Of a stretch of 64,000 bases of DNA, positions 1 to 64,000 are shown in pieces. The translations under genes and the position numbers were made by a program. Positions within the stretch are counted from its first letter, which is position 1, and every line of letters begins with the position of its first letter. The notes beneath the pieces are model-generated. The model did no database searches, had not been told where the DNA came from, and saw only the letters and a program-made list of their open reading frames with translations. The stretch covers positions 248,001-312,000 of IMG/VR virus record IMGVR_UViG_3300047445_000186. One strand, given 5' to 3'.

Positions 1-369
1 CCACCATGCCACATGTTCGCGCAGTTCTTCTTGTCGAACAAGAACGAGCTGAGCTGCCAAATGTACCAGCGCTCGGTTGACGTGTTCCTCGGCTTGCCGT
101 ACAACATCGCGTCGTACGCAGCACTGACGCACATGATTGCTCGAGTGATCGGTGCTGAGGTTGGTGAGCTGATCATGGTTCTCGGCGACACGCACATTTA
201 TCAGAATCACATCGATCAAGTGAAGCTCCAGCTCAGCCGCGAACGATTCGATCTGCCAAAGCTCGTGATCAGCGGTGAGCAAAAATCCATTGACGATTTC
301 AAGCTCGCCGATTTCTCCCTTGAAGGTTACCAGTGTCACGAAGCGATCAACGCCACAATGGCGATCTGA
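1..369 (+). CDS. thyA: Thymidylate synthase, C-terminal part (5' truncated by window edge)
   Basis: Frame from base 1 reads PPCHM (catalytic Cys) then QMYQRSVDVFLGLPYNIASY and GDTHIYQNH. Confidence 0.95.
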   Translation, partial: PPCHMFAQFFLSNKNELSCQMYQRSVDVFLGLPYNIASYAALTHMIARVIGAEVGELIMVLGDTHIYQNHIDQVKLQLSRERFDLPKLVISGEQKSIDDFKLADFSLEGYQCHEAINATMAI

Positions 370-854
370 AGCCATCGGTTTTCTATCGGTACATCCGCCC
401 GGCTCGGTTCCTTGAGAACCGCGCTGAGGTCGTCGTATCGCCGAACGGTGGGGTGTGTCTTCGTTTCGAGATCTACAGCGGTCAGCTCTGGTTCACGTTC
501 GCTCGTGGATCTTCAAAGGACCGATTCTCAAAGGACGTCGCTAAGAAGATCGCGGATCATCGCTCGATGTCGGCACGAATCGTTCCAATCGGCGATATCA
601 CTCCGTTCGCAGGAATTCTGCCAAAGGTCACGAAGGATACGGACGAGCTGATCACGCTCGTGATCGACTGGTGCCTGACTTGGTCAGCCCCTGAAACGCC
701 AACTGGGAAATTCCTTCAGGTCGAGTACGATGAGCTCGCGAAACAGCTCGCGGAAATTCGCTTGAAAAATTCCCAGCAAGAAAAAACCGCCGAAGAATGG
801 AAATCCATTCAGGCTGCAGCAAATTTCGCAGGACAATATCGTGCTCCAACGTGA
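333..854 (+). CDS. Hypothetical protein (start uncertain)
   Basis: ORF fills gap between thyA and macro gene, overlapping both. Confidence 0.65.
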   Translation: MSRSDQRHNGDLKPSVFYRYIRPARFLENRAEVVVSPNGGVCLRFEIYSGQLWFTFARGSSKDRFSKDVAKKIADHRSMSARIVPIGDITPFAGILPKVTKDTDELITLVIDWCLTWSAPETPTGKFLQVEYDELAKQLAEIRLKNSQQEKTAEEWKSIQAAANFAGQYRAPT

Positions 855-1362
855 AGGCAATCTCCTTGACCATGTCAAGGCTGGGATCATCGTTCAACAA
901 GTGAACGCCCAAGGCGTAATGGGATCTGGGATCGCGAAATCGATTCGAGATAAGTGGCCGGTCGTCTGGGAAGAGTACTCAAGGGTGGTTCGTCAGAGCA
1001 CGATTGACATGGGCGCCGGGTACATGGGGATGATCATTCCAGTCGAAGTCGAGAAGAACCTCTGGGTCGTGAACATCGTCGGCCAACAGTTCTATGGTCG
1101 TGAACCTGGGAAACGACCTGGCGGACGGTACACCTCGTACGACGCGCTTGACCTCGGCTTCCAGCGACTAGGCGCATTCGCTCTCGAGAACATGATCGTC
1201 GAAGATGGGCACTACACTGGATACCCGCAAATTCACTTCCCCTTGATCGGCTGCGGTCTTGGTGGCGGTAAGTGGAGTGTCGTTCAGGCGCTGATCAAGG
1301 ATCGGCTGCCTGGATTCCACAAGTTCCTTTGGACCCTTCCGGGGACGAAGGTACCGGCCTGA
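841..1362 (+). CDS. Macro-domain (ADP-ribose binding/hydrolase) protein
   Basis: GNLLD..IIVQQVNAQGVMGSGIAKSI and FPLIGCGLGGGKW macro motifs. Confidence 0.9.
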   Translation: MLQREGNLLDHVKAGIIVQQVNAQGVMGSGIAKSIRDKWPVVWEEYSRVVRQSTIDMGAGYMGMIIPVEVEKNLWVVNIVGQQFYGREPGKRPGGRYTSYDALDLGFQRLGAFALENMIVEDGHYTGYPQIHFPLIGCGLGGGKWSVVQALIKDRLPGFHKFLWTLPGTKVPA

Positions 1363-1403
1363 CGCCTAAATATCAGGTCAAGAACACCGCTTAGCGGGAT
1401 TAT

Positions 1404-1577
1404 ATGGGACAACACATCAACACAAAGTCTACCAAGCGCAAGGTCAAAGAGCACGACGAAGGTGCTCGCCGTCAGCGCACGTCTTTCAAGCAGTACCTCC
1501 GGAATCTGGAAGAGTCCCTGCTTGAAGAAGAACTGGAAGACGACCTCGACGACTTGACAGGCTTGAACGACGAGTAA
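1404..1577 (+). CDS. Small 57-aa protein, basic N-half and acidic C-tail (not in ORF track)
   Basis: Own translation MGQHINTKSTKRKVKEHDEG..LEEELEDDLDDLTGLNDE; TAAATA at 1367. Confidence 0.65.
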   Translation: MGQHINTKSTKRKVKEHDEGARRQRTSFKQYLRNLEESLLEEELEDDLDDLTGLNDE

Positions 1578-1632
1578 CCCGGTTGGATTGAGGTTTGGTC
1601 TGTAAATAGCAGATCAAACTCCGAGTCCAACC

Positions 1633-2109
1633 ATGTTCGTCGTTCCCCTGATCGGTGACAGCATTGATGTCGGTGCAGGTGTTACGCACACTGTACTGTC
1701 TTATGCTGCGCTCAAAGATCAACCTGCAGTGTACGTTGAAAGCGAAGGTGCTGACACGCAAAGTGTCGAGTTCTCCGCGATCAAGAAAATCAACGGCACC
1801 CCAGTCACCCTGAGCACCAGCAAGATCTTCACTGCTAGTTCGCTCGTGAAGCGCACTGTCCAGCTCCCGCAGCCGGGTGACAAGGTCACTGTTGGCGGCC
1901 AGGTCCTGAAGGTAAAGGCTCTGAAACTCCGAGAACATGGAAAGCTGACGAACGGTCTGCTGGTAGCAGGTGTACCAGAAGGCTCGGACGAAGTAACCAC
2001 GGTTCGCGCATCTCAGATCGATCGGATCGAACGCGCGAATGGCGACACGAATTTCAAGCGTGCCGCTTTCCTGTCTCTGTACAAAGAGTTTCTTGGTGTC
2101 AAAGGGTAA
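1633..2109 (+). CDS. Hypothetical late protein
   Basis: TAAATA at 1603-1608 upstream; phage-typical codon use. Confidence 0.7.
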   Translation: MFVVPLIGDSIDVGAGVTHTVLSYAALKDQPAVYVESEGADTQSVEFSAIKKINGTPVTLSTSKIFTASSLVKRTVQLPQPGDKVTVGGQVLKVKALKLREHGKLTNGLLVAGVPEGSDEVTTVRASQIDRIERANGDTNFKRAAFLSLYKEFLGVKG

Positions 2110-2111
2110 TC

Positions 2112-2729
2112 ATGTCTCTGTTCAACACGGTTCTGAATGCAATTTCCGTCTTCGTCGGTAAGACGCACTGGAAGACGAAGAAAGAAATCTCGGCTGATCA
2201 CAAGGAAGTGATCCGTCAGCTGCTCGCTAAGGACTACTACATCATCCTTACGAACAACAGCAATCACCTCTCCTCGTACGCAATCAGCTTCGCGCAGTTC
2301 CTGATCACTGGCAAGTTCGGCTTCTGGTCGCACATCCTGATGAATACTGAAGGCGAAGTCCAGACTGACGAAGACTTCCGTCTGATCGAAGCCGTTGGTG
2401 ATGGCGTGCACTTCACCCCGTTCGACGAGGTGTTCAAGGTTCAGAAGGTCGCACTGATGAAGCCAAAGAGCATGACGATCGACAAGTGGACGGCAGTTCT
2501 CGAGAAGGCGAAGACCGAACTCGGTAAGCCGTACGACACGATCTTCGATCTGAAGAGCGACTCGGCTCTGAGCTGCGTTGAACTCGTCCGCACTGCCCTG
2601 ATGGCCGAGCCAGACTACATGCAGAACTTCGCTGCATTTGAGAACATGGTTCAATCGCACAAGAACCTCACGCCTGGCATGTTCTACACATGCCCAGACT
2701 TTGAAGTTGTTTTCGCGGTGAAAGCATGA
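2112..2729 (+). CDS. Permuted papain-like amidase (YiiX/YebB-like NlpC/P60)
   Basis: His in FWSHILM precedes Cys in PYDTIFDLKSDSALSCVELV. Confidence 0.75.
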   Translation: MSLFNTVLNAISVFVGKTHWKTKKEISADHKEVIRQLLAKDYYIILTNNSNHLSSYAISFAQFLITGKFGFWSHILMNTEGEVQTDEDFRLIEAVGDGVHFTPFDEVFKVQKVALMKPKSMTIDKWTAVLEKAKTELGKPYDTIFDLKSDSALSCVELVRTALMAEPDYMQNFAAFENMVQSHKNLTPGMFYTCPDFEVVFAVKA

Positions 2730-2881
2730 AGATCCTTAGCGACACGAACGTCACCAAGGCGGATCTCGATGCGGTGAAGGCGGCTTATCGTCGTCGACTT
2801 CGCGAACTTCGGGTTATCGTGTACGGCGGTGCTGTACTGAACTTGCTCACAACTGCATTCCTCGTTCTGACAAGATCGTAA
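2726..2881 (+). CDS. Small protein with C-terminal hydrophobic segment (51 aa, not in track)
   Basis: ATGA overlap with upstream stop; MKILSD..VIVYGGAVLNLLTTAFLVLTRS. Confidence 0.6.
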   Translation: MKILSDTNVTKADLDAVKAAYRRRLRELRVIVYGGAVLNLLTTAFLVLTRS

Positions 2882-2964
2882 GGGGGCGAGTTTAGAGGCA
2901 TTAGGTGGCAGATAGCGTTACAGTTTTCTGTGAACGTTACGAATTCATGGCGTACAATACATCC

Positions 2965-3249
2965 ATGAACGAACAACCCCTCCTGCAAAAAGTCGAACAG
3001 GTCTACACGGTCAGGATCGTCGGTGAATTCACGATGATCACGCCGAAGGACGACTTCAGCCAACCGTTCCGAATCCGGGAAAAGGACGGAGTGTTCATCG
3101 TGTCCAAGGGCTGGACCGAGCGGGTCTGGGAACCACTGAAGTGGCAGAAGAAGAAATCCTGCGCCACGATGAACGAGGTGTACGACTACCTCATCAAGGA
3201 CTGGAACAAATCCGCCAAGATCGCCGGCATGAGCAGGACTCCCATATGA
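2965..3249 (+). CDS. Small early hypothetical protein, probably leaderless
   Basis: TACAAT(2953)-ACATCC-ATG. Confidence 0.7.
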   Translation: MNEQPLLQKVEQVYTVRIVGEFTMITPKDDFSQPFRIREKDGVFIVSKGWTERVWEPLKWQKKKSCATMNEVYDYLIKDWNKSAKIAGMSRTPI

Positions 3250-3455
3250 ACGGCGAGTACGTCCACAAGCCCCAGCCGAGGCCCGGCAAGTGCCACATCT
3301 TCAAGTCGTGGAACGGGTTCTGGTACCTGAACTCGAACAACGTGGAGGACTGGGTCCTCGCTGATAAGGCCCGCGTGCACTGCATCACGCGGAACAACGT
3401 CATTCGCGAACGCAATCGCGAGATTCTCGAAGCATCGCTAGGAGTTCTGAAATGA
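3246..3455 (+). CDS. Small early hypothetical protein
   Basis: ATGA-coupled chain of small ORFs. Confidence 0.65.
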   Translation: MNGEYVHKPQPRPGKCHIFKSWNGFWYLNSNNVEDWVLADKARVHCITRNNVIRERNREILEASLGVLK

Positions 3456-3721
3456 GCCAACTCGTGATCTACAACTGGTCCTGCAAGAAGCTCAAGGACC
3501 AGCTCGTTCTGACCGGCTTCGTGTCTGGTCATCCCACCGTTCCCGACGGGAACTTCGTGAACGCGACTTCGCCGGTCGTCGGGATCGTGCAGAAGCACAA
3601 TCAGACGTTCGCGCAGACCAAGAGCGGTCGCGAGTACCGCCTCGGCTTCGTTTCGACTGAGCACGAGACGTCGCACCCGAACGCCCGCGAGGGCTTGATC
3701 AAACTGTTCTCGAAAGGCTGA
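3452..3721 (+). CDS. Small hypothetical protein
   Basis: ATGA-coupled; GFVSGHP..DG..TS..TKSGREYRLG pattern. Confidence 0.7.
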   Translation: MSQLVIYNWSCKKLKDQLVLTGFVSGHPTVPDGNFVNATSPVVGIVQKHNQTFAQTKSGREYRLGFVSTEHETSHPNAREGLIKLFSKG

Positions 3722-3723
3722 TC

Positions 3724-4008
3724 ATGACCGCTTTCTACCCAAAGCCACACGGACCGGAACCTCGCTTCGAGCTGAAGGTGTACTGGGCTGACGCGTGCAA
3801 TTGCTTGCACGTGAACACGGTCGTCTTGCACACTCCCTCGAGCGTCGAAGCGTTCGCGAAGCGCGAGATGAAGTGGGAAGCCACGGTCCGCTGCGTCTGC
3901 CCCGCTCTCGAGATCGACGTGGAAGGCGACTTCGTCGGCGTCTCGCACCCCCAAGACCTGTTCGAGCGTCGGAAAAGCGACGCTGTCGTGGAGAATTGGC
4001 AGCTATGA
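3724..4008 (+). CDS. Small hypothetical protein
   Basis: Tiled in early array. Confidence 0.6.
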   Translation: MTAFYPKPHGPEPRFELKVYWADACNCLHVNTVVLHTPSSVEAFAKREMKWEATVRCVCPALEIDVEGDFVGVSHPQDLFERRKSDAVVENWQL

Positions 4009-4169
4009 CACGAGTGAAAGTCACGATCACGTCTGAAAATGGCGAAGTGCTTGACACAATCTTTGTGGATGGCACATACCTTGAGGGTACCGCCGCCCAC
4101 CCCGAGAACATGCTTGGCGCTGCGATAGTTGAAGTCATCGAAGAAAACTTCGAGACCTCTGAGAGCTGA
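4005..4169 (+). CDS. Small hypothetical protein (MTRVKVT...)
   Basis: ATG overlaps previous stop. Confidence 0.55.
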   Translation: MTRVKVTITSENGEVLDTIFVDGTYLEGTAAHPENMLGAAIVEVIEENFETSES

Positions 4170-4227
4170 TCGTTACACTTTCGGCGATCGTTACAAGGTG
4201 GGCGCGTGGATGTTGTACAATACATCC

Positions 4228-4524
4228 ATGAACAAAATCACCTTCTCCACCGGCCCCGGTTCCAAGGACATCCTGCTTAACGGCATCGTGATCGGTCACA
4301 TGACCGGTGGCCGCGAAGTCTGGGTGGAATTCGGCAATCACGAGTTCGTCGCGCGCTTCAAGTACCGCTCGCCCATGGTGGTCGCGAAGTACACGATCCG
4401 CGAGCTCCTGAAGCGCCGCACACCCGAGGAAATCCTCGCGAAGGTCAAGGCTGGTGTGTACGCCGGAACGCAGCTCCAAGAGCTCGGCATCCCACACTAC
4501 TGGGCGACGAAGGAAGCACGATGA
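4228..4524 (+). CDS. Small early hypothetical protein, probably leaderless
   Basis: TACAAT(4216)-ACATCC-ATG. Confidence 0.7.
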   Translation: MNKITFSTGPGSKDILLNGIVIGHMTGGREVWVEFGNHEFVARFKYRSPMVVAKYTIRELLKRRTPEEILAKVKAGVYAGTQLQELGIPHYWATKEAR

Positions 4525-4796
4525 TCGAGATCGAAATCACCTCCGCCGAATCCACGAACGGGTGGTTCCTGATCTGCGGTCATGGTTGCGACACGGTCGC
4601 CGAGGCCGAGCGGTACATGCAGATGAAGCCCTCGGCCCTGCGGTACCGCGTGAACGGCGGTGATTGGGTCGGCCCAGAAGCTGCGCCTCCAGCTCCGCCC
4701 GCTCCGAAGCCGGAACCCCTCGATCACGCGGTCAAGATCAACCAGACCGCGCTGAAAGAAGTCATCCGCATTCTGAAGGAGTTCGAACAGCGATGA
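4521..4796 (+). CDS. Small hypothetical protein
   Basis: ATGA-coupled. Confidence 0.65.
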   Translation: MIEIEITSAESTNGWFLICGHGCDTVAEAERYMQMKPSALRYRVNGGDWVGPEAAPPAPPAPKPEPLDHAVKINQTALKEVIRILKEFEQR

Positions 4797-4996
4797 TCAC
4801 CACACGCATTGCCCCAGGAATGTACAAGATCTCGGACGGAACGAACGAGGTTGAAGTCTTCCGGAACGATTTCTGGGACGGCCCTGCGTGGATCGCGCTA
4901 GCCTGCTGGGACAAGCACACCGTCACAGACCCGGTGCCGACCAAGCGCCAGGCTGTGATTCACGCGAAACAAATGCTCGAAAGGAAAAAGTCATGA
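4793..4996 (+). CDS. Small hypothetical protein
   Basis: ATGA-coupled. Confidence 0.65.
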   Translation: MITTRIAPGMYKISDGTNEVEVFRNDFWDGPAWIALACWDKHTVTDPVPTKRQAVIHAKQMLERKKS

Positions 4997-5310
4997 GCGC
5001 GTCCTTGTTGGAATGGACTCTGCACTTCAACTTGCGCTCGCCCGAGGGGCGACAGTTCCAAATTCGCCCATGTGGAAATCTGCCGCTCTTTCTCGTGTTC
5101 CTGAACGGCGAGTACATTTTGCACGGCCGAATCGACAAGTTCAAGCCGAAGAAGAAGCAGGTCTGGGAGATCTGCTTGCCCGATAATCTTCGCGAGCCGA
5201 TCGTGACGTATCAGCCCGATGACATCGACACGTTCTTCAAGGACCTGATCGCGGGCAAGTTCGAACCGGAACTTGCGAGTGTTCTGCCGCAGCCAGCAGG
5301 CGTTCACTAG
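4993..5310 (+). CDS. Small hypothetical protein
   Basis: ATGA-coupled, ends convergent with next gene. Confidence 0.65.
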   Translation: MSASLLEWTLHFNLRSPEGRQFQIRPCGNLPLFLVFLNGEYILHGRIDKFKPKKKQVWEICLPDNLREPIVTYQPDDIDTFFKDLIAGKFEPELASVLPQPAGVH

Positions 5311-5316
5311 TCTCGA

Positions 5317-5799
5317 TCAGCACTCCTGAGTTTCCTTGTAGTACTCATCCTCGATGAACGCGTGGTAATCGGCGAACGCGTCACCATCGACCTTGCGGTA
5401 CGTGTACCCGTTCAGCTTCCAGCGCTTTATGAACCTGTTGTACAGCTTCGCTCTGCTCGGGCCCTTTGTCTTGTCTGCTTCGAAGAACACGACTGATGGC
5501 TTGAGCATCTTGAGCGCATCCTCAAGGAATTTCTTCGCGGCTGCGAAGATCGCGAGCTGATCACCATCCCCCGTGGCGTCGTACGTTTCGCCATCTTCAT
5601 TGTAGCGATCGTCGTCCTCATCGTCCTCGCCATCGCCTAGTTGGACGAATGTGAAGTTCCATTTGCTGTCGTCCGGCCACCTGTCCATTCGAAATTCAAT
5701 CTCGCGGCCACCGAACTTGGCTCGAGCCCGGTAGGATTTCCCATTGTCTTTTACGACAGTGAGAGTGGTGTTCGTGTTCAGGATTTCGAAGATTTTCAT
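5317..5799 (-). CDS. Late hypothetical protein with MKIFEIL leader
   Basis: Minus strand TAAATA-GGAG-T-ATG directly upstream. Confidence 0.75.
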   Translation of the reverse strand: MKIFEILNTNTTLTVVKDNGKSYRARAKFGGREIEFRMDRWPDDSKWNFTFVQLGDGEDDEDDDRYNEDGETYDATGDGDQLAIFAAAKKFLEDALKMLKPSVVFFEADKTKGPSRAKLYNRFIKRWKLNGYTYRKVDGDAFADYHAFIEDEYYKETQEC

Positions 5800-5892
5800 A
5801 CTCCTATTTACGAGGTGTTCGTCCCGGTCCTGATTCGAGGACTCCAGTGCGGTGTATCTTTCTTACGATACACCCTCATCACTGGAGTTCAA

Positions 5893-7008
5893 ATGTTTCC
5901 CTCGATCGCAAAACTTGACGACTTGCTGCCGTTCGTTCAATCGAACAAGCAGATTCGCGTAAAGCCGTGCGACACGACTGGCCATACGGTCGTGTGCTAC
6001 ATGGTTCAAGACGAAGACACGTTCGACGGGGATCATCATGAATTCGCACGTGAATGCCGTGGTATCTCGTTCGACAAGAACGGCAAGATCAGCGCCCGCA
6101 CGATGCACAAGTTCTTCAACGTTGGCGAGCGTCCTGAAACGCAGCCTGACGTGATCAACTGGCGGGAAGTCACGCGGATCATGGAGAAGCGCGACGGCTC
6201 GATGGTAACACCTGTGTTACTCACCGAGAAGACCTTCAAGTTCAAGACGAAGAAGTCGTTCACGACTCCCGAAGCTGGACTGGCCGACTCGATCTGCCGT
6301 GAAGATCTGAACAAGTACCAGTGGGTGCTCCGGCTCCTGCAAGGCGGGTACACGCCGACTTTCGAGATCACTTCGCCACGGTTCCCGATCGTGGTCCGAT
6401 ACGAGAAGGACGAGCTCACGCTCCTGCATGTTCGCGAGAACGCGACTGGCCGGTACCTGTCGGCTGACGATCTGAAGTGGCTGCTTCCACCGTTCGCGCT
6501 TGTTCTCGATCACTCTGGCGAGTTCAAAGTGGACGGCGTTGTGAGCTGGGACAAGCTGAAGGTTGCGTCTGAAACGGCCGAAGGCATGGAAGGTTGGGTG
6601 ATCCAGTTCCGATCAGGCGAGATGGTGAAGCTGAAGACGAAGTGGTACATCGATTTGCATCACTCCGTGACGTTCACACGTTGGCGCGACATTGCTCGCA
6701 CCGTCTGTGCTGATCAGTCTGACGACTTGAAGGCTGCGTTCGCAATGGTTGGTCGCTCTGTCGAGCCGATCCTCCAGGTAGAGCGGAAGATCAAGTCTCG
6801 GATCGAGACTGTGGAACTGCTGGTGCGAGCATGTGTGCTGCACGCGAAAACGAACGGAATGTCGATCAAAGAAACGGCGCTGCACTTCAAGGAGAACGAG
6901 TTCTTCGGGCTGATCATGCGTTCGTTCCGTGATCAAGAAATCAACTGGGTAGAGTTCTACGAGAAGCACTACCTTGAACGAGACTTTGGATTGGAAGTTG
7001 TAGCATGA
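5893..7008 (+). CDS. rnlA: RNA ligase 1 (T4 Rnl1-like)
   Basis: KFFNVGE, motif I EKRDGS, TFE, EGWV..VKLKT; SD GGAG before ATG 5893. Confidence 0.92.
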   Translation: MFPSIAKLDDLLPFVQSNKQIRVKPCDTTGHTVVCYMVQDEDTFDGDHHEFARECRGISFDKNGKISARTMHKFFNVGERPETQPDVINWREVTRIMEKRDGSMVTPVLLTEKTFKFKTKKSFTTPEAGLADSICREDLNKYQWVLRLLQGGYTPTFEITSPRFPIVVRYEKDELTLLHVRENATGRYLSADDLKWLLPPFALVLDHSGEFKVDGVVSWDKLKVASETAEGMEGWVIQFRSGEMVKLKTKWYIDLHHSVTFTRWRDIARTVCADQSDDLKAAFAMVGRSVEPILQVERKIKSRIETVELLVRACVLHAKTNGMSIKETALHFKENEFFGLIMRSFRDQEINWVEFYEKHYLERDFGLEVVA

Positions 7009-7457
7009 GTTACTTTGATGAAGAGCGGGAGCCGCCAAGTAAGCAGGGTGAGAAGTACCTGCGCCCAATGGGCGTGAATGCTCCGCACTATCCGAACAAG
7101 TTCGAGCGGAAGAAGCTCGTGCAGATTCTGCAGAAGTCTGGAGGAGCCAGCGAAGAAGAGGTTCGCGAGCGCAAGGGTAATCGCCAAGCGCTCGCGCAAG
7201 CCCGCCGCTCTGACTATGGGAACGGGTCGAACAAGTCTCGCCTCGCGCTTCGTCGGGTTCGGAATGAGGTTGCTCAGCGCCTTGGCTTGAACGTGAACGA
7301 TCCGAAAGTCACGGCCGCGACAATGCAGGAGATCTGCGCGCCTTCAGTTCGTGACCGATGGTTCAGGCGGCCAACTGCAGCCTTTCAAGCAGCATGGGCC
7401 GCGCGCGGGCTGAAGGACAAACTGAACACACCAAGTCGTCCGAGGAAAAAGAAATGA
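7005..7457 (+). CDS. Basic hypothetical protein
   Basis: ATGA overlap with rnlA; Arg/Lys rich. Confidence 0.65.
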   Translation: MSYFDEEREPPSKQGEKYLRPMGVNAPHYPNKFERKKLVQILQKSGGASEEEVRERKGNRQALAQARRSDYGNGSNKSRLALRRVRNEVAQRLGLNVNDPKVTAATMQEICAPSVRDRWFRRPTAAFQAAWAARGLKDKLNTPSRPRKKK

Positions 7458-7831
7458 AAAATCCTGAACCCTCTTACCTCGCGTTCGCGGAAGCGATTCG
7501 CGTGCAAATCAAGCAGATCTTCGACGCACCTCCTGACGCGTCGACTTTGCAATGGCAGATCCTTCACCTTGTTGATCAGCTTGCCGATTGCGGTCGAACG
7601 TCGATCCGTCTCGCTGGGCCGAGCATCATGGTCCCTCAAGGTCTTGACCGAGACGGGATCATAAAGTTCATGGACGACATCAGCAAGGCCAGCGAACCTG
7701 CGACGATCACTGACGCGCAGATCGATCAGATCCTGCTCGAGTCCGGGACAACTGGTGAAAAGCAGGTCTGGTTCCAACGGCCAGAAGCTCGGAAAGCTGT
7801 CAAGAAAGCATTCACGCTCGGACAGCAGTGA
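7454..7831 (+). CDS. Hypothetical protein
   Basis: ATGA overlap; followed by terminator. Confidence 0.65.
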   Translation: MKNPEPSYLAFAEAIRVQIKQIFDAPPDASTLQWQILHLVDQLADCGRTSIRLAGPSIMVPQGLDRDGIIKFMDDISKASEPATITDAQIDQILLESGTTGEKQVWFQRPEARKAVKKAFTLGQQ

Positions 7832-7849
7832 GGCTCACCAGAAGCAACC

Positions 7850-7878
7850 GAGGGACCCTAGGGTCCCTCTTTTGTTTA
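7850..7878. terminator. Bidirectional intrinsic terminator, perfect palindrome GAGGGACCCTAGGGTCCCTC
   Basis: Between convergent genes, followed by T-rich run; identical copy at 22562. Confidence 0.8.
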
Positions 7879-7909
7879 GCTATACACCCAGCGCACCGGG
7901 TGTCTCTCG

Positions 7910-8689
7910 TTAAGCTCTACGAACTCCATCCTGACGGACGCCGTCGCTGAAGGAATGACGAGTTGCGGTTGGCTTCGCGTCTGGGCTGTCCAGGTGGCGG
8001 AGCAGTTCAGCAACGAGTGGCGAACGCTGAATGTCGCTGTAGCTGAACTCAACCACGTTGACCATGTTCGTTCGACCAGCGAGCTTACGGCAGATCCACT
8101 CAAGGCCGTTCTCAGTGACACCGCGAAGATCGCACTGCGATGCGTCACCGTTCACAACGAATGTCGAATAGTTACCAGCACGAGTGACGAACAGTTTGAT
8201 CTGATCGATTGTCGTGTTCTGTGCTTCATCAAGAATCACGTACGAGTTGTTGAATGTTCGACCGCGCATGTACGCGAGTGGAGCGAATTCAACCTTGCCA
8301 GTATCAAGCAGCTTCTTGGCCATCGTGACGCCAACCAGTTCTTCCATGGCGTCGAGCAGAGGACGCAGGTAAGGGCTGATCTTTTCTTCGAATGTACCAG
8401 GAAGGAAGCCAAGGTTTTCACCTGCTTCGCAGATTGGACGAGTAAGAACGATCTTCGAAACTTCATTTGCGAGAAGCTTCTCAATCCCGACGGCCATACA
8501 GAGGAATGACTTACCAGATCCAGCAGGACCGGTGCCAATCGTGAGTGGAGCTGTTCTGAGAGACTCAAGATAGAAACCTTGAGCAGCAGTACGAGCTTGT
8601 GGCTGGAATTTCAGACGGATAACCTTTTGGCTTTCTTGGCTAATTGGTTGTGGATACTTCTGACGTGTGGTAGCGAGCTTACGACCCAT
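7910..8689 (-). CDS. phoH: PhoH-like ATPase
   Basis: GPAGSGKS, TRP, GFLPG, PLAYMRGRTF, ILDEAQN, GDASQCD. Confidence 0.95.
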   Translation of the reverse strand: MGRKLATTRQKYPQPISQESQKVIRLKFQPQARTAAQGFYLESLRTAPLTIGTGPAGSGKSFLCMAVGIEKLLANEVSKIVLTRPICEAGENLGFLPGTFEEKISPYLRPLLDAMEELVGVTMAKKLLDTGKVEFAPLAYMRGRTFNNSYVILDEAQNTTIDQIKLFVTRAGNYSTFVVNGDASQCDLRGVTENGLEWICRKLAGRTNMVNVVEFSYSDIQRSPLVAELLRHLDSPDAKPTATRHSFSDGVRQDGVRRA

Positions 8690-8900
8690 TTGATCCTCCT
8701 ACAGGACTGGGTGTGGTTGTGGAACGTCTGCCGATTGGAGACGCACGGTAACGATCAGAGGGGCATGTGAAAACCGCTGCAAAGCACATAAGCACTTGCC
8801 GATAGTAGGATTTGCCCTTGACGTTCTCAAGAACACTGCAGACGTGATGCTGCACTGTAGAGACTGGAAACTTAAGATGCACGTTGCAACTTCGTTGTAT
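8690..8900 (-). ncRNA. Candidate structured 5' leader RNA of phoH
   Basis: Minus-strand TAAATA at 8905-8910; nested inverted repeats closing at the GGAGG SD. Confidence 0.3.
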
Positions 8901-8958
8901 TCGGTATTTAGGCGGCCGGCGCCTATAAGTATCTTTGTAACATCAAATGGAGTACACA

Positions 8959-9174
8959 ATGTCCGGAGTATGGGTTGACGAGAAAGTCGTCGAAATTGCA
9001 CCGCCAGATACTTGGCCATCACTTGGGTTGGATTCGTTGTTCGTTGTAAAGAATCAGCTGCTCGATAAACTCTTCCTGTCGCGCGGTATGCCTGCTTATC
9101 AGGTCCCGTTGAATCGCGCACTTGCACAGGTCGAAGTCTTTATTTCGCAGAAGATGGGCTCTTCCGCTTTTTAG
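8959..9174 (+). CDS. Small hypothetical protein
   Basis: GGAG SD 6 nt before ATG. Confidence 0.6.
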   Translation: MSGVWVDEKVVEIAPPDTWPSLGLDSLFVVKNQLLDKLFLSRGMPAYQVPLNRALAQVEVFISQKMGSSAF

Positions 9175-9799
9175 CTGCTGGTTTTTTAGCTGGAGCTTCG
9201 ATCACAGGTGGCTGATCGAAGTAGTCCACAACCTGGTCAATCAGGCCGAACTTCTTGCATTCTGCCGGAGTGAGATAGCGATCAGATGGCGCGAACAAGA
9301 TATCGCGGATCTGCTTCTCAGTCATGGTAGTGTGATTCAGGAAGTGCCTAATGAAGCGGCGCTCGAGCATCAGATTCGATTCATGCGCTGCGACCAACTC
9401 ATGCATCTTGCCGTACGTCTGGCCGGCGAATTGATGCGCCATCACTTCGGTGTTCTTCGTCATCGTGCGAAGACCCTTGTATCCGGCTGACACGAGAAGA
9501 ACGCCCATCGACATCACAGCACCGATACCGACCGTTGCGATCGGGAGGCGTGATGTCTCCATCAAGTCAATCACTGCGAAACCTTCGGTGCAATCGCCAC
9601 CAACGGAGTTCACGAACATCGTGAGCGGCATGATTTCACCCTGTGAAGTCAGATTCGACTTCAAGATGAAATCACATGCAGCGTGCGATGTATCAACATC
9701 GACTTCGCCGAAGAACATGTGGCAACCCATCGACTCAAGGCTGCTCATGTCGTATCCGAGACCGCCTCCATCAAGAAGGGCTTCAGAGATTTTACGCAT
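9140..9799 (-). CDS. ClpP-like serine protease
   Basis: VNSVGGD, MSMG (Ser), MAHQ (His), DRYLTPAECKKFGLID; SD AGGAG and TAAATA at 9825. Confidence 0.88.
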   Translation of the reverse strand: MRKISEALLDGGGLGYDMSSLESMGCHMFFGEVDVDTSHAACDFILKSNLTSQGEIMPLTMFVNSVGGDCTEGFAVIDLMETSRLPIATVGIGAVMSMGVLLVSAGYKGLRTMTKNTEVMAHQFAGQTYGKMHELVAAHESNLMLERRFIRHFLNHTTMTEKQIRDILFAPSDRYLTPAECKKFGLIDQVVDYFDQPPVIEAPAKKPAAKKRKSPSSAK

Positions 9800-9945
9800 G
9801 ATGAACTCCTGTATCTCGAACAAGTATTTAGAGACCGGCCGGTCCCCTTCGCTGAACTCCGAAATCTGATAAATACCGGTACGCCATCTTTAGATAGCTA
9901 GCAGATGTCGTATTTCTTTCAGCTAGCGGAAACCAGGAGACTTCA

Positions 9946-12042
9946 ATGTCGTACAGCTTGCAGTGGCGCTCGCCAGCGCTGCCTTATGTCCAGAAACAAA
10001 CAGCGATCACGGTTCCAGCCGGCGCTACAGTTTCGAACGCCGCTTCGTTGACCTTCACCGGTAAGGGTGCAGCGAACTATGGCAAAATCCAACAAGAGAA
10101 TCAGCTTCGTCTGCTTGAGAACTTCGCAGGCGATACCGCTCCAGCGTATGCAACGGTCGGCCAAACATGGTACGACACTTCTGCAGGCGCTCTGAAGGTC
10201 TGTATCTCGACTCCTCCATCAGCCCTGCTCTGGCGCGCTCTGAACGCAACCCAGATTACAGACATCGGTGAAGGTCCTCCAAGCCCAGCATCGCTTGGTG
10301 ACAGCTGGTTCTCGCGCACTGGTTCACAGTCCGGTATTCTGTACGTGTACACTGGCCTGGGTCGCTTCCCAGAACAGAACTGGGATGCTGAAGGCGCTGC
10401 GTACTATCCAGCAGAATCGACTGCTCTTGCGCTGATCCCAAATCAAGCTTCGTTCGCAGGTGCTCCTAACTTCGGTGAAGCATACCTGCACGGCTACATC
10501 AGCGGCACGGCTGCAGATGTGAACGGTTCTATCCTGTTCGACGGTGCTCCAACAACCGCTCCTAAGGGCGCACTGTACACCTCAATGCCGGTCTCGAACG
10601 GCTACATCCTGTGGGACTCGAGCGCTTCGCTTGTCTCGGCTGCTCCAGGCACCGTGTACTTCAGCGTTCGCCAATTGATCGACGGCCGTTGGCAGTTCGA
10701 CGATAACGTGACTTGGAGAGACTTCGAACCAACATCGCAGATGTACGCAATCGGTACGCTCGATGTTGCTGAGCAAGATGATGGTGACGGCCCAGGTATC
10801 TCGGCTAGCACGCTCTGGGAATCGGCTATCGTTCTGAGCAAGCTCGCTCAAGTTCCACTCGAAGCGGCTGATGGCGCGATCGGTGGTTGGAAGCAAGTGT
10901 GGCCTACAGTTGAAGTTGCTGGTGGTCGTGAAGAGTACGACTACGTTGCGGGCCTCGTCGCTCAACTGATTGGTGATCCAATCGGCTTCGGCGGTTCTGG
11001 CGCTCTCGGCAAGTCGGTTGATTACCTCCCAACGATGCAAACGTTGGATGCATCGCTACGTCTTGCATGGCTTGGCGGTGGTCCAGTTGACGCAACTGTG
11101 CTGAACAACGCTGCAAATCTCGGTCTCCTGAAGATTGAGCCGACATCGAACGACTGGGACAAGCTCCTCGCTGCTGCAAAGTACGCGATCGATCGCCTTG
11201 AACTTCCAGTTGATGCATGGACTGACGTGTCTGAACTTCCTTTCGTCCAAGATGGTCGCGAAGCTCCAGCAGTTCTGCTTGCAAAGGATGCTGACGATGT
11301 GCAGTACCCATCAGCTCGCCGGACCTCTAGCACGAAGGCGGGTTCGATCACAATGGGACGTCTGTATCAAGAGACAGTGAACGTGCTGAACGCCGCGATC
11401 GGTAATCGGTATGCGCTGAAGGGTATCCTCGGTCTGTCTGGTTCGAACACCGTGTTCAACTCGATCGTTCACGTTGTCGAGCACAAGACTGTCTTGAACA
11501 GCGATCCAGTAGACACGTTCGCAACTTCGCAAACATCTGGTATGGACTTCAACTTCGATTTCACTGAGCCAGAACTCGAGCGCTTCTTCTCGAGTGGCCA
11601 AGCGATCGAGCTGATTGTTCGGCACGCACCAGGTTCCGAGCCTTCGGCTGCTGACATGAACTTGAAGACGGTTTGCGACGGTTATGGCCGCTTCCGCATT
11701 ACTGCTGATGGTGTGTACGTGATGGACAGCTCGGTTCTGCCAACGCTCGCGCAATCCCCAGGCGCTGTTGGTGTAAACAATCTGACAAGTGTCGGTTCGA
11801 CGCTCGCATCCGCTGTATCTGGCGGTGCTTCGCTGGTTCTGCGCGGTGTTCGTCAAGGTGGAAACGTTCTGCGTATCCTGATTGACATCAATGCCGGTGG
11901 CGAGATTTCCGGTGAACTGACAGCAGTGTGGAACCTGATCGTCGACACTGAGACGTACACGGGTGGTCGCGTTTATCCGCTTCCGCTCGACTACAATGCA
12001 GCCGACCTGATTGGTACATCGCTCGCAGGAGAGTTGTTCTAA
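9946..12042 (+). CDS. Virion structural protein (tail/baseplate-associated, probable)
   Basis: N-terminal GKGAANYG..ENQLRLLENFA..P..GQTWYD pattern of large-phage structural proteins; TAAATA at 9870. Confidence 0.65.
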   Translation: MSYSLQWRSPALPYVQKQTAITVPAGATVSNAASLTFTGKGAANYGKIQQENQLRLLENFAGDTAPAYATVGQTWYDTSAGALKVCISTPPSALLWRALNATQITDIGEGPPSPASLGDSWFSRTGSQSGILYVYTGLGRFPEQNWDAEGAAYYPAESTALALIPNQASFAGAPNFGEAYLHGYISGTAADVNGSILFDGAPTTAPKGALYTSMPVSNGYILWDSSASLVSAAPGTVYFSVRQLIDGRWQFDDNVTWRDFEPTSQMYAIGTLDVAEQDDGDGPGISASTLWESAIVLSKLAQVPLEAADGAIGGWKQVWPTVEVAGGREEYDYVAGLVAQLIGDPIGFGGSGALGKSVDYLPTMQTLDASLRLAWLGGGPVDATVLNNAANLGLLKIEPTSNDWDKLLAAAKYAIDRLELPVDAWTDVSELPFVQDGREAPAVLLAKDADDVQYPSARRTSSTKAGSITMGRLYQETVNVLNAAIGNRYALKGILGLSGSNTVFNSIVHVVEHKTVLNSDPVDTFATSQTSGMDFNFDFTEPELERFFSSGQAIELIVRHAPGSEPSAADMNLKTVCDGYGRFRITADGVYVMDSSVLPTLAQSPGAVGVNNLTSVGSTLASAVSGGASLVLRGVRQGGNVLRILIDINAGGEISGELTAVWNLIVDTETYTGGRVYPLPLDYNAADLIGTSLAGELF

Positions 12043-12125
12043 TCGTGAACCCAAATTCCGGGTTGTACACGCGGTGAGCATTTCGCTAGAATTACTCATC
12101 TGCTAACGTTCAACCTTGGAATTTC

Positions 12126-12437
12126 ATGAAGCGTACCCCCATCATCTCCGCCGGCCAAGTCTATCTGCACACCGACATGAACGAGTATCTCGTGGTCACC
12201 AAGTCGACCCGAGGCGAAATTCAGTTCAAGGGACCTGGTATCGGCGGTCAGCACGAAGCTGATCTGTTCCTGAATCGCTTCGGTCCCGTGGACCCGGCCG
12301 ATCTGGACGCAGACGAGCAAGCACTGCTGATCGCACTGCTGGACAAGCCAGGCGTCGCTCTGTCGACTGGCTGGGTCTGCACGGAAGATGATGAGGACTT
12401 CGCCGACGCCGAGCTCGAAATGGAGCTCGAAGCTTAA
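12126..12437 (+). CDS. Hypothetical protein, acidic C-terminus
   Basis: Clean ORF after intergenic gap. Confidence 0.7.
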   Translation: MKRTPIISAGQVYLHTDMNEYLVVTKSTRGEIQFKGPGIGGQHEADLFLNRFGPVDPADLDADEQALLIALLDKPGVALSTGWVCTEDDEDFADAELEMELEA

Positions 12438-12455
12438 TTGACTTGGTGAGGACTT

Positions 12456-12944
12456 ATGGCTGGAAAATTTATTAGCTCTCGTGTAGACGAGAAAACTGAC
12501 GAACTTGAAAGGCTGCAAAGCCTTCTGTTCGTCTGTCTCGACACTCTTGGTGACGACACAGATATTCCAGCGGAGCGTCCAGAACTTCTGGATGCCCTCG
12601 ATGACTCGGTACTCGAACTTGCGGACGAGTACAACGAGACGCTCGCGGTGAACGGAGCGATGGCTGGTGATTTGATTTCGTTGAGCGTCTCGAACGTCAA
12701 TCTTGGCGTTGAACTTTCGAGGGCTGCGAACGTGATCGCTGGTCTTACGAGCGATCCAAGCGTGCCAAGCTCAGTGAACACCAAGATTCTTGATCGCTCG
12801 CTCGAGCTTTTCCTGAAGGAAAGCTTGGCTGATCTCTCAGGGAATGCGATCCAAGTGTACAGCGCTGAACAATTGAAAGAAGGCCTGATCGCTGCTATCG
12901 GGTATTACAACAACGAACTGGCCGATCACCTCATTGGGCCTTGA
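12456..12944 (+). CDS. Hypothetical protein
   Basis: GAGGA SD. Confidence 0.7.
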   Translation: MAGKFISSRVDEKTDELERLQSLLFVCLDTLGDDTDIPAERPELLDALDDSVLELADEYNETLAVNGAMAGDLISLSVSNVNLGVELSRAANVIAGLTSDPSVPSSVNTKILDRSLELFLKESLADLSGNAIQVYSAEQLKEGLIAAIGYYNNELADHLIGP

Positions 12945-13401
12945 TCTTCTTTCCTCTAGGCCGCGTTAAGACGGCTTCACTTCCATGAAGGCGCTCCAGT
13001 TCTGCTGAGAGCGCCTTTTCTGCATTCTTCGCGGCCTCAAGTGTGAATCCACCTTCGTGGACTTCGAACTTGATATTGATCGCGTTCACGTCGGTCATGT
13101 ACTTCCGACTGTACAGTTGGCTCTTGCCAATCCTGGTCGTGGTCTTGCAGTTCTTCAGTTCGGATTTATGCAGAGACGCCCGCGTTCGTGGTTGCCCACT
13201 CTGGCCTGCGTAATACATCGTGTGTCGCACGACCTCGTCCCCCATGAAATCCATGGCTGCTACGTAGGTTGATGTGCTGCCGTCAACGTGCTTTGAAACG
13301 TCGATCGTCATTGTGATCTTGATGTTCTTTTCGATATGAGCGCGCCATTGATCGGCGACTCCATCAAGATCTGGTGGGAGTTCTAAAATTGCTTCGGTCA
13401 T
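12931..13401 (-). CDS. GIY-YIG family endonuclease (free-standing, homing-type candidate)
   Basis: TYVAAM..MYYAGQSGQPRTRASLHKSEL and helix AKNAEKAL; own CGTTACAAT promoter. Confidence 0.65.
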   Translation of the reverse strand: MTEAILELPPDLDGVADQWRAHIEKNIKITMTIDVSKHVDGSTSTYVAAMDFMGDEVVRHTMYYAGQSGQPRTRASLHKSELKNCKTTTRIGKSQLYSRKYMTDVNAINIKFEVHEGGFTLEAAKNAEKALSAELERLHGSEAVLTRPRGKKIKAQ

Positions 13402-13584
13402 TTGCCGTCTTATGAGTTGGACGGCATGACTACATTGTAACGAGACCTTTTCAAAAACCGTTACTGAATTCGAGTTCAGGTCGGGGAACTCCGAATTAAA
13501 ATCGAGTCATGGGATCAAGATAATGAGACGTAATACAAACGTATTACTTTGGATATAAATTTTCACCTTCCTTGAGGGATCGAA

Positions 13585-13971
13585 ATGGATGTTCTAATTC
13601 GCCGTCGAGAGATAGACACAACCACCCACGTAGTTGAAGTTCATCTGAACGATGAATGGCTTGAATTCGCGAGGGCTACTGCTGAAGAGCCCGATCACCG
13701 CGAAGCTCATCTCTCGCATGCAGAGCGTGAAGCGTTATCTCGAATGGAGGAACTCGTTCAAGGTCCTCCCGTTCCATTCTTTGTAGGCCCAGTCCTCTGC
13801 TGTGCTTATCATCTGTCTCCCACGATGTTGAAGCATGATCTCGACATGCACGGGGCGGATGGGTTCGCCACGCGACACAATCTACTGATCCACGAGTCAG
13901 GCAGAGAGTTCGAAGAACAATTCAAAGCTTGGTACGACGAGCTCTCTGCGGGGACGTATGGCGGCGCGTAA
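13585..13971 (+). CDS. Hypothetical protein
   Basis: GAGGG SD, AT-rich upstream region. Confidence 0.6.
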   Translation: MDVLIRRREIDTTTHVVEVHLNDEWLEFARATAEEPDHREAHLSHAEREALSRMEELVQGPPVPFFVGPVLCCAYHLSPTMLKHDLDMHGADGFATRHNLLIHESGREFEEQFKAWYDELSAGTYGGA

Positions 13972-14179
13972 AGAGCCGCGACCCCCACCCACACCTGAGG
14001 AACTCGTGATCATGAAGATCGAGATTCAAGCGCGTACTGACGCCCTCATGATAGTGGCTACCAGATTGTCTGGTGTGCACACGCTACCAGGCAACGGCCT
14101 GGCCGGCCAATTGATCACCTCGGCCGAGCCACTTGTCAAATTCATCCTCACAGGAGATAAACCTATCGAACGGCACTGA
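13958..14179 (+). CDS. Small hypothetical protein
   Basis: Overlaps previous gene. Confidence 0.55.
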   Translation: MAARKEPRPPPTPEELVIMKIEIQARTDALMIVATRLSGVHTLPGNGLAGQLITSAEPLVKFILTGDKPIERH

Positions 14180-14218
14180 CAGAACTCAACTTTCGAAAAT
14201 CAACATGTTGAAAGGGTA

Positions 14219-14449
14219 TTGATGACAGCGACCCCCGTAGAGCAATTTACTGTGAATTGCACACAAGCACTCGCGATTCGATTCGTAGACACGTTCCACA
14301 CGGGTGACGAGATCGAGAAAGAAGTCGCGAAGACTGAGTTTACGAGACTCACGAAAGCCATGTACGCCGATGGCACCGCTTGCGCAGTTCAATGCAAGGT
14401 GCTCTTGCGTACGATGCAGGACGCGCTGCACGGGAACTGGCCAAGTTGA
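14219..14449 (+). CDS. Small hypothetical protein
   Basis: ORF ending before terminator. Confidence 0.55.
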   Translation: MMTATPVEQFTVNCTQALAIRFVDTFHTGDEIEKEVAKTEFTRLTKAMYADGTACAVQCKVLLRTMQDALHGNWPS

Positions 14450-14469
14450 CTGCTCGTTGTAAGGTGAAC

Positions 14470-14495
14470 GCGGCCGGCGAAAGTCGGCCGCTTCT
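14470..14495 (+). terminator. Hairpin GCGGCCGGC-GAAA-GTCGGCCGC
   Basis: GC stem with GNRA loop after gene. Confidence 0.6.
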
Positions 14496-14615
14496 ATATG
14501 CGAGACACGAAACCGGTGCTCGTTACAATTCTCTGGCAGACCGTTACCGTTTTCTGGTTTTTCTGGCCGCGACCGGGTTATAGTTCACCTATCGCAACGA
14601 GAAACGGAAAAACAA

Positions 14616-15623
14616 ATGTCGAATGTCTGCATCGGTCAATACAACGCTGGCGCTGAACGTTGGGAAGCAATCTACCGCGGTCGCACGATCGCGACGAGCA
14701 AGGACCTGAACGGCGGCCCCGAGTACCTGAAGAAGGTCATCGAAGGCGGCTTCAGCCAGAAGGCCCAAGCGCTCGGCGTCACGAAGATCGAGATCATCGC
14801 AATCGGCGGAAGCGCAGCGAATGAAGATGGTGTCGCCGGCGAGTACATCCCGGCCGCCGACATGCCGAGCGTCGAGAAGGAATTCTCGATCAACGAGCGT
14901 TTCGAGATCATGGAGTCGTACGTCGAGATGGTCGCAGCGCGAGAAATTGCGTCGACGGTCGTGACAGGCGAAGGCGGTCTCGGGAAGTCGTTCACGGTTC
15001 TGCGGACCCTGAAGGCCGCCGGCCTCCAAGACATCTCCCTGATGGAGATCGGTGCTCGACACGCCGGCAAGCAAGGTTTCGTCACGATCAAGGGTTTCAG
15101 CACTCCCAAAGGTCTGTTCCGTACGCTGTACGAGAATCGGAACCAGATCGTGATGTTCGACGACTGCGACCAAGTTCTGCGTGATCCGAACTCGGTGAAC
15201 ATCCTGAAGGCGGCGCTCGACTCGTACGACACTCGCCTCGTCACGTGGAACTCGGAAGGCGGCTTCGGCGGCGAAGATGATCTGCCGAAGACGTTCGAAT
15301 TCACGGGCGGCGTGATCTTCGTCTCGAACATGCCGAAGTCCAAGGTCCCGCAAGCGATTCGCTCGCGAGCCATGAGCGCTGACGTCTCGATGACGCGAGA
15401 TGAAGTCGTCGAACGGATGCGAGTGATCGTGAGCTCTGACGAGTTCATGCCTGACTACGAAATGACGGCGAAGCTCGAGTCGCTCGAGTTCGTCGCTCAA
15501 CATGCTCACAACCCACTGATCACCGAGCTGAACCTCCGGTCGCTCGTGAACGTCGTGAAGACCCGGACGGCCAAGCCCGAAAAGTGGACTCGCATCGGTC
15601 TGTACGCAATGGCGAACTCCTGA
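14616..15623 (+). CDS. AAA+-type P-loop ATPase
   Basis: Walker A GEGGLGKS, Walker B VMFDDCD, NILKAALDS, IFVSN. Confidence 0.85.
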   Translation: MSNVCIGQYNAGAERWEAIYRGRTIATSKDLNGGPEYLKKVIEGGFSQKAQALGVTKIEIIAIGGSAANEDGVAGEYIPAADMPSVEKEFSINERFEIMESYVEMVAAREIASTVVTGEGGLGKSFTVLRTLKAAGLQDISLMEIGARHAGKQGFVTIKGFSTPKGLFRTLYENRNQIVMFDDCDQVLRDPNSVNILKAALDSYDTRLVTWNSEGGFGGEDDLPKTFEFTGGVIFVSNMPKSKVPQAIRSRAMSADVSMTRDEVVERMRVIVSSDEFMPDYEMTAKLESLEFVAQHAHNPLITELNLRSLVNVVKTRTAKPEKWTRIGLYAMANS

Positions 15624-15639
15624 TCAAGGAGTTTCGAAA

Positions 15640-16068
15640 ATGAAACACACACTTCCTCCCGGCACCTACTTCATCGGCGACCCTGGGAACGTGCTTGAAC
15701 AGAGTTGGGACTCGATCCTCGTGTCGACGAACTTCTTCAGCGAGCCCGACCCAATCCAAATCCAGGGCCGCTCGATCTGGGGACACCGAACCCTGAACGG
15801 CAACGGCCGTTTCACCGATCAGAACGGGATCGAGTACAAGGTCGCGGACCAAGTGCTCGGCGCAGTGAACATCGAGCTGATCGAGAATCCCGAAGGCGAG
15901 ACACTTGGGACGGTCCTGATCGCCCCGAACGGTCTGGACGTCGAGTTCTTGAACGGAGTGTTCACGTTCAACTCGATCGTGATCGACTCGAACGACCCGG
16001 CCGAGACGGACTTCGGCGACATCGACGGCGGGTACGATCTCGACTTGAACGGCGACACATTCCTATGA
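15640..16068 (+). CDS. Hypothetical protein
   Basis: AAGGAG SD; GTYFIGDP motif. Confidence 0.7.
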   Translation: MKHTLPPGTYFIGDPGNVLEQSWDSILVSTNFFSEPDPIQIQGRSIWGHRTLNGNGRFTDQNGIEYKVADQVLGAVNIELIENPEGETLGTVLIAPNGLDVEFLNGVFTFNSIVIDSNDPAETDFGDIDGGYDLDLNGDTFL

Positions 16069-16403
16069 GCACCAAATCTCTACTCCAGCGCGCGCTGGAA
16101 GGACTGATCGCGACGGGTGCACTTGACGGCCAGGTGCAGAGCTACAGCGGCCGAGCGATGTACGGTCAGGAATGCGTCGGATTCTCGACTGACGACGCAG
16201 ATCAGGTTTCGCTTGGTGTTCTCCTCGCTCGCTGGGTCGCGACTCCCGGGAACTTCAAGATGTACGACCCGGACGAGTACATCGACGACAAGCTCGCGCT
16301 TCTGCTTGTTGAAACCAAAGGCACGCGTCGAGACTCCCTCGGTCTGGGCGTGATCCTGTACTGGCCGAACATCGAATTCTCAAACGACTCCGACAAAGGA
16401 TAA
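16065..16403 (+). CDS. Hypothetical protein
   Basis: ATGA overlap; YSGRAMYGQECVG motif. Confidence 0.7.
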   Translation: MSTKSLLQRALEGLIATGALDGQVQSYSGRAMYGQECVGFSTDDADQVSLGVLLARWVATPGNFKMYDPDEYIDDKLALLLVETKGTRRDSLGLGVILYWPNIEFSNDSDKG

Positions 16404-16406
16404 GTC

Positions 16407-16745
16407 ATGCGCTCACGCTGCCATCTGCACTTCAATCAGCTCGAAGCTTTCCGCGAATTCCTCGTCTCTCGAGGCTGGGTCGAGGAACAGGCGAAGGGCC
16501 AGTACGAGAAGCTGCGGATGCGGCACAAGCGCGAGAAGGATCCTCTGATCCTGCACGTTCGTGAAGGCGCGAAGGAGCACTTCACGACTTGGGGTCTGAG
16601 CGAGAAGATGGCGAGCGCCTTCCTCCATCGTCGACAGGAACCGACCTCGGCCGAGATAGCGTCGGTCCTGCATGACGAGCAGTTCCACCTAGCTGCCGCT
16701 GGCGACCACGAGGTGTCGCCGGTTGCACCGAATTTAGAGCGGTAG
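16407..16745 (+). CDS. Hypothetical protein
   Basis: Tiled in operon. Confidence 0.65.
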   Translation: MRSRCHLHFNQLEAFREFLVSRGWVEEQAKGQYEKLRMRHKREKDPLILHVREGAKEHFTTWGLSEKMASAFLHRRQEPTSAEIASVLHDEQFHLAAAGDHEVSPVAPNLER

Positions 16746-16774
16746 CTGGTACTACACCGCTCAAGGAAACGATC

Positions 16775-17218
16775 ATGCGACGTCTGCAGCGACAAGCAGT
16801 AAATAGACCAAACACACGGTCTACTATGTCGCCTACTCAAACCCGAGCGGTTCTAATTCGTCAAGCTGCGTGCGCCGTCCAGGCGCTAGACGCGGATCTG
16901 AACCATCTTCTCGACGCGTACGATTTCTACGTGCAGCGTTTCCCAGATGACAAGGAACTCGCCGATCTGAACGTTTCGATCGACGCTCTCGGCTCGCTTC
17001 CCCTGATCGTTGCGCATCAGCTCACGCACTGGGCGCAGAACGAAAAGTCAGAACTCTCGAGAGATGCTTTCGAGATTGGCGTACTGAACGAATTCTCGCT
17101 CCACATGTTCGCGCTCACGAACTTCATGGAGCGGAAGAACGTTGATGTTCAAGATGTCGTGCCTGAGAAAGTGGCCGACGCTTTCAACGCGCTGAAACTC
17201 ACGAACACAATCCTATGA
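16775..17218 (+). CDS. Hypothetical protein (alternative start 16826 behind late promoter)
   Basis: AAGGA SD at first ATG; TAAATA 16800 plus hairpin before second ATG. Confidence 0.65.
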   Translation: MRRLQRQAVNRPNTRSTMSPTQTRAVLIRQAACAVQALDADLNHLLDAYDFYVQRFPDDKELADLNVSIDALGSLPLIVAHQLTHWAQNEKSELSRDAFEIGVLNEFSLHMFALTNFMERKNVDVQDVVPEKVADAFNALKLTNTIL

Positions 17219-17580
17219 AAGTCACCGAACTGCTTGAGAGCGGCGGTGACCTGCGCGCGAAACTGATCGACAAGATGCGACTCCAGTTCGAGAGGAACGG
17301 GAAGTACATCAATTGTCGCCTTGCTGTGCAGCTCACGGTCGATGTTCCAAAGCTCGAAGAACTGCCGAAAGTGAAGCCGAAAGAGATGATTCTCGGCGAC
17401 ATTCTCGCTTGGGGAATCGCGCACTTCGCGATCTACCTCGGGAACGGCGAAGTTCTCGAAGTCCCAGGCTGGGGCGATCAAGTACAAATCACGCCTTTGA
17501 AGGCCGTTGAAGCGGATTACGACAAGGTCCGCACTGTTTACCGAGTTCCTGCAGATCAACTGCAGAAAGCCCTACAATGA
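17215..17580 (+). CDS. NlpC/P60-like cysteine hydrolase with MKVTELLE leader
   Basis: INCRLAVQ (Cys) then GDILAWG.AHFAIYLGNG (His). Confidence 0.7.
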   Translation: MKVTELLESGGDLRAKLIDKMRLQFERNGKYINCRLAVQLTVDVPKLEELPKVKPKEMILGDILAWGIAHFAIYLGNGEVLEVPGWGDQVQITPLKAVEADYDKVRTVYRVPADQLQKALQ

Positions 17581-18110
17581 AACTACAAGAACTAGCTAGC
17601 GCAGAGCGCTTTAATTCCACCACGCTGCTTGAAAGCGGCAACGCAGCCCTGCGCGCGAAACTCACTGATGATGAGTGCTTAGTTCTTGCGTTATTGATTC
17701 ATGATAAGGGGCACATCATGGCCCGCGGTAATCATGACAGCGATTTAGATAGCGCGATCAGCAAGCTAAAGATGAAGTCTACTATCCCACTTTATCGTGG
17801 CGTGTCTGATAAGGAGTTAGCAGAGATTATCGCTGGTGAAGCTGATCACTATCTCTCCTTCTCAGAAGATCGAAATGTTGCAAAGGGTTTTGGCGCGAAT
17901 GTGATTACGCTAAAGCCTGGGGCTGTGGGTCTCTGTTACTGGAAATGGGGAATCGCAGATAATAAAGCGCTCGCGAAAAAGTATGGCAAGCAATGGGCTG
18001 AGGACCAGGATATTCAGTACATGATCGATTCATTTGAGGAAGAGAAAGAGTGGGTGTTCCCGTTTGAGACACGGTTCACCCAAGTCGGACCTCTAGAGTT
18101 CAAGCAATGA
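17577..18110 (+). CDS. ADP-ribosyltransferase-like protein (R-S-E type) with MKLQEL leader
   Basis: LYRG, YLSFSED, EEEKEW. Confidence 0.75.
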   Translation: MKLQELASAERFNSTTLLESGNAALRAKLTDDECLVLALLIHDKGHIMARGNHDSDLDSAISKLKMKSTIPLYRGVSDKELAEIIAGEADHYLSFSEDRNVAKGFGANVITLKPGAVGLCYWKWGIADNKALAKKYGKQWAEDQDIQYMIDSFEEEKEWVFPFETRFTQVGPLEFKQ

Positions 18111-19363
18111 AACTACAAGAACTAGCTGGTGCAAAGCGCTTTAATTCCACTGAGGGCGGTGGGATCACCGACGCTCTCGATCTTCTTCAAGCCGAATTCG
18201 AAGCTGGCAGAACGTCGCTTCGCATTCTCGGCACTGGCGCGAACGGCGTTGCCCTGACGAATGGCACGAGCGTTTTCAAGTTCTGGCATCGCGATAGCTC
18301 GTACGAGAAGTTCGTGAATTTCTGCCACGAAAACAACAGCCCATTCCTGCCGAAGTTCACGTCAAAGATCAAGAACCTTTCTCCTCGCGTTTTCTATACA
18401 GCGACTGCTGATGAAGACGGCGAGAACATCGTGAAGGGCGTGAAGTACGTGAAGATGGAACTCCTGAAGCCGTACAAGGGCCAAGGCGGTTGCGAGGTCT
18501 GGGCGGACAAGAACATCCAAAAGGCGATCGGTGTTGACGACCCTGAGCTGGATGAGTACGGTGTCGTGAACTTCATGTCGTACGAAGACATCTGGAATTG
18601 CTCAGGTATGTCACGCACTCCTCGCGGCGCATTGATGGAGCTCTTGAGTCATCATGCCTTCCTGAATGATCATCTCGAGTACGAAGAACTGGTTCCATAT
18701 CTCGAGAAGATGAACCGCGAGATCATCGACATGGTCGGTGTTCTCGTGAAGCTTCATACGGTCTTTGGCAAGGAAGATCGACTGGATTTCGGCCCTCGGA
18801 ACATGGCGCTTCGTGGAGACCAAGTCGTGATTCTCGATCCTATCGTGAACGACAATGACATCATCGTGAACAACATGATCATGGACTTGTCGAAGTACCG
18901 GACGCCGCCGAAGATCCAAGAGAGTACCGACACCGATGCCGAGCGTGAAGCTGTCGATGAGTGGATTGAAGCCGCTTATCTTGACGAGCCAGTGATGCGG
19001 AAGTTCCTGATGAAGGGGCTCCCTTCGTTTGGCGAGAAATGCTATCGAGCAGAGTTCGGCTCGAAGGCCAAGAAGTTCAAGGCGCTTCCGATTGGTGAGG
19101 ACGTGGACATGTCATACAAGTCGGCTTCGGCGTCGATGGCTGCGCTCAATAACGGCGTGATCGAGCCGAACGGTGGTGAGCACTGGCTGCTCGAGCTTCG
19201 TATTCCAAGCGGGCTGCGCTGCGGTCGAGACATCAAGCACAGCGATCCCGAGCATCCCGAGAACGTGCAAGAGGAATTCTTGATCGGCCCGGGTGTGAAG
19301 TTCAAGATCATGAAGCAGCTCGCGGATCGAACGATTCTCGTTGCACAGAACTCCATGCACTAA
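18107..19363 (+). CDS. Protein kinase-like domain fused to C-terminal ADP-ribosyltransferase domain
   Basis: LGTGANG, VFK, DFGPRN, ILDP; then CYRA, YKSAS, VQEEFLIGPGVKFKI. Confidence 0.78.
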   Translation: MKLQELAGAKRFNSTEGGGITDALDLLQAEFEAGRTSLRILGTGANGVALTNGTSVFKFWHRDSSYEKFVNFCHENNSPFLPKFTSKIKNLSPRVFYTATADEDGENIVKGVKYVKMELLKPYKGQGGCEVWADKNIQKAIGVDDPELDEYGVVNFMSYEDIWNCSGMSRTPRGALMELLSHHAFLNDHLEYEELVPYLEKMNREIIDMVGVLVKLHTVFGKEDRLDFGPRNMALRGDQVVILDPIVNDNDIIVNNMIMDLSKYRTPPKIQESTDTDAEREAVDEWIEAAYLDEPVMRKFLMKGLPSFGEKCYRAEFGSKAKKFKALPIGEDVDMSYKSASASMAALNNGVIEPNGGEHWLLELRIPSGLRCGRDIKHSDPEHPENVQEEFLIGPGVKFKIMKQLADRTILVAQNSMH

Positions 19364-19389
19364 ATAGAGTTCGAACACGAGAACCGATC

Positions 19390-20679
19390 ATGAAAGTCAA
19401 CGAACTATTTGAAGCCCGTCAGCTCCGTGAAGGATCCTGGTACGACGACTTCCGCCCAGAAGATACCGTCCCGTCCCAAAAAGACAAGGGATGGACGGGT
19501 CGTCATAAGGTGAAGGAAGACGACGGAGAGACGTACGAAGACCTGAAGTATGAAGGTCGAATTCTTCTCCATTACGATGCTCCTATCAAGACGCATGGTC
19601 TTGATCAAGCAGCCGTTAAAGAGGCCTATGAGAAAGCGAAGGCTAAATTCTTGGAAATTCGTGCCGCGCATCCAACGCAGCTTCGCTTTAAGACTTCCGT
19701 TGAAGCCACAAAGTACATGAAGACGATGGAGTACCCTGGTTGGACTCTCGTCGTGCAGTATGCAAGGCTGAACTGGGGATCCGGAGGATACAAGTACGCA
19801 CAAGACCTCGAGTACAAGACGCCTCGCAAGGTTAAGACGCTCGACTTGCCAAAGCAAGAGTTCAAACCAAAACACGCCGAGAACGCGATCAATGCGGAAA
19901 TGGACGGCGATAAGGTCAAGCTCAGCATTGACGTGAAGGTCGGTCCTCTGATGTCTGCATTCATCACGACGGTTTATAACGTCGGCGATAAAATGAAGGC
20001 AAAGATTCTTAACGTTAAGGGCAAGGTCCTTGACTATGATGATCTCTATCGCTCACGCCCACAGAAAGTTTGGGTGACCACTACTGATCTGGATCGTGTG
20101 AAGGCGATCATCGCGAAGAAGCATGCTGACCGCGTTGAGGATGAGAAGGCAGATCACGACAAACTGCAGAACGCTTTGACTGACCGCAAAGAAACCAGCA
20201 AATGGCGAGCTGACGATCAGAAGCAGCGAAAGGCTAAACTCCACGCAACATACGGTAAGGAAATCGTCGATCGTGTGAAGATCAAGTCTATGAGCATGGA
20301 AGGTGATGATGGTTATCAATGGGCTCTGTTCGTTGATGGACGGCGCAAGAAGTCAGGTCTGACTAAGTATCAAGCAGAGGGTGAGCAGCGTATCATGTGG
20401 CGCTGGCTGAAAGAGTACGAGGACATGACTCCTGAGCAGCGGCTGCAGCACGCTCAAGAACTTGAAGGTATTCGCCTGTACTTCATGATGGACGCGATTG
20501 AGAAGTCAGTTGGCGCGCAACTTCCACAGTATCTGAACGCGATCAAGAAGAATGCGAAGGACTTCGTTGATGCGAAGCAGGCAACTAAGGACGCGATCGA
20601 AACTTCGAAGGTCTCTGACGCTCAAGCAAAGAGCATCTTTAATGACCTGATGAAGCGCATGGGCGACAAGCTGGACTGA
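19390..20679 (+). CDS. Late hypothetical protein, probable internal head protein (MKVNELFE leader)
   Basis: TAAATA 19361; highly charged; LFE/LRE sites near N-terminus. Confidence 0.7.
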   Translation: MKVNELFEARQLREGSWYDDFRPEDTVPSQKDKGWTGRHKVKEDDGETYEDLKYEGRILLHYDAPIKTHGLDQAAVKEAYEKAKAKFLEIRAAHPTQLRFKTSVEATKYMKTMEYPGWTLVVQYARLNWGSGGYKYAQDLEYKTPRKVKTLDLPKQEFKPKHAENAINAEMDGDKVKLSIDVKVGPLMSAFITTVYNVGDKMKAKILNVKGKVLDYDDLYRSRPQKVWVTTTDLDRVKAIIAKKHADRVEDEKADHDKLQNALTDRKETSKWRADDQKQRKAKLHATYGKEIVDRVKIKSMSMEGDDGYQWALFVDGRRKKSGLTKYQAEGEQRIMWRWLKEYEDMTPEQRLQHAQELEGIRLYFMMDAIEKSVGAQLPQYLNAIKKNAKDFVDAKQATKDAIETSKVSDAQAKSIFNDLMKRMGDKLD

Positions 20680-20797
20680 TCCCGAAATCCGAGTGCACTC
20701 GGACTCCTCCGTGATTAAATAAGAACTGGTGCTGATGAGGCACCTTTTCTTTTACCTGCGAACAGTGGGTACCTATCACAACCTCGGAGTACGAGAC

Positions 20798-21613
20798 ATG
20801 TCAGACCGCACCACCATCGGTGATCGGATGAAGAGCTACGAAGCGCCTTCAACGACCCGCAAAGCTTTCAAGGGCCAGCCCCTCATTGTCCGCCTGGACG
20901 GAAGCTCATTCCACAAATTCACCAAGGGCATGAAGCGCCCATTCGATCTGGTTCTGAGCCAGCTCATGATCGACACCATGAAGTCCATGGTCGAGCGATA
21001 CAACGCGAACATCGGGTACACGCAATCGGACGAGATCACGCTCGCCTGGTACATGGAGCCATTCGAATCTCGCGAGCTCGAGTTCGGTGGCCGCTTCCAG
21101 AAGTTCGAAAGCGAACTTGCTGCATGGTGTTCTGTGAAGTTCAACTCGCTCCTTCGCGAAACCGAGTACGCCAAGAAGGCAGAGATGCTGCCGTACTTCG
21201 ATGCTCGCGCGTTCGTCGTGCCGAACTTGACCGAAGCGATGCACTGCTTCCTGTGGCGCCAGCAAGATTGCACGAAGAACGCGATCAGCATGGCCGCTCA
21301 GTCGATGTTCTCGCACAAGGAACTGCAAGGGAAACATGGGCCTGAGATGCAGGAGATGATGTTCCAGAAGTTCAACGTGAACTTCAACGACTACCCTTCG
21401 CACTTCAAGCGTGGCACGTTCGCTCGACGCGTGAAGCGCGAGTGGTTCCCGTCCGATGCAGAGATCGAAGCGATTCCGGAGAAATACCGGCCAAGTGGGC
21501 CAATCCTCCGCTCGTTCGTGCAGACCGAAGACATCTGGCTATCGAAGCAACCGAGCGGAACGCAAGCTCTGTTCGGTGACGCACCGATCGTTACAAATGT
21601 TACGGTGTCATGA
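20798..21613 (+). CDS. tRNA(His) guanylyltransferase Thg1-like protein
   Basis: RMKSYE, IVRLDGSSFHKF, YTQSDEITL, FDAR, WRQQDC..NAI. Confidence 0.92.
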   Translation: MSDRTTIGDRMKSYEAPSTTRKAFKGQPLIVRLDGSSFHKFTKGMKRPFDLVLSQLMIDTMKSMVERYNANIGYTQSDEITLAWYMEPFESRELEFGGRFQKFESELAAWCSVKFNSLLRETEYAKKAEMLPYFDARAFVVPNLTEAMHCFLWRQQDCTKNAISMAAQSMFSHKELQGKHGPEMQEMMFQKFNVNFNDYPSHFKRGTFARRVKREWFPSDAEIEAIPEKYRPSGPILRSFVQTEDIWLSKQPSGTQALFGDAPIVTNVTVS

Positions 21614-21739
21614 GATACAATCTGAGCATGAACACCCACAAGGAAACTTCATGCTCAACATTGCACGCCTTGCAGGCGAGCTGCTAGCCATCAAGGCAAA
21701 GCTCGCCTGGAATTCGGTCCAGATCTGTTGGTACTCGTG

Positions 21740-21883
21740 ATGGACGACCCAGACATCCTGTTCGCGATCGTGATCCTCGTGATCGTGGCGATCGTGAACA
21801 GTTTGCACTTGGATCACTGCGATCAGGACCGCCGCGGCTCAGATGGTCCGCTGTGTACAAAAGACGAGAACGGGTTAGAATAG
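21740..21883 (+). CDS. Small membrane protein (47 aa, not in track)
   Basis: MDDPDILFAIVILVIVAIVNSL..; overlaps stop of 29-aa ORF 21651-21740. Confidence 0.45.
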   Translation: MDDPDILFAIVILVIVAIVNSLHLDHCDQDRRGSDGPLCTKDENGLE

Positions 21884-21937
21884 CTCTGTCCACACGGACA
21901 CGTCGGGCAATTTCGCCTGATGAAACGGAGCACATCC

Positions 21938-22297
21938 ATGTCAGCATCAACTGCCCCTATTCGCGGGCGCATCTTCACGTTCTTAATTCGCAAAGCAGTG
22001 CTACGTGAAACCGCAACCTACGAGGAAATCGCACTTCGGTTCGATCTTCCGAGTTCTGGAAGCCAACTCGCCGTCGTACTCTCGCCGCTTCTCGGCGATC
22101 TGTTCAAGTGGTGTGAACGTTCCGGTCTGCCAAAAATCACCTCGCTCGTCGTGCGCAAATCCGGCGCCGAAGAAGGCCTGCCTGGCCGAGGGTTCTGGAC
22201 TCTGCTCGATCTCGATCTGCTCGACACGAGCGCGAAGCGCGTTGTGCTGAAGACACTCCAGAACGAAGTGTACACATTCTACTCGGCCCTTCGATGA
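21938..22297 (+). CDS. Hypothetical protein
   Basis: GGAG SD. Confidence 0.65.
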   Translation: MSASTAPIRGRIFTFLIRKAVLRETATYEEIALRFDLPSSGSQLAVVLSPLLGDLFKWCERSGLPKITSLVVRKSGAEEGLPGRGFWTLLDLDLLDTSAKRVVLKTLQNEVYTFYSALR

Positions 22298-22539
22298 AAT
22301 TCTTCTGTGACGATGGACGGCACTTGATCTGCGTGCCGTACTCGATCGAGAATCTGCACGCGATGGCCGAGGAACTTGGTATCAAGCGCTGCTGGTTCCA
22401 CAACATGAAGTACCATCATTACGACATTCCGAAACGTCGTATCGCCGAAATCCAGGCGAAGTGCACCGTCGTCTCGGATCGTGAGATTCTGACGATCATC
22501 AAGGCAGCTCAACAGGAGCTCGCAGAGACCACCGAATAG
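22294..22539 (+). CDS. DUF4031-like small protein
   Basis: LHAMAEELGIKRCWFH..HHYDIPKRR. Confidence 0.65.
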   Translation: MKFFCDDGRHLICVPYSIENLHAMAEELGIKRCWFHNMKYHHYDIPKRRIAEIQAKCTVVSDREILTIIKAAQQELAETTE

Positions 22540-22560
22540 CACGGTGTAGCGCTAACCAAA

Positions 22561-22590
22561 CGAGGGACCCTAGGGTCCCTCGGCTGTTTC
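22561..22590. terminator. Bidirectional terminator, 22-bp perfect palindrome
   Basis: CGAGGGACCCTAGGGTCCCTCG between convergent genes. Confidence 0.8.
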
Positions 22591-22604
22591 TGGTGGTCCG
22601 AGCC

Positions 22605-23261
22605 TTAGCCGCGGCTGATATCGATGATTGCGTCCTTCGCTGCATCGGCACCGAGCGTGGTACGGATGAACGAGCGGATTGCCGAGTCTTGCAGAGCACC
22701 CTTGGTCGGGAGCAGAACTGCGTGGACTGAAGAGCCCATGCCAGCAGAACCCTTCTTGACCTTGTTGTGCACGTTGTTACCGAGCGAGCCGGCGAACTTC
22801 TTCTGGATCGCAGCAAGGAGAGCTTGAGCGGCGGTGCGGTCAAGGTTCTGAACTTCGATCGAGAACGATGGACCTTCGTGGAAAGCTTCTTCCAGAGCTT
22901 CGTAAGCGCGGCGGCCAGTCTGATTCTTTGCCTTCAGGTCGTTCACCTTGTCTTGCTTTGCGAGAACCTTGCGATCGCGCGAATCAAGAACATCATCCCA
23001 ATCTGCATCGTCGTTCGCACCAGCGGCCTTAGCTGCAGGGGTGACCTTCTTCTTGTCGCCAGCGGCCCAAGCAGCCAGAGCTGCGTCGAGCTCTTTCTTC
23101 TTCTCTGAGCTCATGCCCTTCAGACGTTCGCGTTCCTTCTTGAGCTTGTCAAGCTTGGCGTTATTGCGGAACAACCCGAAGATTTCGTTGATCTGTTCGT
23201 CAGAGAGTTCATCGCCGGTCTCGACGAATTCGTTGAACTTCTTGAAGGAAACTTTTGACAT
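22605..23261 (-). CDS. Late protein, probable internal head protein
   Basis: TAAATA 23296; N-terminus SFKKFNEFVE resembles T4 capsid-targeting sequences. Confidence 0.7.
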   Translation of the reverse strand: MSKVSFKKFNEFVETGDELSDEQINEIFGLFRNNAKLDKLKKERERLKGMSSEKKKELDAALAAWAAGDKKKVTPAAKAAGANDDADWDDVLDSRDRKVLAKQDKVNDLKAKNQTGRRAYEALEEAFHEGPSFSIEVQNLDRTAAQALLAAIQKKFAGSLGNNVHNKVKKGSAGMGSSVHAVLLPTKGALQDSAIRSFIRTTLGADAAKDAIIDISRG

Positions 23262-23367
23262 ACCCGTGATCCTGTGATCGTTGTAATTTGAGATTTATTT
23301 AGACCCGGTAGCCAGAAGATCCCAATGTCCAGGTGCATACGAAGGCACGATCGTTACAATTGTTCTC

Positions 23368-23733
23368 ATGTTCCATCCTGTTCTGTGGCGATGGCACAAC
23401 CACCAAGGGATCAACATGAGACGTTTTATTCTGGTTACGGCTACGCAGTCGGAACCGGCCGGGGTGAAGACACACTCTGGCATCAAGAAGCTCAAGCGAG
23501 GAGTCGGGATCGTTGACTTCATGAGCGAGTACCTCGAGCAATTCGCAGGTCAAAAGGAAATCTACGCACGTGGCGAAACGCAGGTCGCGTTCGCTCGCGA
23601 AGATAACAAGTCCATTCAATGGGCATTCACCGAGTTCGCAGAAGACGAGCTCATTCGGGCCGTGTCGAACCTGACCCGTGAAGAACTCCTTCGCGATCTG
23701 AAAGAACTGCTCCCGCTGAAGGCTGCGCTGTGA
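23368..23733 (+). CDS. Hypothetical protein
   Basis: CGTTACAAT-N7-ATG. Confidence 0.65.
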   Translation: MFHPVLWRWHNHQGINMRRFILVTATQSEPAGVKTHSGIKKLKRGVGIVDFMSEYLEQFAGQKEIYARGETQVAFAREDNKSIQWAFTEFAEDELIRAVSNLTREELLRDLKELLPLKAAL

Positions 23734-24371
23734 GTACCTTAGTTGGTTTGAGTGGCGCCCAGGGCGGTGGAAAGTCCAGTCTCCTGAAAGAGCTGGCAAA
23801 GCGGGGTTGGCACGTCGATGACTACCGAGTTAGTCGTGCAGTTCAAGATGCTTTGGGATGGGACTCCCTCGATCGAGTTCTAGATTCATTCGAGACGATG
23901 CAGTCCTTCCAAGAAGAAGTGTACAAGCAGAAGTTCAATCGTGAGATGTACTTGAAGCGCCAAGTCGGCGCGATTCTGACTGAGCGGACATTCGCTGATT
24001 TGGCCGCGTACACTCAGTCGTGGACATGGAAGTTCTTTCCTGTCGACTCGATGATTCCGCGCTCAGCACTTCGGTGGCTGACTGACTACATCAAGAACTG
24101 CCAGCTCGCGCAGAATGAACTGTACGATGGTGTGCTTCTTCTGCCACTCATGGATCATGTCGTATTCGAAGATGATCCGCATCGCGCAAAGAAGGAAGAC
24201 GCAGAGGAGGTGTACAACTTCATCGGGGCGCTTTCCGCAATGACTGACATGCCAAAATTGGTGATCACTCAAGAGTCGATCGAAGACCGCGCGACTGAAG
24301 TTGAAGACTTTTTGAAGGACAAGCTGAACACCGTGCTTGTTCGCAGACATTACAACTTGGAAGAAAACTGA
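23730..24371 (+). CDS. P-loop nucleotide kinase-like protein (dNMP kinase/AAA_28-like)
   Basis: GAQGGGKSS, LTERTFAD, FEDDPHR. Confidence 0.65.
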   Translation: MSTLVGLSGAQGGGKSSLLKELAKRGWHVDDYRVSRAVQDALGWDSLDRVLDSFETMQSFQEEVYKQKFNREMYLKRQVGAILTERTFADLAAYTQSWTWKFFPVDSMIPRSALRWLTDYIKNCQLAQNELYDGVLLLPLMDHVVFEDDPHRAKKEDAEEVYNFIGALSAMTDMPKLVITQESIEDRATEVEDFLKDKLNTVLVRRHYNLEEN

Positions 24372-24979
24372 TGGCATACGTTAAGGGGTATTCAAAGGCC
24401 CACCCAGGCTCGAAGGGCTTGCTCCTCGACTGGGAAACAACTGGATCGAATTTCGGCGGTGACAGCTCGATCGATTATCAGGGTATCACGTTCGGTGGTG
24501 TTGTGTTCGACACGACCACGTACGAAGAACTTGACTCGATCTACTGTGAACTGCAGTTCGACGACACGAAGTACAAGTGGACCGACGGCGCTGAGAAGAT
24601 TCACGGGAAATCGCGTGAATACCTTGCTGAGCATGGGATCCCTCGTGAAGAAGGTCTGGCGCAACTGCTTGAGCTCTTGCTGAAGCACTGGGCTCCAGGC
24701 TCGAAAATCCTGATGGCAGGTCACAACGTCGGATTCGACAACGACTTCACCGCTCAGCTCTTCCGCGATCACGACATGGAAGGCGAGTTCCGTCCTCATC
24801 ACGTGGTTGTTGACACGAGCGGTATTGCATTTGTTCTGACTGGCGAGTACAAGTCTGACATCGTGTTCGAGCTGCTTGGTGGTCTTGGCGAGCGCAAGGA
24901 GCATAACGCTCTTGAAGATGCTCGTGCAACTCTGGCTGTTCTTCGGAACGTGCGTCAGATTTTCGAAGGCAATCTGTGA
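24371..24979 (+). CDS. DEDDh 3'-5' exonuclease (DnaQ-like)
   Basis: LLDWETTG, GHNVGFD, VVDT, HNALEDA. Confidence 0.88.
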   Translation: MAYVKGYSKAHPGSKGLLLDWETTGSNFGGDSSIDYQGITFGGVVFDTTTYEELDSIYCELQFDDTKYKWTDGAEKIHGKSREYLAEHGIPREEGLAQLLELLLKHWAPGSKILMAGHNVGFDNDFTAQLFRDHDMEGEFRPHHVVVDTSGIAFVLTGEYKSDIVFELLGGLGERKEHNALEDARATLAVLRNVRQIFEGNL

Positions 24980-25155
24980 TCTCGTTCGATCGAACTGGGG
25001 AAACTTACATCCCCCTTCAATTGACTGGTGAGTTCCAGAAGGACTGTGATGTCACTCTGGAAACCAGGTATGGCAAGCGCCGCGTCGTCGTTCGCGATTG
25101 CAAGATCGTGTTCGAAGAGTATTTCAACAACAAACCAGAGAATTTTCCATCATGA
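24976..25155 (+). CDS. Small hypothetical protein (59 aa, not in track)
   Basis: GTGA and ATGA overlaps on both sides. Confidence 0.5.
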   Translation: MISFDRTGETYIPLQLTGEFQKDCDVTLETRYGKRRVVVRDCKIVFEEYFNNKPENFPS

Positions 25156-25520
25156 GCAGAAACGTTTACTACATTGATGTCGGCAATTACGGCCGAAAGC
25201 AAGTCGAAGAATACATCGCCGCGGTGCGTGAAGGAATCCAAAACCGAGAAGCACCTACTCTCGAAGAACTCGAGCGCAATGTGTGGGGTCCTGCTGATGA
25301 AGCTGAGCACGGCATCAAGCTCACGCCGAAGTCGCACAACATGTACGCGGGCGTGAACCTCGGTCCAGGTAGTGTGAACTACCGATTCACGTTCCTGATG
25401 CGTGAGCTCGAGAATCGCTTCCCGAATCCAGCACCGTACCGCTCTGATCGGATGCCAGAACAGGCATACCTCGAAGCGATCGACGCGCTCCTCGCTGACA
25501 CGTACAATCGAACCCGCTAA
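25152..25520 (+). CDS. Hypothetical protein with N-terminal T4 gp20 portal-like motif
   Basis: RNVYYIDVGNYGRKQVEEYIAAVREGIQNR. Confidence 0.65.
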   Translation: MSRNVYYIDVGNYGRKQVEEYIAAVREGIQNREAPTLEELERNVWGPADEAEHGIKLTPKSHNMYAGVNLGPGSVNYRFTFLMRELENRFPNPAPYRSDRMPEQAYLEAIDALLADTYNRTR

Positions 25521-25559
25521 AGTGCAACCCGAGTCTGACCACGTTCTTACAATGTGGTT

Positions 25560-25874
25560 ATGACTTGGAAACTCTTCCTCGACGACTTGAGAGCGCCGCC
25601 CGATCAAACTTGGGTGGTAGCTCGGTCCGTCCCTGCCGCGATTCTGTACATCACAGAGTACGGCTTCCCTTACGAGATGAGCCTTGATCACGATCTCGGC
25701 ACTGGAACAGATGCGCCGCAGCTTCTGCTCTGGATTCTCGAAGAGCTCATGGATGAGCACATCCACCCCTCAGCTTTGAAGGTCAAATTCGGCGTTCATT
25801 CGGCGAATCCTGTCGGGGCGCTCAATCTGAACAATCTCTGGAAACACATTCTCCGATATGACAACATTCTCTGA
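25560..25874 (+). CDS. Cyclic-phosphate-processing receiver-like domain protein
   Basis: KLFLDDLR.P, SLDHDLG, VHSANPVG; TACAAT-N6-ATG. Confidence 0.78.
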   Translation: MTWKLFLDDLRAPPDQTWVVARSVPAAILYITEYGFPYEMSLDHDLGTGTDAPQLLLWILEELMDEHIHPSALKVKFGVHSANPVGALNLNNLWKHILRYDNIL

Positions 25875-26046
25875 AGACAAAACGTACGTGTACGACGGCG
25901 CGGAAGTGAAGCTCACGGGCCGGAAAGCCAAGAAGCCGAACATGGCCGGCACGCAGTTCGAACTGGTCGAAGTGACGCCAGTTGACGAAGACAACGGCAC
26001 CTGGAAGAAGTGGGTGCCACGCCAAGGACTGTTCGAGATCCAATGA
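25858..26046 (+). CDS. Small hypothetical protein
   Basis: Tiled in operon. Confidence 0.6.
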   Translation: MTTFSEDKTYVYDGAEVKLTGRKAKKPNMAGTQFELVEVTPVDEDNGTWKKWVPRQGLFEIQ

Positions 26047-26450
26047 AAACTGCTGTCTGTCTCCTCTGCCCTCGCGGCGACAAGTACCTCTCGATCTCTC
26101 GTCGGAATGATCCCACACAGTGGGGAATGCCTGGTGGCAAGGTCGATCCGTACGAATCGAACGTTGAAGCAGTTCAACGCGAAGTCGGCGAAGAAACCGG
26201 AATCCTGGCAAGCGCAGTCTCGTACGAACCGCTTCTGAGCTCGCACTGCCCAGGTGAAGTCGACTTCTGGGTCACGACGTACCTCTGGGTTGACGAGTTC
26301 GCGATCAATGACTGCGAGCTGGTCGCCGAAGAAGGGATGACCCTTGACTGGAAGACGGAAGAAGAGCTCTGTGATCCTGCAGTTTCTCCGTTCGCCGAGT
26401 ACAACAAGCGAGTGTTCAAGGCGCTCCGTGAATACCGTCAGGAGACCTAA
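26043..26450 (+). CDS. Nudix hydrolase
   Basis: Nudix box GGKVDPYESNVEAVQREVGEETGI. Confidence 0.92.
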   Translation: MKTAVCLLCPRGDKYLSISRRNDPTQWGMPGGKVDPYESNVEAVQREVGEETGILASAVSYEPLLSSHCPGEVDFWVTTYLWVDEFAINDCELVAEEGMTLDWKTEEELCDPAVSPFAEYNKRVFKALREYRQET

Positions 26451-26695
26451 TGCGATACTCAATCATCTCGAATTTCCAACTGTTCTGGATGTCGATCGTG
26501 ATCGGCTTGATTGCCGGGATCGGTCCAGTCGTCGGGAACATGTACCACGACTATCGGCTGCTTCCAGTTGTCTCAGTCACACCGAACGATCAGTGTGTGA
26601 AGGTCACGAACTACGAGAACGGTCATGCGTTCACTTGTCCTGACGTTGACGTCCTCCTGCGTAGGTACAAAAAGGTGATCGTCTCGGCTTCGTAA
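26450..26695 (+). CDS. Small membrane-anchored protein
   Basis: Hydrophobic N-terminus, two Cys. Confidence 0.6.
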   Translation: MRYSIISNFQLFWMSIVIGLIAGIGPVVGNMYHDYRLLPVVSVTPNDQCVKVTNYENGHAFTCPDVDVLLRRYKKVIVSAS

Positions 26696-26724
26696 ATACG
26701 ACTGTCCTCCACAGGCAGTCCAAA

Positions 26725-27900
26725 TTGAAACGATACACGACCCTTCAGTGCAACACTTGCTCCCGCAAGAAAGATGAACTAATCGATCTGACGCATTACG
26801 CGCCGGACCGATGCACAATCACGCTCGGCTGCGAAGGCCGTCTAACTCCTGTTGGGTACACCAGCGAAGGAAGCACCATTCTCGGTGTGCCTCCTGCTGG
26901 TCTCACGAACTGGGCTCCTCGCGGATCTACCGTCACTGGTACGGTAGCGCTGAAGGCCGACCCGATGTACGACACATCGACTGGAACCAAGAAGCAGATC
27001 GTTCTTGCTGTGGCGAACGACACACTCGGCTTCGTCCCATCTGACACCGCTGTCGTCACTCTGAATTTTGTCACTGAGCAACAGTCCGCAAAGGACTACC
27101 GCCAGTACACATACCGCCGCTCGAACTCGTTCACGATCGTGAACGGCATCGAAGACAATCAGGCCAAGAAGGTTCTGCGGTACAACATCTCTGGCGGGTC
27201 CGCCGATCAGGTCGATGTGTATGTGAACGGCGTGAAGCGCGAACGCGGCACAGCGGCAGATCAGTACCAGTTGTACGACGGTGTTGGCTCGGTGGTTCCG
27301 CCCAATTCTGTGTTGTTCAACACAACGATTACCGGTGGGTCCACTCAGGTGGACGTCGTGGTTTCTAAGGCAGCTGCAGTGTCGACTGCCTCTCTGAATT
27401 TCGTCCGAGCAATCGATGACGAAGCTCGTGTGAACACTGGTGCCTGGGAAGGCGTTCACTCAGTGAACTCTCCTGCGCATGGTGGTTTGTACTCGCTGTT
27501 CGTCTGCGATTTCTCTGAGAACCACGCGCTCGCTCTCGATGTGAAACTCCGTGTCGATCCCCAGATCCCATCGATCGTGGTTGATGTTCCAGGCGGTTCG
27601 CCGTTCATCATCACGAACGCAGCGATCCTGCTTTCACGCGCGAAGTCGTTCACTCAGATTGATCGTCAACGAGCAAAGTGGGTTCCACTTACGAAGCTGA
27701 ACTCTGAAACAGAGTACATGGTCGTGAAACTTGTTGATAACGCACGTGCACTGTTCATCACTGAAGCTTCGACTGTGAATCTTTTCCCAGTGATCGAAGC
27801 TGTTCGATTCGGTTCGCCAAAGCTGCAAACTCAAAATCTGCTTGGTGATCCTGATGCGGCCGAGTTGGACAACGATCTGATCTCTGGGCCTGACGCATGA
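26725..27900 (+). CDS. Late hypothetical protein, beta-rich, N-terminal Cys cluster (possible structural)
   Basis: TAAATA 26693; CNTC..CTITLGC. Confidence 0.65.
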   Translation: MKRYTTLQCNTCSRKKDELIDLTHYAPDRCTITLGCEGRLTPVGYTSEGSTILGVPPAGLTNWAPRGSTVTGTVALKADPMYDTSTGTKKQIVLAVANDTLGFVPSDTAVVTLNFVTEQQSAKDYRQYTYRRSNSFTIVNGIEDNQAKKVLRYNISGGSADQVDVYVNGVKRERGTAADQYQLYDGVGSVVPPNSVLFNTTITGGSTQVDVVVSKAAAVSTASLNFVRAIDDEARVNTGAWEGVHSVNSPAHGGLYSLFVCDFSENHALALDVKLRVDPQIPSIVVDVPGGSPFIITNAAILLSRAKSFTQIDRQRAKWVPLTKLNSETEYMVVKLVDNARALFITEASTVNLFPVIEAVRFGSPKLQTQNLLGDPDAAELDNDLISGPDA

Positions 27901-28373
27901 TCACTCCTCCGCTGCACGCACCTGTTTTCTACAGCGCAATTCTCGAGGGTGATGCCGCGAATTTCCTCACAAGCCTGCTCACTGATACGTTCGCAAAGTC
28001 AGGCGACATCCAGAAGGTGATGATCACCTCGCAGGATTTCACGTCTGATATCGCGGCTGCGAATGAGCTCCATGAAGGCACTCGTGAAATCGCTTCGCAC
28101 ATCACTGCGTTCGATGAAGAAGTAGACACCGTCACTCGATACAATCCGATGTTGCTGCCGAAAGAGAATGCGATCTTCGATCTGGCCGAGCTCGATCATG
28201 ATGGCGACATTCTGACAGTTGACGGATTCGCCTCGCCGTACGTGATGCTCACTACGAAGATCAGCACAACATCCCATCCAGAGGTCATTGACGGTAAAGT
28301 CGTGTTCAAGCAGTTCGAAATCTCGGAGCTGAACAAGGGTCTGGAACGAACAACGGGTCACTATCTGTCATGA
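27897..28373 (+). CDS. Hypothetical protein
   Basis: ATGA overlap. Confidence 0.65.
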   Translation: MITPPLHAPVFYSAILEGDAANFLTSLLTDTFAKSGDIQKVMITSQDFTSDIAAANELHEGTREIASHITAFDEEVDTVTRYNPMLLPKENAIFDLAELDHDGDILTVDGFASPYVMLTTKISTTSHPEVIDGKVVFKQFEISELNKGLERTTGHYLS

Positions 28374-28774
28374 GCTACTTCACACAACCAAAGAAATTCA
28401 AGTACGGGCTGAGTGTAAAGCTGCATCTCTTGAAGGCGAACACTGCGGTGAACTCCGTGTTCCCACGTGTTGAAGACTTTGTTCTGAGCTCGAAGCAATT
28501 CGATGATCTGGAAACGGCGATTCAGTCAGTGAACATTTTGACAACTGAGCTCACATACACTCTGAACAAGGCGATCGATCAAGAGAAGTTCGGGATCATT
28601 AGTGAAAGTCGGGAGGATGAAACCCCATTGACACATGAATGGGACGAAACTGCCGTCGCAAAGATCTGGATTGTCGACAAGGAAGCTCAGGCCGCGAATA
28701 AGACGGGCGGTGTCCGAGCAATCGGGATGGCGCAGATTGTTCATGTGCTCGAAGATCCCATATATCTGAACTGA
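28370..28774 (+). CDS. Hypothetical protein
   Basis: ATGA overlap. Confidence 0.65.
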   Translation: MSYFTQPKKFKYGLSVKLHLLKANTAVNSVFPRVEDFVLSSKQFDDLETAIQSVNILTTELTYTLNKAIDQEKFGIISESREDETPLTHEWDETAVAKIWIVDKEAQAANKTGGVRAIGMAQIVHVLEDPIYLN

Positions 28775-28851
28775 CCCAGTTCAGGGACGCTGCTCCCTCC
28801 ATGAATCGTTACAATTGAACATCCAATCGTAACACTCAATGGAGTCAAATT

Positions 28852-29196
28852 TTGAACATGCTTGTAAATGCTGAAGCAAAGTCCAGCAAATTCCGGAACA
28901 TCGAAGACATCCTGAAGGACCCCGCCCTGAAGGCGCGTCTGAACAATCTCGTCGATGAAGCCGTCCGCGCTAAGCTGAAGATTCAGCTCGAGCAAACCAC
29001 GATCAAGGATCTGCGCGATGTCGCGAAGAATGATCTGAGCCTGAATCCGAAGTTGTTCAACTACTACGTTGGCATGGTCTTCAACAACGACTACGCGATG
29101 CGCAAGGACAATCTCGATCAACTCACGTCTCTGATCGACGCAGTGATGGCCCTTCTGCCGGCCGACAACTCGAACTTCGTTGGCGACGATGATTGA
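28852..29196 (+). CDS. T4 DsbA-like double-stranded DNA binding protein
   Basis: EAVRAKLKI..IKDLRDVAKNDLSLNPKLFN matches recalled T4 DsbA pattern. Confidence 0.7.
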   Translation: MNMLVNAEAKSSKFRNIEDILKDPALKARLNNLVDEAVRAKLKIQLEQTTIKDLRDVAKNDLSLNPKLFNYYVGMVFNNDYAMRKDNLDQLTSLIDAVMALLPADNSNFVGDDD

Positions 29197-29425
29197 GGAA
29201 GTGCACGCCCAAGTTCTTGGCGCGTTGCAAGCTCAGTACGATCTAGCACACGACGCGAACGGGTTCGAATTCCACGCGCTTGTGCGGAAAGACAAGAAGA
29301 TCTCGCATGTTCTCAAGGGCGTCGCGGAAACTCCACAAGATGCGTTGTTCATGCTGGCGAGCGCAGGCTCGTTTATGTATGAGACGTCACACACTATTTT
29401 GCCAATCGTAAATGTCAGCAGCTAA
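29180..29425 (+). CDS. Small hypothetical protein
   Basis: Bridges dsbA-like and polymerase. Confidence 0.5.
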   Translation: MATMIEEVHAQVLGALQAQYDLAHDANGFEFHALVRKDKKISHVLKGVAETPQDALFMLASAGSFMYETSHTILPIVNVSS

Positions 29426-32216
29426 CTCATACATCAGCGCCGTTCAAGACTACGACTCAGATAAGATCCTTATCTGGGAGCGTCCGATTGAGGGCGGGGA
29501 TCGAGTTCTGCGGATGATCGATCCACCACGGTACTTCTACGTTCCAGACGAGAACGGGTCGTACACGGGGATCGATGGTGTGAAACTGAAGAAGCTCGTG
29601 TTCGACTCTGAAGACGAGATGAACGCGGCAATCAAGAGCAATTACAAACGATACGAGAGCGACGTGCGTCCTCTCGCTCGTGCTCTGATGGACGAGTATT
29701 ACGGTCGGCCAACGCCGATCATTCACTTCGCGTTCCTCGACATTGAAGTCGATTACTCGTCGAAGCTCGGCTTCAGCTCACCAGAAAATCCGTACGCACC
29801 GATCAACGCAATCACGATCTATCAGTCGTGGACTCAGAAATATCTGACGTACGCGGTCCCTCCAAAGGGTTACAAGGACCAAGAGAACTTCCAAGCGAAG
29901 ATCAAGGCGATGTGGGAAGAGCACAAGCTTGGCTTCGAGCCGAACGTGGTGCTCTGCAACAGCGAACGCGATCTGCTTCTGTACATGCTCGGCGATCTGG
30001 AAGATGCCGACATCATCAGCGGTTGGAACTCCGAGTTCTTCGACTTGCCGTACATTGTGAAGCGCCTTGAGCGAGTCCTCGGCAAGAAGGCGCCTGCGCA
30101 TCTGTGCTTCAAGGGTGCTGGTGCGCCTAGAGAACGGCAAGTGAATCGTTTCGGTTCGCCTGCGATCGTGTTCCAACTGAAGGGCCGCTCGCATCTGGAC
30201 TACTTGGATCTGTTCAAGAAGTTCACGTTCGAAGGCCGGACCTCGTATTCCTTGGGGAACATTGCAGCAGAAGAACTTGACGTTCCGAAGCTGGATTACG
30301 ACGGCACTCTCGAGCAGTTGTACAACAACGACTTCGTTCACTTCGTCACGTACAACGCACGAGACGTTGAAGTGCTTGTGAAGCTCGACGTGAAGTACAA
30401 ATTCATGCAGCTCGTGAATCAGATGGCGCATGAGAACACCGTGCCATTCGAAGCGATTCTCGGCACGGTGCGATACGTTGAGACTGGGATCATGAACCGT
30501 GCGCACCACGTGCATAATCTGATCGCCACGAACAAGGTGAACGTCCAGAAGGACAATGAGAAGGTCGAAGGAGCGATCGTGATGACCCCACTCGCGGGTC
30601 TGTGGGAATGGTTGGCATCAGTGGACATCACGTCACTGTACCCGTCCGTTATCCGCGCGCTGAACATGTCGATCGAAACGTTCATTGGTCAGTTCTACGA
30701 CGAAGAGCGTGCATGGCGTGGTATCACGAACATGGACGACAACGTCTGGTCGCTCGCGAGTCGAGACGGCGATCTGGAAATGACTGGTGCCCAGTGGCAC
30801 GCTCTGATCCGTCAGAAGAACTGGGCGCTCTCGGCGTTCGGCACTGTGTTCGATCAGTCGAAGCCAGGGATGGTCGCTGATACCCTCACGTTCTGGTTTG
30901 CTGAACGTAAGCGTCTCCAAGCAGAGAAGAAGAAGTACGGTAAGCTTGCAAAGGCCGAGACCGATCCAGTGAAGAAGCTCGAGTACGAGAAGCTCGAGGA
31001 ACAGTACGACCTGTTGCAGCTCACGAAGAAGATTCAGTTGAACTCGACTTATGGTGCCTTGCTGAACGAAGCATTCCGCTTTGGCCGGCGAGAAATCGGT
31101 GCATCAGTTACGGGTACGGGCCGTCAGATCACTCTGCACATGGCGCAGACTATCGGTGAGTTGATCACTGGCGCTCCAGTGAAGATGGAGAAGCGGTACG
31201 CTGCGACTAAGGCTGGAAAGCACGTCGCTGGTGAACTGATTTCGAGAGCGCGCCGCGATTCGAACTGGGCGTTCCTTGAGGAACTCTCAGAGAAGCCAGT
31301 GACGTTCCTTGACAAGAACGACGAAGATGCTGAAGTGTCGGGTGCAGTGTACTGGACGCAAACGCCAGAGATCATTTACGGCGACACTGACTCGTGTTAC
31401 TTCATGACGAACGGCACGGATTACGACTCGGCTGTAGAGCTCGCAGACGCGATCGCATCGGAAACGAATGCGTCGTTCCCAGAGTTCATGGCTCGCTCGT
31501 TCAATTGCACTGATGGTCGTGAAACACTGATCAAGGCAGCTCGTGAAGTCGTCGCTGAGCGTGGAGTGTTCTTGCTTGCAAAGAAGAAGTACACGTTGAA
31601 GGTCGTGAATCTCGAGGGTGCCGATCTGCGCGAGAAGCCGAAGCAGAAGTCGATGGGTTCTGAAATCAAGAAGGCCGACACACCGAAGCCGGTGCAGGAA
31701 TTCTTGAAGAACATGATGAACCTTGTGCTTGACGGCAAGGAGTACGCAGAGCTTGAGACGTACGTGAACGCGCATCGTGGTTCTCTGATCCACAAGACGA
31801 ATGACCTATTGGCTCTTGGTTCCGCGAAGCAGATCAACAACTTGGATGCGCTGTACGCCGAATGGCAGCGCACAGAGAAGATCGGTCGCGGTAAGTGCAA
31901 GCTTCCAGGTCACGTGCGAGCAGCGGTGAACTACAACGAGCTTATCCTCGCGTACGACGAAGGCGCAAAGAGTCTTCGAGCTGGTGACAAGGGCGTGATC
32001 TTCTATCTGCGGAAGAACCCGTACAACTTCAATTCGATCGCGTTCCCAGCAGATGCGATGCGTCTTCCTGAATGGTTCGTTGAGAACTTCCAGGTTGACA
32101 TGAAGAAGACTGAAGAGAAGCTGATTGACAACAAGATCGAGGGTATCTTTGATGCACTTGGTTTTGATCTCCCAACCCCGCAGACTGCGTTCTTGAACAC
32201 GGTTTTCACGTTCTGA
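29412..32216 (+). CDS. Family B DNA polymerase (T4 gp43-like)
   Basis: ExoI FLDIEV, ExoII GWNSEFFD, ExoIII YNARD; DITSLYPS, KIQLNSTYG, YGDTDS. Confidence 0.97.
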   Translation: MSAANSYISAVQDYDSDKILIWERPIEGGDRVLRMIDPPRYFYVPDENGSYTGIDGVKLKKLVFDSEDEMNAAIKSNYKRYESDVRPLARALMDEYYGRPTPIIHFAFLDIEVDYSSKLGFSSPENPYAPINAITIYQSWTQKYLTYAVPPKGYKDQENFQAKIKAMWEEHKLGFEPNVVLCNSERDLLLYMLGDLEDADIISGWNSEFFDLPYIVKRLERVLGKKAPAHLCFKGAGAPRERQVNRFGSPAIVFQLKGRSHLDYLDLFKKFTFEGRTSYSLGNIAAEELDVPKLDYDGTLEQLYNNDFVHFVTYNARDVEVLVKLDVKYKFMQLVNQMAHENTVPFEAILGTVRYVETGIMNRAHHVHNLIATNKVNVQKDNEKVEGAIVMTPLAGLWEWLASVDITSLYPSVIRALNMSIETFIGQFYDEERAWRGITNMDDNVWSLASRDGDLEMTGAQWHALIRQKNWALSAFGTVFDQSKPGMVADTLTFWFAERKRLQAEKKKYGKLAKAETDPVKKLEYEKLEEQYDLLQLTKKIQLNSTYGALLNEAFRFGRREIGASVTGTGRQITLHMAQTIGELITGAPVKMEKRYAATKAGKHVAGELISRARRDSNWAFLEELSEKPVTFLDKNDEDAEVSGAVYWTQTPEIIYGDTDSCYFMTNGTDYDSAVELADAIASETNASFPEFMARSFNCTDGRETLIKAAREVVAERGVFLLAKKKYTLKVVNLEGADLREKPKQKSMGSEIKKADTPKPVQEFLKNMMNLVLDGKEYAELETYVNAHRGSLIHKTNDLLALGSAKQINNLDALYAEWQRTEKIGRGKCKLPGHVRAAVNYNELILAYDEGAKSLRAGDKGVIFYLRKNPYNFNSIAFPADAMRLPEWFVENFQVDMKKTEEKLIDNKIEGIFDALGFDLPTPQTAFLNTVFTF

Positions 32217-32244
32217 TCTGCACAATTTTCGTTACAATTAGACT

Positions 32245-32541
32245 ATGAAATTTATTGCCACTTTGTCTGACGGGACAACTCACGAGGTTGAGTTCGTGAA
32301 TGAGCCCGGAATCACGTTCGAGTCGGTCGAAATCGTGACTCCAAACGGAATTGGGTACATCGCAGGTGCCCAGACATGGAACAAGCTCCAATCGCTCGTG
32401 CCTCTCGACGCGCTGATCAACGGACTGCCATTCACCTTGGCTACCGCTGCTGGCGAGACGAAGCACTTCCTGTTGGAAGACTGCTATGTTCTCGCTGACA
32501 AGCTCACGGTGTACGTGCGGTTCGGTAAGCAGGTGTTCTGA
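32245..32541 (+). CDS. Hypothetical protein, probably leaderless
   Basis: CGTTACAAT-N6-ATG. Confidence 0.65.
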   Translation: MKFIATLSDGTTHEVEFVNEPGITFESVEIVTPNGIGYIAGAQTWNKLQSLVPLDALINGLPFTLATAAGETKHFLLEDCYVLADKLTVYVRFGKQVF

Positions 32542-33269
32542 TGCGACTCACAGGAACTGATGTTCAAAAGCTGCGATCGGCTATGCAGGCCTGCCGTCTG
32601 GCTGACATCGATCTTGCTGTGATCTCCGAAGGGAAGATCCGCGGTCTGAGCGAAAGCAAGAACGCCGCGATCTTCTCCGAGCTTGAGCTCTCAATCGACG
32701 CAGATATCAAGATGGGCATCACCCGTCTGTCTGAGTTCGAGAAGCGGCTCTCGCTGTTCGGCGATGACATCCTGATCGAAGGCGAGCTGAACGCCGACAA
32801 GAAGGTCAAGAAGCTCACGATCAAGGGCAAGGCCGGCAAGATCGAATTCCGCTGCACCGACATCGCGCTGCTGGAACGCAAGTACCCGAAGACGCACAAC
32901 GAAGAAGTCGGCACGGTCATTACGATCTCGAAGCCTGAAGTCTCGTTGATCTCAAAGGGTGTGAAGACTCTGGGTGCAGAGCAAGTCACGCTCCAAGTGA
33001 AGCGCGATGGACACGTGCACGTTGAAGGTATTGACAGCTCGAACGATCGGTTCGAGACTGAACTGGAAACGGCTGCTGAGTTCGTCGATGAGGATCCGCT
33101 ACCGTCTGTGAACTCGTACGCGAGCACGACTTCAGGCGTGTTCCTGAAGGTCCTTGATCACTCTGTTCGCGATGCAGACAGTGTGCAACTCATGATGATG
33201 AAGTCGGGTAACCTTGGCATGAAAGCCTATGGTCACGATCTTCTGATCATTCCACGAATCGAAATTTAA
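32541..33269 (+). CDS. Probable DNA sliding clamp (gp45-like)
   Basis: 242 aa, two alpha/beta halves, position after polymerase; no diagnostic motif. Confidence 0.55.
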   Translation: MRLTGTDVQKLRSAMQACRLADIDLAVISEGKIRGLSESKNAAIFSELELSIDADIKMGITRLSEFEKRLSLFGDDILIEGELNADKKVKKLTIKGKAGKIEFRCTDIALLERKYPKTHNEEVGTVITISKPEVSLISKGVKTLGAEQVTLQVKRDGHVHVEGIDSSNDRFETELETAAEFVDEDPLPSVNSYASTTSGVFLKVLDHSVRDADSVQLMMMKSGNLGMKAYGHDLLIIPRIEI

Positions 33270-33280
33270 GAGGTACACAA

Positions 33281-33643
33281 ATGGATGATATTGAAAAGGG
33301 CCGCGTCTCGTACGTGCAAGAGCTGGAAGTGAAGATGAAGCACCTCCAAGCAGAACACGATCGATTCAAGCGGATCGCCGACAAGTGGGAACCGCGTCTG
33401 ACCGTCGTGATCGATCCGAAGACGCAGAAGACCACGTTCGGTCTGGCGTTCGGCGGGAAGAAGATGCAAGCGACTGTCGGCTCTGACTTCCTTGCGCAGA
33501 TGGACGCCACCGGTATCACCACGCAACTCGCTGACACGTTCTACGAGAACCTGGTCTCTGAACATCTGAAGACGATCATTCGCCCAGAAGTCGAGCGCGT
33601 TCAGAAGGGTGCGATCTCGGTTGAAGGTGCAGGCAAATGGTGA
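33281..33643 (+). CDS. Hypothetical protein
   Basis: GAGG SD. Confidence 0.7.
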   Translation: MDDIEKGRVSYVQELEVKMKHLQAEHDRFKRIADKWEPRLTVVIDPKTQKTTFGLAFGGKKMQATVGSDFLAQMDATGITTQLADTFYENLVSEHLKTIIRPEVERVQKGAISVEGAGKW

Positions 33644-33993
33644 AATGGCTGAAGAGCCTTTTCGGCTCTAAGCCCGCTGAGGTCGAGGTCTTTGCTGAGC
33701 GACACAAGTTCGTCGAAGAGCAACAGGCCTTGAGCACACCGTGGGCGATGTTCGAGGTCACTGGCTTCGAAGATGACGGGCGTGTAAAGGTTGAATTCAA
33801 TTGGAACAAGCCGTTCATCAATGTGATGGACCAGCTCGGCTTCACGGCCGAGACTGAAGAAGACACGGTTCAACTGTTCTTCTACGCCAGCCAAATGAAG
33901 CCGACGTCGCTAGAGCTCGCCGGTGGTGACGAAACTGTTCAGTCAGAAGATCTACCACAGCTCAGCGCGAACACAAACCGGATGGTGTCCTGA
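33637..33993 (+). CDS. Hypothetical protein
   Basis: VEFNWNKPFI..GF..E..VQLFF pattern. Confidence 0.7.
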   Translation: MVKWLKSLFGSKPAEVEVFAERHKFVEEQQALSTPWAMFEVTGFEDDGRVKVEFNWNKPFINVMDQLGFTAETEEDTVQLFFYASQMKPTSLELAGGDETVQSEDLPQLSANTNRMVS

Positions 33994-34004
33994 GGACCTG
34001 ACCT

Positions 34005-35048
34005 ATGAAACAGAAGCGACTCGTCGTAGACATTGGAAATCTTTTCTGGAGGTCCGTCTCTGCTCAGCAGAAATACGGTCCAGCAGACGCAAGTGACAGC
34101 GCAGGTCTCGGCCTGCACATGAGCCTGATGTCGCTCCGCAAGCACTACAACAACATCAAGCCGCAGAAGATTGCGGTCGTGTTCGAAGGTAAGGCGAACT
34201 GGCGTAAAGAGTACACGAAGTCCGAGGAATGTTACTCGAAGCGTCTGTACAAAGGCAATCGAGTTGCTGACCCGAAGATGGCTGTTCTGTTCGACGTGAT
34301 CAAGTCGTTCGAAGACCTGGCCAGGAATCACACGAGCCTGACGACTCTGTCGCATCCAAAGCTCGAAGGCGATGACCTGATCAGTGGGTACGCTCGGCAC
34401 TTTGCCGCTCAAGGCGATGAAGTCGTGATCCTCTCGGGTGACAAGGACTTCGTGCAGGATCTTGACGATCCATTGATCACACTCCTGAACCCTGACACTG
34501 GCAAGCCACGCACTCTGACTGACGTCTGTGGTGTCGATGATGCAGGGTACTTCATGTTCGAGAAGGCATTCCGCGGCGACGGTGGTGACAACGTTCTGCC
34601 AGCATTCCCTCGCGTTCGAAAGACTCGACTGCACAAGGCGTACGGTGTGAAGGACGGCAAGGTTGACGCAGCTCTGGCTGATGCGTTCGAACTGAGCAAT
34701 CTGTTCGGCAGCACTTGGGACTTCCTTGACCCTGACACTGGTGACAAGCGAGTGATGTCGGTCGAGAAGATGTTCGAAGAGAACAATCTTCTGATGAACC
34801 TTCGCATGCAGCCTGATTACGTTCGTGATCTGATCACGGAAACGATCACGCATGAGAGTGAGAATCACGGGCAGTTCAACTTCTTCAAGTTCAATGCTTT
34901 CCTCGGGAAGTACAAGCTGGTTGAGATTGCTGAACGCGCATCTGACTTCGTTGGTCTGTTCAGTGGTAAGGGGTTCGCAGCTCATGACCCAACTGTTCAG
35001 GTAGCAGCACAAAAGCCTGTACGTTCGCTCGGCGGACTGCAGTTCTGA
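34005..35048 (+). CDS. rnh: RNase H / 5'-3' flap exonuclease (T4 Rnh-like)
   Basis: LVVDIGN, YKGNR, EGDDLI, SGDKDFVQ, GDGGDNV. Confidence 0.9.
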   Translation: MKQKRLVVDIGNLFWRSVSAQQKYGPADASDSAGLGLHMSLMSLRKHYNNIKPQKIAVVFEGKANWRKEYTKSEECYSKRLYKGNRVADPKMAVLFDVIKSFEDLARNHTSLTTLSHPKLEGDDLISGYARHFAAQGDEVVILSGDKDFVQDLDDPLITLLNPDTGKPRTLTDVCGVDDAGYFMFEKAFRGDGGDNVLPAFPRVRKTRLHKAYGVKDGKVDAALADAFELSNLFGSTWDFLDPDTGDKRVMSVEKMFEENNLLMNLRMQPDYVRDLITETITHESENHGQFNFFKFNAFLGKYKLVEIAERASDFVGLFSGKGFAAHDPTVQVAAQKPVRSLGGLQF

Positions 35049-35050
35049 TC

Positions 35051-35311
35051 ATGGAAATCCTAATCGAATCTCTTGGTTGGTTGGGATCTCTATTCCTTGC
35101 GATCTGTGGCTTCCCACAAGCGTGGATGTCATTCAAGCAAGGACACTCGGACGGAGTGAGTAATGGTCTGCTGTTCTTCTGGGGCGGCGGAGAATTGCTC
35201 ACTCTGTTCTACGTGCTATCCCTCGGGAACGCACCACTGATCATGAACTACGTTTGCAACATGGTCTCCATGAGTGTGATTATCTGGTACAAGTTTAGGC
35301 CGAGAAAATGA
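35051..35311 (+). CDS. PQ-loop / SemiSWEET-like 3-TM membrane protein
   Basis: GWLGSLFLAICGFPQAW..SDGVS; three hydrophobic segments in 86 aa. Confidence 0.75.
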   Translation: MEILIESLGWLGSLFLAICGFPQAWMSFKQGHSDGVSNGLLFFWGGGELLTLFYVLSLGNAPLIMNYVCNMVSMSVIIWYKFRPRK

Positions 35312-35685
35312 TTGCAGTTGGCGATAAAGTAATTGCGAAGATCGACATCACGCAAGGTGCTGATGAAGACGGGCCTGCCCAAGTGTTCGCCACGAAGGGC
35401 ACGCCTCTCGTGGTCAGGCGAATCGGTCAGCAGTGTCTGCACGTATCGCACGAGGACATTACTGATCAGTCGTTCAGGGTGTTCGACGGCGAAGTGATTG
35501 ATTTTCTGCCTGATGGGAAACTTACATACGCAGTCACGGTCCAGAAGTGGGAACGAGTTGCGAAGATCATTCGCGAATTCAAGAAGAAGAAACACGTTGG
35601 ATACTTCCTGGACGTGGAAGAGCTGCCATCATCGGTGTCTCCTGAGTTCGCTTATTACCGGGTCTGGGTGTACAAGGAAGCGTAA
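35308..35685 (+). CDS. Hypothetical protein
   Basis: ATGA overlap. Confidence 0.6.
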   Translation: MIAVGDKVIAKIDITQGADEDGPAQVFATKGTPLVVRRIGQQCLHVSHEDITDQSFRVFDGEVIDFLPDGKLTYAVTVQKWERVAKIIREFKKKKHVGYFLDVEELPSSVSPEFAYYRVWVYKEA

Positions 35686-35711
35686 ATACAATCTTGAACT
35701 GAAGGATTGTT

Positions 35712-36596
35712 ATGCGTCTCGACGAACTCGCCGGTGTAAAGAAATTCCAGCGACTACAGTGGCATCAAATCACGCGTCTGCTTGATCGGAAATTCGGCAT
35801 CAAATACATTGGTGGCGGAAAGTACGGTCAGGTTTTCACGCACCCGGGCTGGGACTACGTCGTGAAGATCATGGAGCGCGAGGACCCGAACTATCTGGAG
35901 TTCGTTGACTTCGCGCTGAAGCATCCAGACAAGCATTATCCGAAGATCATCAAGAAGCCTTTCATGATGCACGCTTTTCACAAGCGTGAACGCAGCCAGA
36001 AGTACCAACGTCTGACTGTCCTGAAGATCGAGAAGCTTCTCCCGATCGAGAAGAACAAGCTTGACTTCATTGTTCAGAACCTGGATCAATACGCCAGCAT
36101 CGTCACTCGGTACAAGAACAACGAGTACAAGCACGAGAAGAACCAAGAGGCGTACACGCAAAAGCATCCACACCACACGAAGGTCTTGCCTGACGGCACA
36201 AGTGAACAGAACCTGTCGTACAAGGACATCTTCGATCGGTACCCATGGTTCGAGGATCTGTGCTGGGCATTCCGCCGGATCATGGACAACTCGGAGTACG
36301 GGTCGGCCGATATCCATGGTGGGAACTTCATGGAGCGGAAAGACGGCACCGTCGTGATCATCGATCCGCTGTGGGAAGGATACAACTTCGAAGCTGCTGC
36401 ATGGCAGGCCGAGATGGCTGAACGCGGCGACTACTGGGGCGACTACGAAGAGCACATCCCAATGGTCAGCGGCCCCGGGTATGACAGTGCACGCAAGCGT
36501 GAAGAACAAGAAGCGCTCGAGAAGAAGGAAGCCGAAAAGGCGGCCAGGATTGCTGGCGTGTTCGCGCACAATTTCGACGACGATATTCCGTTCTGA
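35712..36596 (+). CDS. Protein kinase-like protein with MRLDELAG leader and SSB-like C-terminal tail
   Basis: IGGGKYG, VVK, DIHGGN, IIDP; ends NFDDDIPF; TAAATA 35683. Confidence 0.8.
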   Translation: MRLDELAGVKKFQRLQWHQITRLLDRKFGIKYIGGGKYGQVFTHPGWDYVVKIMEREDPNYLEFVDFALKHPDKHYPKIIKKPFMMHAFHKRERSQKYQRLTVLKIEKLLPIEKNKLDFIVQNLDQYASIVTRYKNNEYKHEKNQEAYTQKHPHHTKVLPDGTSEQNLSYKDIFDRYPWFEDLCWAFRRIMDNSEYGSADIHGGNFMERKDGTVVIIDPLWEGYNFEAAAWQAEMAERGDYWGDYEEHIPMVSGPGYDSARKREEQEALEKKEAEKAARIAGVFAHNFDDDIPF

Positions 36597-36717
36597 CCGG
36601 CCGGAACTGCTAAATACTTTGCACGCACCTCTGTGCGTTCTAAAGGGTTCGGAGAAGCATTCAGCTTATCCGGTAAATCGTTGAACGATTACCCACATGC
36701 CTAGTAAGGAGATTCAC

Positions 36718-37146
36718 ATGGCAGCAGCAAAGATTGAAAAGCGCGGTACCGACCTCAAGCACGTGTTCCTGATTGACTGGAACGACGATGGTATCTTGAA
36801 GGAAATCGCCGTTGTAAACGAACAGGCAGATGGCACTCTCTTCGGTATCGAAGTTGACCGACTCCATCCAATCGACAAAGCCCGCCTGAAGAAGGTCATC
36901 ACATCCGTTCACGCTGACAAGTACGCCCTCTGGGAACTTCTGTCGCAAGGTCGTCTGAACAACGGCATGAACGCTCTGGACTTCTTCCACGCGAACTATG
37001 TCAAGGTCAAGCGTCCAAAGGGTGCGATGATCGGTGGTGGTCTTGCTTCGATCGAGGTTGATCTCGACGACGGCCGCATGATTGGCTCCAGCTTCTCGAA
37101 CCCACTGGGTGCGACGGTAGCTAGCGAAGTGCCAGCAATGCGCTAA
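36718..37146 (+). CDS. Late hypothetical protein
   Basis: AAGGAG SD; TAAATA 36611; terminator after. Confidence 0.75.
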   Translation: MAAAKIEKRGTDLKHVFLIDWNDDGILKEIAVVNEQADGTLFGIEVDRLHPIDKARLKKVITSVHADKYALWELLSQGRLNNGMNALDFFHANYVKVKRPKGAMIGGGLASIEVDLDDGRMIGSSFSNPLGATVASEVPAMR

Positions 37147-37169
37147 CCTGATCCCGAAATCAGGCTAAG

Positions 37170-37200
37170 AAGGGGTCGCTATGCGACCCCTTTGTGTTTT
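37170..37200 (+). terminator. Intrinsic terminator
   Basis: AGGGGTCGC-TAT-GCGACCCCT followed by T-rich run. Confidence 0.85.
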
Positions 37201-37306
37201 AGAATCACAGTTCTAACAAACTTAGGAGATGCCAGGCAATACACATCGGCTCGTATAATGAGTCACCACCTGAAACTACGGTGAGCAATCACCCAACTCT
37301 AAAGGA

Positions 37307-37954
37307 GTGCACCACATGTACAAGACCCTTGCGGCGCTCGGCGTCGTTCTAGCTCTTGTTTCCTCAGCCGCCTATCAAATGGTCGGCCTTCTCCCTGAGC
37401 CAAAGGCCAATACGGTCCTGGCTGAGAAGTCATCTGTTATCCTCGGTGGTCAGGCCGCCGTTCTAGTCCCCGACAATCTGTCGACGAGTCAGTACCAAGT
37501 GCTGAACACGGCGTACCAGATTGCAAAAGCGGATGGACACAAAAACCCTGAACTTGTTCAGGGGATTCTGCTCCAAGAATCCAAAGCCGGTGCGATGAAC
37601 TCGTACAAGGTCGCCGGGAATAAAGGCGACGAATACTACGGCCTCGGCCAGATCAAGCTTGCGGCCACACGCGACGTGATGGCGACCTTCCCCGCTCTGT
37701 GGGCGAAATACAAGTTCCAAACGAAAACCGACGACGAGCTGAAAGCGAATCTGATCTTGAACCAGACGTTCAACATCGAGATCACGTCGAAGTACCTTAA
37801 GATGTTACAGGAGCGATACGGTCTTTCCGGCCGGCAACTCGTGAATGCTTATAATCGTGGTCCAGGCGGCGTGAAGAACGTGGACTCCTCGTTCCATTAC
37901 GCCATTGGTGTCGAAAAGAACATCGCGAACATGCGAAAGAAGAAGGACAGTTAA
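37307..37954 (+). CDS. SLT-like lytic transglycosylase with N-terminal signal/anchor
   Basis: ILLQES (catalytic Glu), GLGQI, AYNRGPG; hydrophobic N-terminus. Confidence 0.85.
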   Translation: MHHMYKTLAALGVVLALVSSAAYQMVGLLPEPKANTVLAEKSSVILGGQAAVLVPDNLSTSQYQVLNTAYQIAKADGHKNPELVQGILLQESKAGAMNSYKVAGNKGDEYYGLGQIKLAATRDVMATFPALWAKYKFQTKTDDELKANLILNQTFNIEITSKYLKMLQERYGLSGRQLVNAYNRGPGGVKNVDSSFHYAIGVEKNIANMRKKKDS

Positions 37955-38388
37955 TGCCAGCAAAACTGAGACCGAGGTTGATCATGCAGGACTCGTGCTG
38001 CGTTTGCGGCAGCGAGAACATCGAGACGGTCGTGAGCGATCGCTCGTCATGGGGAAAGGTTCGCCTCGGTTGCCAGCACACTCGGTGCAACGACTGCGGC
38101 TTTGAAGCTACGAGCGGCGAGCAGAGCGCGTACAACGATAAGTGCGAGGTCGTTGAGATCTGCGGACCGTTCAAGCCGATCGAGATCGGCACCGTGCACA
38201 ACGCGAACGCGTACTTCGATTGGAGCTGGTTAGGATGCGGCTTCGGCCAGCTCTCGTTCAGCAAGGACAAGGAAACTGGCGAGCTAACATGCATGAACGA
38301 GTGCATGGGTCGCGAGGCGGTCCGGAAGCTGCTGCACGCGTTCGCTGATCACTTGGCAGACAACGTTCGTCTTCTCGACGAGCGGTGA
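37954..38388 (+). CDS. Hypothetical protein with CxxC motifs
   Basis: CCVCGS..CNDCG. Confidence 0.6.
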   Translation: MPAKLRPRLIMQDSCCVCGSENIETVVSDRSSWGKVRLGCQHTRCNDCGFEATSGEQSAYNDKCEVVEICGPFKPIEIGTVHNANAYFDWSWLGCGFGQLSFSKDKETGELTCMNECMGREAVRKLLHAFADHLADNVRLLDER

Positions 38389-38403
38389 ATATAGAGGCAT
38401 TAG

Positions 38404-38505
38404 ATGGCAAATAGCGCGCACAAAGTTCCTGGGGACGTTCTGACCCGCGTCCTCGTTGCAGTGGTGATCGGTATCTGGTGCTTCGTGCTCTACCGAGCTT
38501 TGTAA
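38404..38505 (+). CDS. Possible 33-aa membrane peptide (not in track)
   Basis: GAGG SD; VLVAVVIGIWCFVLYRAL. Confidence 0.4.
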   Translation: MANSAHKVPGDVLTRVLVAVVIGIWCFVLYRAL

Positions 38506-38580
38506 CAGATTCCTGCGCCGTTACAGATTGACCCGGCGGATGTTGTACAATCACCCATCGACAACGAAACGGAGTACAGC

Positions 38581-38799
38581 ATGAACGGAACCGCAGCAAA
38601 GTTTGTTCGCTTCGAGCGCAAGAACGGGAAGCTCGCCCTCGTGTACGATGTGATGAACAAGACCGGTGAATATGTGATGGCACAGTTCACCACGTCCCCG
38701 CAGTTCCGCTCGATCGGAGCAGCTCGGAAAGCGATCGTCCGCGTCGATGCAGCGCTCGCCAAGACCGGCGCTTTCCCGAACTGCTGCGCCTGGTTCTGA
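38581..38799 (+). CDS. Small early hypothetical protein
   Basis: TACAAT 38546, GGAG SD. Confidence 0.7.
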   Translation: MNGTAAKFVRFERKNGKLALVYDVMNKTGEYVMAQFTTSPQFRSIGAARKAIVRVDAALAKTGAFPNCCAWF

Positions 38800-38800
38800 A

Positions 38801-39163
38801 ATGACAGCACGATACGTTGAAGTCGATCGTGCTGCTTTCCGCGCAGCACTCGAATCCGCCGGGTTCACGCCCGACCCCGAAGCAGTCGGAGAGCTGGTGT
38901 ACGTTCGCCAGCACCACAAGGATCCGACGATGTTCGTGAAGATCTTCACGTCGCTTCCGCTGAACGCCGGGAACGCTCGCCCACCGGGTGCCGACGCGAT
39001 TCGCGTCCTGCTGATCTTCAAGAACAGCCAGACCGGAAAGTCTGGCTGCCTATACAAGACCTCCCGCGTGTACCGGACTGGTTCCCAAGAAGCCGTCATT
39101 CGTCGCACGATCGATCGCGCTCGCGAAGCGTACGGCGAAGGCAATCGTCGAGCCAATCGCTGA
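38801..39163 (+). CDS. Hypothetical protein
   Basis: Follows previous stop directly; GADAIRV motif. Confidence 0.7.
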   Translation: MTARYVEVDRAAFRAALESAGFTPDPEAVGELVYVRQHHKDPTMFVKIFTSLPLNAGNARPPGADAIRVLLIFKNSQTGKSGCLYKTSRVYRTGSQEAVIRRTIDRAREAYGEGNRRANR

Positions 39164-39185
39164 TCACTCCTCGGCGACACCAGAG

Positions 39186-39209
39186 AAGCCCGGTTCATCC
39201 GGGCTTTTT
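39186..39209 (+). terminator. Intrinsic terminator
   Basis: AAGCCCGG-TTCAT-CCGGGCTT-TTT. Confidence 0.8.
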
Positions 39210-39279
39210 GGGCTTTAGAGTCATACTTCTCGCTGCTAAATAGTCCTCAGAGGGCCACGTCGTGGCCGCAGAGGACTCC

Positions 39280-40503
39280 ATGACATCTCCGGTCGATACA
39301 TCCGTCAAATCTTTCGATAGCACCATGCTCGGTGCTCCAGCCCTGAGTGGTACTGCTGGCACCACAATTGGCGTGCTTGATGCTTGCTTGGTGAACGGGT
39401 TCGACACACGTGCTGCTTCATCTATCGTTGTTTCAGGTGGTGTGGCTACGGTGAGCTACTCGGGTGCAGTGCACTCAGCTCGGTTGAACAGCGTTATTCT
39501 CGTGTCTGGCGTGACTGACATCACGTCGTTGAATGGTGAACAGAAGATCACGGCAGTCGGTTCTGGCTTCGTGAAGTTCGCGACAGCGGCCTCGCCAGGT
39601 ACCGCAACCGGCACGATCTCGTTTAAGATGGCTCCACTCGGATGGGTGAAGCCCTTCAATGGTACCAATATCGGCGTGTACCAGTCGAGTGACATCACGT
39701 CAACAAAGTGCTACCTTCGCGTTGACGATACTGGTACCCAGACATGCCGCGTTATGGGGTACGAAACCATGACTGACGTGAACACTGGACTTGGTGGATT
39801 CCCGCTGTCTGGTCAGATTCTTGGTCCTGTCACAGGTGGTGGTTGGTGGTACAAGAGCGCTCAGGTCAACTCGACCCCAGTTGTGTGGTCTATTCACGGT
39901 GACGGCAAGATCTTCTACATCAACATTCAGATGGGAACTAGCACGAACGCCTCGTATCAAATGACGTCTGGGCGTGTGTTCGGTGATCCAATTCCGTACA
40001 GACCTGGCGGCGATCCATACTGCTGCATTTTGAACTATGCCACTGCATCTGGTGGTATGGCCGGTGGTGTTGGAAATACGTACAGCTCATCTGCAAATTG
40101 CTCATTCGCGACACCTCGCGATTTCACTGGAATTGGATCCGCAGTTGGGAACTTCTTGATGCAGTTCGGAATCCCAGTAGGCTCTAACTCAAATTCAGGA
40201 ATTACGAACTTGGCTGGGGCATTCCCATCGTACATCGATGGAAGTCTTTGGTTGTTCCAGAAATTTCTTGCCGCAACTTCAACTGGCATGCCGCGGGCGC
40301 TCATGCCAGGTCTTTATATTTGCGGGCAGTCTAGCATCTATAACAACTTTAAGCAGGGCGATACGACCCCAGGCACAGGTGCTCTTGCTGGTCGATGGCT
40401 ACGTGCAGCAACGTCAAATGATGATGCAACCGTGCCGAACACGGCAAGCACAACGGCGAACACAGGTATCATTTTCTTTGATGACACTGGGCCGTGGAGA
40501 TAA
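39280..40503 (+). CDS. Tail-fibre-associated structural protein, paralog A1
   Basis: MTSPVDTSVK..LDACLVNG..APLGW..DDTGPWR; late promoter 39237. Confidence 0.75.
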   Translation: MTSPVDTSVKSFDSTMLGAPALSGTAGTTIGVLDACLVNGFDTRAASSIVVSGGVATVSYSGAVHSARLNSVILVSGVTDITSLNGEQKITAVGSGFVKFATAASPGTATGTISFKMAPLGWVKPFNGTNIGVYQSSDITSTKCYLRVDDTGTQTCRVMGYETMTDVNTGLGGFPLSGQILGPVTGGGWWYKSAQVNSTPVVWSIHGDGKIFYINIQMGTSTNASYQMTSGRVFGDPIPYRPGGDPYCCILNYATASGGMAGGVGNTYSSSANCSFATPRDFTGIGSAVGNFLMQFGIPVGSNSNSGITNLAGAFPSYIDGSLWLFQKFLAATSTGMPRALMPGLYICGQSSIYNNFKQGDTTPGTGALAGRWLRAATSNDDATVPNTASTTANTGIIFFDDTGPWR

Positions 40504-40506
40504 ACA

Positions 40507-42720
40507 ATGGCTGCGCATCGATACTGGCGCATCACTGGTCTTGAGGCCTTTGCAGGTGCAGATCTTGAACTGAGTGAATTTCAGCTCCTGAACGGTGCCA
40601 CTCGCGTTGATGCGTCTGCAACGCTCACATGCTCAAACTCACCAGCAATTGGCGCAGTTGCGAACATCCAAGATAACAATCTGAGCACGTCTGCGTACTG
40701 GCAAAAGGCATCTCTTGTCGGGCTTACGCTGAACTGGGACTTTGGTGGATCGCCGACTCAGGTGAATGATATTCGGATTGCTGGTGGTGACAGCGCACTG
40801 ACGTTCCCGCTGTATGCTCGGCTAGAGTACTCGGACGATAACGTTGCGTGGATCGTGCAGTACACGTACGGTGGTATCACCTGGCCAGGCCCGCGCACGC
40901 TGACTTCATCTGGGACATTCTTGACTAATGGCGGGGTATGCACCTGCTTGTTGCACTTCGACGGTGTGAACGGTGCTACCACAACAACTGACAGCAGCTC
41001 AATCGGGGCGACCGTCACGTTCAACGCGATGGCAATTTCCACGACCTTGTCGATCTATGGTGGCTCTTCACTGTCTCAAACTGGAGCTCGCGGGTACATT
41101 AGTCTACCAGCTAATACTGCGTACGTGCCAGCGGGCGATTTCTGTATCCAGGGCTGGTTCCGAAATGCTGCAGCGGGTGGCGGCAGTACCCTTGTTTTGT
41201 ACGTCAAGGGATCAATTTCGGTCTATTCTTACTTGGTATTTGTGAATGGCAACGGGTATCTGCAGGCCAACATCTTCGGCACCGGCGGCAGCGTTGCGCT
41301 GCTCGCCCCTTCACTATGGGCAACAAATACCTGGTGTCATGTTGCGGTGACTAGACAAGGTAACGTTTTTAGACTGTTCGTGAATGGTTTAATTGTAAGC
41401 ATAATCACGGCGCCGAGTTCATTTGGCGCCTTAGTCGCTAGCGCAGGTCCCCTCAGTCTCGCTAATGACACGGCGGGGACATATGGTTGGGGCGCTGTTC
41501 CTGGCTATATCGACGAATTTCAAATCATTAATGGCGCGGCAATTTACACGCAGGCCTTTACTCCGCCAGCCGCCCCCTCAACTGCTACCGCAATTGACCA
41601 AGTTCAAGGTATTCTTCAGAACCTCGGCGGTGGCCGCGTAGCGAGCGGGAACAATCTCGTTCTCCCAAGCGTGATTGGGAGTTCCCTGGCGTCATATGGC
41701 GCGAGCAGTCAACCGCCGAGCGCGTTCATTCGTGGTCGAAGAGACTACGTGTACAACGCGAATGGATACCAAGGTCTCATTGACGGGATCGTCGATTACA
41801 AGGCGACCCCGTTTAATGTGCCTGTCTCGCGGCGCGTCCGGCTTCACCGACAGGCAGATGGTTTGTTGATCCGCGAAGTGTTCAGTGATCCAATCACTGG
41901 CGAGTACAAGTTTGATTACATTGACGAGACACAGAAATACTTTGTGTGCAGTCTCGATCACACTGGCGCTTTCCGTGCCGTGATCAGCGATAATCTGACA
42001 CCGACAATTATGAGTGGTGCACCGATCGCGTATCCACCTGCGCACTACAGAAGCGTCGGTCCTGTGGCAACGTACCAGGCCGGGCCGGGCACTACAGTTG
42101 TCCCTAGCACTCCTACTGGGATGACTGTTGGTGATCTCATGATTGCCAGCATTGCGAACATGATCTGTACCGTGACGCCTCCAGTAGGATGGACATTGGT
42201 GAATTCGTACAGCATGAATAATGGCGCAAACACCCAACAGGTTATGCTAAGTGTGTACAGCAAGTATGCGACCTCTGCAGACGTTGCTATTGCGGCGCAT
42301 ACTTTCAGTTTCAGCGCCACGAGTACACAGGGCGCAACTGGAGTTATCACCGCGTTCTACAACCCAGCAGGGCTTCCAGTTGTTGTTGACACGTCTGCAG
42401 TGAACGGGTATTTGGTCGGGAATGCATCCACCCCACCACAGCAGTCGCAGACGATGATTTTCACGCCAATGCGAGTAACGAACAATAATTCGCACATCAT
42501 GCTCGTTACCGCTCAAGCGTTCATGGGTACAACGTTCAATGCAGGCACAGGTCTGATTCTCAGAGCAGGAAGTACAGCAGGCGGGATCGGTGTCTGCACA
42601 GGTACCAGCAATCTGCAAAGCGGGTATGAGAACGGCGTTGGGTACAATGGGTACATGATGACATGGAATAACGTCGCGACGCAGCCGGCGATCGGCATTG
42701 GTCTGATTTTGACGACATAA
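40507..42720 (+). CDS. Tail fibre / receptor-binding protein B1 with LamG-like domain
   Basis: MAAHRYWR start; WCHVAVTRQGNVFRLFVNG..GYIDE. Confidence 0.75.
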   Translation: MAAHRYWRITGLEAFAGADLELSEFQLLNGATRVDASATLTCSNSPAIGAVANIQDNNLSTSAYWQKASLVGLTLNWDFGGSPTQVNDIRIAGGDSALTFPLYARLEYSDDNVAWIVQYTYGGITWPGPRTLTSSGTFLTNGGVCTCLLHFDGVNGATTTTDSSSIGATVTFNAMAISTTLSIYGGSSLSQTGARGYISLPANTAYVPAGDFCIQGWFRNAAAGGGSTLVLYVKGSISVYSYLVFVNGNGYLQANIFGTGGSVALLAPSLWATNTWCHVAVTRQGNVFRLFVNGLIVSIITAPSSFGALVASAGPLSLANDTAGTYGWGAVPGYIDEFQIINGAAIYTQAFTPPAAPSTATAIDQVQGILQNLGGGRVASGNNLVLPSVIGSSLASYGASSQPPSAFIRGRRDYVYNANGYQGLIDGIVDYKATPFNVPVSRRVRLHRQADGLLIREVFSDPITGEYKFDYIDETQKYFVCSLDHTGAFRAVISDNLTPTIMSGAPIAYPPAHYRSVGPVATYQAGPGTTVVPSTPTGMTVGDLMIASIANMICTVTPPVGWTLVNSYSMNNGANTQQVMLSVYSKYATSADVAIAAHTFSFSATSTQGATGVITAFYNPAGLPVVVDTSAVNGYLVGNASTPPQQSQTMIFTPMRVTNNNSHIMLVTAQAFMGTTFNAGTGLILRAGSTAGGIGVCTGTSNLQSGYENGVGYNGYMMTWNNVATQPAIGIGLILTT

Positions 42721-42769
42721 CGGGAGGGCTAAATAGTCCTCAGAGACCACTGCAGGTCTGAGGCTATTC

Positions 42770-43975
42770 ATGACATCTCCAGTAGATACATCCGTAAAAT
42801 CATTCGACTACTCAATGTTGGGAGCGGCTGCCCTGAGCGGCACGGTCGGCTCGTTGTTGCCAATTCTTGACCAATGCCTGGTGAATGGGTTTGACACTCG
42901 AGCAGCGTCAAGCATTGTCGTTTTTGGCGGGATCGCGACAGTAAGCTACACCGGCATTACGCACTCTGCGCGTTTGAACTCGGTTATTCTCGTGACTGGT
43001 GTGACTGACCTTACGGCCCTGAACGGAGAACAGAAGGTCACCGCCGTCGGCTTCGGTTTCATTAAGTTCGCAACCAGTGTTGCGAACGGTACCGCGACCG
43101 GTACGATCTCGTTCAAGATGGCTCCACTTGGATGGGCGATTGCGCAGACAGGTACTAATCTTCGCGCGTACAAATCGACCGATGTTACATCGACCGGCTG
43201 CATTCTTCGTGTCGACGACACCGTTGCCACGTCGTGCCGTGTCGTTGGATACGAAAGTATGACCGACATCAATACTGGTCTTGGCGCATTCCCGACTGCT
43301 TCGCAACAGCCTGGCGGCGGGTACTGGGTGAAGAGCATTACGGCCTCGGCGGGTACTGTCCTCTGGTCTATCCATGGGGATGGGAAGGTGTTCTACCTGA
43401 ATGTTCAGCCTGGTAGCGTTTCTGGCGCAGGTTTTCAGATCACTTCTAATCGTATGTTCGGAGACATTATTCCGTTCAAACCGGGTGGTGATCCTTATGC
43501 GTGCGTAATGAACTACTCGATCACGTCAACGATTGGCGCGATGCACGACGCCGGTGTTGGTGGGTCGGCTGTCACTCAGTTCGCTCAACCACGCGACTTC
43601 ACGGGGCTTGGATCAGCGGTGATCTCGTTTATCTACCCGTACAACGGCACGACTCTGAACACAATTTCCGGCATTACCTCGATTGCAGGTCCATTCCCAT
43701 CTCAGGTAGATGGTGGCATTTGGTTGAGCTCAAAGTATCTGAACACCACCACCAGCGTTGGCATGCGTGGTCAGCTTCCAGGCGTATTGCACTGTGGTCA
43801 GAGCGGGGTATGGGCCTCGTTTAAAATGGGTGACACGACGCCCGGCTCTGGCCCCCTCGCCGGGCGTTCGCTGCGCGCTACAACAGCAGGGCACGATACG
43901 ACAGGTAGTAACACCACCTCGTCAACTGCAAACACCGGGATCATGTTCTTCGACGACACTGGGCCTTGGCGATAA
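42770..43975 (+). CDS. Tail-fibre-associated structural protein, paralog A2
   Basis: Colinear with A1; late promoter 42730. Confidence 0.75.
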   Translation: MTSPVDTSVKSFDYSMLGAAALSGTVGSLLPILDQCLVNGFDTRAASSIVVFGGIATVSYTGITHSARLNSVILVTGVTDLTALNGEQKVTAVGFGFIKFATSVANGTATGTISFKMAPLGWAIAQTGTNLRAYKSTDVTSTGCILRVDDTVATSCRVVGYESMTDINTGLGAFPTASQQPGGGYWVKSITASAGTVLWSIHGDGKVFYLNVQPGSVSGAGFQITSNRMFGDIIPFKPGGDPYACVMNYSITSTIGAMHDAGVGGSAVTQFAQPRDFTGLGSAVISFIYPYNGTTLNTISGITSIAGPFPSQVDGGIWLSSKYLNTTTSVGMRGQLPGVLHCGQSGVWASFKMGDTTPGSGPLAGRSLRATTAGHDTTGSNTTSSTANTGIMFFDDTGPWR

Positions 43976-43978
43976 GCA

Positions 43979-46900
43979 ATGGCTACGCACAGATATTGGC
44001 GCGCTAAAAATCTTCAGGCGTACGGCGCAACCGGCCTAGACATCACTGAGTACCAGCTTTTTGTTGGCAGCACACGTGTTGACGGCCCGGCGACGCTCAC
44101 CTCCAACATCGCGCCATCAACTGGTTCATTGTCATATCTGCAGGACGGGCTAGCTACGAACAGCGCAATCTGGCTAGCAGCTGATGTTCCCAAACTCGTG
44201 CTCTCGTGGGACTTTGGTTCGACATCCGGTAACTGGGTTGATGTGAATGACATTCAGCTCGGTGGTGGCGCGCTTCGGCAGAATTTTCTGGCGTTCTCCA
44301 CTCTTCAGTACTCGGATGATGCCAGCACTTGGACAGATGCATTCATTAGCACTACGAACGGCTATGTTGCGGGTGCGTACGCGTGGCCTGGAAGTTTTAC
44401 GGCCACCACGAGTAGACCATTCTCGTACAATAGTCTGACAGTGTTGCTTCACGGTGATGGTACTGACGGTGGGACCACGTTCACGGATAGCTCAACGAAC
44501 GCATTCACGGTCACCCCCACAGCTACAACAACAAGTGCAACGCAGAAAAAGTTTGGTACGACTGCGCTTTCGTTCAATGGCGCGACCTGTAAGCTGTTGA
44601 TCGCGCACAACAATGCGTTGGTTCCGAGTGGAGATTTCTGCATTCAGTGTTACGTATGGGTTGCTTCTGCGACGGCTGCGACTCATCGATTCATCGTGAA
44701 CAAATCGATCTCAAGTGGAGTCTGTCCATACGCATTTGCTGTGATGTCGACAGGTGTGTTGTCTGCTAATTCATACAACGCGGCTGGCACGTCGATGGTG
44801 AACTTCACCGCGACTCAGTTAATCACAGCTCAGACTTGGACACACGTAGCGTTCACACGTCAGGGCTTGATTTACCGTATTTTCATGAATGGTCAAATCG
44901 TTGCGCAGGCAACGGCGCCATCAACTGGCGCGCTGTACAACAACAATACGCACCCGATGTGTATTGGGAACGTGTCAGACAGCATTTACCCTATGTTTGG
45001 AACAGGTGGTACCGGGTACATTGACGAGTTCTCATTTGATGCGAACAACGCTGTGTACACTGCGCCATTCATTCCACCTGCGGCTCCAGGCTCAGGTGGT
45101 GGAATCGTGCTTACGAACAATTTCGCGATCTCATCTCCGACTGAGCCGTCTACGGTAGGAAATGGTGTATCATCGTATGGCGTATCAGCGGTGTCAATTG
45201 CGCCGGAAACGGTCGCAGATGTTATCGCCATGTCAGCGCCAACAGTGTACGGTGTAGCTCCACCTCCAGTTTTCTTTGGTGTCAGCACGACATTGATGCT
45301 CTCATATGGTGCTGGACTGCGAGCGCCTAATAACACGCGTGGTCGAAATGATTTCGTCACTGGTGTTCTCGGCTCTGGCGTCGGACGAATCGACGGTGTT
45401 GTGCAAGTTCCTGGTACGCCAAATCAGCCAGTGAAGCGTCGTGTTCGTCTGTACAGGCAAGAAGACGGATACCTTGTGCGCGAGGCCTGGAGTGATTCAA
45501 GCACTGGGGCGTTCTCATTTGACTACGTTGACGAGAAACAGCTGTACTACATCTGCGCATTTGACCACACGAATGCGTTCGTTGGGCTGATCGCTGACAA
45601 CTTAACGCCATCCCTGCTTGAAACTTCTACTGTTGACGCATACGCAGGTGCTCTGAAGAGACTGATCACGATCACTGGCGCAGGTGGTGCAGGTACAGGA
45701 TACGCTATGTTGTTCAAGATTGGGGAGAGCAGCGGTTCTGCCGGCTCCGATTTCAACCTTGAAGCTGTTACAACGACGTTCCCACTTGATAAGAACATCC
45801 CTGGCGATGTGCAGTTCACTGACGTCAGTGGAAGCCCGCTTCCACAGTGGGTCGAGCAAGTCACCGGGACGGCACCGAATCGTGTTGCATGGTTCTGGGT
45901 TAAAGTTTCGGCCGATCTGAGTACAACGCAGTCGATTTACTGCACGTACCGGAATGGTATGAGCACCGCAAGCAATGGCAATACCGTGTTCCTGTTGTTC
46001 GATGACTTCGATGACGGCACGCTCGATACTGGAAAGTGGTCGAACGTCACTGGATCAGGCAGTTATGTAATCTCCGGTTCTGAATTCGTACTCACCGGTA
46101 CTGGTGTTGGTCGCGCGCTTTATTCGGCCACGACGTTCGGTGATGGAATGGAAGTGGTTGGTAAGGTCGGACCATCGGCTACCTCGCTGAGCTACAACGG
46201 TAAGTTCGGTTTCGAAACGCAGTACATCTTCCAAAATGACTGGGACAGCCAAGGATCATCGGAAGTTGTAGTTGGCCCATCGACTAAGACACAACTTGAC
46301 GCGCGCTATCAGACCACGTATTACAGAATGCGAATCCGGCGTGCGGGTGGCGCAGGTAGCATGTTGGTCAATGACGTGGTGAAGCATACACAAGGTTCTG
46401 GGATTGGGACTTCATCTGTGCCAGTTTGGCTGATGAACGTGTATGACGCCACTGTTGCCGGTAAGGTTGATTGGATCGCAGTCAAGAAGTACATGCTCAC
46501 CGAGCCTACGTACTACTCGGCCGACACCTCCATTCCTGCGGCGACTACCGTGATCAACATGACTTTCGATACCGGGAACGGTTCGACTACGTTCACGGAT
46601 ACTGGTTCACAAGCATCAAGTTGGCAGATCGGTACGGGCGCGGTTCAGTGTTCGACGACAGCGGTTCTTGAAGGCGTTTCATCGCTCTTTGTTCCTGGTG
46701 GTGGCTTCGCCTATCTGTACACTACAGCGTACTCCGCGAACATGCTTCCAGCTACCTCAGACTTCTCGCTGAAATTCAAGGCGCGTTCGTCGTCATGGCT
46801 GCGCTTTGACGCTTCTGGGTGCTATTTGATCTCGATTCAGGGCGCGGTAGGAAATGGAGCAGACACGCAATTCGCGATCGCAACGAATCTGAATACATAT

Positions 46901-47170
46901 CTGGCATTCGCGTATAGTGACGGCACGACGCGTTCAGCAGTGACTGGGACTACTCCTGTCCCGGTGAATGTGACCGTGTCATTCGAGTTCAAGCGAGTAG
47001 GCAGTACACTCTCATTGCTGATGAACGGCGTGCTTCAATGTTCTGCTACTCTGTCTGGCGCGTTGAACGTGCCGTCTGGTCAGCAGTGGCGAATCGGTGC
47101 ACCGGCCGGTGCACAAGGCGGTGCATTTAACGGGATGTATTTCGACTCGCTCTCGCTTACTGTTGGTTAA
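43979..47170 (+). CDS. Tail fibre / receptor-binding protein B2 with LamG-like and DUF2341-like domains
   Basis: MATHRYWR start; WTHVAFTRQG; DVQFTD..LPQWVE..AWFWVKV..IYCTY. Confidence 0.75.
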   Translation: MATHRYWRAKNLQAYGATGLDITEYQLFVGSTRVDGPATLTSNIAPSTGSLSYLQDGLATNSAIWLAADVPKLVLSWDFGSTSGNWVDVNDIQLGGGALRQNFLAFSTLQYSDDASTWTDAFISTTNGYVAGAYAWPGSFTATTSRPFSYNSLTVLLHGDGTDGGTTFTDSSTNAFTVTPTATTTSATQKKFGTTALSFNGATCKLLIAHNNALVPSGDFCIQCYVWVASATAATHRFIVNKSISSGVCPYAFAVMSTGVLSANSYNAAGTSMVNFTATQLITAQTWTHVAFTRQGLIYRIFMNGQIVAQATAPSTGALYNNNTHPMCIGNVSDSIYPMFGTGGTGYIDEFSFDANNAVYTAPFIPPAAPGSGGGIVLTNNFAISSPTEPSTVGNGVSSYGVSAVSIAPETVADVIAMSAPTVYGVAPPPVFFGVSTTLMLSYGAGLRAPNNTRGRNDFVTGVLGSGVGRIDGVVQVPGTPNQPVKRRVRLYRQEDGYLVREAWSDSSTGAFSFDYVDEKQLYYICAFDHTNAFVGLIADNLTPSLLETSTVDAYAGALKRLITITGAGGAGTGYAMLFKIGESSGSAGSDFNLEAVTTTFPLDKNIPGDVQFTDVSGSPLPQWVEQVTGTAPNRVAWFWVKVSADLSTTQSIYCTYRNGMSTASNGNTVFLLFDDFDDGTLDTGKWSNVTGSGSYVISGSEFVLTGTGVGRALYSATTFGDGMEVVGKVGPSATSLSYNGKFGFETQYIFQNDWDSQGSSEVVVGPSTKTQLDARYQTTYYRMRIRRAGGAGSMLVNDVVKHTQGSGIGTSSVPVWLMNVYDATVAGKVDWIAVKKYMLTEPTYYSADTSIPAATTVINMTFDTGNGSTTFTDTGSQASSWQIGTGAVQCSTTAVLEGVSSLFVPGGGFAYLYTTAYSANMLPATSDFSLKFKARSSSWLRFDASGCYLISIQGAVGNGADTQFAIATNLNTYLAFAYSDGTTRSAVTGTTPVPVNVTVSFEFKRVGSTLSLLMNGVLQCSATLSGALNVPSGQQWRIGAPAGAQGGAFNGMYFDSLSLTVG

Positions 47171-47223
47171 CCCGAGCCCATTGCTGGGACGCTCTGCAGT
47201 TGTACACTCGTTACAATTGACAG

Positions 47224-48258
47224 ATGCAGCAGAAGCTACTTCGGGATCTCATTGAAACGCAAGTCCATCTCGGTCAGGAATCCTCGACCGGGTTCAGGGC
47301 CGTGCGATGCGCGAGCTGCAATGACCACAGTGAAAGAGCGGGGTTCAAGTTCGACGGTGAGACTGTCGGGTACTCTTGCTTCAACTGCGCGGCAAAGTTC
47401 AGGTACGAGGAAGGGAGTGGCAAGCTCGGGCGATCAGCGAAGCGGATCCTTGAGGCGTTCGGTATCTCTCAGAATCAACTGAATGAAGTCACTGGCTCAA
47501 GCTTCTTCAACAAGAGTCAAGAGCCGAAAGAGATCACTTTGGAGTCAATGGCTCCGAAAGTCAGGCTGTTCACGCCTGAAGTCGCGCTCCCTCCGAAATC
47601 GCATCCGCTAGGTTCACCATTCGCTGATGAGCTTCAGGCTCCGATCATTGAGTACCTGATGAAGCGAAAGATCGATCCACTGGAGGTCCAAGCACATTTC
47701 AGTCTCGATCCGAAATTCCTGTACCGAGTGATCATGCCTTGCATGAGAGAAGGTAAGGTCATTTACTGGCAGGCTCGGACGATTCTGGATGGCGTGAAGC
47801 CGCGGTACATGTCGCCTGGGATCAACAAAGACGCGGTTCTCTGGGGGTACGACAATCTCTGGCGCGATCACGATCAGCCGCTGTTCTGCACTGAAGGTAT
47901 CTTCGATGCAGCAGCCCTGAACGGTGTTGCGTTACTGGGATCGAAGTTGAACGAATCGAAGCTCGAGGTTCTGAATCGGTGCAGGCGACGGAAGATCGTT
48001 GTAGTCGATCGCGATGATAATGGTGGAGAGCTTGCGCAACTCGCGCTTGAGAACAAGTGGGAGATTACGTTCCCACCCGCTGGTGTCGATGACGTGAACA
48101 AGAGTGTCCAGAAGTACGGACGACTGCTGACAATCTGGACCCTACTAAAGAACGCTACAGTCCCACAAGGGCTGAAGGCCGCCGATGGTCTGGCCGTACA
48201 ATCAAAGCTTGCTCTCGGAATGGAGCTAGCACTCGCAAAATTATCTAGAAGGAAATAA
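47224..48258 (+). CDS. DNA primase (T4 gp61-like)
   Basis: Zn finger CASC..CFNC, YWQAR, TOPRIM TEGIFDA and VDRD. Confidence 0.88.
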   Translation: MQQKLLRDLIETQVHLGQESSTGFRAVRCASCNDHSERAGFKFDGETVGYSCFNCAAKFRYEEGSGKLGRSAKRILEAFGISQNQLNEVTGSSFFNKSQEPKEITLESMAPKVRLFTPEVALPPKSHPLGSPFADELQAPIIEYLMKRKIDPLEVQAHFSLDPKFLYRVIMPCMREGKVIYWQARTILDGVKPRYMSPGINKDAVLWGYDNLWRDHDQPLFCTEGIFDAAALNGVALLGSKLNESKLEVLNRCRRRKIVVVDRDDNGGELAQLALENKWEITFPPAGVDDVNKSVQKYGRLLTIWTLLKNATVPQGLKAADGLAVQSKLALGMELALAKLSRRK

Positions 48259-48425
48259 TGGCAACATTCAACATTGCAATCAGCTTCGAAGTCGAAGTTG
48301 GAACCTATGACGCGGCCCATGAGATGGCGGCCACGATCTTGGAAGAAGTGGATCACTTCAGCGCAGGCACAATTACTGGCGTCGTGATCGATGTCGAACA
48401 CGCAAGCGGAGACCTGGATGAGTGA
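48258..48425 (+). CDS. Small acidic protein (55 aa, not in track)
   Basis: AAGGA SD; bridges primase and helicase. Confidence 0.55.
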   Translation: MATFNIAISFEVEVGTYDAAHEMAATILEEVDHFSAGTITGVVIDVEHASGDLDE

Positions 48426-49806
48426 TGTCATGATCGACGACATGGCGCAGAAGCTATATGTCTCGAGCATGCTGGGGAATCCCGCGCTGTTCGCGCGTGT
48501 TCAACATCTTCTGAAGCCGTCGTACTTCGACGCGCACTTGCAGGACGGAGTTTCGTTCATGCAAGAGTTCTATCAAAAGCATCGCGGTGTGCCGAGTCAA
48601 CCAGTTTTTCACGCCAGTACAAAGCTCGTAATTGAGCCAACAAGCTTGCCCGCGCAAGACCTGCAGTTCGTGGCTGAACAGATCGCATCGTTCTGCCAGA
48701 TCAGAGCCGTCACTGAGGCTGTTCTGCAGTCTCCAGCTCTGATCGAGAAAGGCGATTTCGGTAAGATGGTTCAACAGATCAAGCTCGCAGCTCAGGTGCA
48801 GCTTCACAGCGATCTGGGTGTCGAGTACTTTGCAGACCCGGTTGGTCGACTCGAAGAGAGCGAATCGTCTGAAGTGCTGATCCCTACGGGTTGGGATACG
48901 GTCGATGAGATGATCGGTGGCGGTGTTGGCCGACAGGAGCTCGTGCTGTTCACTGCGAACTCTGGTGGTGGTAAGTCTGTTGCGATGCTGAACATGGGGT
49001 ACAACCTCCTGAAGTCAGGTCTGCACGGCGTGTACATCTCGCTGGAAATGCGTGACAAGGTCGTGGCAAAGCGTCTTGACTCGATGATCTCTCGGATCGC
49101 GGGTAAGAACATCTTCGCGAACAAGCTCAAGGTCGGACAAGAAGTTGAGCTCGCTCGTGAAAAGGGTTTCGGCCGGTTCTTCATCAAGCGAATGCGCGAA
49201 GGTTCGACCACAGCCGATCACATCATCTCGTACCTCCGAGAGCTCGAAGCAGTTCATGGCTTCAAGCCAGACTTCGTGATCGTGGACTACATCGACTTGA
49301 TGGCCTCGGTGCAGAAGACGAGTGGAGACAACATGTTCACGAAGGACAAGTACGTCACTGAAGAAGTTCGAGCGATCGGCTTTGACTTTGATTGCTTGAT
49401 GATCTCGGCTTCTCAGCTTGGACGTGGCGCGATCGAAGCGACTCAAGAGCAGAAGAGCATCGGCCAGAACCACATTCAAGGTGGTATCTCGAAGATCAAC
49501 ACTTCGGACTTGGTGATTGCACTGGTGAAGGACGAAGCGATGGACGCGGCTGGTGAATACCGGTTCGAGTTCCTGAAGTCGCGGAACTCGAACGCCGTGA
49601 ACAAGAAGCTCACGATGCGGTGGAACCACGAGGCTCTGCTGATCACCGATGCTGGTCTGAATTTCGTGTCAGCGGCGGTTCGCCCGGCTCTCGGCAAGAC
49701 ACCAGACAAGAAGGGTCCGCGTCAAGTGCTTCAGATGGGTGATGCAGTTCCAGGTCAGTCAGCAGGCGGATTGGATGACCTGATCCGGAACATCAGAAAA
49801 CCGTGA
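48418..49806 (+). CDS. DnaB-like replicative helicase (T4 gp41-like)
   Basis: ANSGGGKS, YISLEM, IVDYIDL, SASQLGR, LKSR. Confidence 0.92.
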   Translation: MSDVMIDDMAQKLYVSSMLGNPALFARVQHLLKPSYFDAHLQDGVSFMQEFYQKHRGVPSQPVFHASTKLVIEPTSLPAQDLQFVAEQIASFCQIRAVTEAVLQSPALIEKGDFGKMVQQIKLAAQVQLHSDLGVEYFADPVGRLEESESSEVLIPTGWDTVDEMIGGGVGRQELVLFTANSGGGKSVAMLNMGYNLLKSGLHGVYISLEMRDKVVAKRLDSMISRIAGKNIFANKLKVGQEVELAREKGFGRFFIKRMREGSTTADHIISYLRELEAVHGFKPDFVIVDYIDLMASVQKTSGDNMFTKDKYVTEEVRAIGFDFDCLMISASQLGRGAIEATQEQKSIGQNHIQGGISKINTSDLVIALVKDEAMDAAGEYRFEFLKSRNSNAVNKKLTMRWNHEALLITDAGLNFVSAAVRPALGKTPDKKGPRQVLQMGDAVPGQSAGGLDDLIRNIRKP

Positions 49807-49853
49807 CAACCTGCCCCCGTAAATAGTCAGTTCATACACATAGGAGAATCCTC

Positions 49854-50108
49854 ATGGATCAAGCCCGTTCAATCACGATTGACGGCATCAGCTACGATGC
49901 CGGTCAGTTCAGCCCCGCAGTTCAACAAGCCGTTCAGATCTACAACGTGTTCAGCGCCGATCTTCAAAAGGCACAACTCGACGTGATCAAGAACCAAGCC
50001 GCTATTCAGTCTGTTGGCGCTCAGATCGGCGAAGCCGTGAAGAAGGAACTTGCTGATAAGCAAGCCGAAGCGAACGCACTTCCTGAAGCAGCGAACGACC
50101 AGGTCTAA
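49854..50108 (+). CDS. Small late coiled-coil protein
   Basis: TAAATA 49820, AGGAG SD, terminator after. Confidence 0.75.
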   Translation: MDQARSITIDGISYDAGQFSPAVQQAVQIYNVFSADLQKAQLDVIKNQAAIQSVGAQIGEAVKKELADKQAEANALPEAANDQV

Positions 50109-50126
50109 GCCAAGATGCTTGACCCT

Positions 50127-50160
50127 CCGAAGCCGTCCTCGTGGCGGCTTCGGTTGTTTC
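50127..50160 (+). terminator. Intrinsic terminator
   Basis: CCGAAGCCGTC/GGCGGCTTCGG stem. Confidence 0.7.
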
Positions 50161-50205
50161 CGGATCAGGATGACCTAAATAGAGACTTCTAGTCAGAGAA
50201 TTCAA

Positions 50206-52530
50206 ATGCGAATTATTAGCGAAGGTGCTGGGATTACCCACATCGAAGACCTCCCTGTTGGCGAGTTCATCCGAGTCCTGCGGAACATGCCACTCATGAC
50301 TGCGCAGGAAAAGCTCGATGGTGCTCAGCTCTGGGTCGGTGTCGACGAGGCCGGGAAGCTCTTCGCTTCCCGTGAAGGTAAGCGTTCCGGTTCGGACCGT
50401 AAGTACTCACCGGACGACTGGAACCTGGTCTCCGCGAACAATCAATTCCGCGCTGCTCATGCTGCTCTCGTAGCAGTGCAAGACAAGATCCTTTCGGTAC
50501 TGCAGCCTGGCGACACGGTTGAGGCCGAGGTGTTGTTCGGGCGCCAACCTAATAGTGTCACTTACGGTGCTGGTGGAAAGTCCTACATCGCGTTCCTGCG
50601 TGGTGTCCTCGAGACCGAAGACTCGGTCGCTGAACGGCTCGGTGCCGCGCTGAAGGGGCAGGAAGCCGAAGCGAAGGTTCAAGTGGTTGACACCGAAGAC
50701 GGCGAGACCCTGAACGACGTCGAAGAATCGTACCCGTTCATGTTCACGACACCCCAGCGCGTCGATCCAGAGAAGCTGAAGCAAGCGGCTCAAGTTGAGA
50801 AGCTCCTGAAGAAGCTCGAAGCTTTCCTGCAAGAGCCAAGTGGTACCGAAGGTCTGTCGAACAACGAACTGCTGAACACCAATCTGCAAAAGATTCCGAC
50901 TGATAAGCGACCAGCAGTGAAGGAAGCACGGAAGGCTCTGATGGAACTCGTGATGAACGAGTACAAGATGCCAATCAAGAACGCGCTCCTTGACAATGTG
51001 GTTCGCAAGATCCGCTCTGGCCTGAGTGATGAGGACAAAGGCACCGGGGCCGACATTGGCATCGAAGGAATTGTGCTGCGTGATCAGCAAACCGGTGAAC
51101 AGATCAAGATTGTCGACAAGGACATCTTCACGGCGATCAACACGTTCAATCAGTCCATTCGTCAGACTGTTCAATCATCTCTGACTACCGTCGATCCAGA
51201 CTCTCCGCTCGAGCAGCGTGGTGGTCTCGTTGGTGAGCTCCGTATTCGGATCGCTGAGCTGTTCGGTAATCGCGAAATGGCGAAAGCTTCGAACACCCGC
51301 AAGGTTCTTGAGCCACTGAAGGGCAAGTCGCCTGAAGAAGCAATTGAGAACATGGCGAAGTCGATGGGCGCAATTGAGGACCACGAAGCGATCAAGAAGA
51401 AGATTCTCGCAATGGTCTCTGATACGGCCAGCCAGTTGAAGTCGAAGCTTGAAGAGTTCAAGGCGAATCAGAAGAACTACAAGCTTCAGCTTACGAACGG
51501 CAAGGAAATCAGCCTGAGCGACGACACGATCAAGCGTACTCTGTTGACGTTCGCTGAAGCCCGCAAGAACCTGTTGATTATGTTCGAGCACCTGAAGGCA
51601 ACAACGACTCTGGCGCAGATCCTCGCGGTCCTGTATGGCGGTCAGGCAAAGGCTGTTCACGCACCGAAGATCGACGAAGGCTTGCTCCTTGAGAAGAAGG
51701 TGAAGCGGAAGACGACACAGGCTCAGGACGTTGATCGTCATGAGTACGACAAGCGTGATGTGTTCCAGCTCGTGAACTCGTACCTCGCTACGGTGTTCAT
51801 GACGATGTTGGTCTGGCACGAAGATGACAAGCCAGGTATGCGGATCCTTCGTGACCGTAAGAACATGGGTCTGAAGAATTGGTCGAGCGACATGAGCCCG
51901 TTCAATCACTGGGGCTATGTCATCTGGCGAAATAACAAGCCTGACTTGAAGAAGCAACTGTCGAAGAAGGTTCAGCACGAGCTGTTCGCTACTACCCGTC
52001 AGATCCAAGCTCCACGCTGGCGCTTCCTGCACATTGACTTCTCGACGAATCGGGATGTGAAGGTTGACTGGGCCGATCACCGGAAGACTCTGCAACGCCT
52101 GATTGATCTTACCCGGCTGCGTTCAGATCGACTAAATACGCTACTCGACAAACTGATCCGTTTCCCTGATCTGTCGCATGATGAGAAGCTCTCGGCCGTG
52201 AAGAAGCTGCATACGTTCGCGATGCAATTTGTTCCACGCTCGGTTATGCTCTCTCGGCTGAAGATCATTGAACGGGCACTCACGAACGGAAAAGACGACC
52301 AAATGGTGACTGAAAGTAAACTGCTGAAGTCAATCAGTGCTCTCGCTGAAGACGAAGGTGGCGAAGGCGTGTACACACAGCCTGTCAGCGTTGCCGGAAC
52401 CACATCTGCCGCAATTGCGCCAGTTCAATCACGCGTAGCCCGGGAAGCAACGATCATCAAGCGTAAACGGAATCCTTCCGTGAAGCGTCTGACGATGAAG
52501 TTCCCTGATCCACGCAAGGAAAACGAATGA
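50206..52530 (+). CDS. Large late protein with N-terminal ligase-like covalent nucleotidyltransferase domain
   Basis: EKLDG (motif I), EAEV, IEGIVLR (IV), IKIVDK (V); TAAATA 50176. Confidence 0.7.
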   Translation: MRIISEGAGITHIEDLPVGEFIRVLRNMPLMTAQEKLDGAQLWVGVDEAGKLFASREGKRSGSDRKYSPDDWNLVSANNQFRAAHAALVAVQDKILSVLQPGDTVEAEVLFGRQPNSVTYGAGGKSYIAFLRGVLETEDSVAERLGAALKGQEAEAKVQVVDTEDGETLNDVEESYPFMFTTPQRVDPEKLKQAAQVEKLLKKLEAFLQEPSGTEGLSNNELLNTNLQKIPTDKRPAVKEARKALMELVMNEYKMPIKNALLDNVVRKIRSGLSDEDKGTGADIGIEGIVLRDQQTGEQIKIVDKDIFTAINTFNQSIRQTVQSSLTTVDPDSPLEQRGGLVGELRIRIAELFGNREMAKASNTRKVLEPLKGKSPEEAIENMAKSMGAIEDHEAIKKKILAMVSDTASQLKSKLEEFKANQKNYKLQLTNGKEISLSDDTIKRTLLTFAEARKNLLIMFEHLKATTTLAQILAVLYGGQAKAVHAPKIDEGLLLEKKVKRKTTQAQDVDRHEYDKRDVFQLVNSYLATVFMTMLVWHEDDKPGMRILRDRKNMGLKNWSSDMSPFNHWGYVIWRNNKPDLKKQLSKKVQHELFATTRQIQAPRWRFLHIDFSTNRDVKVDWADHRKTLQRLIDLTRLRSDRLNTLLDKLIRFPDLSHDEKLSAVKKLHTFAMQFVPRSVMLSRLKIIERALTNGKDDQMVTESKLLKSISALAEDEGGEGVYTQPVSVAGTTSAAIAPVQSRVAREATIIKRKRNPSVKRLTMKFPDPRKENE

Positions 52531-54794
52531 ACCTCCTCAAAGAATTCTCCAAGGGCGACGTCCAGCAGAATCTGAAAACCAGCGATCAGTCCGATGCTGG
52601 TACGACTGACACTGCAGCGAAAGCTGTTGACGTGAAGTTCTCGCTTATGCGGAACGCGATCAACACCGACAATAATGAAATCACCGGTTCCGACGTGAAC
52701 GATTACCTTGAGCGTGCTCAGGATCTGAACGACGAAGTTGAATCCGTTGGTTTCGCGATCGAGACCGATGACGGTTCCTTGATCAAAATCTACGTGAACG
52801 CTGAACAAGCCGACGCGTTCAGCGAAGAGCTCGCAAAGGTGCTCGGCCTTGACGATGACGCTGAAGTAGCGATCAACAATCTTGCTCAGAAGTACGACAT
52901 TGTTGACGTGGTATGGCCAGACTCTGGTGATGTAAATGCACTCGGCTCGGGTGATGAAGATGAATTCCAATTGGACGGACCAGGAGAGCCTGGAGACAAT
53001 GACGGAGACGTTTCTATTGACGACGATCTGTCTGACTTTATGGGTGGTGATGATCACGCTGCTGAACCAACCGCAACTGACGCTGCGTCTGATGAGACTG
53101 CTGATGCCCTTCCAGCCGATGACGAATCTGCTGACGGTGATGTACCTCCGGAATCGGGTGAAGACGATGGTGATCTGTCCAAGGATGATTCCGATGGCGA
53201 TAAGGCTGATGGCGATAAGCCTAAGAAGAAGCCTAAGAAGTCTCTGATGAAAGACGTCGCTGGTGGCGACGATGCTGAAGACGACAAGGGCGAAGAAGAA
53301 GGTGGCAAGCCTGAAGGCGCTGATGGTGAAGAAGGCGGCCCAGAAACAATCGATGACGGTGAAGATGAAGGCGACGCTGATGTCGATCCAGATGCTGAGC
53401 CAGACGCCGGCGAAGAATCCGATGAGCTTGACGATGAAGGCAAGCCAAAGAAGAAGTCGAAGAAGAAAGACAAAGAAGTAACGGAAGAAGGTATGAAACT
53501 TAGCAAACTCGAATCGATGGCGAAGGCCCTCACAGAAGACCAGCTCGACGAAGCTGGTGGCACTGATCTGAAACTCGACACGCAGTGGACTGGCCTTCGT
53601 AGCCGTCTGAAGCGCCCGTACGAGAAGAAGATTGTTGAGCTGTTCTCAATGCTCGGCGTTCCAGGTCGTTATGTTGTCGCTGAAGAAGGTGTTGAAGACC
53701 TGATTCGCGGTGCAGCAGACGTTATCCGTCGCCCAGGTCGTAAGCAAACGACGTTCAATGAGTTCTATTCGCAAGTGAAGGCAAGCACAGCTACCACGAA
53801 CGAAAAGAAGCGTGGTGGTCGTCTGCAAAAGGTTCTCGAAACCGTGATGATTGAACTCGGCTTCCCAGCATCGCTGGTCAGCACTGAGTCTGGTCCAGGC
53901 GCTCTTGGTACCGTTCTTGGCCGTGCAGCGAACAAGATCGAAGCAAGCCAATCGCTTGAATCCGCTCTGATCGCATTCGCTAAGGCAATGGGTATCACGT
54001 CCGCTCAAGTGAACGAAGCAAAGACGATCAAGGTCAAGGAACCAGGTTGGTACGTTGTTGACCACATGGACAAGGCAGTTGCTGGTCCAATGCAAGAACG
54101 TGGTGCACACGAACTCTGCGATGAGATGAATGCTGGCAAGACTGGTGGCGACATCAAGGCTTTTGACGTTACGTACTTCACGGATTACGAAATCCGCCGC
54201 ATGAACGAAGCTGTTGTTACCGAAGCAGTTGACGTTGGGAACGACGAGTTCTTCCAGAAGGTTGTTCAACTTGCGGTGTCCCTCGGTATTCCAGAACGCA
54301 ATCTGCAGTACGGTCGCCCAGCACTGGTGAAGTCCCTGCGCGACAAGAAGATGTCCCTCTCGAACCGTGGCATGATCGAAGCACGTGTTGATCAACTGCT
54401 CGCTATCATCGAGAAGGCAACTCGCCAAGCTCCAGCGACTGCACAAGCTACGAATGAAGGCATGCTTGCTGAAGCATTCGACGCGCTTGAAGCTATCCCA
54501 CAAGAGATGTACCAACGTTTCAATGTGCAAGAACCTTCGACCGGTCCAGTGATGATGGCTGGTTACGTTGGTGACACTGACGCGCATTCTGAGACTGTTC
54601 TGGTTCTTGGCGTTGACCCAGAAGCAGAAGGTCGGAACACTCTCCGCGTTGGCGTTGACAACCCATGGAGCGGCTCTGTTCAATCGAAGTATTTCCCAGA
54701 CACGCGCGAAGGTTACCGTGACGCACTGCGTTACGCGAAGATGCTCCGCACGCTGAACCTGAAGACTGGCGGTCGTCCAGCTGAAGTGAAGTAA
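52527..54794 (+). CDS. Large acidic protein, probable head core/scaffold-type protein
   Basis: Asp/Glu/Gly low-complexity block; many h-x-E sites (LTE, VNE, MNE, VTE, LAE). Confidence 0.6.
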   Translation: MNLLKEFSKGDVQQNLKTSDQSDAGTTDTAAKAVDVKFSLMRNAINTDNNEITGSDVNDYLERAQDLNDEVESVGFAIETDDGSLIKIYVNAEQADAFSEELAKVLGLDDDAEVAINNLAQKYDIVDVVWPDSGDVNALGSGDEDEFQLDGPGEPGDNDGDVSIDDDLSDFMGGDDHAAEPTATDAASDETADALPADDESADGDVPPESGEDDGDLSKDDSDGDKADGDKPKKKPKKSLMKDVAGGDDAEDDKGEEEGGKPEGADGEEGGPETIDDGEDEGDADVDPDAEPDAGEESDELDDEGKPKKKSKKKDKEVTEEGMKLSKLESMAKALTEDQLDEAGGTDLKLDTQWTGLRSRLKRPYEKKIVELFSMLGVPGRYVVAEEGVEDLIRGAADVIRRPGRKQTTFNEFYSQVKASTATTNEKKRGGRLQKVLETVMIELGFPASLVSTESGPGALGTVLGRAANKIEASQSLESALIAFAKAMGITSAQVNEAKTIKVKEPGWYVVDHMDKAVAGPMQERGAHELCDEMNAGKTGGDIKAFDVTYFTDYEIRRMNEAVVTEAVDVGNDEFFQKVVQLAVSLGIPERNLQYGRPALVKSLRDKKMSLSNRGMIEARVDQLLAIIEKATRQAPATAQATNEGMLAEAFDALEAIPQEMYQRFNVQEPSTGPVMMAGYVGDTDAHSETVLVLGVDPEAEGRNTLRVGVDNPWSGSVQSKYFPDTREGYRDALRYAKMLRTLNLKTGGRPAEVK

Positions 54795-54809
54795 ACGTGA
54801 ACCTAGTTT

Positions 54810-54831
54810 GAAAGGGCCTTCGGGCCCTTTC
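54810..54831 (+). terminator. Intrinsic terminator with UUCG loop
   Basis: GAAAGGGCC-TTCG-GGCCCTTTC. Confidence 0.85.
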
Positions 54832-54852
54832 TTCGTTACAATTGAAACTTCT

Positions 54853-55527
54853 ATGAAATTCAACTACCAAGACTATCAGACGACGAGTGAGCTCGGCCTT
54901 CGGTGGTATCACACACCAGATGGCGCGTTCCCCTCGATCACGACAGTCCTTGGTGTGTCTGAACCTCCAGAGAAGAAGGCTTCCCTTGTTGCGTGGCAAC
55001 AATCTCTCGGTGCTGTAAAGGCTGCTGAAAAATCGAAGGAAGCGACTGATCACGGCACGATGGTTCACCTTTTGGCCGAGCGATTTCTGAAGGGTGAAGA
55101 GGTCTTTGCTCCTGTTGACGGGAAGCCAGTCTCTGATGTTAGCAAAGCCGGGTTCAACGGCTTGAAGCTGAAGCTTCGTCAGATCAACGAGGTCTGGGGT
55201 CAGGAAGAATCGATCTACTCGCCGACCCTCGAGGTTGCTGGTCGCTTTGACTGCATCGGCCTGTACAAGAACAAGCCATCCGTGATTGACTTCAAGACCG
55301 CTGGCCGTCTGAAGTCGCGGAAGGACATTGAAGATTACGAACTGCAGCTCGCGTTCTACGCTGCTGCGCACAATGAATTGTTCGGCACCGAGATCACTCA
55401 AGGTGTCGTGCTGATGAGCTCTGCCGGTGGAATGCCACAGGAGTTCGTTGTTGATGTCGACTCGAAGCTCGAAGAGCTGGTCGGCCGAATCCAGATCTTC
55501 TGGGAAAAGACTCTCTCCAAAGTATGA
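54853..55527 (+). CDS. PD-(D/E)XK exonuclease (Cas4/RecB-like phage nuclease)
   Basis: PSITTVL, GTMVH, AGRFDC, VIDFKT, QLAFYA. Confidence 0.85.
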   Translation: MKFNYQDYQTTSELGLRWYHTPDGAFPSITTVLGVSEPPEKKASLVAWQQSLGAVKAAEKSKEATDHGTMVHLLAERFLKGEEVFAPVDGKPVSDVSKAGFNGLKLKLRQINEVWGQEESIYSPTLEVAGRFDCIGLYKNKPSVIDFKTAGRLKSRKDIEDYELQLAFYAAAHNELFGTEITQGVVLMSSAGGMPQEFVVDVDSKLEELVGRIQIFWEKTLSKV

Positions 55528-55700
55528 ACACCGCTCCGCTGACCGAAGAAGAGAAGGCCCTAATCATCGCTGGTGGTTGGAAGTTCCTGAGTGACGATCA
55601 CATCTACATTCCGGAAGATTACGACGGATGCATGGCGTCCGGAATCGAGCAGATTCGTAAAGTGCTGTTCGCCATAAATAGGTCTCGCAATCGAGACTGA
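55524..55700 (+). CDS. Small hypothetical protein (58 aa, not in track)
   Basis: ATGA overlap. Confidence 0.45.
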   Translation: MNTAPLTEEEKALIIAGGWKFLSDDHIYIPEDYDGCMASGIEQIRKVLFAINRSRNRD

Positions 55701-55702
55701 AC

Positions 55703-56116
55703 ATGCTCCTGAATGAAATCAAACTTGGTACCAAATCTGACCCTGAAGCCCTGAAGGCTTTCATGGCTGACATGCGCGCGAACACTGAAGCGCATCCATT
55801 CGCTCGTGGAATGGTAATTCATAATGACTCCGTCGGGGTTGAGGTATCAATCTTTGACGGCAAGATTCACCTGAGCTCGATCATGAGCTTTGTTCAGAAG
55901 AACGCTGGTGAAGCTTCGAAGACTCTGAAATTCCTGACTGATCTTGCTGACAAGCACCAGGTGATCATGGATCTGGCCGTTTCGCCGATCAAGAACGCCG
56001 GCGCTCGTGAAGGTAAGAGCCTTACGAAGGCGCAGCTCACGGCCTGGTACGGTAGGTACGGTTTCAAGAAGGCACGTGGCGATTACATGGAGCGCCCACC
56101 TGGCGCCGCTGCGTAA
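55703..56116 (+). CDS. GNAT acetyltransferase-like late protein (MLLNEI leader)
   Basis: IHLSSI..KNAGEASKTLKFL..LTAWYGRYGF; TAAATA 55675. Confidence 0.65.
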   Translation: MLLNEIKLGTKSDPEALKAFMADMRANTEAHPFARGMVIHNDSVGVEVSIFDGKIHLSSIMSFVQKNAGEASKTLKFLTDLADKHQVIMDLAVSPIKNAGAREGKSLTKAQLTAWYGRYGFKKARGDYMERPPGAAA

Positions 56117-56144
56117 ATAGAGCTGCACAATTAGGAAATTTCAA

Positions 56145-56729
56145 ATGCATCCAGTAGTCATCATGGCTTACGAGCCATCCGACGCGATCGACGCGGCCGT
56201 TGCTGCTCTCGGTGAAGCGGGTCTGACAGCCATCGTCCTGAGCACCGCGAAGGCGAAGCTCGTCGATTTTCTCGGCGCTCTCGCCGCTGACGAAAAACCG
56301 GCAGACGACGAAAATATCGATAATTCCGGCGCCGAAGAAACCGGCGGTGGAGAACCCGCAGCTGATCTGCCTCCTGAGCCAAAGGGCAAGACTGACCCAA
56401 AGGTCGAAGAATCCGTGATCGTTGACGGCGAGAAGATCGCAGTCAAGATCGTTGAAGGCATGACTGCTGAACTCTTCCCAAGCGGCCTGATGGTCGGTAC
56501 GAAGACCGCGTACGCTCTGAACGAATCGCACTTCGCTTTCTGGCCGGCCGGTTCCGAAGGCATGTTCGATCTGACGCATGACATCCAAATCGAGCGCAAT
56601 GGCCGTGCTATGTTCACGGCTGCTACGATCAAGGAAGCGGTCGCAGTACCATTCCTGAACCTTGGCATCGAGCTCTGGAAGAAGCTCAATGAGGTCGAAC
56701 AAGAAACTGAACTCACAACGGACGTCTAA
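56145..56729 (+). CDS. Late hypothetical protein
   Basis: TAAATA 56114, AGGA SD. Confidence 0.7.
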   Translation: MHPVVIMAYEPSDAIDAAVAALGEAGLTAIVLSTAKAKLVDFLGALAADEKPADDENIDNSGAEETGGGEPAADLPPEPKGKTDPKVEESVIVDGEKIAVKIVEGMTAELFPSGLMVGTKTAYALNESHFAFWPAGSEGMFDLTHDIQIERNGRAMFTAATIKEAVAVPFLNLGIELWKKLNEVEQETELTTDV

Positions 56730-56932
56730 TGCTCGTTCAATATACACAGATCAGTGCTCTCACGCCTGACCAGAAGCAACGTCTGAAGGCGACTTTCCGA
56801 GGCGCCGTGCTTGAAGGTATGCCGCACGTTCAGTTCGAAGGCCTGACTCTCAGCGTTGCTGAGCTGGCCTCTTTCCAACGCATGTGGGAAGCTGAACAGC
56901 GCCAAGGTGGTCGTCAGACCTTGTTCGGATAA
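56729..56932 (+). CDS. Small hypothetical protein
   Basis: TAATG overlap. Confidence 0.6.
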   Translation: MLVQYTQISALTPDQKQRLKATFRGAVLEGMPHVQFEGLTLSVAELASFQRMWEAEQRQGGRQTLFG

Positions 56933-56935
56933 TAA

Positions 56936-58138
56936 ATGACATCTCCAGTCGATACCTCAGTTAAGTATTTCAGCTCGAATATGCCGAACGCTCCAGTGCT
57001 GAGCGGCACTGCCGGCGCGCTGATTGCATTGCTGGACGCTTGTCTCAAGGACGGCTTCAACTCGATTACACCGACATCGATTGTGGTCGCTGGAGGTATC
57101 GCTACTTTGAGCTGGGCCTCTGGTACGTTCGCGGCACTGCCAGACTCGGTAGTGCTGATTGCTGGCGTGACCGACAAGACCGGCCTGAACGGTGAGCAGA
57201 AAGTGCTCACCAAGAGCGCGCTGTCAATCACGTTCGCAACTGCTGAGACTGCTGGCACTGCAACGCTCTCCGCTGCCACGGTGAAGATCGCGCCGCTTGG
57301 ATGGCTGAAGCCTCAATCAGGTACCAACCTTGCAGCGTACCAATCAAGTGATTCACTGTCTACCAAGATGCTACTGCGTGTTGATGACACCGGAACCACG
57401 ATGGCCCGCGTTGTCGGATACGAGTCCATGACCGATGTGAACACTGGAGTGAACCCATTCCCTTCAGCGGCTCAGATGTCAGGTGGCGGTTATTGGTCGA
57501 AGAGCGTGAATGCGAGCGCCGCTACCGTGAATTGGTCCTTGCATGGCGATGGAAGAATCTTCTATCTTAACGTTCAGCCAGGATCGTCGAACGCTTTGGT
57601 GAATCAAATTTGTTCAGGCAAGGTCTTTGGAGACGTGATTCCGACCAAGCCGGGCGGAGACCCTTATGCCTGCTGCCTGAACTACGCCCAGACCGCAACG
57701 ATTGGTAACCAGACCGATGGCGCGTTCGGCGCGTCTGGCGACTTCAAGTTCGCCATGCCTCGCGATTTCACAGGATTGGGGTCTTCAGTGATGTACGGCG
57801 CGTGGACTTTGACTGGAAATGGCGGAGTTTCAGGTCTAGCGAACGCCCTTGGCTCGTTCCCTTCCCCAATTGACGGCGGCCTTTGGCTGTGCAAGAAGTT
57901 CCTGTACACTTCTATTCTCAGTTCCCCTCGTGCCATTTTCCCAGGCCTCCTGAACGTCGTCCAGTCTGGCGTTTGGAATTCCTTCAAGCAAGGAGACTCA
58001 GTGCCGGGGTCTGGGATTTACGCGGGTAAGAACCTGATGGCGGCAACGACATCTGACAACTCGACGGCGTTCACCACAGCTTCTACTGCAGCTAACACTG
58101 GCATCATCTTTTTCGACGTCACAGGCCCTTGGAGATAA
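56936..58138 (+). CDS. Tail-fibre-associated structural protein, paralog A3
   Basis: MTSPVDTSVK..FDVTGPWR, colinear with A1/A2. Confidence 0.75.
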   Translation: MTSPVDTSVKYFSSNMPNAPVLSGTAGALIALLDACLKDGFNSITPTSIVVAGGIATLSWASGTFAALPDSVVLIAGVTDKTGLNGEQKVLTKSALSITFATAETAGTATLSAATVKIAPLGWLKPQSGTNLAAYQSSDSLSTKMLLRVDDTGTTMARVVGYESMTDVNTGVNPFPSAAQMSGGGYWSKSVNASAATVNWSLHGDGRIFYLNVQPGSSNALVNQICSGKVFGDVIPTKPGGDPYACCLNYAQTATIGNQTDGAFGASGDFKFAMPRDFTGLGSSVMYGAWTLTGNGGVSGLANALGSFPSPIDGGLWLCKKFLYTSILSSPRAIFPGLLNVVQSGVWNSFKQGDSVPGSGIYAGKNLMAATTSDNSTAFTTASTAANTGIIFFDVTGPWR

Positions 58139-58139
58139 G

Positions 58140-58766
58140 TTGATCCACAGTCCGTTCCATACCGTTGAGAACTTCATCTCTCCACTGCAATGTGAAATCA
58201 TTGCAGATCGCCTGAAGCTGAATGTTCCAAGCTACGCTGAAGATGGTCAGCCTCTGAAGTACGAATGCCGTGTTCCCGTTGAACTGGCAGGAAATATCGC
58301 ATCAGAGCTGGACGCCCTGTCACCGCTGCTTGAGCGACGTTATGGTGCTCAGATTTCCGCTGAACCAGCGCTGTTGTTCCAGCAGTACTGGGAGAACGCG
58401 AAAGCTCCAGCAGAACAGATCGGCTGCGAGAACTCAAAGTTCTCACGGAAGAAGTGGATCAAGACGAAGGACGTCGATCTGGTCGGATTTATCTGGCTGA
58501 AGTCGTTCCACAACTCGGTTCCGCTCGATCCTCGCCACGAGGTCTATGGCGGCAAGCTCGAATTTCCTGGGTACAACTTCAGCCTGACGCCGGTCCGCGG
58601 CACGCTGGTAATCTTCCCAGCTACTCCGCACTTCATCACGGCCACGTCGCACGTGATGCTCGGTTCTCTTGAGCAAATCAAGCTGAACATCAAGCTCAAG
58701 GACTGGCAGTACCAGCCTGAGAGTTTTCCAGGCACGTACCAAGAGTGGTTCTTCCCTGAAGAGTAA
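58140..58766 (+). CDS. 2OG-Fe(II) oxygenase-fold protein, metal ligands apparently lost
   Basis: VENFISP.QC start, YGGKLEFP, RGTLVIFP; CEN and T where HxD and distal H are expected. Confidence 0.65.
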   Translation: MIHSPFHTVENFISPLQCEIIADRLKLNVPSYAEDGQPLKYECRVPVELAGNIASELDALSPLLERRYGAQISAEPALLFQQYWENAKAPAEQIGCENSKFSRKKWIKTKDVDLVGFIWLKSFHNSVPLDPRHEVYGGKLEFPGYNFSLTPVRGTLVIFPATPHFITATSHVMLGSLEQIKLNIKLKDWQYQPESFPGTYQEWFFPEE

Positions 58767-58839
58767 TCTGTAACGGCGTTACAGATTCGTTTACACGCAT
58801 TCCCAGGATGCTGTACAATTCACCATCGACACTGAAACG

Positions 58840-59166
58840 ATGATGAACATGAAAAATCCCGCCCTCGCAAATCTCACGCCGGTCAGCTCCGAATCGCTGA
58901 GCTGCTCGATGGCGCGGAAACTGCTCCTGGGCGATATCAGCGATCTGAACGTCCGTCGCTTCGAACACATCTACAACGACCCCCGCCCGCACGTCGGTCT
59001 TGCTCTGAAGGGCAAGGAAGGGAACGTCACGGTCTGGGCCCTCACGAAGGAACTCCGCGACGAACGCGAGAACGAGCTGATCGGTTGGGAACTCACGCCG
59101 ATTCGCGAAACCATCGAAGCTCAGCCGTCGCTCGCCGGCTGGACCCTCCGTTTGCTGAACGACTAA
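58840..59166 (+). CDS. Small early hypothetical protein
   Basis: TTTACA-N18-TACAAT promoter upstream. Confidence 0.7.
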   Translation: MMNMKNPALANLTPVSSESLSCSMARKLLLGDISDLNVRRFEHIYNDPRPHVGLALKGKEGNVTVWALTKELRDERENELIGWELTPIRETIEAQPSLAGWTLRLLND

Positions 59167-59178
59167 GAAGGAAAAATC

Positions 59179-59457
59179 ATGGCAAGCTTCAACGACTTCC
59201 CGGCGAACTGGCGCGAAATCACGCAAGAGGTGTTCGCCAAGAGCCGGCACTTCACGTTCGCGCCGGTGAACATCGAGTTCCGGCAGATGATCGATCGGAA
59301 TGATCGCTCCAAGCCGCCGCTGAATGCCAGGCTCGAGTGGCAAGCCGACGGCACCGGGTACTCGATCGTGAACGACTACTGGGCCGGGACCGTGAAGCTC
59401 TTCGCGTTCGGCGAGCGTACGCCCGGTCTGGTCGAAAACTTCGATTCTTCGGACTGA
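59179..59457 (+). CDS. Small hypothetical protein
   Basis: AAGGA SD. Confidence 0.7.
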   Translation: MASFNDFPANWREITQEVFAKSRHFTFAPVNIEFRQMIDRNDRSKPPLNARLEWQADGTGYSIVNDYWAGTVKLFAFGERTPGLVENFDSSD

Positions 59458-59459
59458 TC

Positions 59460-59765
59460 ATGTCGATCTCCATCGTCGCCGGCGGCGACCTGTACAAGCG
59501 GCTCCAGCAGGAGATGCTGATCAACGTTCCGCGCCAGACCACCCTGACCGGGTTTCAAGAGCGGATTGCTGACCGCGGCTTTCGCGGCGCTGAGCTGATC
59601 GAAGGTGCGCATGGTTGGTGCCTTCGGTACGACTCTGGTCTGCAGGGTTTCGACATCATCAAGGTCGACGGTCTTCCGGGCACGTTCTTCACGGCATGCA
59701 AGAAGGCCACGGCCTGGGTCGCCGAAGACCCACTTCATCGGTACGCTTTTGTGAGGACAGTATGA
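59460..59765 (+). CDS. Small hypothetical protein
   Basis: Tiled array. Confidence 0.6.
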   Translation: MSISIVAGGDLYKRLQQEMLINVPRQTTLTGFQERIADRGFRGAELIEGAHGWCLRYDSGLQGFDIIKVDGLPGTFFTACKKATAWVAEDPLHRYAFVRTV

Positions 59766-60076
59766 GAGCACATCTCTGTTTCATCGGTGGCGGCGATCGC
59801 ATCGAACGGTACTGCCCGGGCTGCATCGACGAAAGGCGAGCCATGAAAATGAACATCGTGTACTGCCATGTCGGGTACGACCAAGCGTCGGCCCACTCCA
59901 GAATCAAGCCGAACATGCCTGACAACATGAGGCTCACGTTCAATGACGCTGGCGTGCTGATCCGCGCCGATGTCCTGTCGCCGATCGAGCGGCGGGTGAA
60001 AGCCATGCGCGCGGCCGATGTGGAACAATCCGATCGCGAATACATTCTGTCTACTCAACGTAAGGGGAAAATCTGA
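59762..60076 (+). CDS. Small hypothetical protein (start 59762 or 59843)
   Basis: Tiled array. Confidence 0.55.
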   Translation: MRAHLCFIGGGDRIERYCPGCIDERRAMKMNIVYCHVGYDQASAHSRIKPNMPDNMRLTFNDAGVLIRADVLSPIERRVKAMRAADVEQSDREYILSTQRKGKI

Positions 60077-60315
60077 TGTGGGAAAACCGTCGCAATGCTG
60101 GCTCGGCGAGCTGGACCGGAGTTGACAAGAAGAAGGTCGACGCGGCCAAGAAGAAGGAATGGCTCCAGAAGCTGAACCAAGGCAAGCGCGGCCAGAAGGG
60201 GTTCACGCTGATCGAGCTCATGATCGTGCTCGCGATGGTCACGATCGTTCTCGCCATGGTCGGCCCCGGCATGTGGGGTTACCTTGGTGAACTTTTCGCG
60301 GTCGTGTCGAAATGA
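60076..60315 (+). CDS. Minimal type IVa prepilin-like protein
   Basis: QKG|FTLIELMIVLAMVTIVLAMVGP with E5 and P22; AGGGG SD. Confidence 0.85.
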   Translation: MWENRRNAGSASWTGVDKKKVDAAKKKEWLQKLNQGKRGQKGFTLIELMIVLAMVTIVLAMVGPGMWGYLGELFAVVSK

Positions 60316-60563
60316 GCGACGCAATGAATGAGCTGTTCGCAGCGACTGAAAAGCGGCGCGCTGAAATCCAACTCGAGCACATCGAGAAGATGATCGAGAT
60401 GTCAAATCAGATCGCCAAAGATCTGCTGAACGGAATCGGCTTTGAGGAGCGGCCGAAGCTCAGCGATCATAAGATGCAGCTCATCTTGCTGAACAACATG
60501 GCGAACAAGCTTCAGCGCCGTGTGATCATGATGCTGGCTGCGGCCGGTCAAGACGGCACGTAA
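60312..60563 (+). CDS. Small hypothetical protein
   Basis: ATGA overlap. Confidence 0.65.
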   Translation: MSDAMNELFAATEKRRAEIQLEHIEKMIEMSNQIAKDLLNGIGFEERPKLSDHKMQLILLNNMANKLQRRVIMMLAAAGQDGT

Positions 60564-62962
60564 TCCTGCCAAGACCCGATGTTCTGACTTGGTCCTACCC
60601 AGTGGTAGACCTTGTTCAGAACGCCTAGATCGCCAGTGTCGAGCTCGGCGTAATTCATGTGAATCAAGACTCGCTTCGGTCCAGTGTTCAGGACTGCAGG
60701 CGAGATTGGCAGGCCATCGCCTCCCGTGAGAGTCATTGGCTCGAACGCTGACAGAAGCTTCTCGTCTCCCTTGTCGTCTTGCGAGTCCTCGTTCTTTTTG
60801 GACGAGGACGGTCCGCTTCCGGAATCCCCACCAGCACTTGTTCCAACAATCGCGCCTGGAGTACCTTCAGGTCGATCTGGCATGTACACCCACGTGTCGC
60901 CATTCAGGGAGGCCCGGAGCTCTCCAATGTCCCAGCCTGTTGTACTACTTGTACTGCCAGAGCCGGTGTCTCCGGTGTCGCCTGAAGAGCCCGAGTCGCC
61001 TCCTGCCGAGGTGTCTCCACCAGCAGAAGTATCTTCTGGCGTGATCGTCTTCAGGACGAGATCGTATGTGCGAACCCGAGGGCGAATGTACAGGACCCCG
61101 TTCGTCGGCCACACGACGGACCCGAGCTTGAACGAGACTGCAGGGTTGCTGAACAATTTGCCTGGGGTGACAGTTCCGAGATCCTTCACAAGGGTCCCGA
61201 CGTCGTCGGCTATTTGCCAACTAATGCCGTATAAACTCGCCCCTAACGAGCCATTCGGCGCCTTTTGAATTCTGATCTCTTGGTCCCAGTCGAGTTTCAA
61301 GCTAAGCAGATCAATGTCGGGGATCGACATATTCTGCACGCTCAATGACTCGTCTGGAGCGAGAGCTGTGTGCTGGATTACGCAGAGACCTTCACTGAGA
61401 TCGTCGTTCTCGACGACACTGATCCTAATCAAATTGGCTGCTTGACCACGTTCAACTGATCTAAAATAGGTACCACCTGCCCACAGTCGCGCGCGGGTGC
61501 TTGATGACGTCTTCAGGAACACTGGCCCCTGCATCGTCGGCTTGAACTCGCCCTTAACCGGCGCTTGTTGCGCAGCAATCTTAACGACATCCAGTGTCGC
61601 GGGTCTGCCAGTGATCTTGAACGTGCCAGCCGTCGCCCGTACAATCGGAGCAATCTTAGCGGTCGATGGGTAACCAGTGACAGTGAACGCGCCTGTTCCA
61701 AGGAACATTGGCCGATCAATGAGCCGCCAGACCGTGAAGTTCGCGCCATTGCTGCCGATCGTGAACGCACCAATACTTGGTGAGAGCTTGTACGAGAGCT
61801 TGCTCTCAATCGACGTGCTGCCGATAATGAAGTTCGCCGTTCCAGCATTGATCTTCCGCTGGAACAGGTACTTGGTGTCGCGACCCTGAACGGCGTACGC
61901 ACCTGTCGCTCCAGCTGGAACGTGGTTGTACACCCAGCGCATGCTTGGCGCACTGATTGTGAACGTACCCGCCAAGAACCCAGCGCCAGTAGACGAAATT
62001 AGCGCTGTAGATCCGTCAATCGAGAATGCGCCAACGGCTGGCGACCACTGATGTCCGCGCCAGATCTTTGCCGAGCGGGTCCCAATGCTGAACGAACCTG
62101 TTCCTGCTCGAATCGCGCGACCAAGCGATGTCGTGGAAAGAACACCGGTGATGTTGAACGCAGCGGGATCAACTCGCCAGGCGGTGTTGTTCTTCGTGAA
62201 CGCAGCTGGAGGCGTATCAATCGTGAATGCCTGCGGAACAGGCACGTTGATACGACGGGATCTAATGTAAGACGCCGCTGGGTAATCAATCGTGAACGTG
62301 CTGGTCGATGTGAACCACTTACGTCCAGTGAACTTGAACAGGACATCGCGACCAGTGATCGTGTACGCACCAGTCGTCTCACCCCATGCTCGCGTTCTTG
62401 CAATTCGGCCATTTGATCCAACGACCGTGAATGACGATGGTGGCAGGAACCACTCAAGATCTGCGCGTTGGAAGAACGCCAGATAGCTGTTGTCGATCGT
62501 AAAGACGCCTGGCTGCGTTCTAAGCTTGTGCGCTACCGACGGCTGAACAGTTGCCCCAGTGTACGTGAATACGCCAGGTGATACAGGGAACTTATGGGCG
62601 AACGTGATTTTGGCTGGGAAGCCAACTACGTTGAACGCGCCAGTCGGCGCTGGCATTGTGCGCGTGAGCGATTGCCGTGCCGAATTTCCAGAGTAATTGA
62701 ACGTGCCTGGTGCTAGCGACCAGAACACCGATGTCGAAATCGCCGCCGACGACGGCGTGATCGAGAACGCCCCTGGCGTTGCATCGAAGGAATATGAGTT
62801 CGCGGTTCCAACAGAACCGAATAGCAGGGTAACCGAGGACGCCCCTGCAGTAGGAACGCCCGCGAACGTCAGGTGGGCCGCAGACGACATCGGCGTCAAC
62901 GACCCAGAGACGGTACTTACGGCGAAAGAGCTAGGTGTACAACTGAGGAGATAGTCAGCCAC
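60548..62962 (-). CDS. Virion structural protein with about 18 imperfect ~22-aa repeats
   Basis: Recurring (P/T)G(A/T)F(T/S)I.G..A; Ser/Gly/Thr linker near C-terminus. Confidence 0.7.
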   Translation of the reverse strand: MADYLLSCTPSSFAVSTVSGSLTPMSSAAHLTFAGVPTAGASSVTLLFGSVGTANSYSFDATPGAFSITPSSAAISTSVFWSLAPGTFNYSGNSARQSLTRTMPAPTGAFNVVGFPAKITFAHKFPVSPGVFTYTGATVQPSVAHKLRTQPGVFTIDNSYLAFFQRADLEWFLPPSSFTVVGSNGRIARTRAWGETTGAYTITGRDVLFKFTGRKWFTSTSTFTIDYPAASYIRSRRINVPVPQAFTIDTPPAAFTKNNTAWRVDPAAFNITGVLSTTSLGRAIRAGTGSFSIGTRSAKIWRGHQWSPAVGAFSIDGSTALISSTGAGFLAGTFTISAPSMRWVYNHVPAGATGAYAVQGRDTKYLFQRKINAGTANFIIGSTSIESKLSYKLSPSIGAFTIGSNGANFTVWRLIDRPMFLGTGAFTVTGYPSTAKIAPIVRATAGTFKITGRPATLDVVKIAAQQAPVKGEFKPTMQGPVFLKTSSSTRARLWAGGTYFRSVERGQAANLIRISVVENDDLSEGLCVIQHTALAPDESLSVQNMSIPDIDLLSLKLDWDQEIRIQKAPNGSLGASLYGISWQIADDVGTLVKDLGTVTPGKLFSNPAVSFKLGSVVWPTNGVLYIRPRVRTYDLVLKTITPEDTSAGGDTSAGGDSGSSGDTGDTGSGSTSSTTGWDIGELRASLNGDTWVYMPDRPEGTPGAIVGTSAGGDSGSGPSSSKKNEDSQDDKGDEKLLSAFEPMTLTGGDGLPISPAVLNTGPKRVLIHMNYAELDTGDLGVLNKVYHWVGPSQNIGSWQDYVPS

Positions 62963-62983
62963 GTAACGGCACCGTTAGGCCGA

Positions 62984-63427
62984 TTACGTCAGCGTCAGAA
63001 TCGTACCTGGCGTAGCCGAGTTGAACTGAATCGTGACCGTTTCCGTATCGCCCAGCGTAATGCTGGTACCGTAGTCGTACCAGCCAACAACAGCGTCGGC
63101 TGGCGACGTTGCGGTGTCATTGTACAGGACAGCGTACCGGAATGGACCGATCGAACCACCAGTTGCGGTGAACACAACCTGCGTACCGAGCACCGAGGTA
63201 ACGCCCGAAGAGACGCTCAGTGTGATCGTTGTTGCCGAACCACCAGTTGGGTAACCGACGGCCGAAGTTGGCGGCGCGTGTGCGCTGACCAGGTCAAGCG
63301 TTGTTTGCGAAGCAATAGGCGCAACGTTCGTCAGGCAGACCTTGTAAACGTCGGTAGCAAAGTGATGCACACCCTTGATGACCTGCTGCGAGAAGTCATT
63401 GAACTTGTTGAATGCTGAAACAGCCAT
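62984..63427 (-). CDS. Probable tail structural protein
   Basis: FNKFNDF..KGVHHFATDVYKVCLTN..FRYAVLYNDT..GWYDYG pattern; TAAATA 63460. Confidence 0.7.
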   Translation of the reverse strand: MAVSAFNKFNDFSQQVIKGVHHFATDVYKVCLTNVAPIASQTTLDLVSAHAPPTSAVGYPTGGSATTITLSVSSGVTSVLGTQVVFTATGGSIGPFRYAVLYNDTATSPADAVVGWYDYGTSITLGDTETVTIQFNSATPGTILTLT

Positions 63428-63489
63428 GATTATCCTTAAGAGGGACTGGAGATACCGGCTATTTACACGCTATCTACGCGGTCCAAAAA

Positions 63490-63786
63490 TCACTCTTCGA
63501 TTGAAACGTCAGGTGAGCCCTGGATCGCGACACCATCGTGCCAGCGCTTTCCACAGATGTGGAGCATGATCCGCGTCTTGTTCTTCAGAGCGACAGGCTG
63601 CTTGTTCACAAAGACCGTGTTCGAAAAGTTCGAAATGAACACGGACGGTGGGAAGCAGTAATGTCCAGTCGTCATTCGCTGACCCATGTGCGTGATCGGC
63701 ATTCCGTTCGCGAACACGTTATCAGATCCCTGAGCACTGAAGTCACCACAGGAAACGCCATCACCGATCCGGACTACGTTCCCCAT
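63490..63786 (-). CDS. PAAR-like spike tip protein (gp5.4-like)
   Basis: RIGD, GSDNVFANG, HYC, H.CG, GSPDV. Confidence 0.85.
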   Translation of the reverse strand: MGNVVRIGDGVSCGDFSAQGSDNVFANGMPITHMGQRMTTGHYCFPPSVFISNFSNTVFVNKQPVALKNKTRIMLHICGKRWHDGVAIQGSPDVSIEE

Positions 63787-64000
63787 TATGTCAGGCTCTG
63801 CACGTACGACATCGACTTCGAAGCACGATCAAGCCAACCGTTCTGATACTTCGGATTTCCGATGTTCTTGATGAACTGTACTCGAGCAGCGTTCAGCTTC
63901 CGGCAATCTTCAAGTGCCTTATCGGCCGAGTCACTTGTCGCGCTTGTGATCCCGGCATTCGCGTAGATCGTCCGAGCATTACCACAGCCATGGTGATAAT
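63786..64000 (-). CDS. C-terminus of probable GH108-type lysozyme (truncated by window edge)
   Basis: Own translation ..ARVQFIKNIGNPKYQNGWLDRA..; TAATG-coupled to PAAR. Confidence 0.55.
   Translation of the reverse strand, partial: YHHGCGNARTIYANAGITSATSDSADKALEDCRKLNAARVQFIKNIGNPKYQNGWLDRASKSMSYVQSLT

What the first reader, a model, noticed from the sequence alone, without database searches (positions are those of the whole stretch)
50206..54794. Late ligase-fold protein coupled to an acidic multi-cleavage-site partner
774-aa protein with KxDG, EG.V and K motifs but no OB or adenylation-partner domain I can recognise, plus about 450 aa unknown; expressed late with an IISE leader and ATGA-coupled to a 755-aa acidic protein. 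Rnl1 already exists, so this may be a virion-borne nucleotidyltransferase (RNA capping/ligation, genome end protection or protein AMPylation).
Basis: partly seen in the sequence, partly recalled or inferred. Interest (0 to 1): 0.6.

Follow-up and report, generated by a model that had tools for sequence, protein, structure and literature searches.

The report
Late-expressed phage RNA-ligase-like enzyme pair
A jumbo phage encodes a very divergent RNA-ligase-type enzyme and an acidic, bead-on-a-string partner in their own late transcription unit, and both carry conserved head-protease cutting motifs in their flexible segments, so they are probably packed into the capsid and delivered to the host, which is not yet shown.

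Summary
ORFs 50206-52530 (774 aa) and 52527-54794 (755 aa, pI 4.3) overlap by ATGA in a 332-kb jumbo-phage record. They form a conserved pair in about 190 metagenomic relatives.

- **Enzyme.** Residues 7-311 of the first protein fold as an ATP-dependent RNA-ligase-type nucleotidyltransferase. The best structural matches are TbREL1, NgrRnl and T4 Rnl2 (Z 8-9). 27 of 44 relatives hit Pfam RNA_ligase. K36, D38, G39, R56, E106, E108, G288 and K301 are invariant.
- **Other domains.** There is no OB fold. Helical domains without a recognisable match follow the ligase domain.
- **Transcription.** The pair has terminator hairpins on both sides and its own TAAATAG element. In this genome that element also precedes baseplate, neck and tail-fibre genes. 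The flanking primase and nuclease genes use a different motif.
- **Processing sites.** The genome encodes a T4 gp21-type prohead protease, which cuts after L/I-x-E. The only conserved aliphatic-x-E sites in the ligase lie in its three disordered segments.
- **Virion data.** A homologue with the same leader, tail and partner was reported in RsoM2USA virions. Shorter homologues in PA5oct and Atu_ph07 were not detected in virions.

Best reading: a capsid-packaged, protease-processed, ejected RNA-ligase-like enzyme. Packaging is about even odds and the substrate is unknown.

The parts
49820..49826 (+). TAAATAG promoter-like element in front of the small conserved ORF
   Evidence: The motif lies 34 nt upstream of the ATG at 49854.
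49854..50108 (+). Small conserved ORF (84 aa, P0151) of unknown function that always precedes the ligase gene
   Evidence: One search gives the translation. It is 61% identical to the 92-aa ORF at the same place in L011. ORFs of 86-95 aa occupy that place in L009, L010 and L031. It has no family hit.
50127..50153 (+). Intrinsic-terminator-like hairpin that separates the small ORF from the ligase unit
   Evidence: The stem has 11 bp (8 GC) and is followed by TTGTTT. Folding gives dG -24.9 kcal/mol, z -2.9. Equivalent hairpins occur in L009, L011 and L031.
50176..50182 (+). TAAATAG late-promoter-like element of the P0001-P0002 unit
   Evidence: The motif lies 30 nt upstream of the ATG. Genome-wide, 21 of 28 copies precede an ORF start by 20-45 nt, against 13% of random positions (P 2e-13). 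The genes that follow include baseplate hub, neck adaptor and tail fibres. The element is conserved in front of the homologues in L009 and L031, and as TAAATAC in L011.
50206..50223 (+). N-terminal leader MRIISE (aa 1-6), predicted propeptide ending in I-x-E
   Evidence: The leader is disordered in the model. Among relatives it varies from 0 to 24 aa but ends in [LI]-x-E before [GS]-I-x-H-[IL]-E-D-L. Leaderless relatives start M-[GS]-I at exactly that point.
50224..51138 (+). RNA-ligase-type nucleotidyltransferase domain (aa 7-311) with motifs I (K36), Ia (R56), III (E106/E108), IV (E287-G288) and V (K301)
   Evidence: Structural matches are 1xdn Z 8.9, 5cot Z 8.4 and 2hvq Z 8.0. ESM Atlas RNA_ligase clusters give TM 0.62-0.67. 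The Pfam PF09414 hit has E 0.011 for this protein, and 27 of 44 relatives hit at E<=0.01. The catalytic residues are invariant.
51139..51669 (+). Helical bundle (aa 312-488) attached to the ligase domain and shared with the shorter RsoM2USA and PA5oct homologues
   Evidence: The model is confident here. Alignments to Trl1-LIG extend to aa 435-447. The RsoM2USA match covers aa 9-456.
51670..51720 (+). Disordered linker (aa 489-505) with two conserved aliphatic-x-E sites (IDE491, LLE496)
   Evidence: pLDDT is below 50. The two sites are conserved in 41 of 44 and 36 of 44 relatives.
51721..52290 (+). C-terminal helical domain (aa 506-695) of unknown function. The predicted fragment 497-715 is basic (pI 10). 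Invariant residues are M563, S564, N567, W569, G570, H609 and W622.
   Evidence: There is no convincing fold match. No stand-alone relatives were found by word search.
52291..52530 (+). Disordered C-terminal tail (aa 696-774) with the conserved L-A-E715 site, a low-complexity stretch and the basic motif KRKRNP...KFPDPRK, followed by the stop codon
   Evidence: pLDDT is below 50 for aa 695-755. The LAE site is conserved in 41 of 44 relatives. The same tail follows L-L-E in RsoM2USA_438.
52527..54794 (+). Acidic modular partner P0002 (755 aa, pI 4.3), translationally coupled to the ligase by the ATGA overlap
   Evidence: An overlapping partner gene follows the ligase homologue in L009, L010, L011 and L031. 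Homology was shown for L011 and for RsoM2USA_437, N-terminal domain only.
52692..52916 (+). P0002 N-terminal alpha/beta domain (aa 56-130), the part shared with RsoM2USA_437
   Evidence: The model is confident here. tblastn gives 44% identity over aa 52-131. The region is 57% identical in L011.
52923..53564 (+). P0002 disordered acidic region (aa 133-346), whose length varies among relatives
53574..54761 (+). P0002 string of small folded modules (aa 350-420, 430-497, 505-555, 574-631, 650-745) joined by disordered linkers that carry aliphatic-x-E or N-E motifs
   Evidence: Modules are inserted or deleted among relatives at these linkers. There is no fold match above Z 5.4.
54810..54831 (+). 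Terminator-like hairpin directly after the P0002 stop codon, which closes the unit
   Evidence: The sequence is shown. The stem has 9 bp, dG -17.1 kcal/mol, and a U-rich tail.

Best explanation
P0001 is a very divergent but catalytically intact ATP-dependent RNA-ligase-type nucleotidyltransferase. It is made late in infection together with its coupled acidic partner P0002, from a transcription unit of its own.

I infer the following sequence of events:
1. Both proteins are built into the prohead core.
2. The phage's T4 gp21-type prohead protease cuts them at the conserved aliphatic-x-E sites in their disordered segments.
3. P0001 yields a ligase module of about 54 kDa (aa 7-491/496), a basic helical module of about 26 kDa (aa 497-715) and a basic tail of about 6 kDa.
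4. P0002 yields a set of small modules.
5. The products stay in the capsid and enter the cell with the DNA.
6. The ligase can then seal broken RNA, such as tRNAs cut by host anticodon nucleases, or other nucleic-acid ends, before any phage gene is expressed.

What is shown and what is inferred:
- **Shown:** the fold, the conservation of the catalytic residues, the gene pair, the promoter class and terminators, the presence of the protease gene, and the placement of the motifs.
- **Inferred:** packaging, cleavage, ejection and the substrate.
For: - **Fold.** Residues 8-311 match RNA ligases best: TbREL1 Z 8.9 over 191 aa, NgrRnl Z 8.4, T4 Rnl2 Z 8.0, Trl1 Z 7.5 and T4 Rnl1 Z 7.2. ESM Atlas RNA_ligase clusters give TM 0.62-0.67 normalised by the match, at rmsd 3.2-3.9. 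27 of 44 relatives hit PF09414.
- **Catalytic residues.** They are invariant across 34-64% identity.
- **Late unit.** A terminator at 50127-50153, TAAATAG at 50176 and a terminator at 54810-54831 bracket the pair.
- **Promoter class.** TAAATAG sits 20-45 nt before ORF starts (P 2e-13). It precedes baseplate hub, neck and tail-fibre genes. Primase and the PD-(D/E)XK nuclease carry CGTTACAATTGA instead.
- **Conserved architecture.** Three relatives of 38-43% identity keep the terminator plus TAAATA arrangement.
- **Protease.** The genome encodes a Peptidase_S77 (T4 gp21) protease, E 2e-27. T4 gp21 cuts after L/I-x-E. The packaged T4 enzyme Alt loses a 7-residue N-propeptide and a C-terminal piece (PMC9026906).
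- **Site placement in P0001.** Only four aliphatic-x-E sites are conserved, and all lie in the 11% of the chain that is disordered. The five such motifs in folded parts are 0-23% conserved.
- **Leader.** Its length varies but it always ends at the same point. Leaderless relatives begin there.
- **Site placement in P0002.** 12 of 14 conserved sites lie in or at linkers.
- **Virion report.** RsoM2USA ORF438 has the leader ...ILTE|G, the L-L-E plus basic tail, and an acidic partner. It was reported among ten major virion bands by LC-MS/MS (PMC8504454).
Against: - **Negative proteomes.** PA5oct gp228 and Atu_ph07 gp66 were not detected in deep virion proteomes, although their neighbours were. Both are short forms without the basic tail or the partner, so they do not test this form directly.
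- **Weak positive.** The RsoM2USA entry lists 51.69 kDa. The other masses in that paper are calculated values (MCP 44.02 calculated against 44.04 listed). ORF438 calculates to 62.43 kDa and ORF429 to 51.58 kDa. The assignment therefore carries an unexplained discrepancy.
- **No direct data.** There are no cleavage or virion data for this clade.
- **Optional leader.** 8 of 44 relatives have no leader, so it cannot be the sole packaging signal.
- **Gene context.** The gene sits next to primase and DnaB in four distant lineages, which could point to replication.
- **Motif V.** The second lysine is not at i+2; the sequence is K301-I-V-D-K305 and K305 is not invariant.
- **Complex prediction.** The P0001-P0002 job gave no verdict.
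Confidence: 0.42

Rival explanations
1. The pair is late-expressed but stays in the cytoplasm, as T4 RNA ligase 1 (gp63) does. It would act on RNA late in infection, or assist morphogenesis (gp63 also promotes tail-fibre attachment), and would not be part of the particle. The aliphatic-x-E motifs would be linear motifs with another role.
For: - Atu_ph07 gp66 and PA5oct gp228 are absent from virion proteomes, while flanking gene products (gp53-65 and gp67-69; gp226-227 and gp230-235) are present.
- The gene lies among tail-fibre-like genes in this window and in L011.
- The T4 gp63 precedent rests on my own knowledge.
- The leader is dispensable in 8 of 44 relatives.
Against: - It does not explain why the only conserved aliphatic-x-E sites sit in the three disordered segments.
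- It does not explain why the leader always ends at one residue.
- It does not explain the RsoM2USA virion report.
- It does not explain the partner's modular, linker-delimited build.
Confidence: 0.3
2. The pair is a replication or recombination accessory. A nucleic-acid end-joining enzyme would work with the neighbouring primase, DnaB helicase and PD-(D/E)XK nuclease, for example in primer or flap processing or in end repair.
For: The order primase, DnaB, small ORF(s), ligase-like gene is kept in this window, in L009, L010 and L031, in PA5oct and in Atu_ph07. A PD-(D/E)XK gene often follows.
Against: - The pair has its own TAAATAG element and is insulated by terminators on both sides. The primase and nuclease genes carry a different promoter-like motif.
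- In L011 tail-fibre genes separate DnaB from the pair.
- The genome already has an ATP-dependent DNA ligase (PF01068).
- The fold is closest to RNA ligases and lacks an OB or DNA-binding clamp.
Confidence: 0.13
3. The ligase-like fold is a catalytically dead relic, and the protein serves only as a structural or scaffolding component.
For: The second lysine of motif V is displaced. The Pfam score is below threshold.
Against: The motif I lysine and seven further active-site residues are invariant in 44 relatives down to 34% identity, and the homologues in PA5oct and RsoM2USA keep them.
Confidence: 0.05

Closest known systems
Rnl2/REL1-type and Rnl5-type ATP-dependent RNA ligases (T4 Rnl2, T. 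brucei REL1, Naegleria NgrRnl; Pfam PF09414)
   Same: - The adenylyltransferase fold is shared (Z 8-8.9 over 185-191 residues).
- The motif order I, Ia, III, IIIa, IV, V is the same, with K36 and R56 spaced 20 apart. By my recollection T4 Rnl2 has the same spacing.
- 27 of 44 relatives give weak PF09414 hits.
   Different: - The score for this protein is below the Pfam cut-off (16.3 against 27 bits).
- There is no Rnl2 C-terminal domain and no Rnl5 N-terminal OB.
- About 150 residues are inserted between motifs IIIa and IV.
- Motif V reads K-I-V-D-K.
- About 460 further residues of helical domains follow.
- The gene is late-expressed with a coupled partner.
T4 Rnl1 (gp63) and fungal Trl1 ligase domain
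   Same: - An adenylyltransferase domain is followed by an all-helical domain. Alignments to Trl1-LIG run to residues 435-447, and T4 Rnl1 gives Z 7.2.
- gp63 is a phage RNA ligase also linked to late functions (my own knowledge).
   Different: - There is no PF09511 signal. The phage's real Rnl1 is a different gene, at window 5641-7008.
- A profile comparison with that gene finds nothing.
- gp63 is not proteolytically processed or packaged.
T4 Alt and the internal proteins IPI-III (capsid-packaged, gp21-processed, ejected proteins)
   Same: - A short N-terminal propeptide ends in L/I-x-E; it has 7 residues in Alt and 6 here.
- There is a C-terminal processed piece.
- A gp21-type protease is encoded in the genome.
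- Expression is late and the cargo is an enzyme (PMC9026906).
   Different: - There is no sequence or fold relation to Alt.
- The activity would be ligase-type nucleotidyl transfer, not ADP-ribosylation.
- Processing and packaging are predicted here, not observed.
- An internal cut would separate two domains.
Phage proteins of Pfam DUF6267 (PF19782) and cyanophage CTP_transf_like fusion proteins
   Same: These are among the nearest predicted viral structures. The ESM Atlas DUF6267 cluster gives TM 0.54 normalised by the match over residues 4-445. BFVD gives E 1e-4 to 1e-5 for cyanophage proteins.
   Different: The PF19782 model finds nothing in this genome, and those proteins are themselves uncharacterised. 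No cytidylyltransferase domain is present here.
Homologues in isolated jumbo phages: RsoM2USA ORF438/437, PA5oct gp228, Atu_ph07 gp66
   Same: - Identity to the ligase is 34% (aa 9-456) for RsoM2USA ORF438, 27-28% (aa 4-359) for PA5oct gp228 and 27% (aa 28-242) for Atu_ph07 gp66.
- All are annotated as hypothetical.
- All lie downstream of the replicative helicase.
   Different: - All lack the C-terminal helical domain (aa 506-695).
- Only RsoM2USA has the leader, the basic tail and an acidic partner.
- Only RsoM2USA's protein was reported in virions.

Membership tests
Covalent nucleotidyltransferase superfamily (ATP/NAD ligases, capping enzymes) | Motif I KxDG with the nucleophilic lysine | tested here: met
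   K36-L-D-G is present. K36, D38 and G39 are invariant in 44 of 44 relatives. PA5oct, RsoM2USA and Atu_ph07 homologues also have it.
Covalent nucleotidyltransferase superfamily (ATP/NAD ligases, capping enzymes) | Motifs III, IIIa, IV and V in order | tested here: inconclusive
   - E106/E108 (III), Y-I-A-F-L 127-131 (IIIa), E287-G288 (IV) and K301 (V) are present and conserved.
- The usual second lysine of motif V (K-x-K) is replaced by K-I-V-D-K, and K305 is not invariant.
Covalent nucleotidyltransferase superfamily (ATP/NAD ligases, capping enzymes) | Nucleotidyltransferase fold | tested here: met
   - The AF2 model has pLDDT 84.
- The six best domain-level matches are all RNA ligases, Z 7.5-8.9.
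- ESM Atlas RNA_ligase clusters give TM 0.62-0.67 normalised by the match.
- Foldseek against PDB is weak (E 0.06), but its top hits are ligases.
Covalent nucleotidyltransferase superfamily (ATP/NAD ligases, capping enzymes) | Formation of a covalent enzyme-NMP intermediate | not testable with these tools
   This needs labelling with alpha-32P NTPs and a K36A control.
Pfam RNA_ligase PF09414 (Rnl2/Rnl5 type) | HMM score above the gathering threshold | tested here: not met
   P0001 scores 16.3 bits against a cut-off of 27. The genome scan with PF09414 finds two other genes, not this one. 27 of 44 relatives reach E<=0.01, best 5.9e-5. The protein is therefore a distant relative, not a scored member.
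Pfam RNA_ligase PF09414 (Rnl2/Rnl5 type) | Accessory domain typical of the clade (Rnl2 C-terminal domain or Rnl5 N-terminal OB) | tested here: not met
   No such domain appears in the Pfam scan or in the model. The ligase domain starts at residue 7 and is followed by helices only.
Rnl1 / Trl1 ligases (PF09511) | HMM or profile similarity to Rnl1 | tested here: not met
   PF09511 hits only the gene at window 5641-7008. hhalign of A1 against that protein gives probability 0.1.
Rnl1 / Trl1 ligases (PF09511) | All-helical C-terminal domain packed on the adenylyltransferase domain | tested here: inconclusive
   A helical bundle follows at aa 312-488. Alignments to Trl1-LIG reach residues 435-447 at Z 7.1-7.5 and rmsd 5.2-5.7, which is within the range helical bundles reach by chance.
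Substrates of T4 gp21-type prohead protease (packaged internal or ejection proteins) | Genome encodes a gp21-type protease | tested here: met
   PF03420 Peptidase_S77 matches at genome 5943-6353, E 2e-27 and 93.5 bits against a cut-off of 27. It lies next to the scaffold and major capsid genes.
Substrates of T4 gp21-type prohead protease (packaged internal or ejection proteins) | Conserved, accessible L/I-x-E sites that delimit propeptides or domains | tested here: met
   All four conserved sites in P0001 lie in disordered segments, and 12 of 14 in P0002 lie in or at linkers. The leader ends at a fixed residue.
Substrates of T4 gp21-type prohead protease (packaged internal or ejection proteins) | Presence in purified virions | tested here: inconclusive
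   This rests on the literature only. RsoM2USA ORF438 was reported in a virion band, with a mass discrepancy. Atu_ph07 gp66 and PA5oct gp228 were not detected. No isolate of this clade has a proteome.
Substrates of T4 gp21-type prohead protease (packaged internal or ejection proteins) | Observed cleavage after Glu at these sites | not testable with these tools
   This needs mass spectrometry of virions, or co-expression with the protease.
Pfam DUF6267 (PF19782) | HMM match | tested here: not met
   There is no match in the genome at E<=10 and none in the Pfam scan. Only structural resemblance is seen.

The most novel reading that the evidence does not exclude
This would be the first capsid-delivered RNA-ligase-type enzyme. 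A jumbo-phage clade would package a pre-made ligase, together with a protease-processed 'polyprotein' of small modules, and inject them with the DNA. Broken host or phage RNA, such as tRNAs cut by anticodon nucleases or other RNA-targeting defences, could then be resealed before any phage gene is transcribed. The basic tail and the acidic partner would act as the packaging device. The short homologues that lack both are the ones not detected in virions.
Probability: 0.3. Interest if true: 0.75.

Novelty: new variant of a known kind. Interest (0 to 1): 0.58.

Why it matters
Phages are known to inject a few enzymes, such as T4 Alt, the N4 and phiKZ RNA polymerases and P1 Dar proteins. An injected RNA-ligase-type enzyme has not been described in the papers I could search. 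If confirmed, it would add RNA repair, or another nucleotidyl-transfer reaction, to the set of functions that act at the moment of infection. That is when RNA-targeting host defences would otherwise win. It would also give a function to a gene pair that is annotated only as hypothetical in isolated jumbo phages and in about 190 metagenomic relatives. The pair also offers a clean test of packaging signals, because natural variants exist with and without the leader, the tail and the partner. Even without packaging, this is a deeply divergent ligase clade with two uncharacterised helical domains. It would be the sixth ligase-superfamily gene in one genome.

Tried and rejected
**Searches that found nothing useful**
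- Megablast of the region against phage genomes found nothing.
- PHROGs and NCBIfam gave no family for either protein.
- Sequence and profile searches of PDB chains gave nothing. The one exception was a spurious APS-kinase hit (E 0.39), rejected because the protein has no P-loop.
- hhalign of the family profile against the phage's own Rnl2-like and Rnl1 proteins gave no similarity.
- The DUF6267 HMM gave no hit, and the name appears in no paper searched.

**C-terminal domain of P0001**
- The Atlas structure search gave only TM 0.3-0.4. The top cluster was HEPN_Swt1, but I see no R-x4-6-H motif in the sequence, so I do not call it HEPN.
- The word search with residues 497-715 found only one fragment.

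**P0002**
- No fold match exceeded Z 5.4.
- PA5oct gp229 is not a homologue.

**Complex prediction**
- The job for P0001 with P0002 residues 1-135 returned no verdict, score 0.00. It counts neither for nor against binding.

**RsoM2USA mass discrepancy**
- I tried to explain the 51.69 kDa listed for ORF438. It fits neither the full ORF (62.43 kDa), nor any Met-start variant, nor ORF429 (51.58 kDa). The predicted processed form, residues 22-509, is 54.44 kDa. This remains unresolved.

**Not run or not available**
- The PA5oct supplementary tables are not held, so temporal expression of gp228 could not be read.
- The big representative search, the sequencing-run search and read laying were not run. 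The claims do not rest on absence of relatives, and the record is a metagenomic virus.

**Procedural note**
I repeated the computation from the stored locus by reference.

Full report
**Where the finding lies.** The window is bases 248001-312000 of a 331,776-bp virus record, a jumbo phage that CheckV rates 94% complete. Its nearest isolated relatives, by protein similarity only, are Ralstonia phage RsoM2USA, Pseudomonas phage PA5oct and its kin, and Agrobacterium phage Atu_ph07.

**The observation.**
- ORF 50206-52530 (774 aa, P0001) and ORF 52527-54794 (755 aa, P0002) are as described, and they overlap by ATGA.
- P0001 begins MRIISE and has K36-L-D-G, E287-G-I-V and K301.
- P0002 has a calculated pI of 4.33.
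- Both are real genes. The word-index search found 194 relatives of P0001, nearly all 750-800 aa and on phage-sized metagenomic contigs. It found 28 relatives of P0002.
The genome also has a PF01068 DNA ligase, a second weak PF01068 match and two PF09414 RNA ligases. P0001 would therefore be a sixth ligase-superfamily gene.

**What P0001 is.**
- Pfam gives only a sub-threshold RNA_ligase hit (E 0.011, 16.3 bits against 27). PHROGs, NCBIfam and PDB sequence searches give nothing.
- An AF2 model built on 44 relatives is confident (mean pLDDT 84). Three segments are disordered: 1-8, 489-505 and 695-755.
- An exhaustive structural comparison puts RNA ligases on top for residues 8-311: TbREL1 Z 8.9 over 191 aa at rmsd 3.5, NgrRnl Z 8.4, T4 Rnl2 Z 8.0, Trl1 Z 7.5-7.6 and T4 Rnl1 Z 7.2. 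DNA ligases score lower, at Z 6.2-6.5.
- Foldseek against PDB is weak (E 0.06), but it also lists ligases first.
- Against predicted structures, RNA_ligase clusters align with TM 0.62-0.67 normalised by the match. In BFVD the best matches are PA5oct gp228 (E 1e-22) and the Atu_ph07 protein named 'RNA ligase' (E 2e-7).
- Scanning all 44 relatives, 27 hit PF09414 at E<=0.01.
- K36, D38, G39, R56, E106, E108, G288, K301 and D304 are invariant, and E287 is present in 42 of 44. That argues for an active enzyme.
- There are three departures from the known clades. About 150 residues are inserted between motifs IIIa and IV. Motif V reads K-I-V-D-K instead of K-x-K. There is no OB or Rnl2-type C-domain.
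- After the ligase domain come a helical bundle (312-488) and, beyond a disordered linker, a second helical domain (506-695). The second domain has its own invariant residues (M563, S564, N567, W569, G570, H609, W622). I found no convincing fold or sequence relative for it.
- The RsoM2USA and PA5oct homologues lack this second domain.

**What P0002 is.**
- The model shows a small alpha/beta domain (56-130), a long disordered acidic stretch (133-346) and five small folded modules joined by disordered linkers.
- Relatives differ by whole modules inserted or lost at the linkers, and by the length of the acidic stretch.
- No module has a fold match above Z 5.4.
- Only the N-terminal domain is shared with RsoM2USA_437, the gene that follows the ligase homologue there.
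- An overlapping partner gene follows the ligase homologue in every relative I looked at. Its homology to P0002 was confirmed for L011. A small 84-95-aa ORF always precedes the pair.

**Transcription unit.**
- A strong hairpin with a U-tract (50127-50153, dG -24.9) follows the small ORF.
- TAAATAG lies at 50176, 30 nt before the ATG.
- A second hairpin (54810-54831, dG -17.1) follows the P0002 stop codon directly.
- TAAATAG occurs 28 times in the genome, about as often as base composition predicts. However, 21 copies have an ORF start 20-45 nt downstream on the same strand, against 13% of random positions (P 2e-13).
- The annotatable genes behind the motif are baseplate hub, a neck adaptor, a long tail fibre and the tail-fibre-like paralogues in this window.
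- The motif resembles the T4 late promoter TATAAATA (my own knowledge).
- The flanking primase gene and the PD-(D/E)XK nuclease gene are preceded by a different motif, CGTTACAATTGA. All seven exact copies of it are followed by an ORF start within 60 nt. The nuclease more likely starts at ATG 54853 than at the listed TTG 54808.
- Relatives at 38-43% identity keep the hairpin plus TAAATA arrangement in front of the ligase gene.
- The pair is therefore an insulated unit of the structural-gene promoter class, set between replication genes. That it is 'late' in time is an inference from this association.

**Evidence for packaging and processing.**
- The genome encodes a T4 gp21-type prohead protease (PF03420, E 2e-27) next to a scaffold-like gene and the gp23-type capsid gene.
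- T4 gp21 cuts after L/I-x-E. The packaged T4 enzyme Alt loses a 7-residue N-terminal propeptide and also a C-terminal piece (PMC9026906).
- In P0001, exactly four aliphatic-x-E sites are conserved in at least 60% of relatives: residues 4-6, 489-491, 494-496 and 713-715. All four lie in the three disordered segments, which make up 11% of the chain.
- The five L/I-x-E motifs inside folded parts are conserved in 0-23% of relatives.
- The N-terminal leader varies from 0 to 24 residues but always ends [LI]-x-E before [GS]-I-x-H-[IL]-E-D-L. Eight relatives have no leader and start M-[GS]-I at that very position.
- For one leaderless relative I checked the DNA. An in-frame stop lies nine codons upstream and no start codon lies between.
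- Cutting at these sites would give a ligase module of 53-54 kDa (pI 5.6), a basic module of 26 kDa (pI 10) and a basic tail of 6.4 kDa.
- In P0002, 12 of 14 conserved sites lie in or at the linkers, including L-K-E at residues 4-6.

**Virion proteomes in the literature.**
- RsoM2USA ORF438 is the homologue; the numbering was checked against the record and the paper's supplement. It has a 21-residue leader ending I-L-T-E|G, an L-L-E site followed by the same kind of basic tail, and the acidic partner.
- The RsoM2USA paper lists ORF438 among ten major bands of purified virions identified by LC-MS/MS (PMC8504454).
- There is a caveat. That paper's masses are calculated ones (MCP 44.04 listed against 44.02 by my calculation). 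The 51.69 kDa given for ORF438 fits neither the ORF (62.43) nor my predicted processed form (54.44) nor ORF429 (51.58).
- Against packaging, Atu_ph07 gp66 is missing from a 131-protein virion list that contains gp53-65 and gp67-69. PA5oct gp228 is not flagged as an MS-detected structural protein, although gp226-227 and gp230-235 are.
- Both of those are short forms. gp66 starts at motif I. Neither has the basic tail nor a P0002-like partner. The three data points therefore fit the idea that the tail and partner go with packaging, but three points are few.

**Weighing.**
- Ligase-type enzyme with a live active site: about 0.9.
- A separate unit of the structural-gene promoter class: about 0.75.
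- Packaged and processed: about 0.5.
- RNA repair on entry as the function: about 0.25, and conjecture. It rests on the RNA-ligase fold and on what an injected ligase could usefully do.
- The main rival is a late cytoplasmic enzyme, with T4 gp63 as the precedent. A replication role is suggested by the conserved position next to primase and DnaB in four distant lineages. The insulated late-type unit weakens that reading, and in L011 tail-fibre genes separate DnaB from the pair.
- The complex prediction for the two proteins returned no verdict and is not used.

**Novelty.** The enzyme belongs to a known superfamily, but it is a new, deep clade with a new architecture and a probable new deployment. 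I rate it a new variant of a known kind. I found no paper that describes this family or a virion RNA ligase.

Noticed in passing
window 47211-47220, 54836-54845, 28809-28818; genome 12823, 53353, 68378, 210682: A second promoter-like motif, CGTTACAATTGA, has a -10-like TACAAT core. All seven exact copies are followed by an ORF start within 60 nt, and two of them precede the primase and PD-(D/E)XK nuclease genes. It looks like an early or middle promoter class distinct from TAAATAG.
   Followed up: partly
window 39262-40503, 42770-43975, 56936-58138 (with 40507-42720 and 43979-47170): There are three paralogous genes of about 400 aa (phrog_9998, 'tail assembly'). Two of them each precede a large Laminin_G_3 baseplate-wedge-like protein. 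The TAAATAG elements at 39237 and 42730 are each followed by a near-identical hairpin-forming leader (TCCTCAGAG...).
   Followed up: no
window 54808-55527: The PD-(D/E)XK (Cas4-like) nuclease ORF is listed from TTG 54808. That start lies inside the terminator hairpin of the preceding unit. ATG 54853, 17 nt after the CGTTACAATTGA motif, is the more likely start.
   Followed up: partly
genome C1:79847-80479, 64256-64489, 86728-87288, 158717-159178; window 5641-7008: The genome carries five other ligase-superfamily genes: one clear and one weak PF01068 DNA ligase, two PF09414 RNA ligases and one Rnl1. That is an unusually large set for one phage.
   Followed up: partly
P0002 aa 352-420, 432-497, 574-631 (window about 53580-54419): Three helical modules of P0002 share a recurring L-G-[VFI]-P motif (LGVPGRY, LGFPASL, LGIPERN). 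They look like internal repeats of one small domain. Relatives also repeat a short I-G-S-K-F-L-x-R-V motif at module starts.
   Followed up: no
PMC8504454, section 'Structure Proteins'; locus L001 7938-9620: The RsoM2USA paper gives 51.69 kDa for ORF438. Its other masses are calculated values, and ORF438 calculates to 62.43 kDa. The neighbouring ORF429 calculates to 51.58 kDa. This is either a band estimate, a processed form or a labelling slip.
   Followed up: yes
BFVD and ESM Atlas matches: T4-like cyanophage proteins annotated 'cytidyltransferase-like' (for example in S-PM2) and DUF6267 proteins have a predicted fold like residues 4-445 of P0001. This hints at a wider, uncharacterised viral ligase-like family that is sometimes fused to a second nucleotidyltransferase.
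   Followed up: no
genome C1:8603-9856 (L025 1351-2604): The gp23-type major capsid protein has two L-L-E sites in its first 40 residues (ALLE|G and HLLE|T). The RsoM2USA capsid protein has L-L-E sites and an I-A-E site at matching places. This fits a T4-like propeptide cut.
   Followed up: partly
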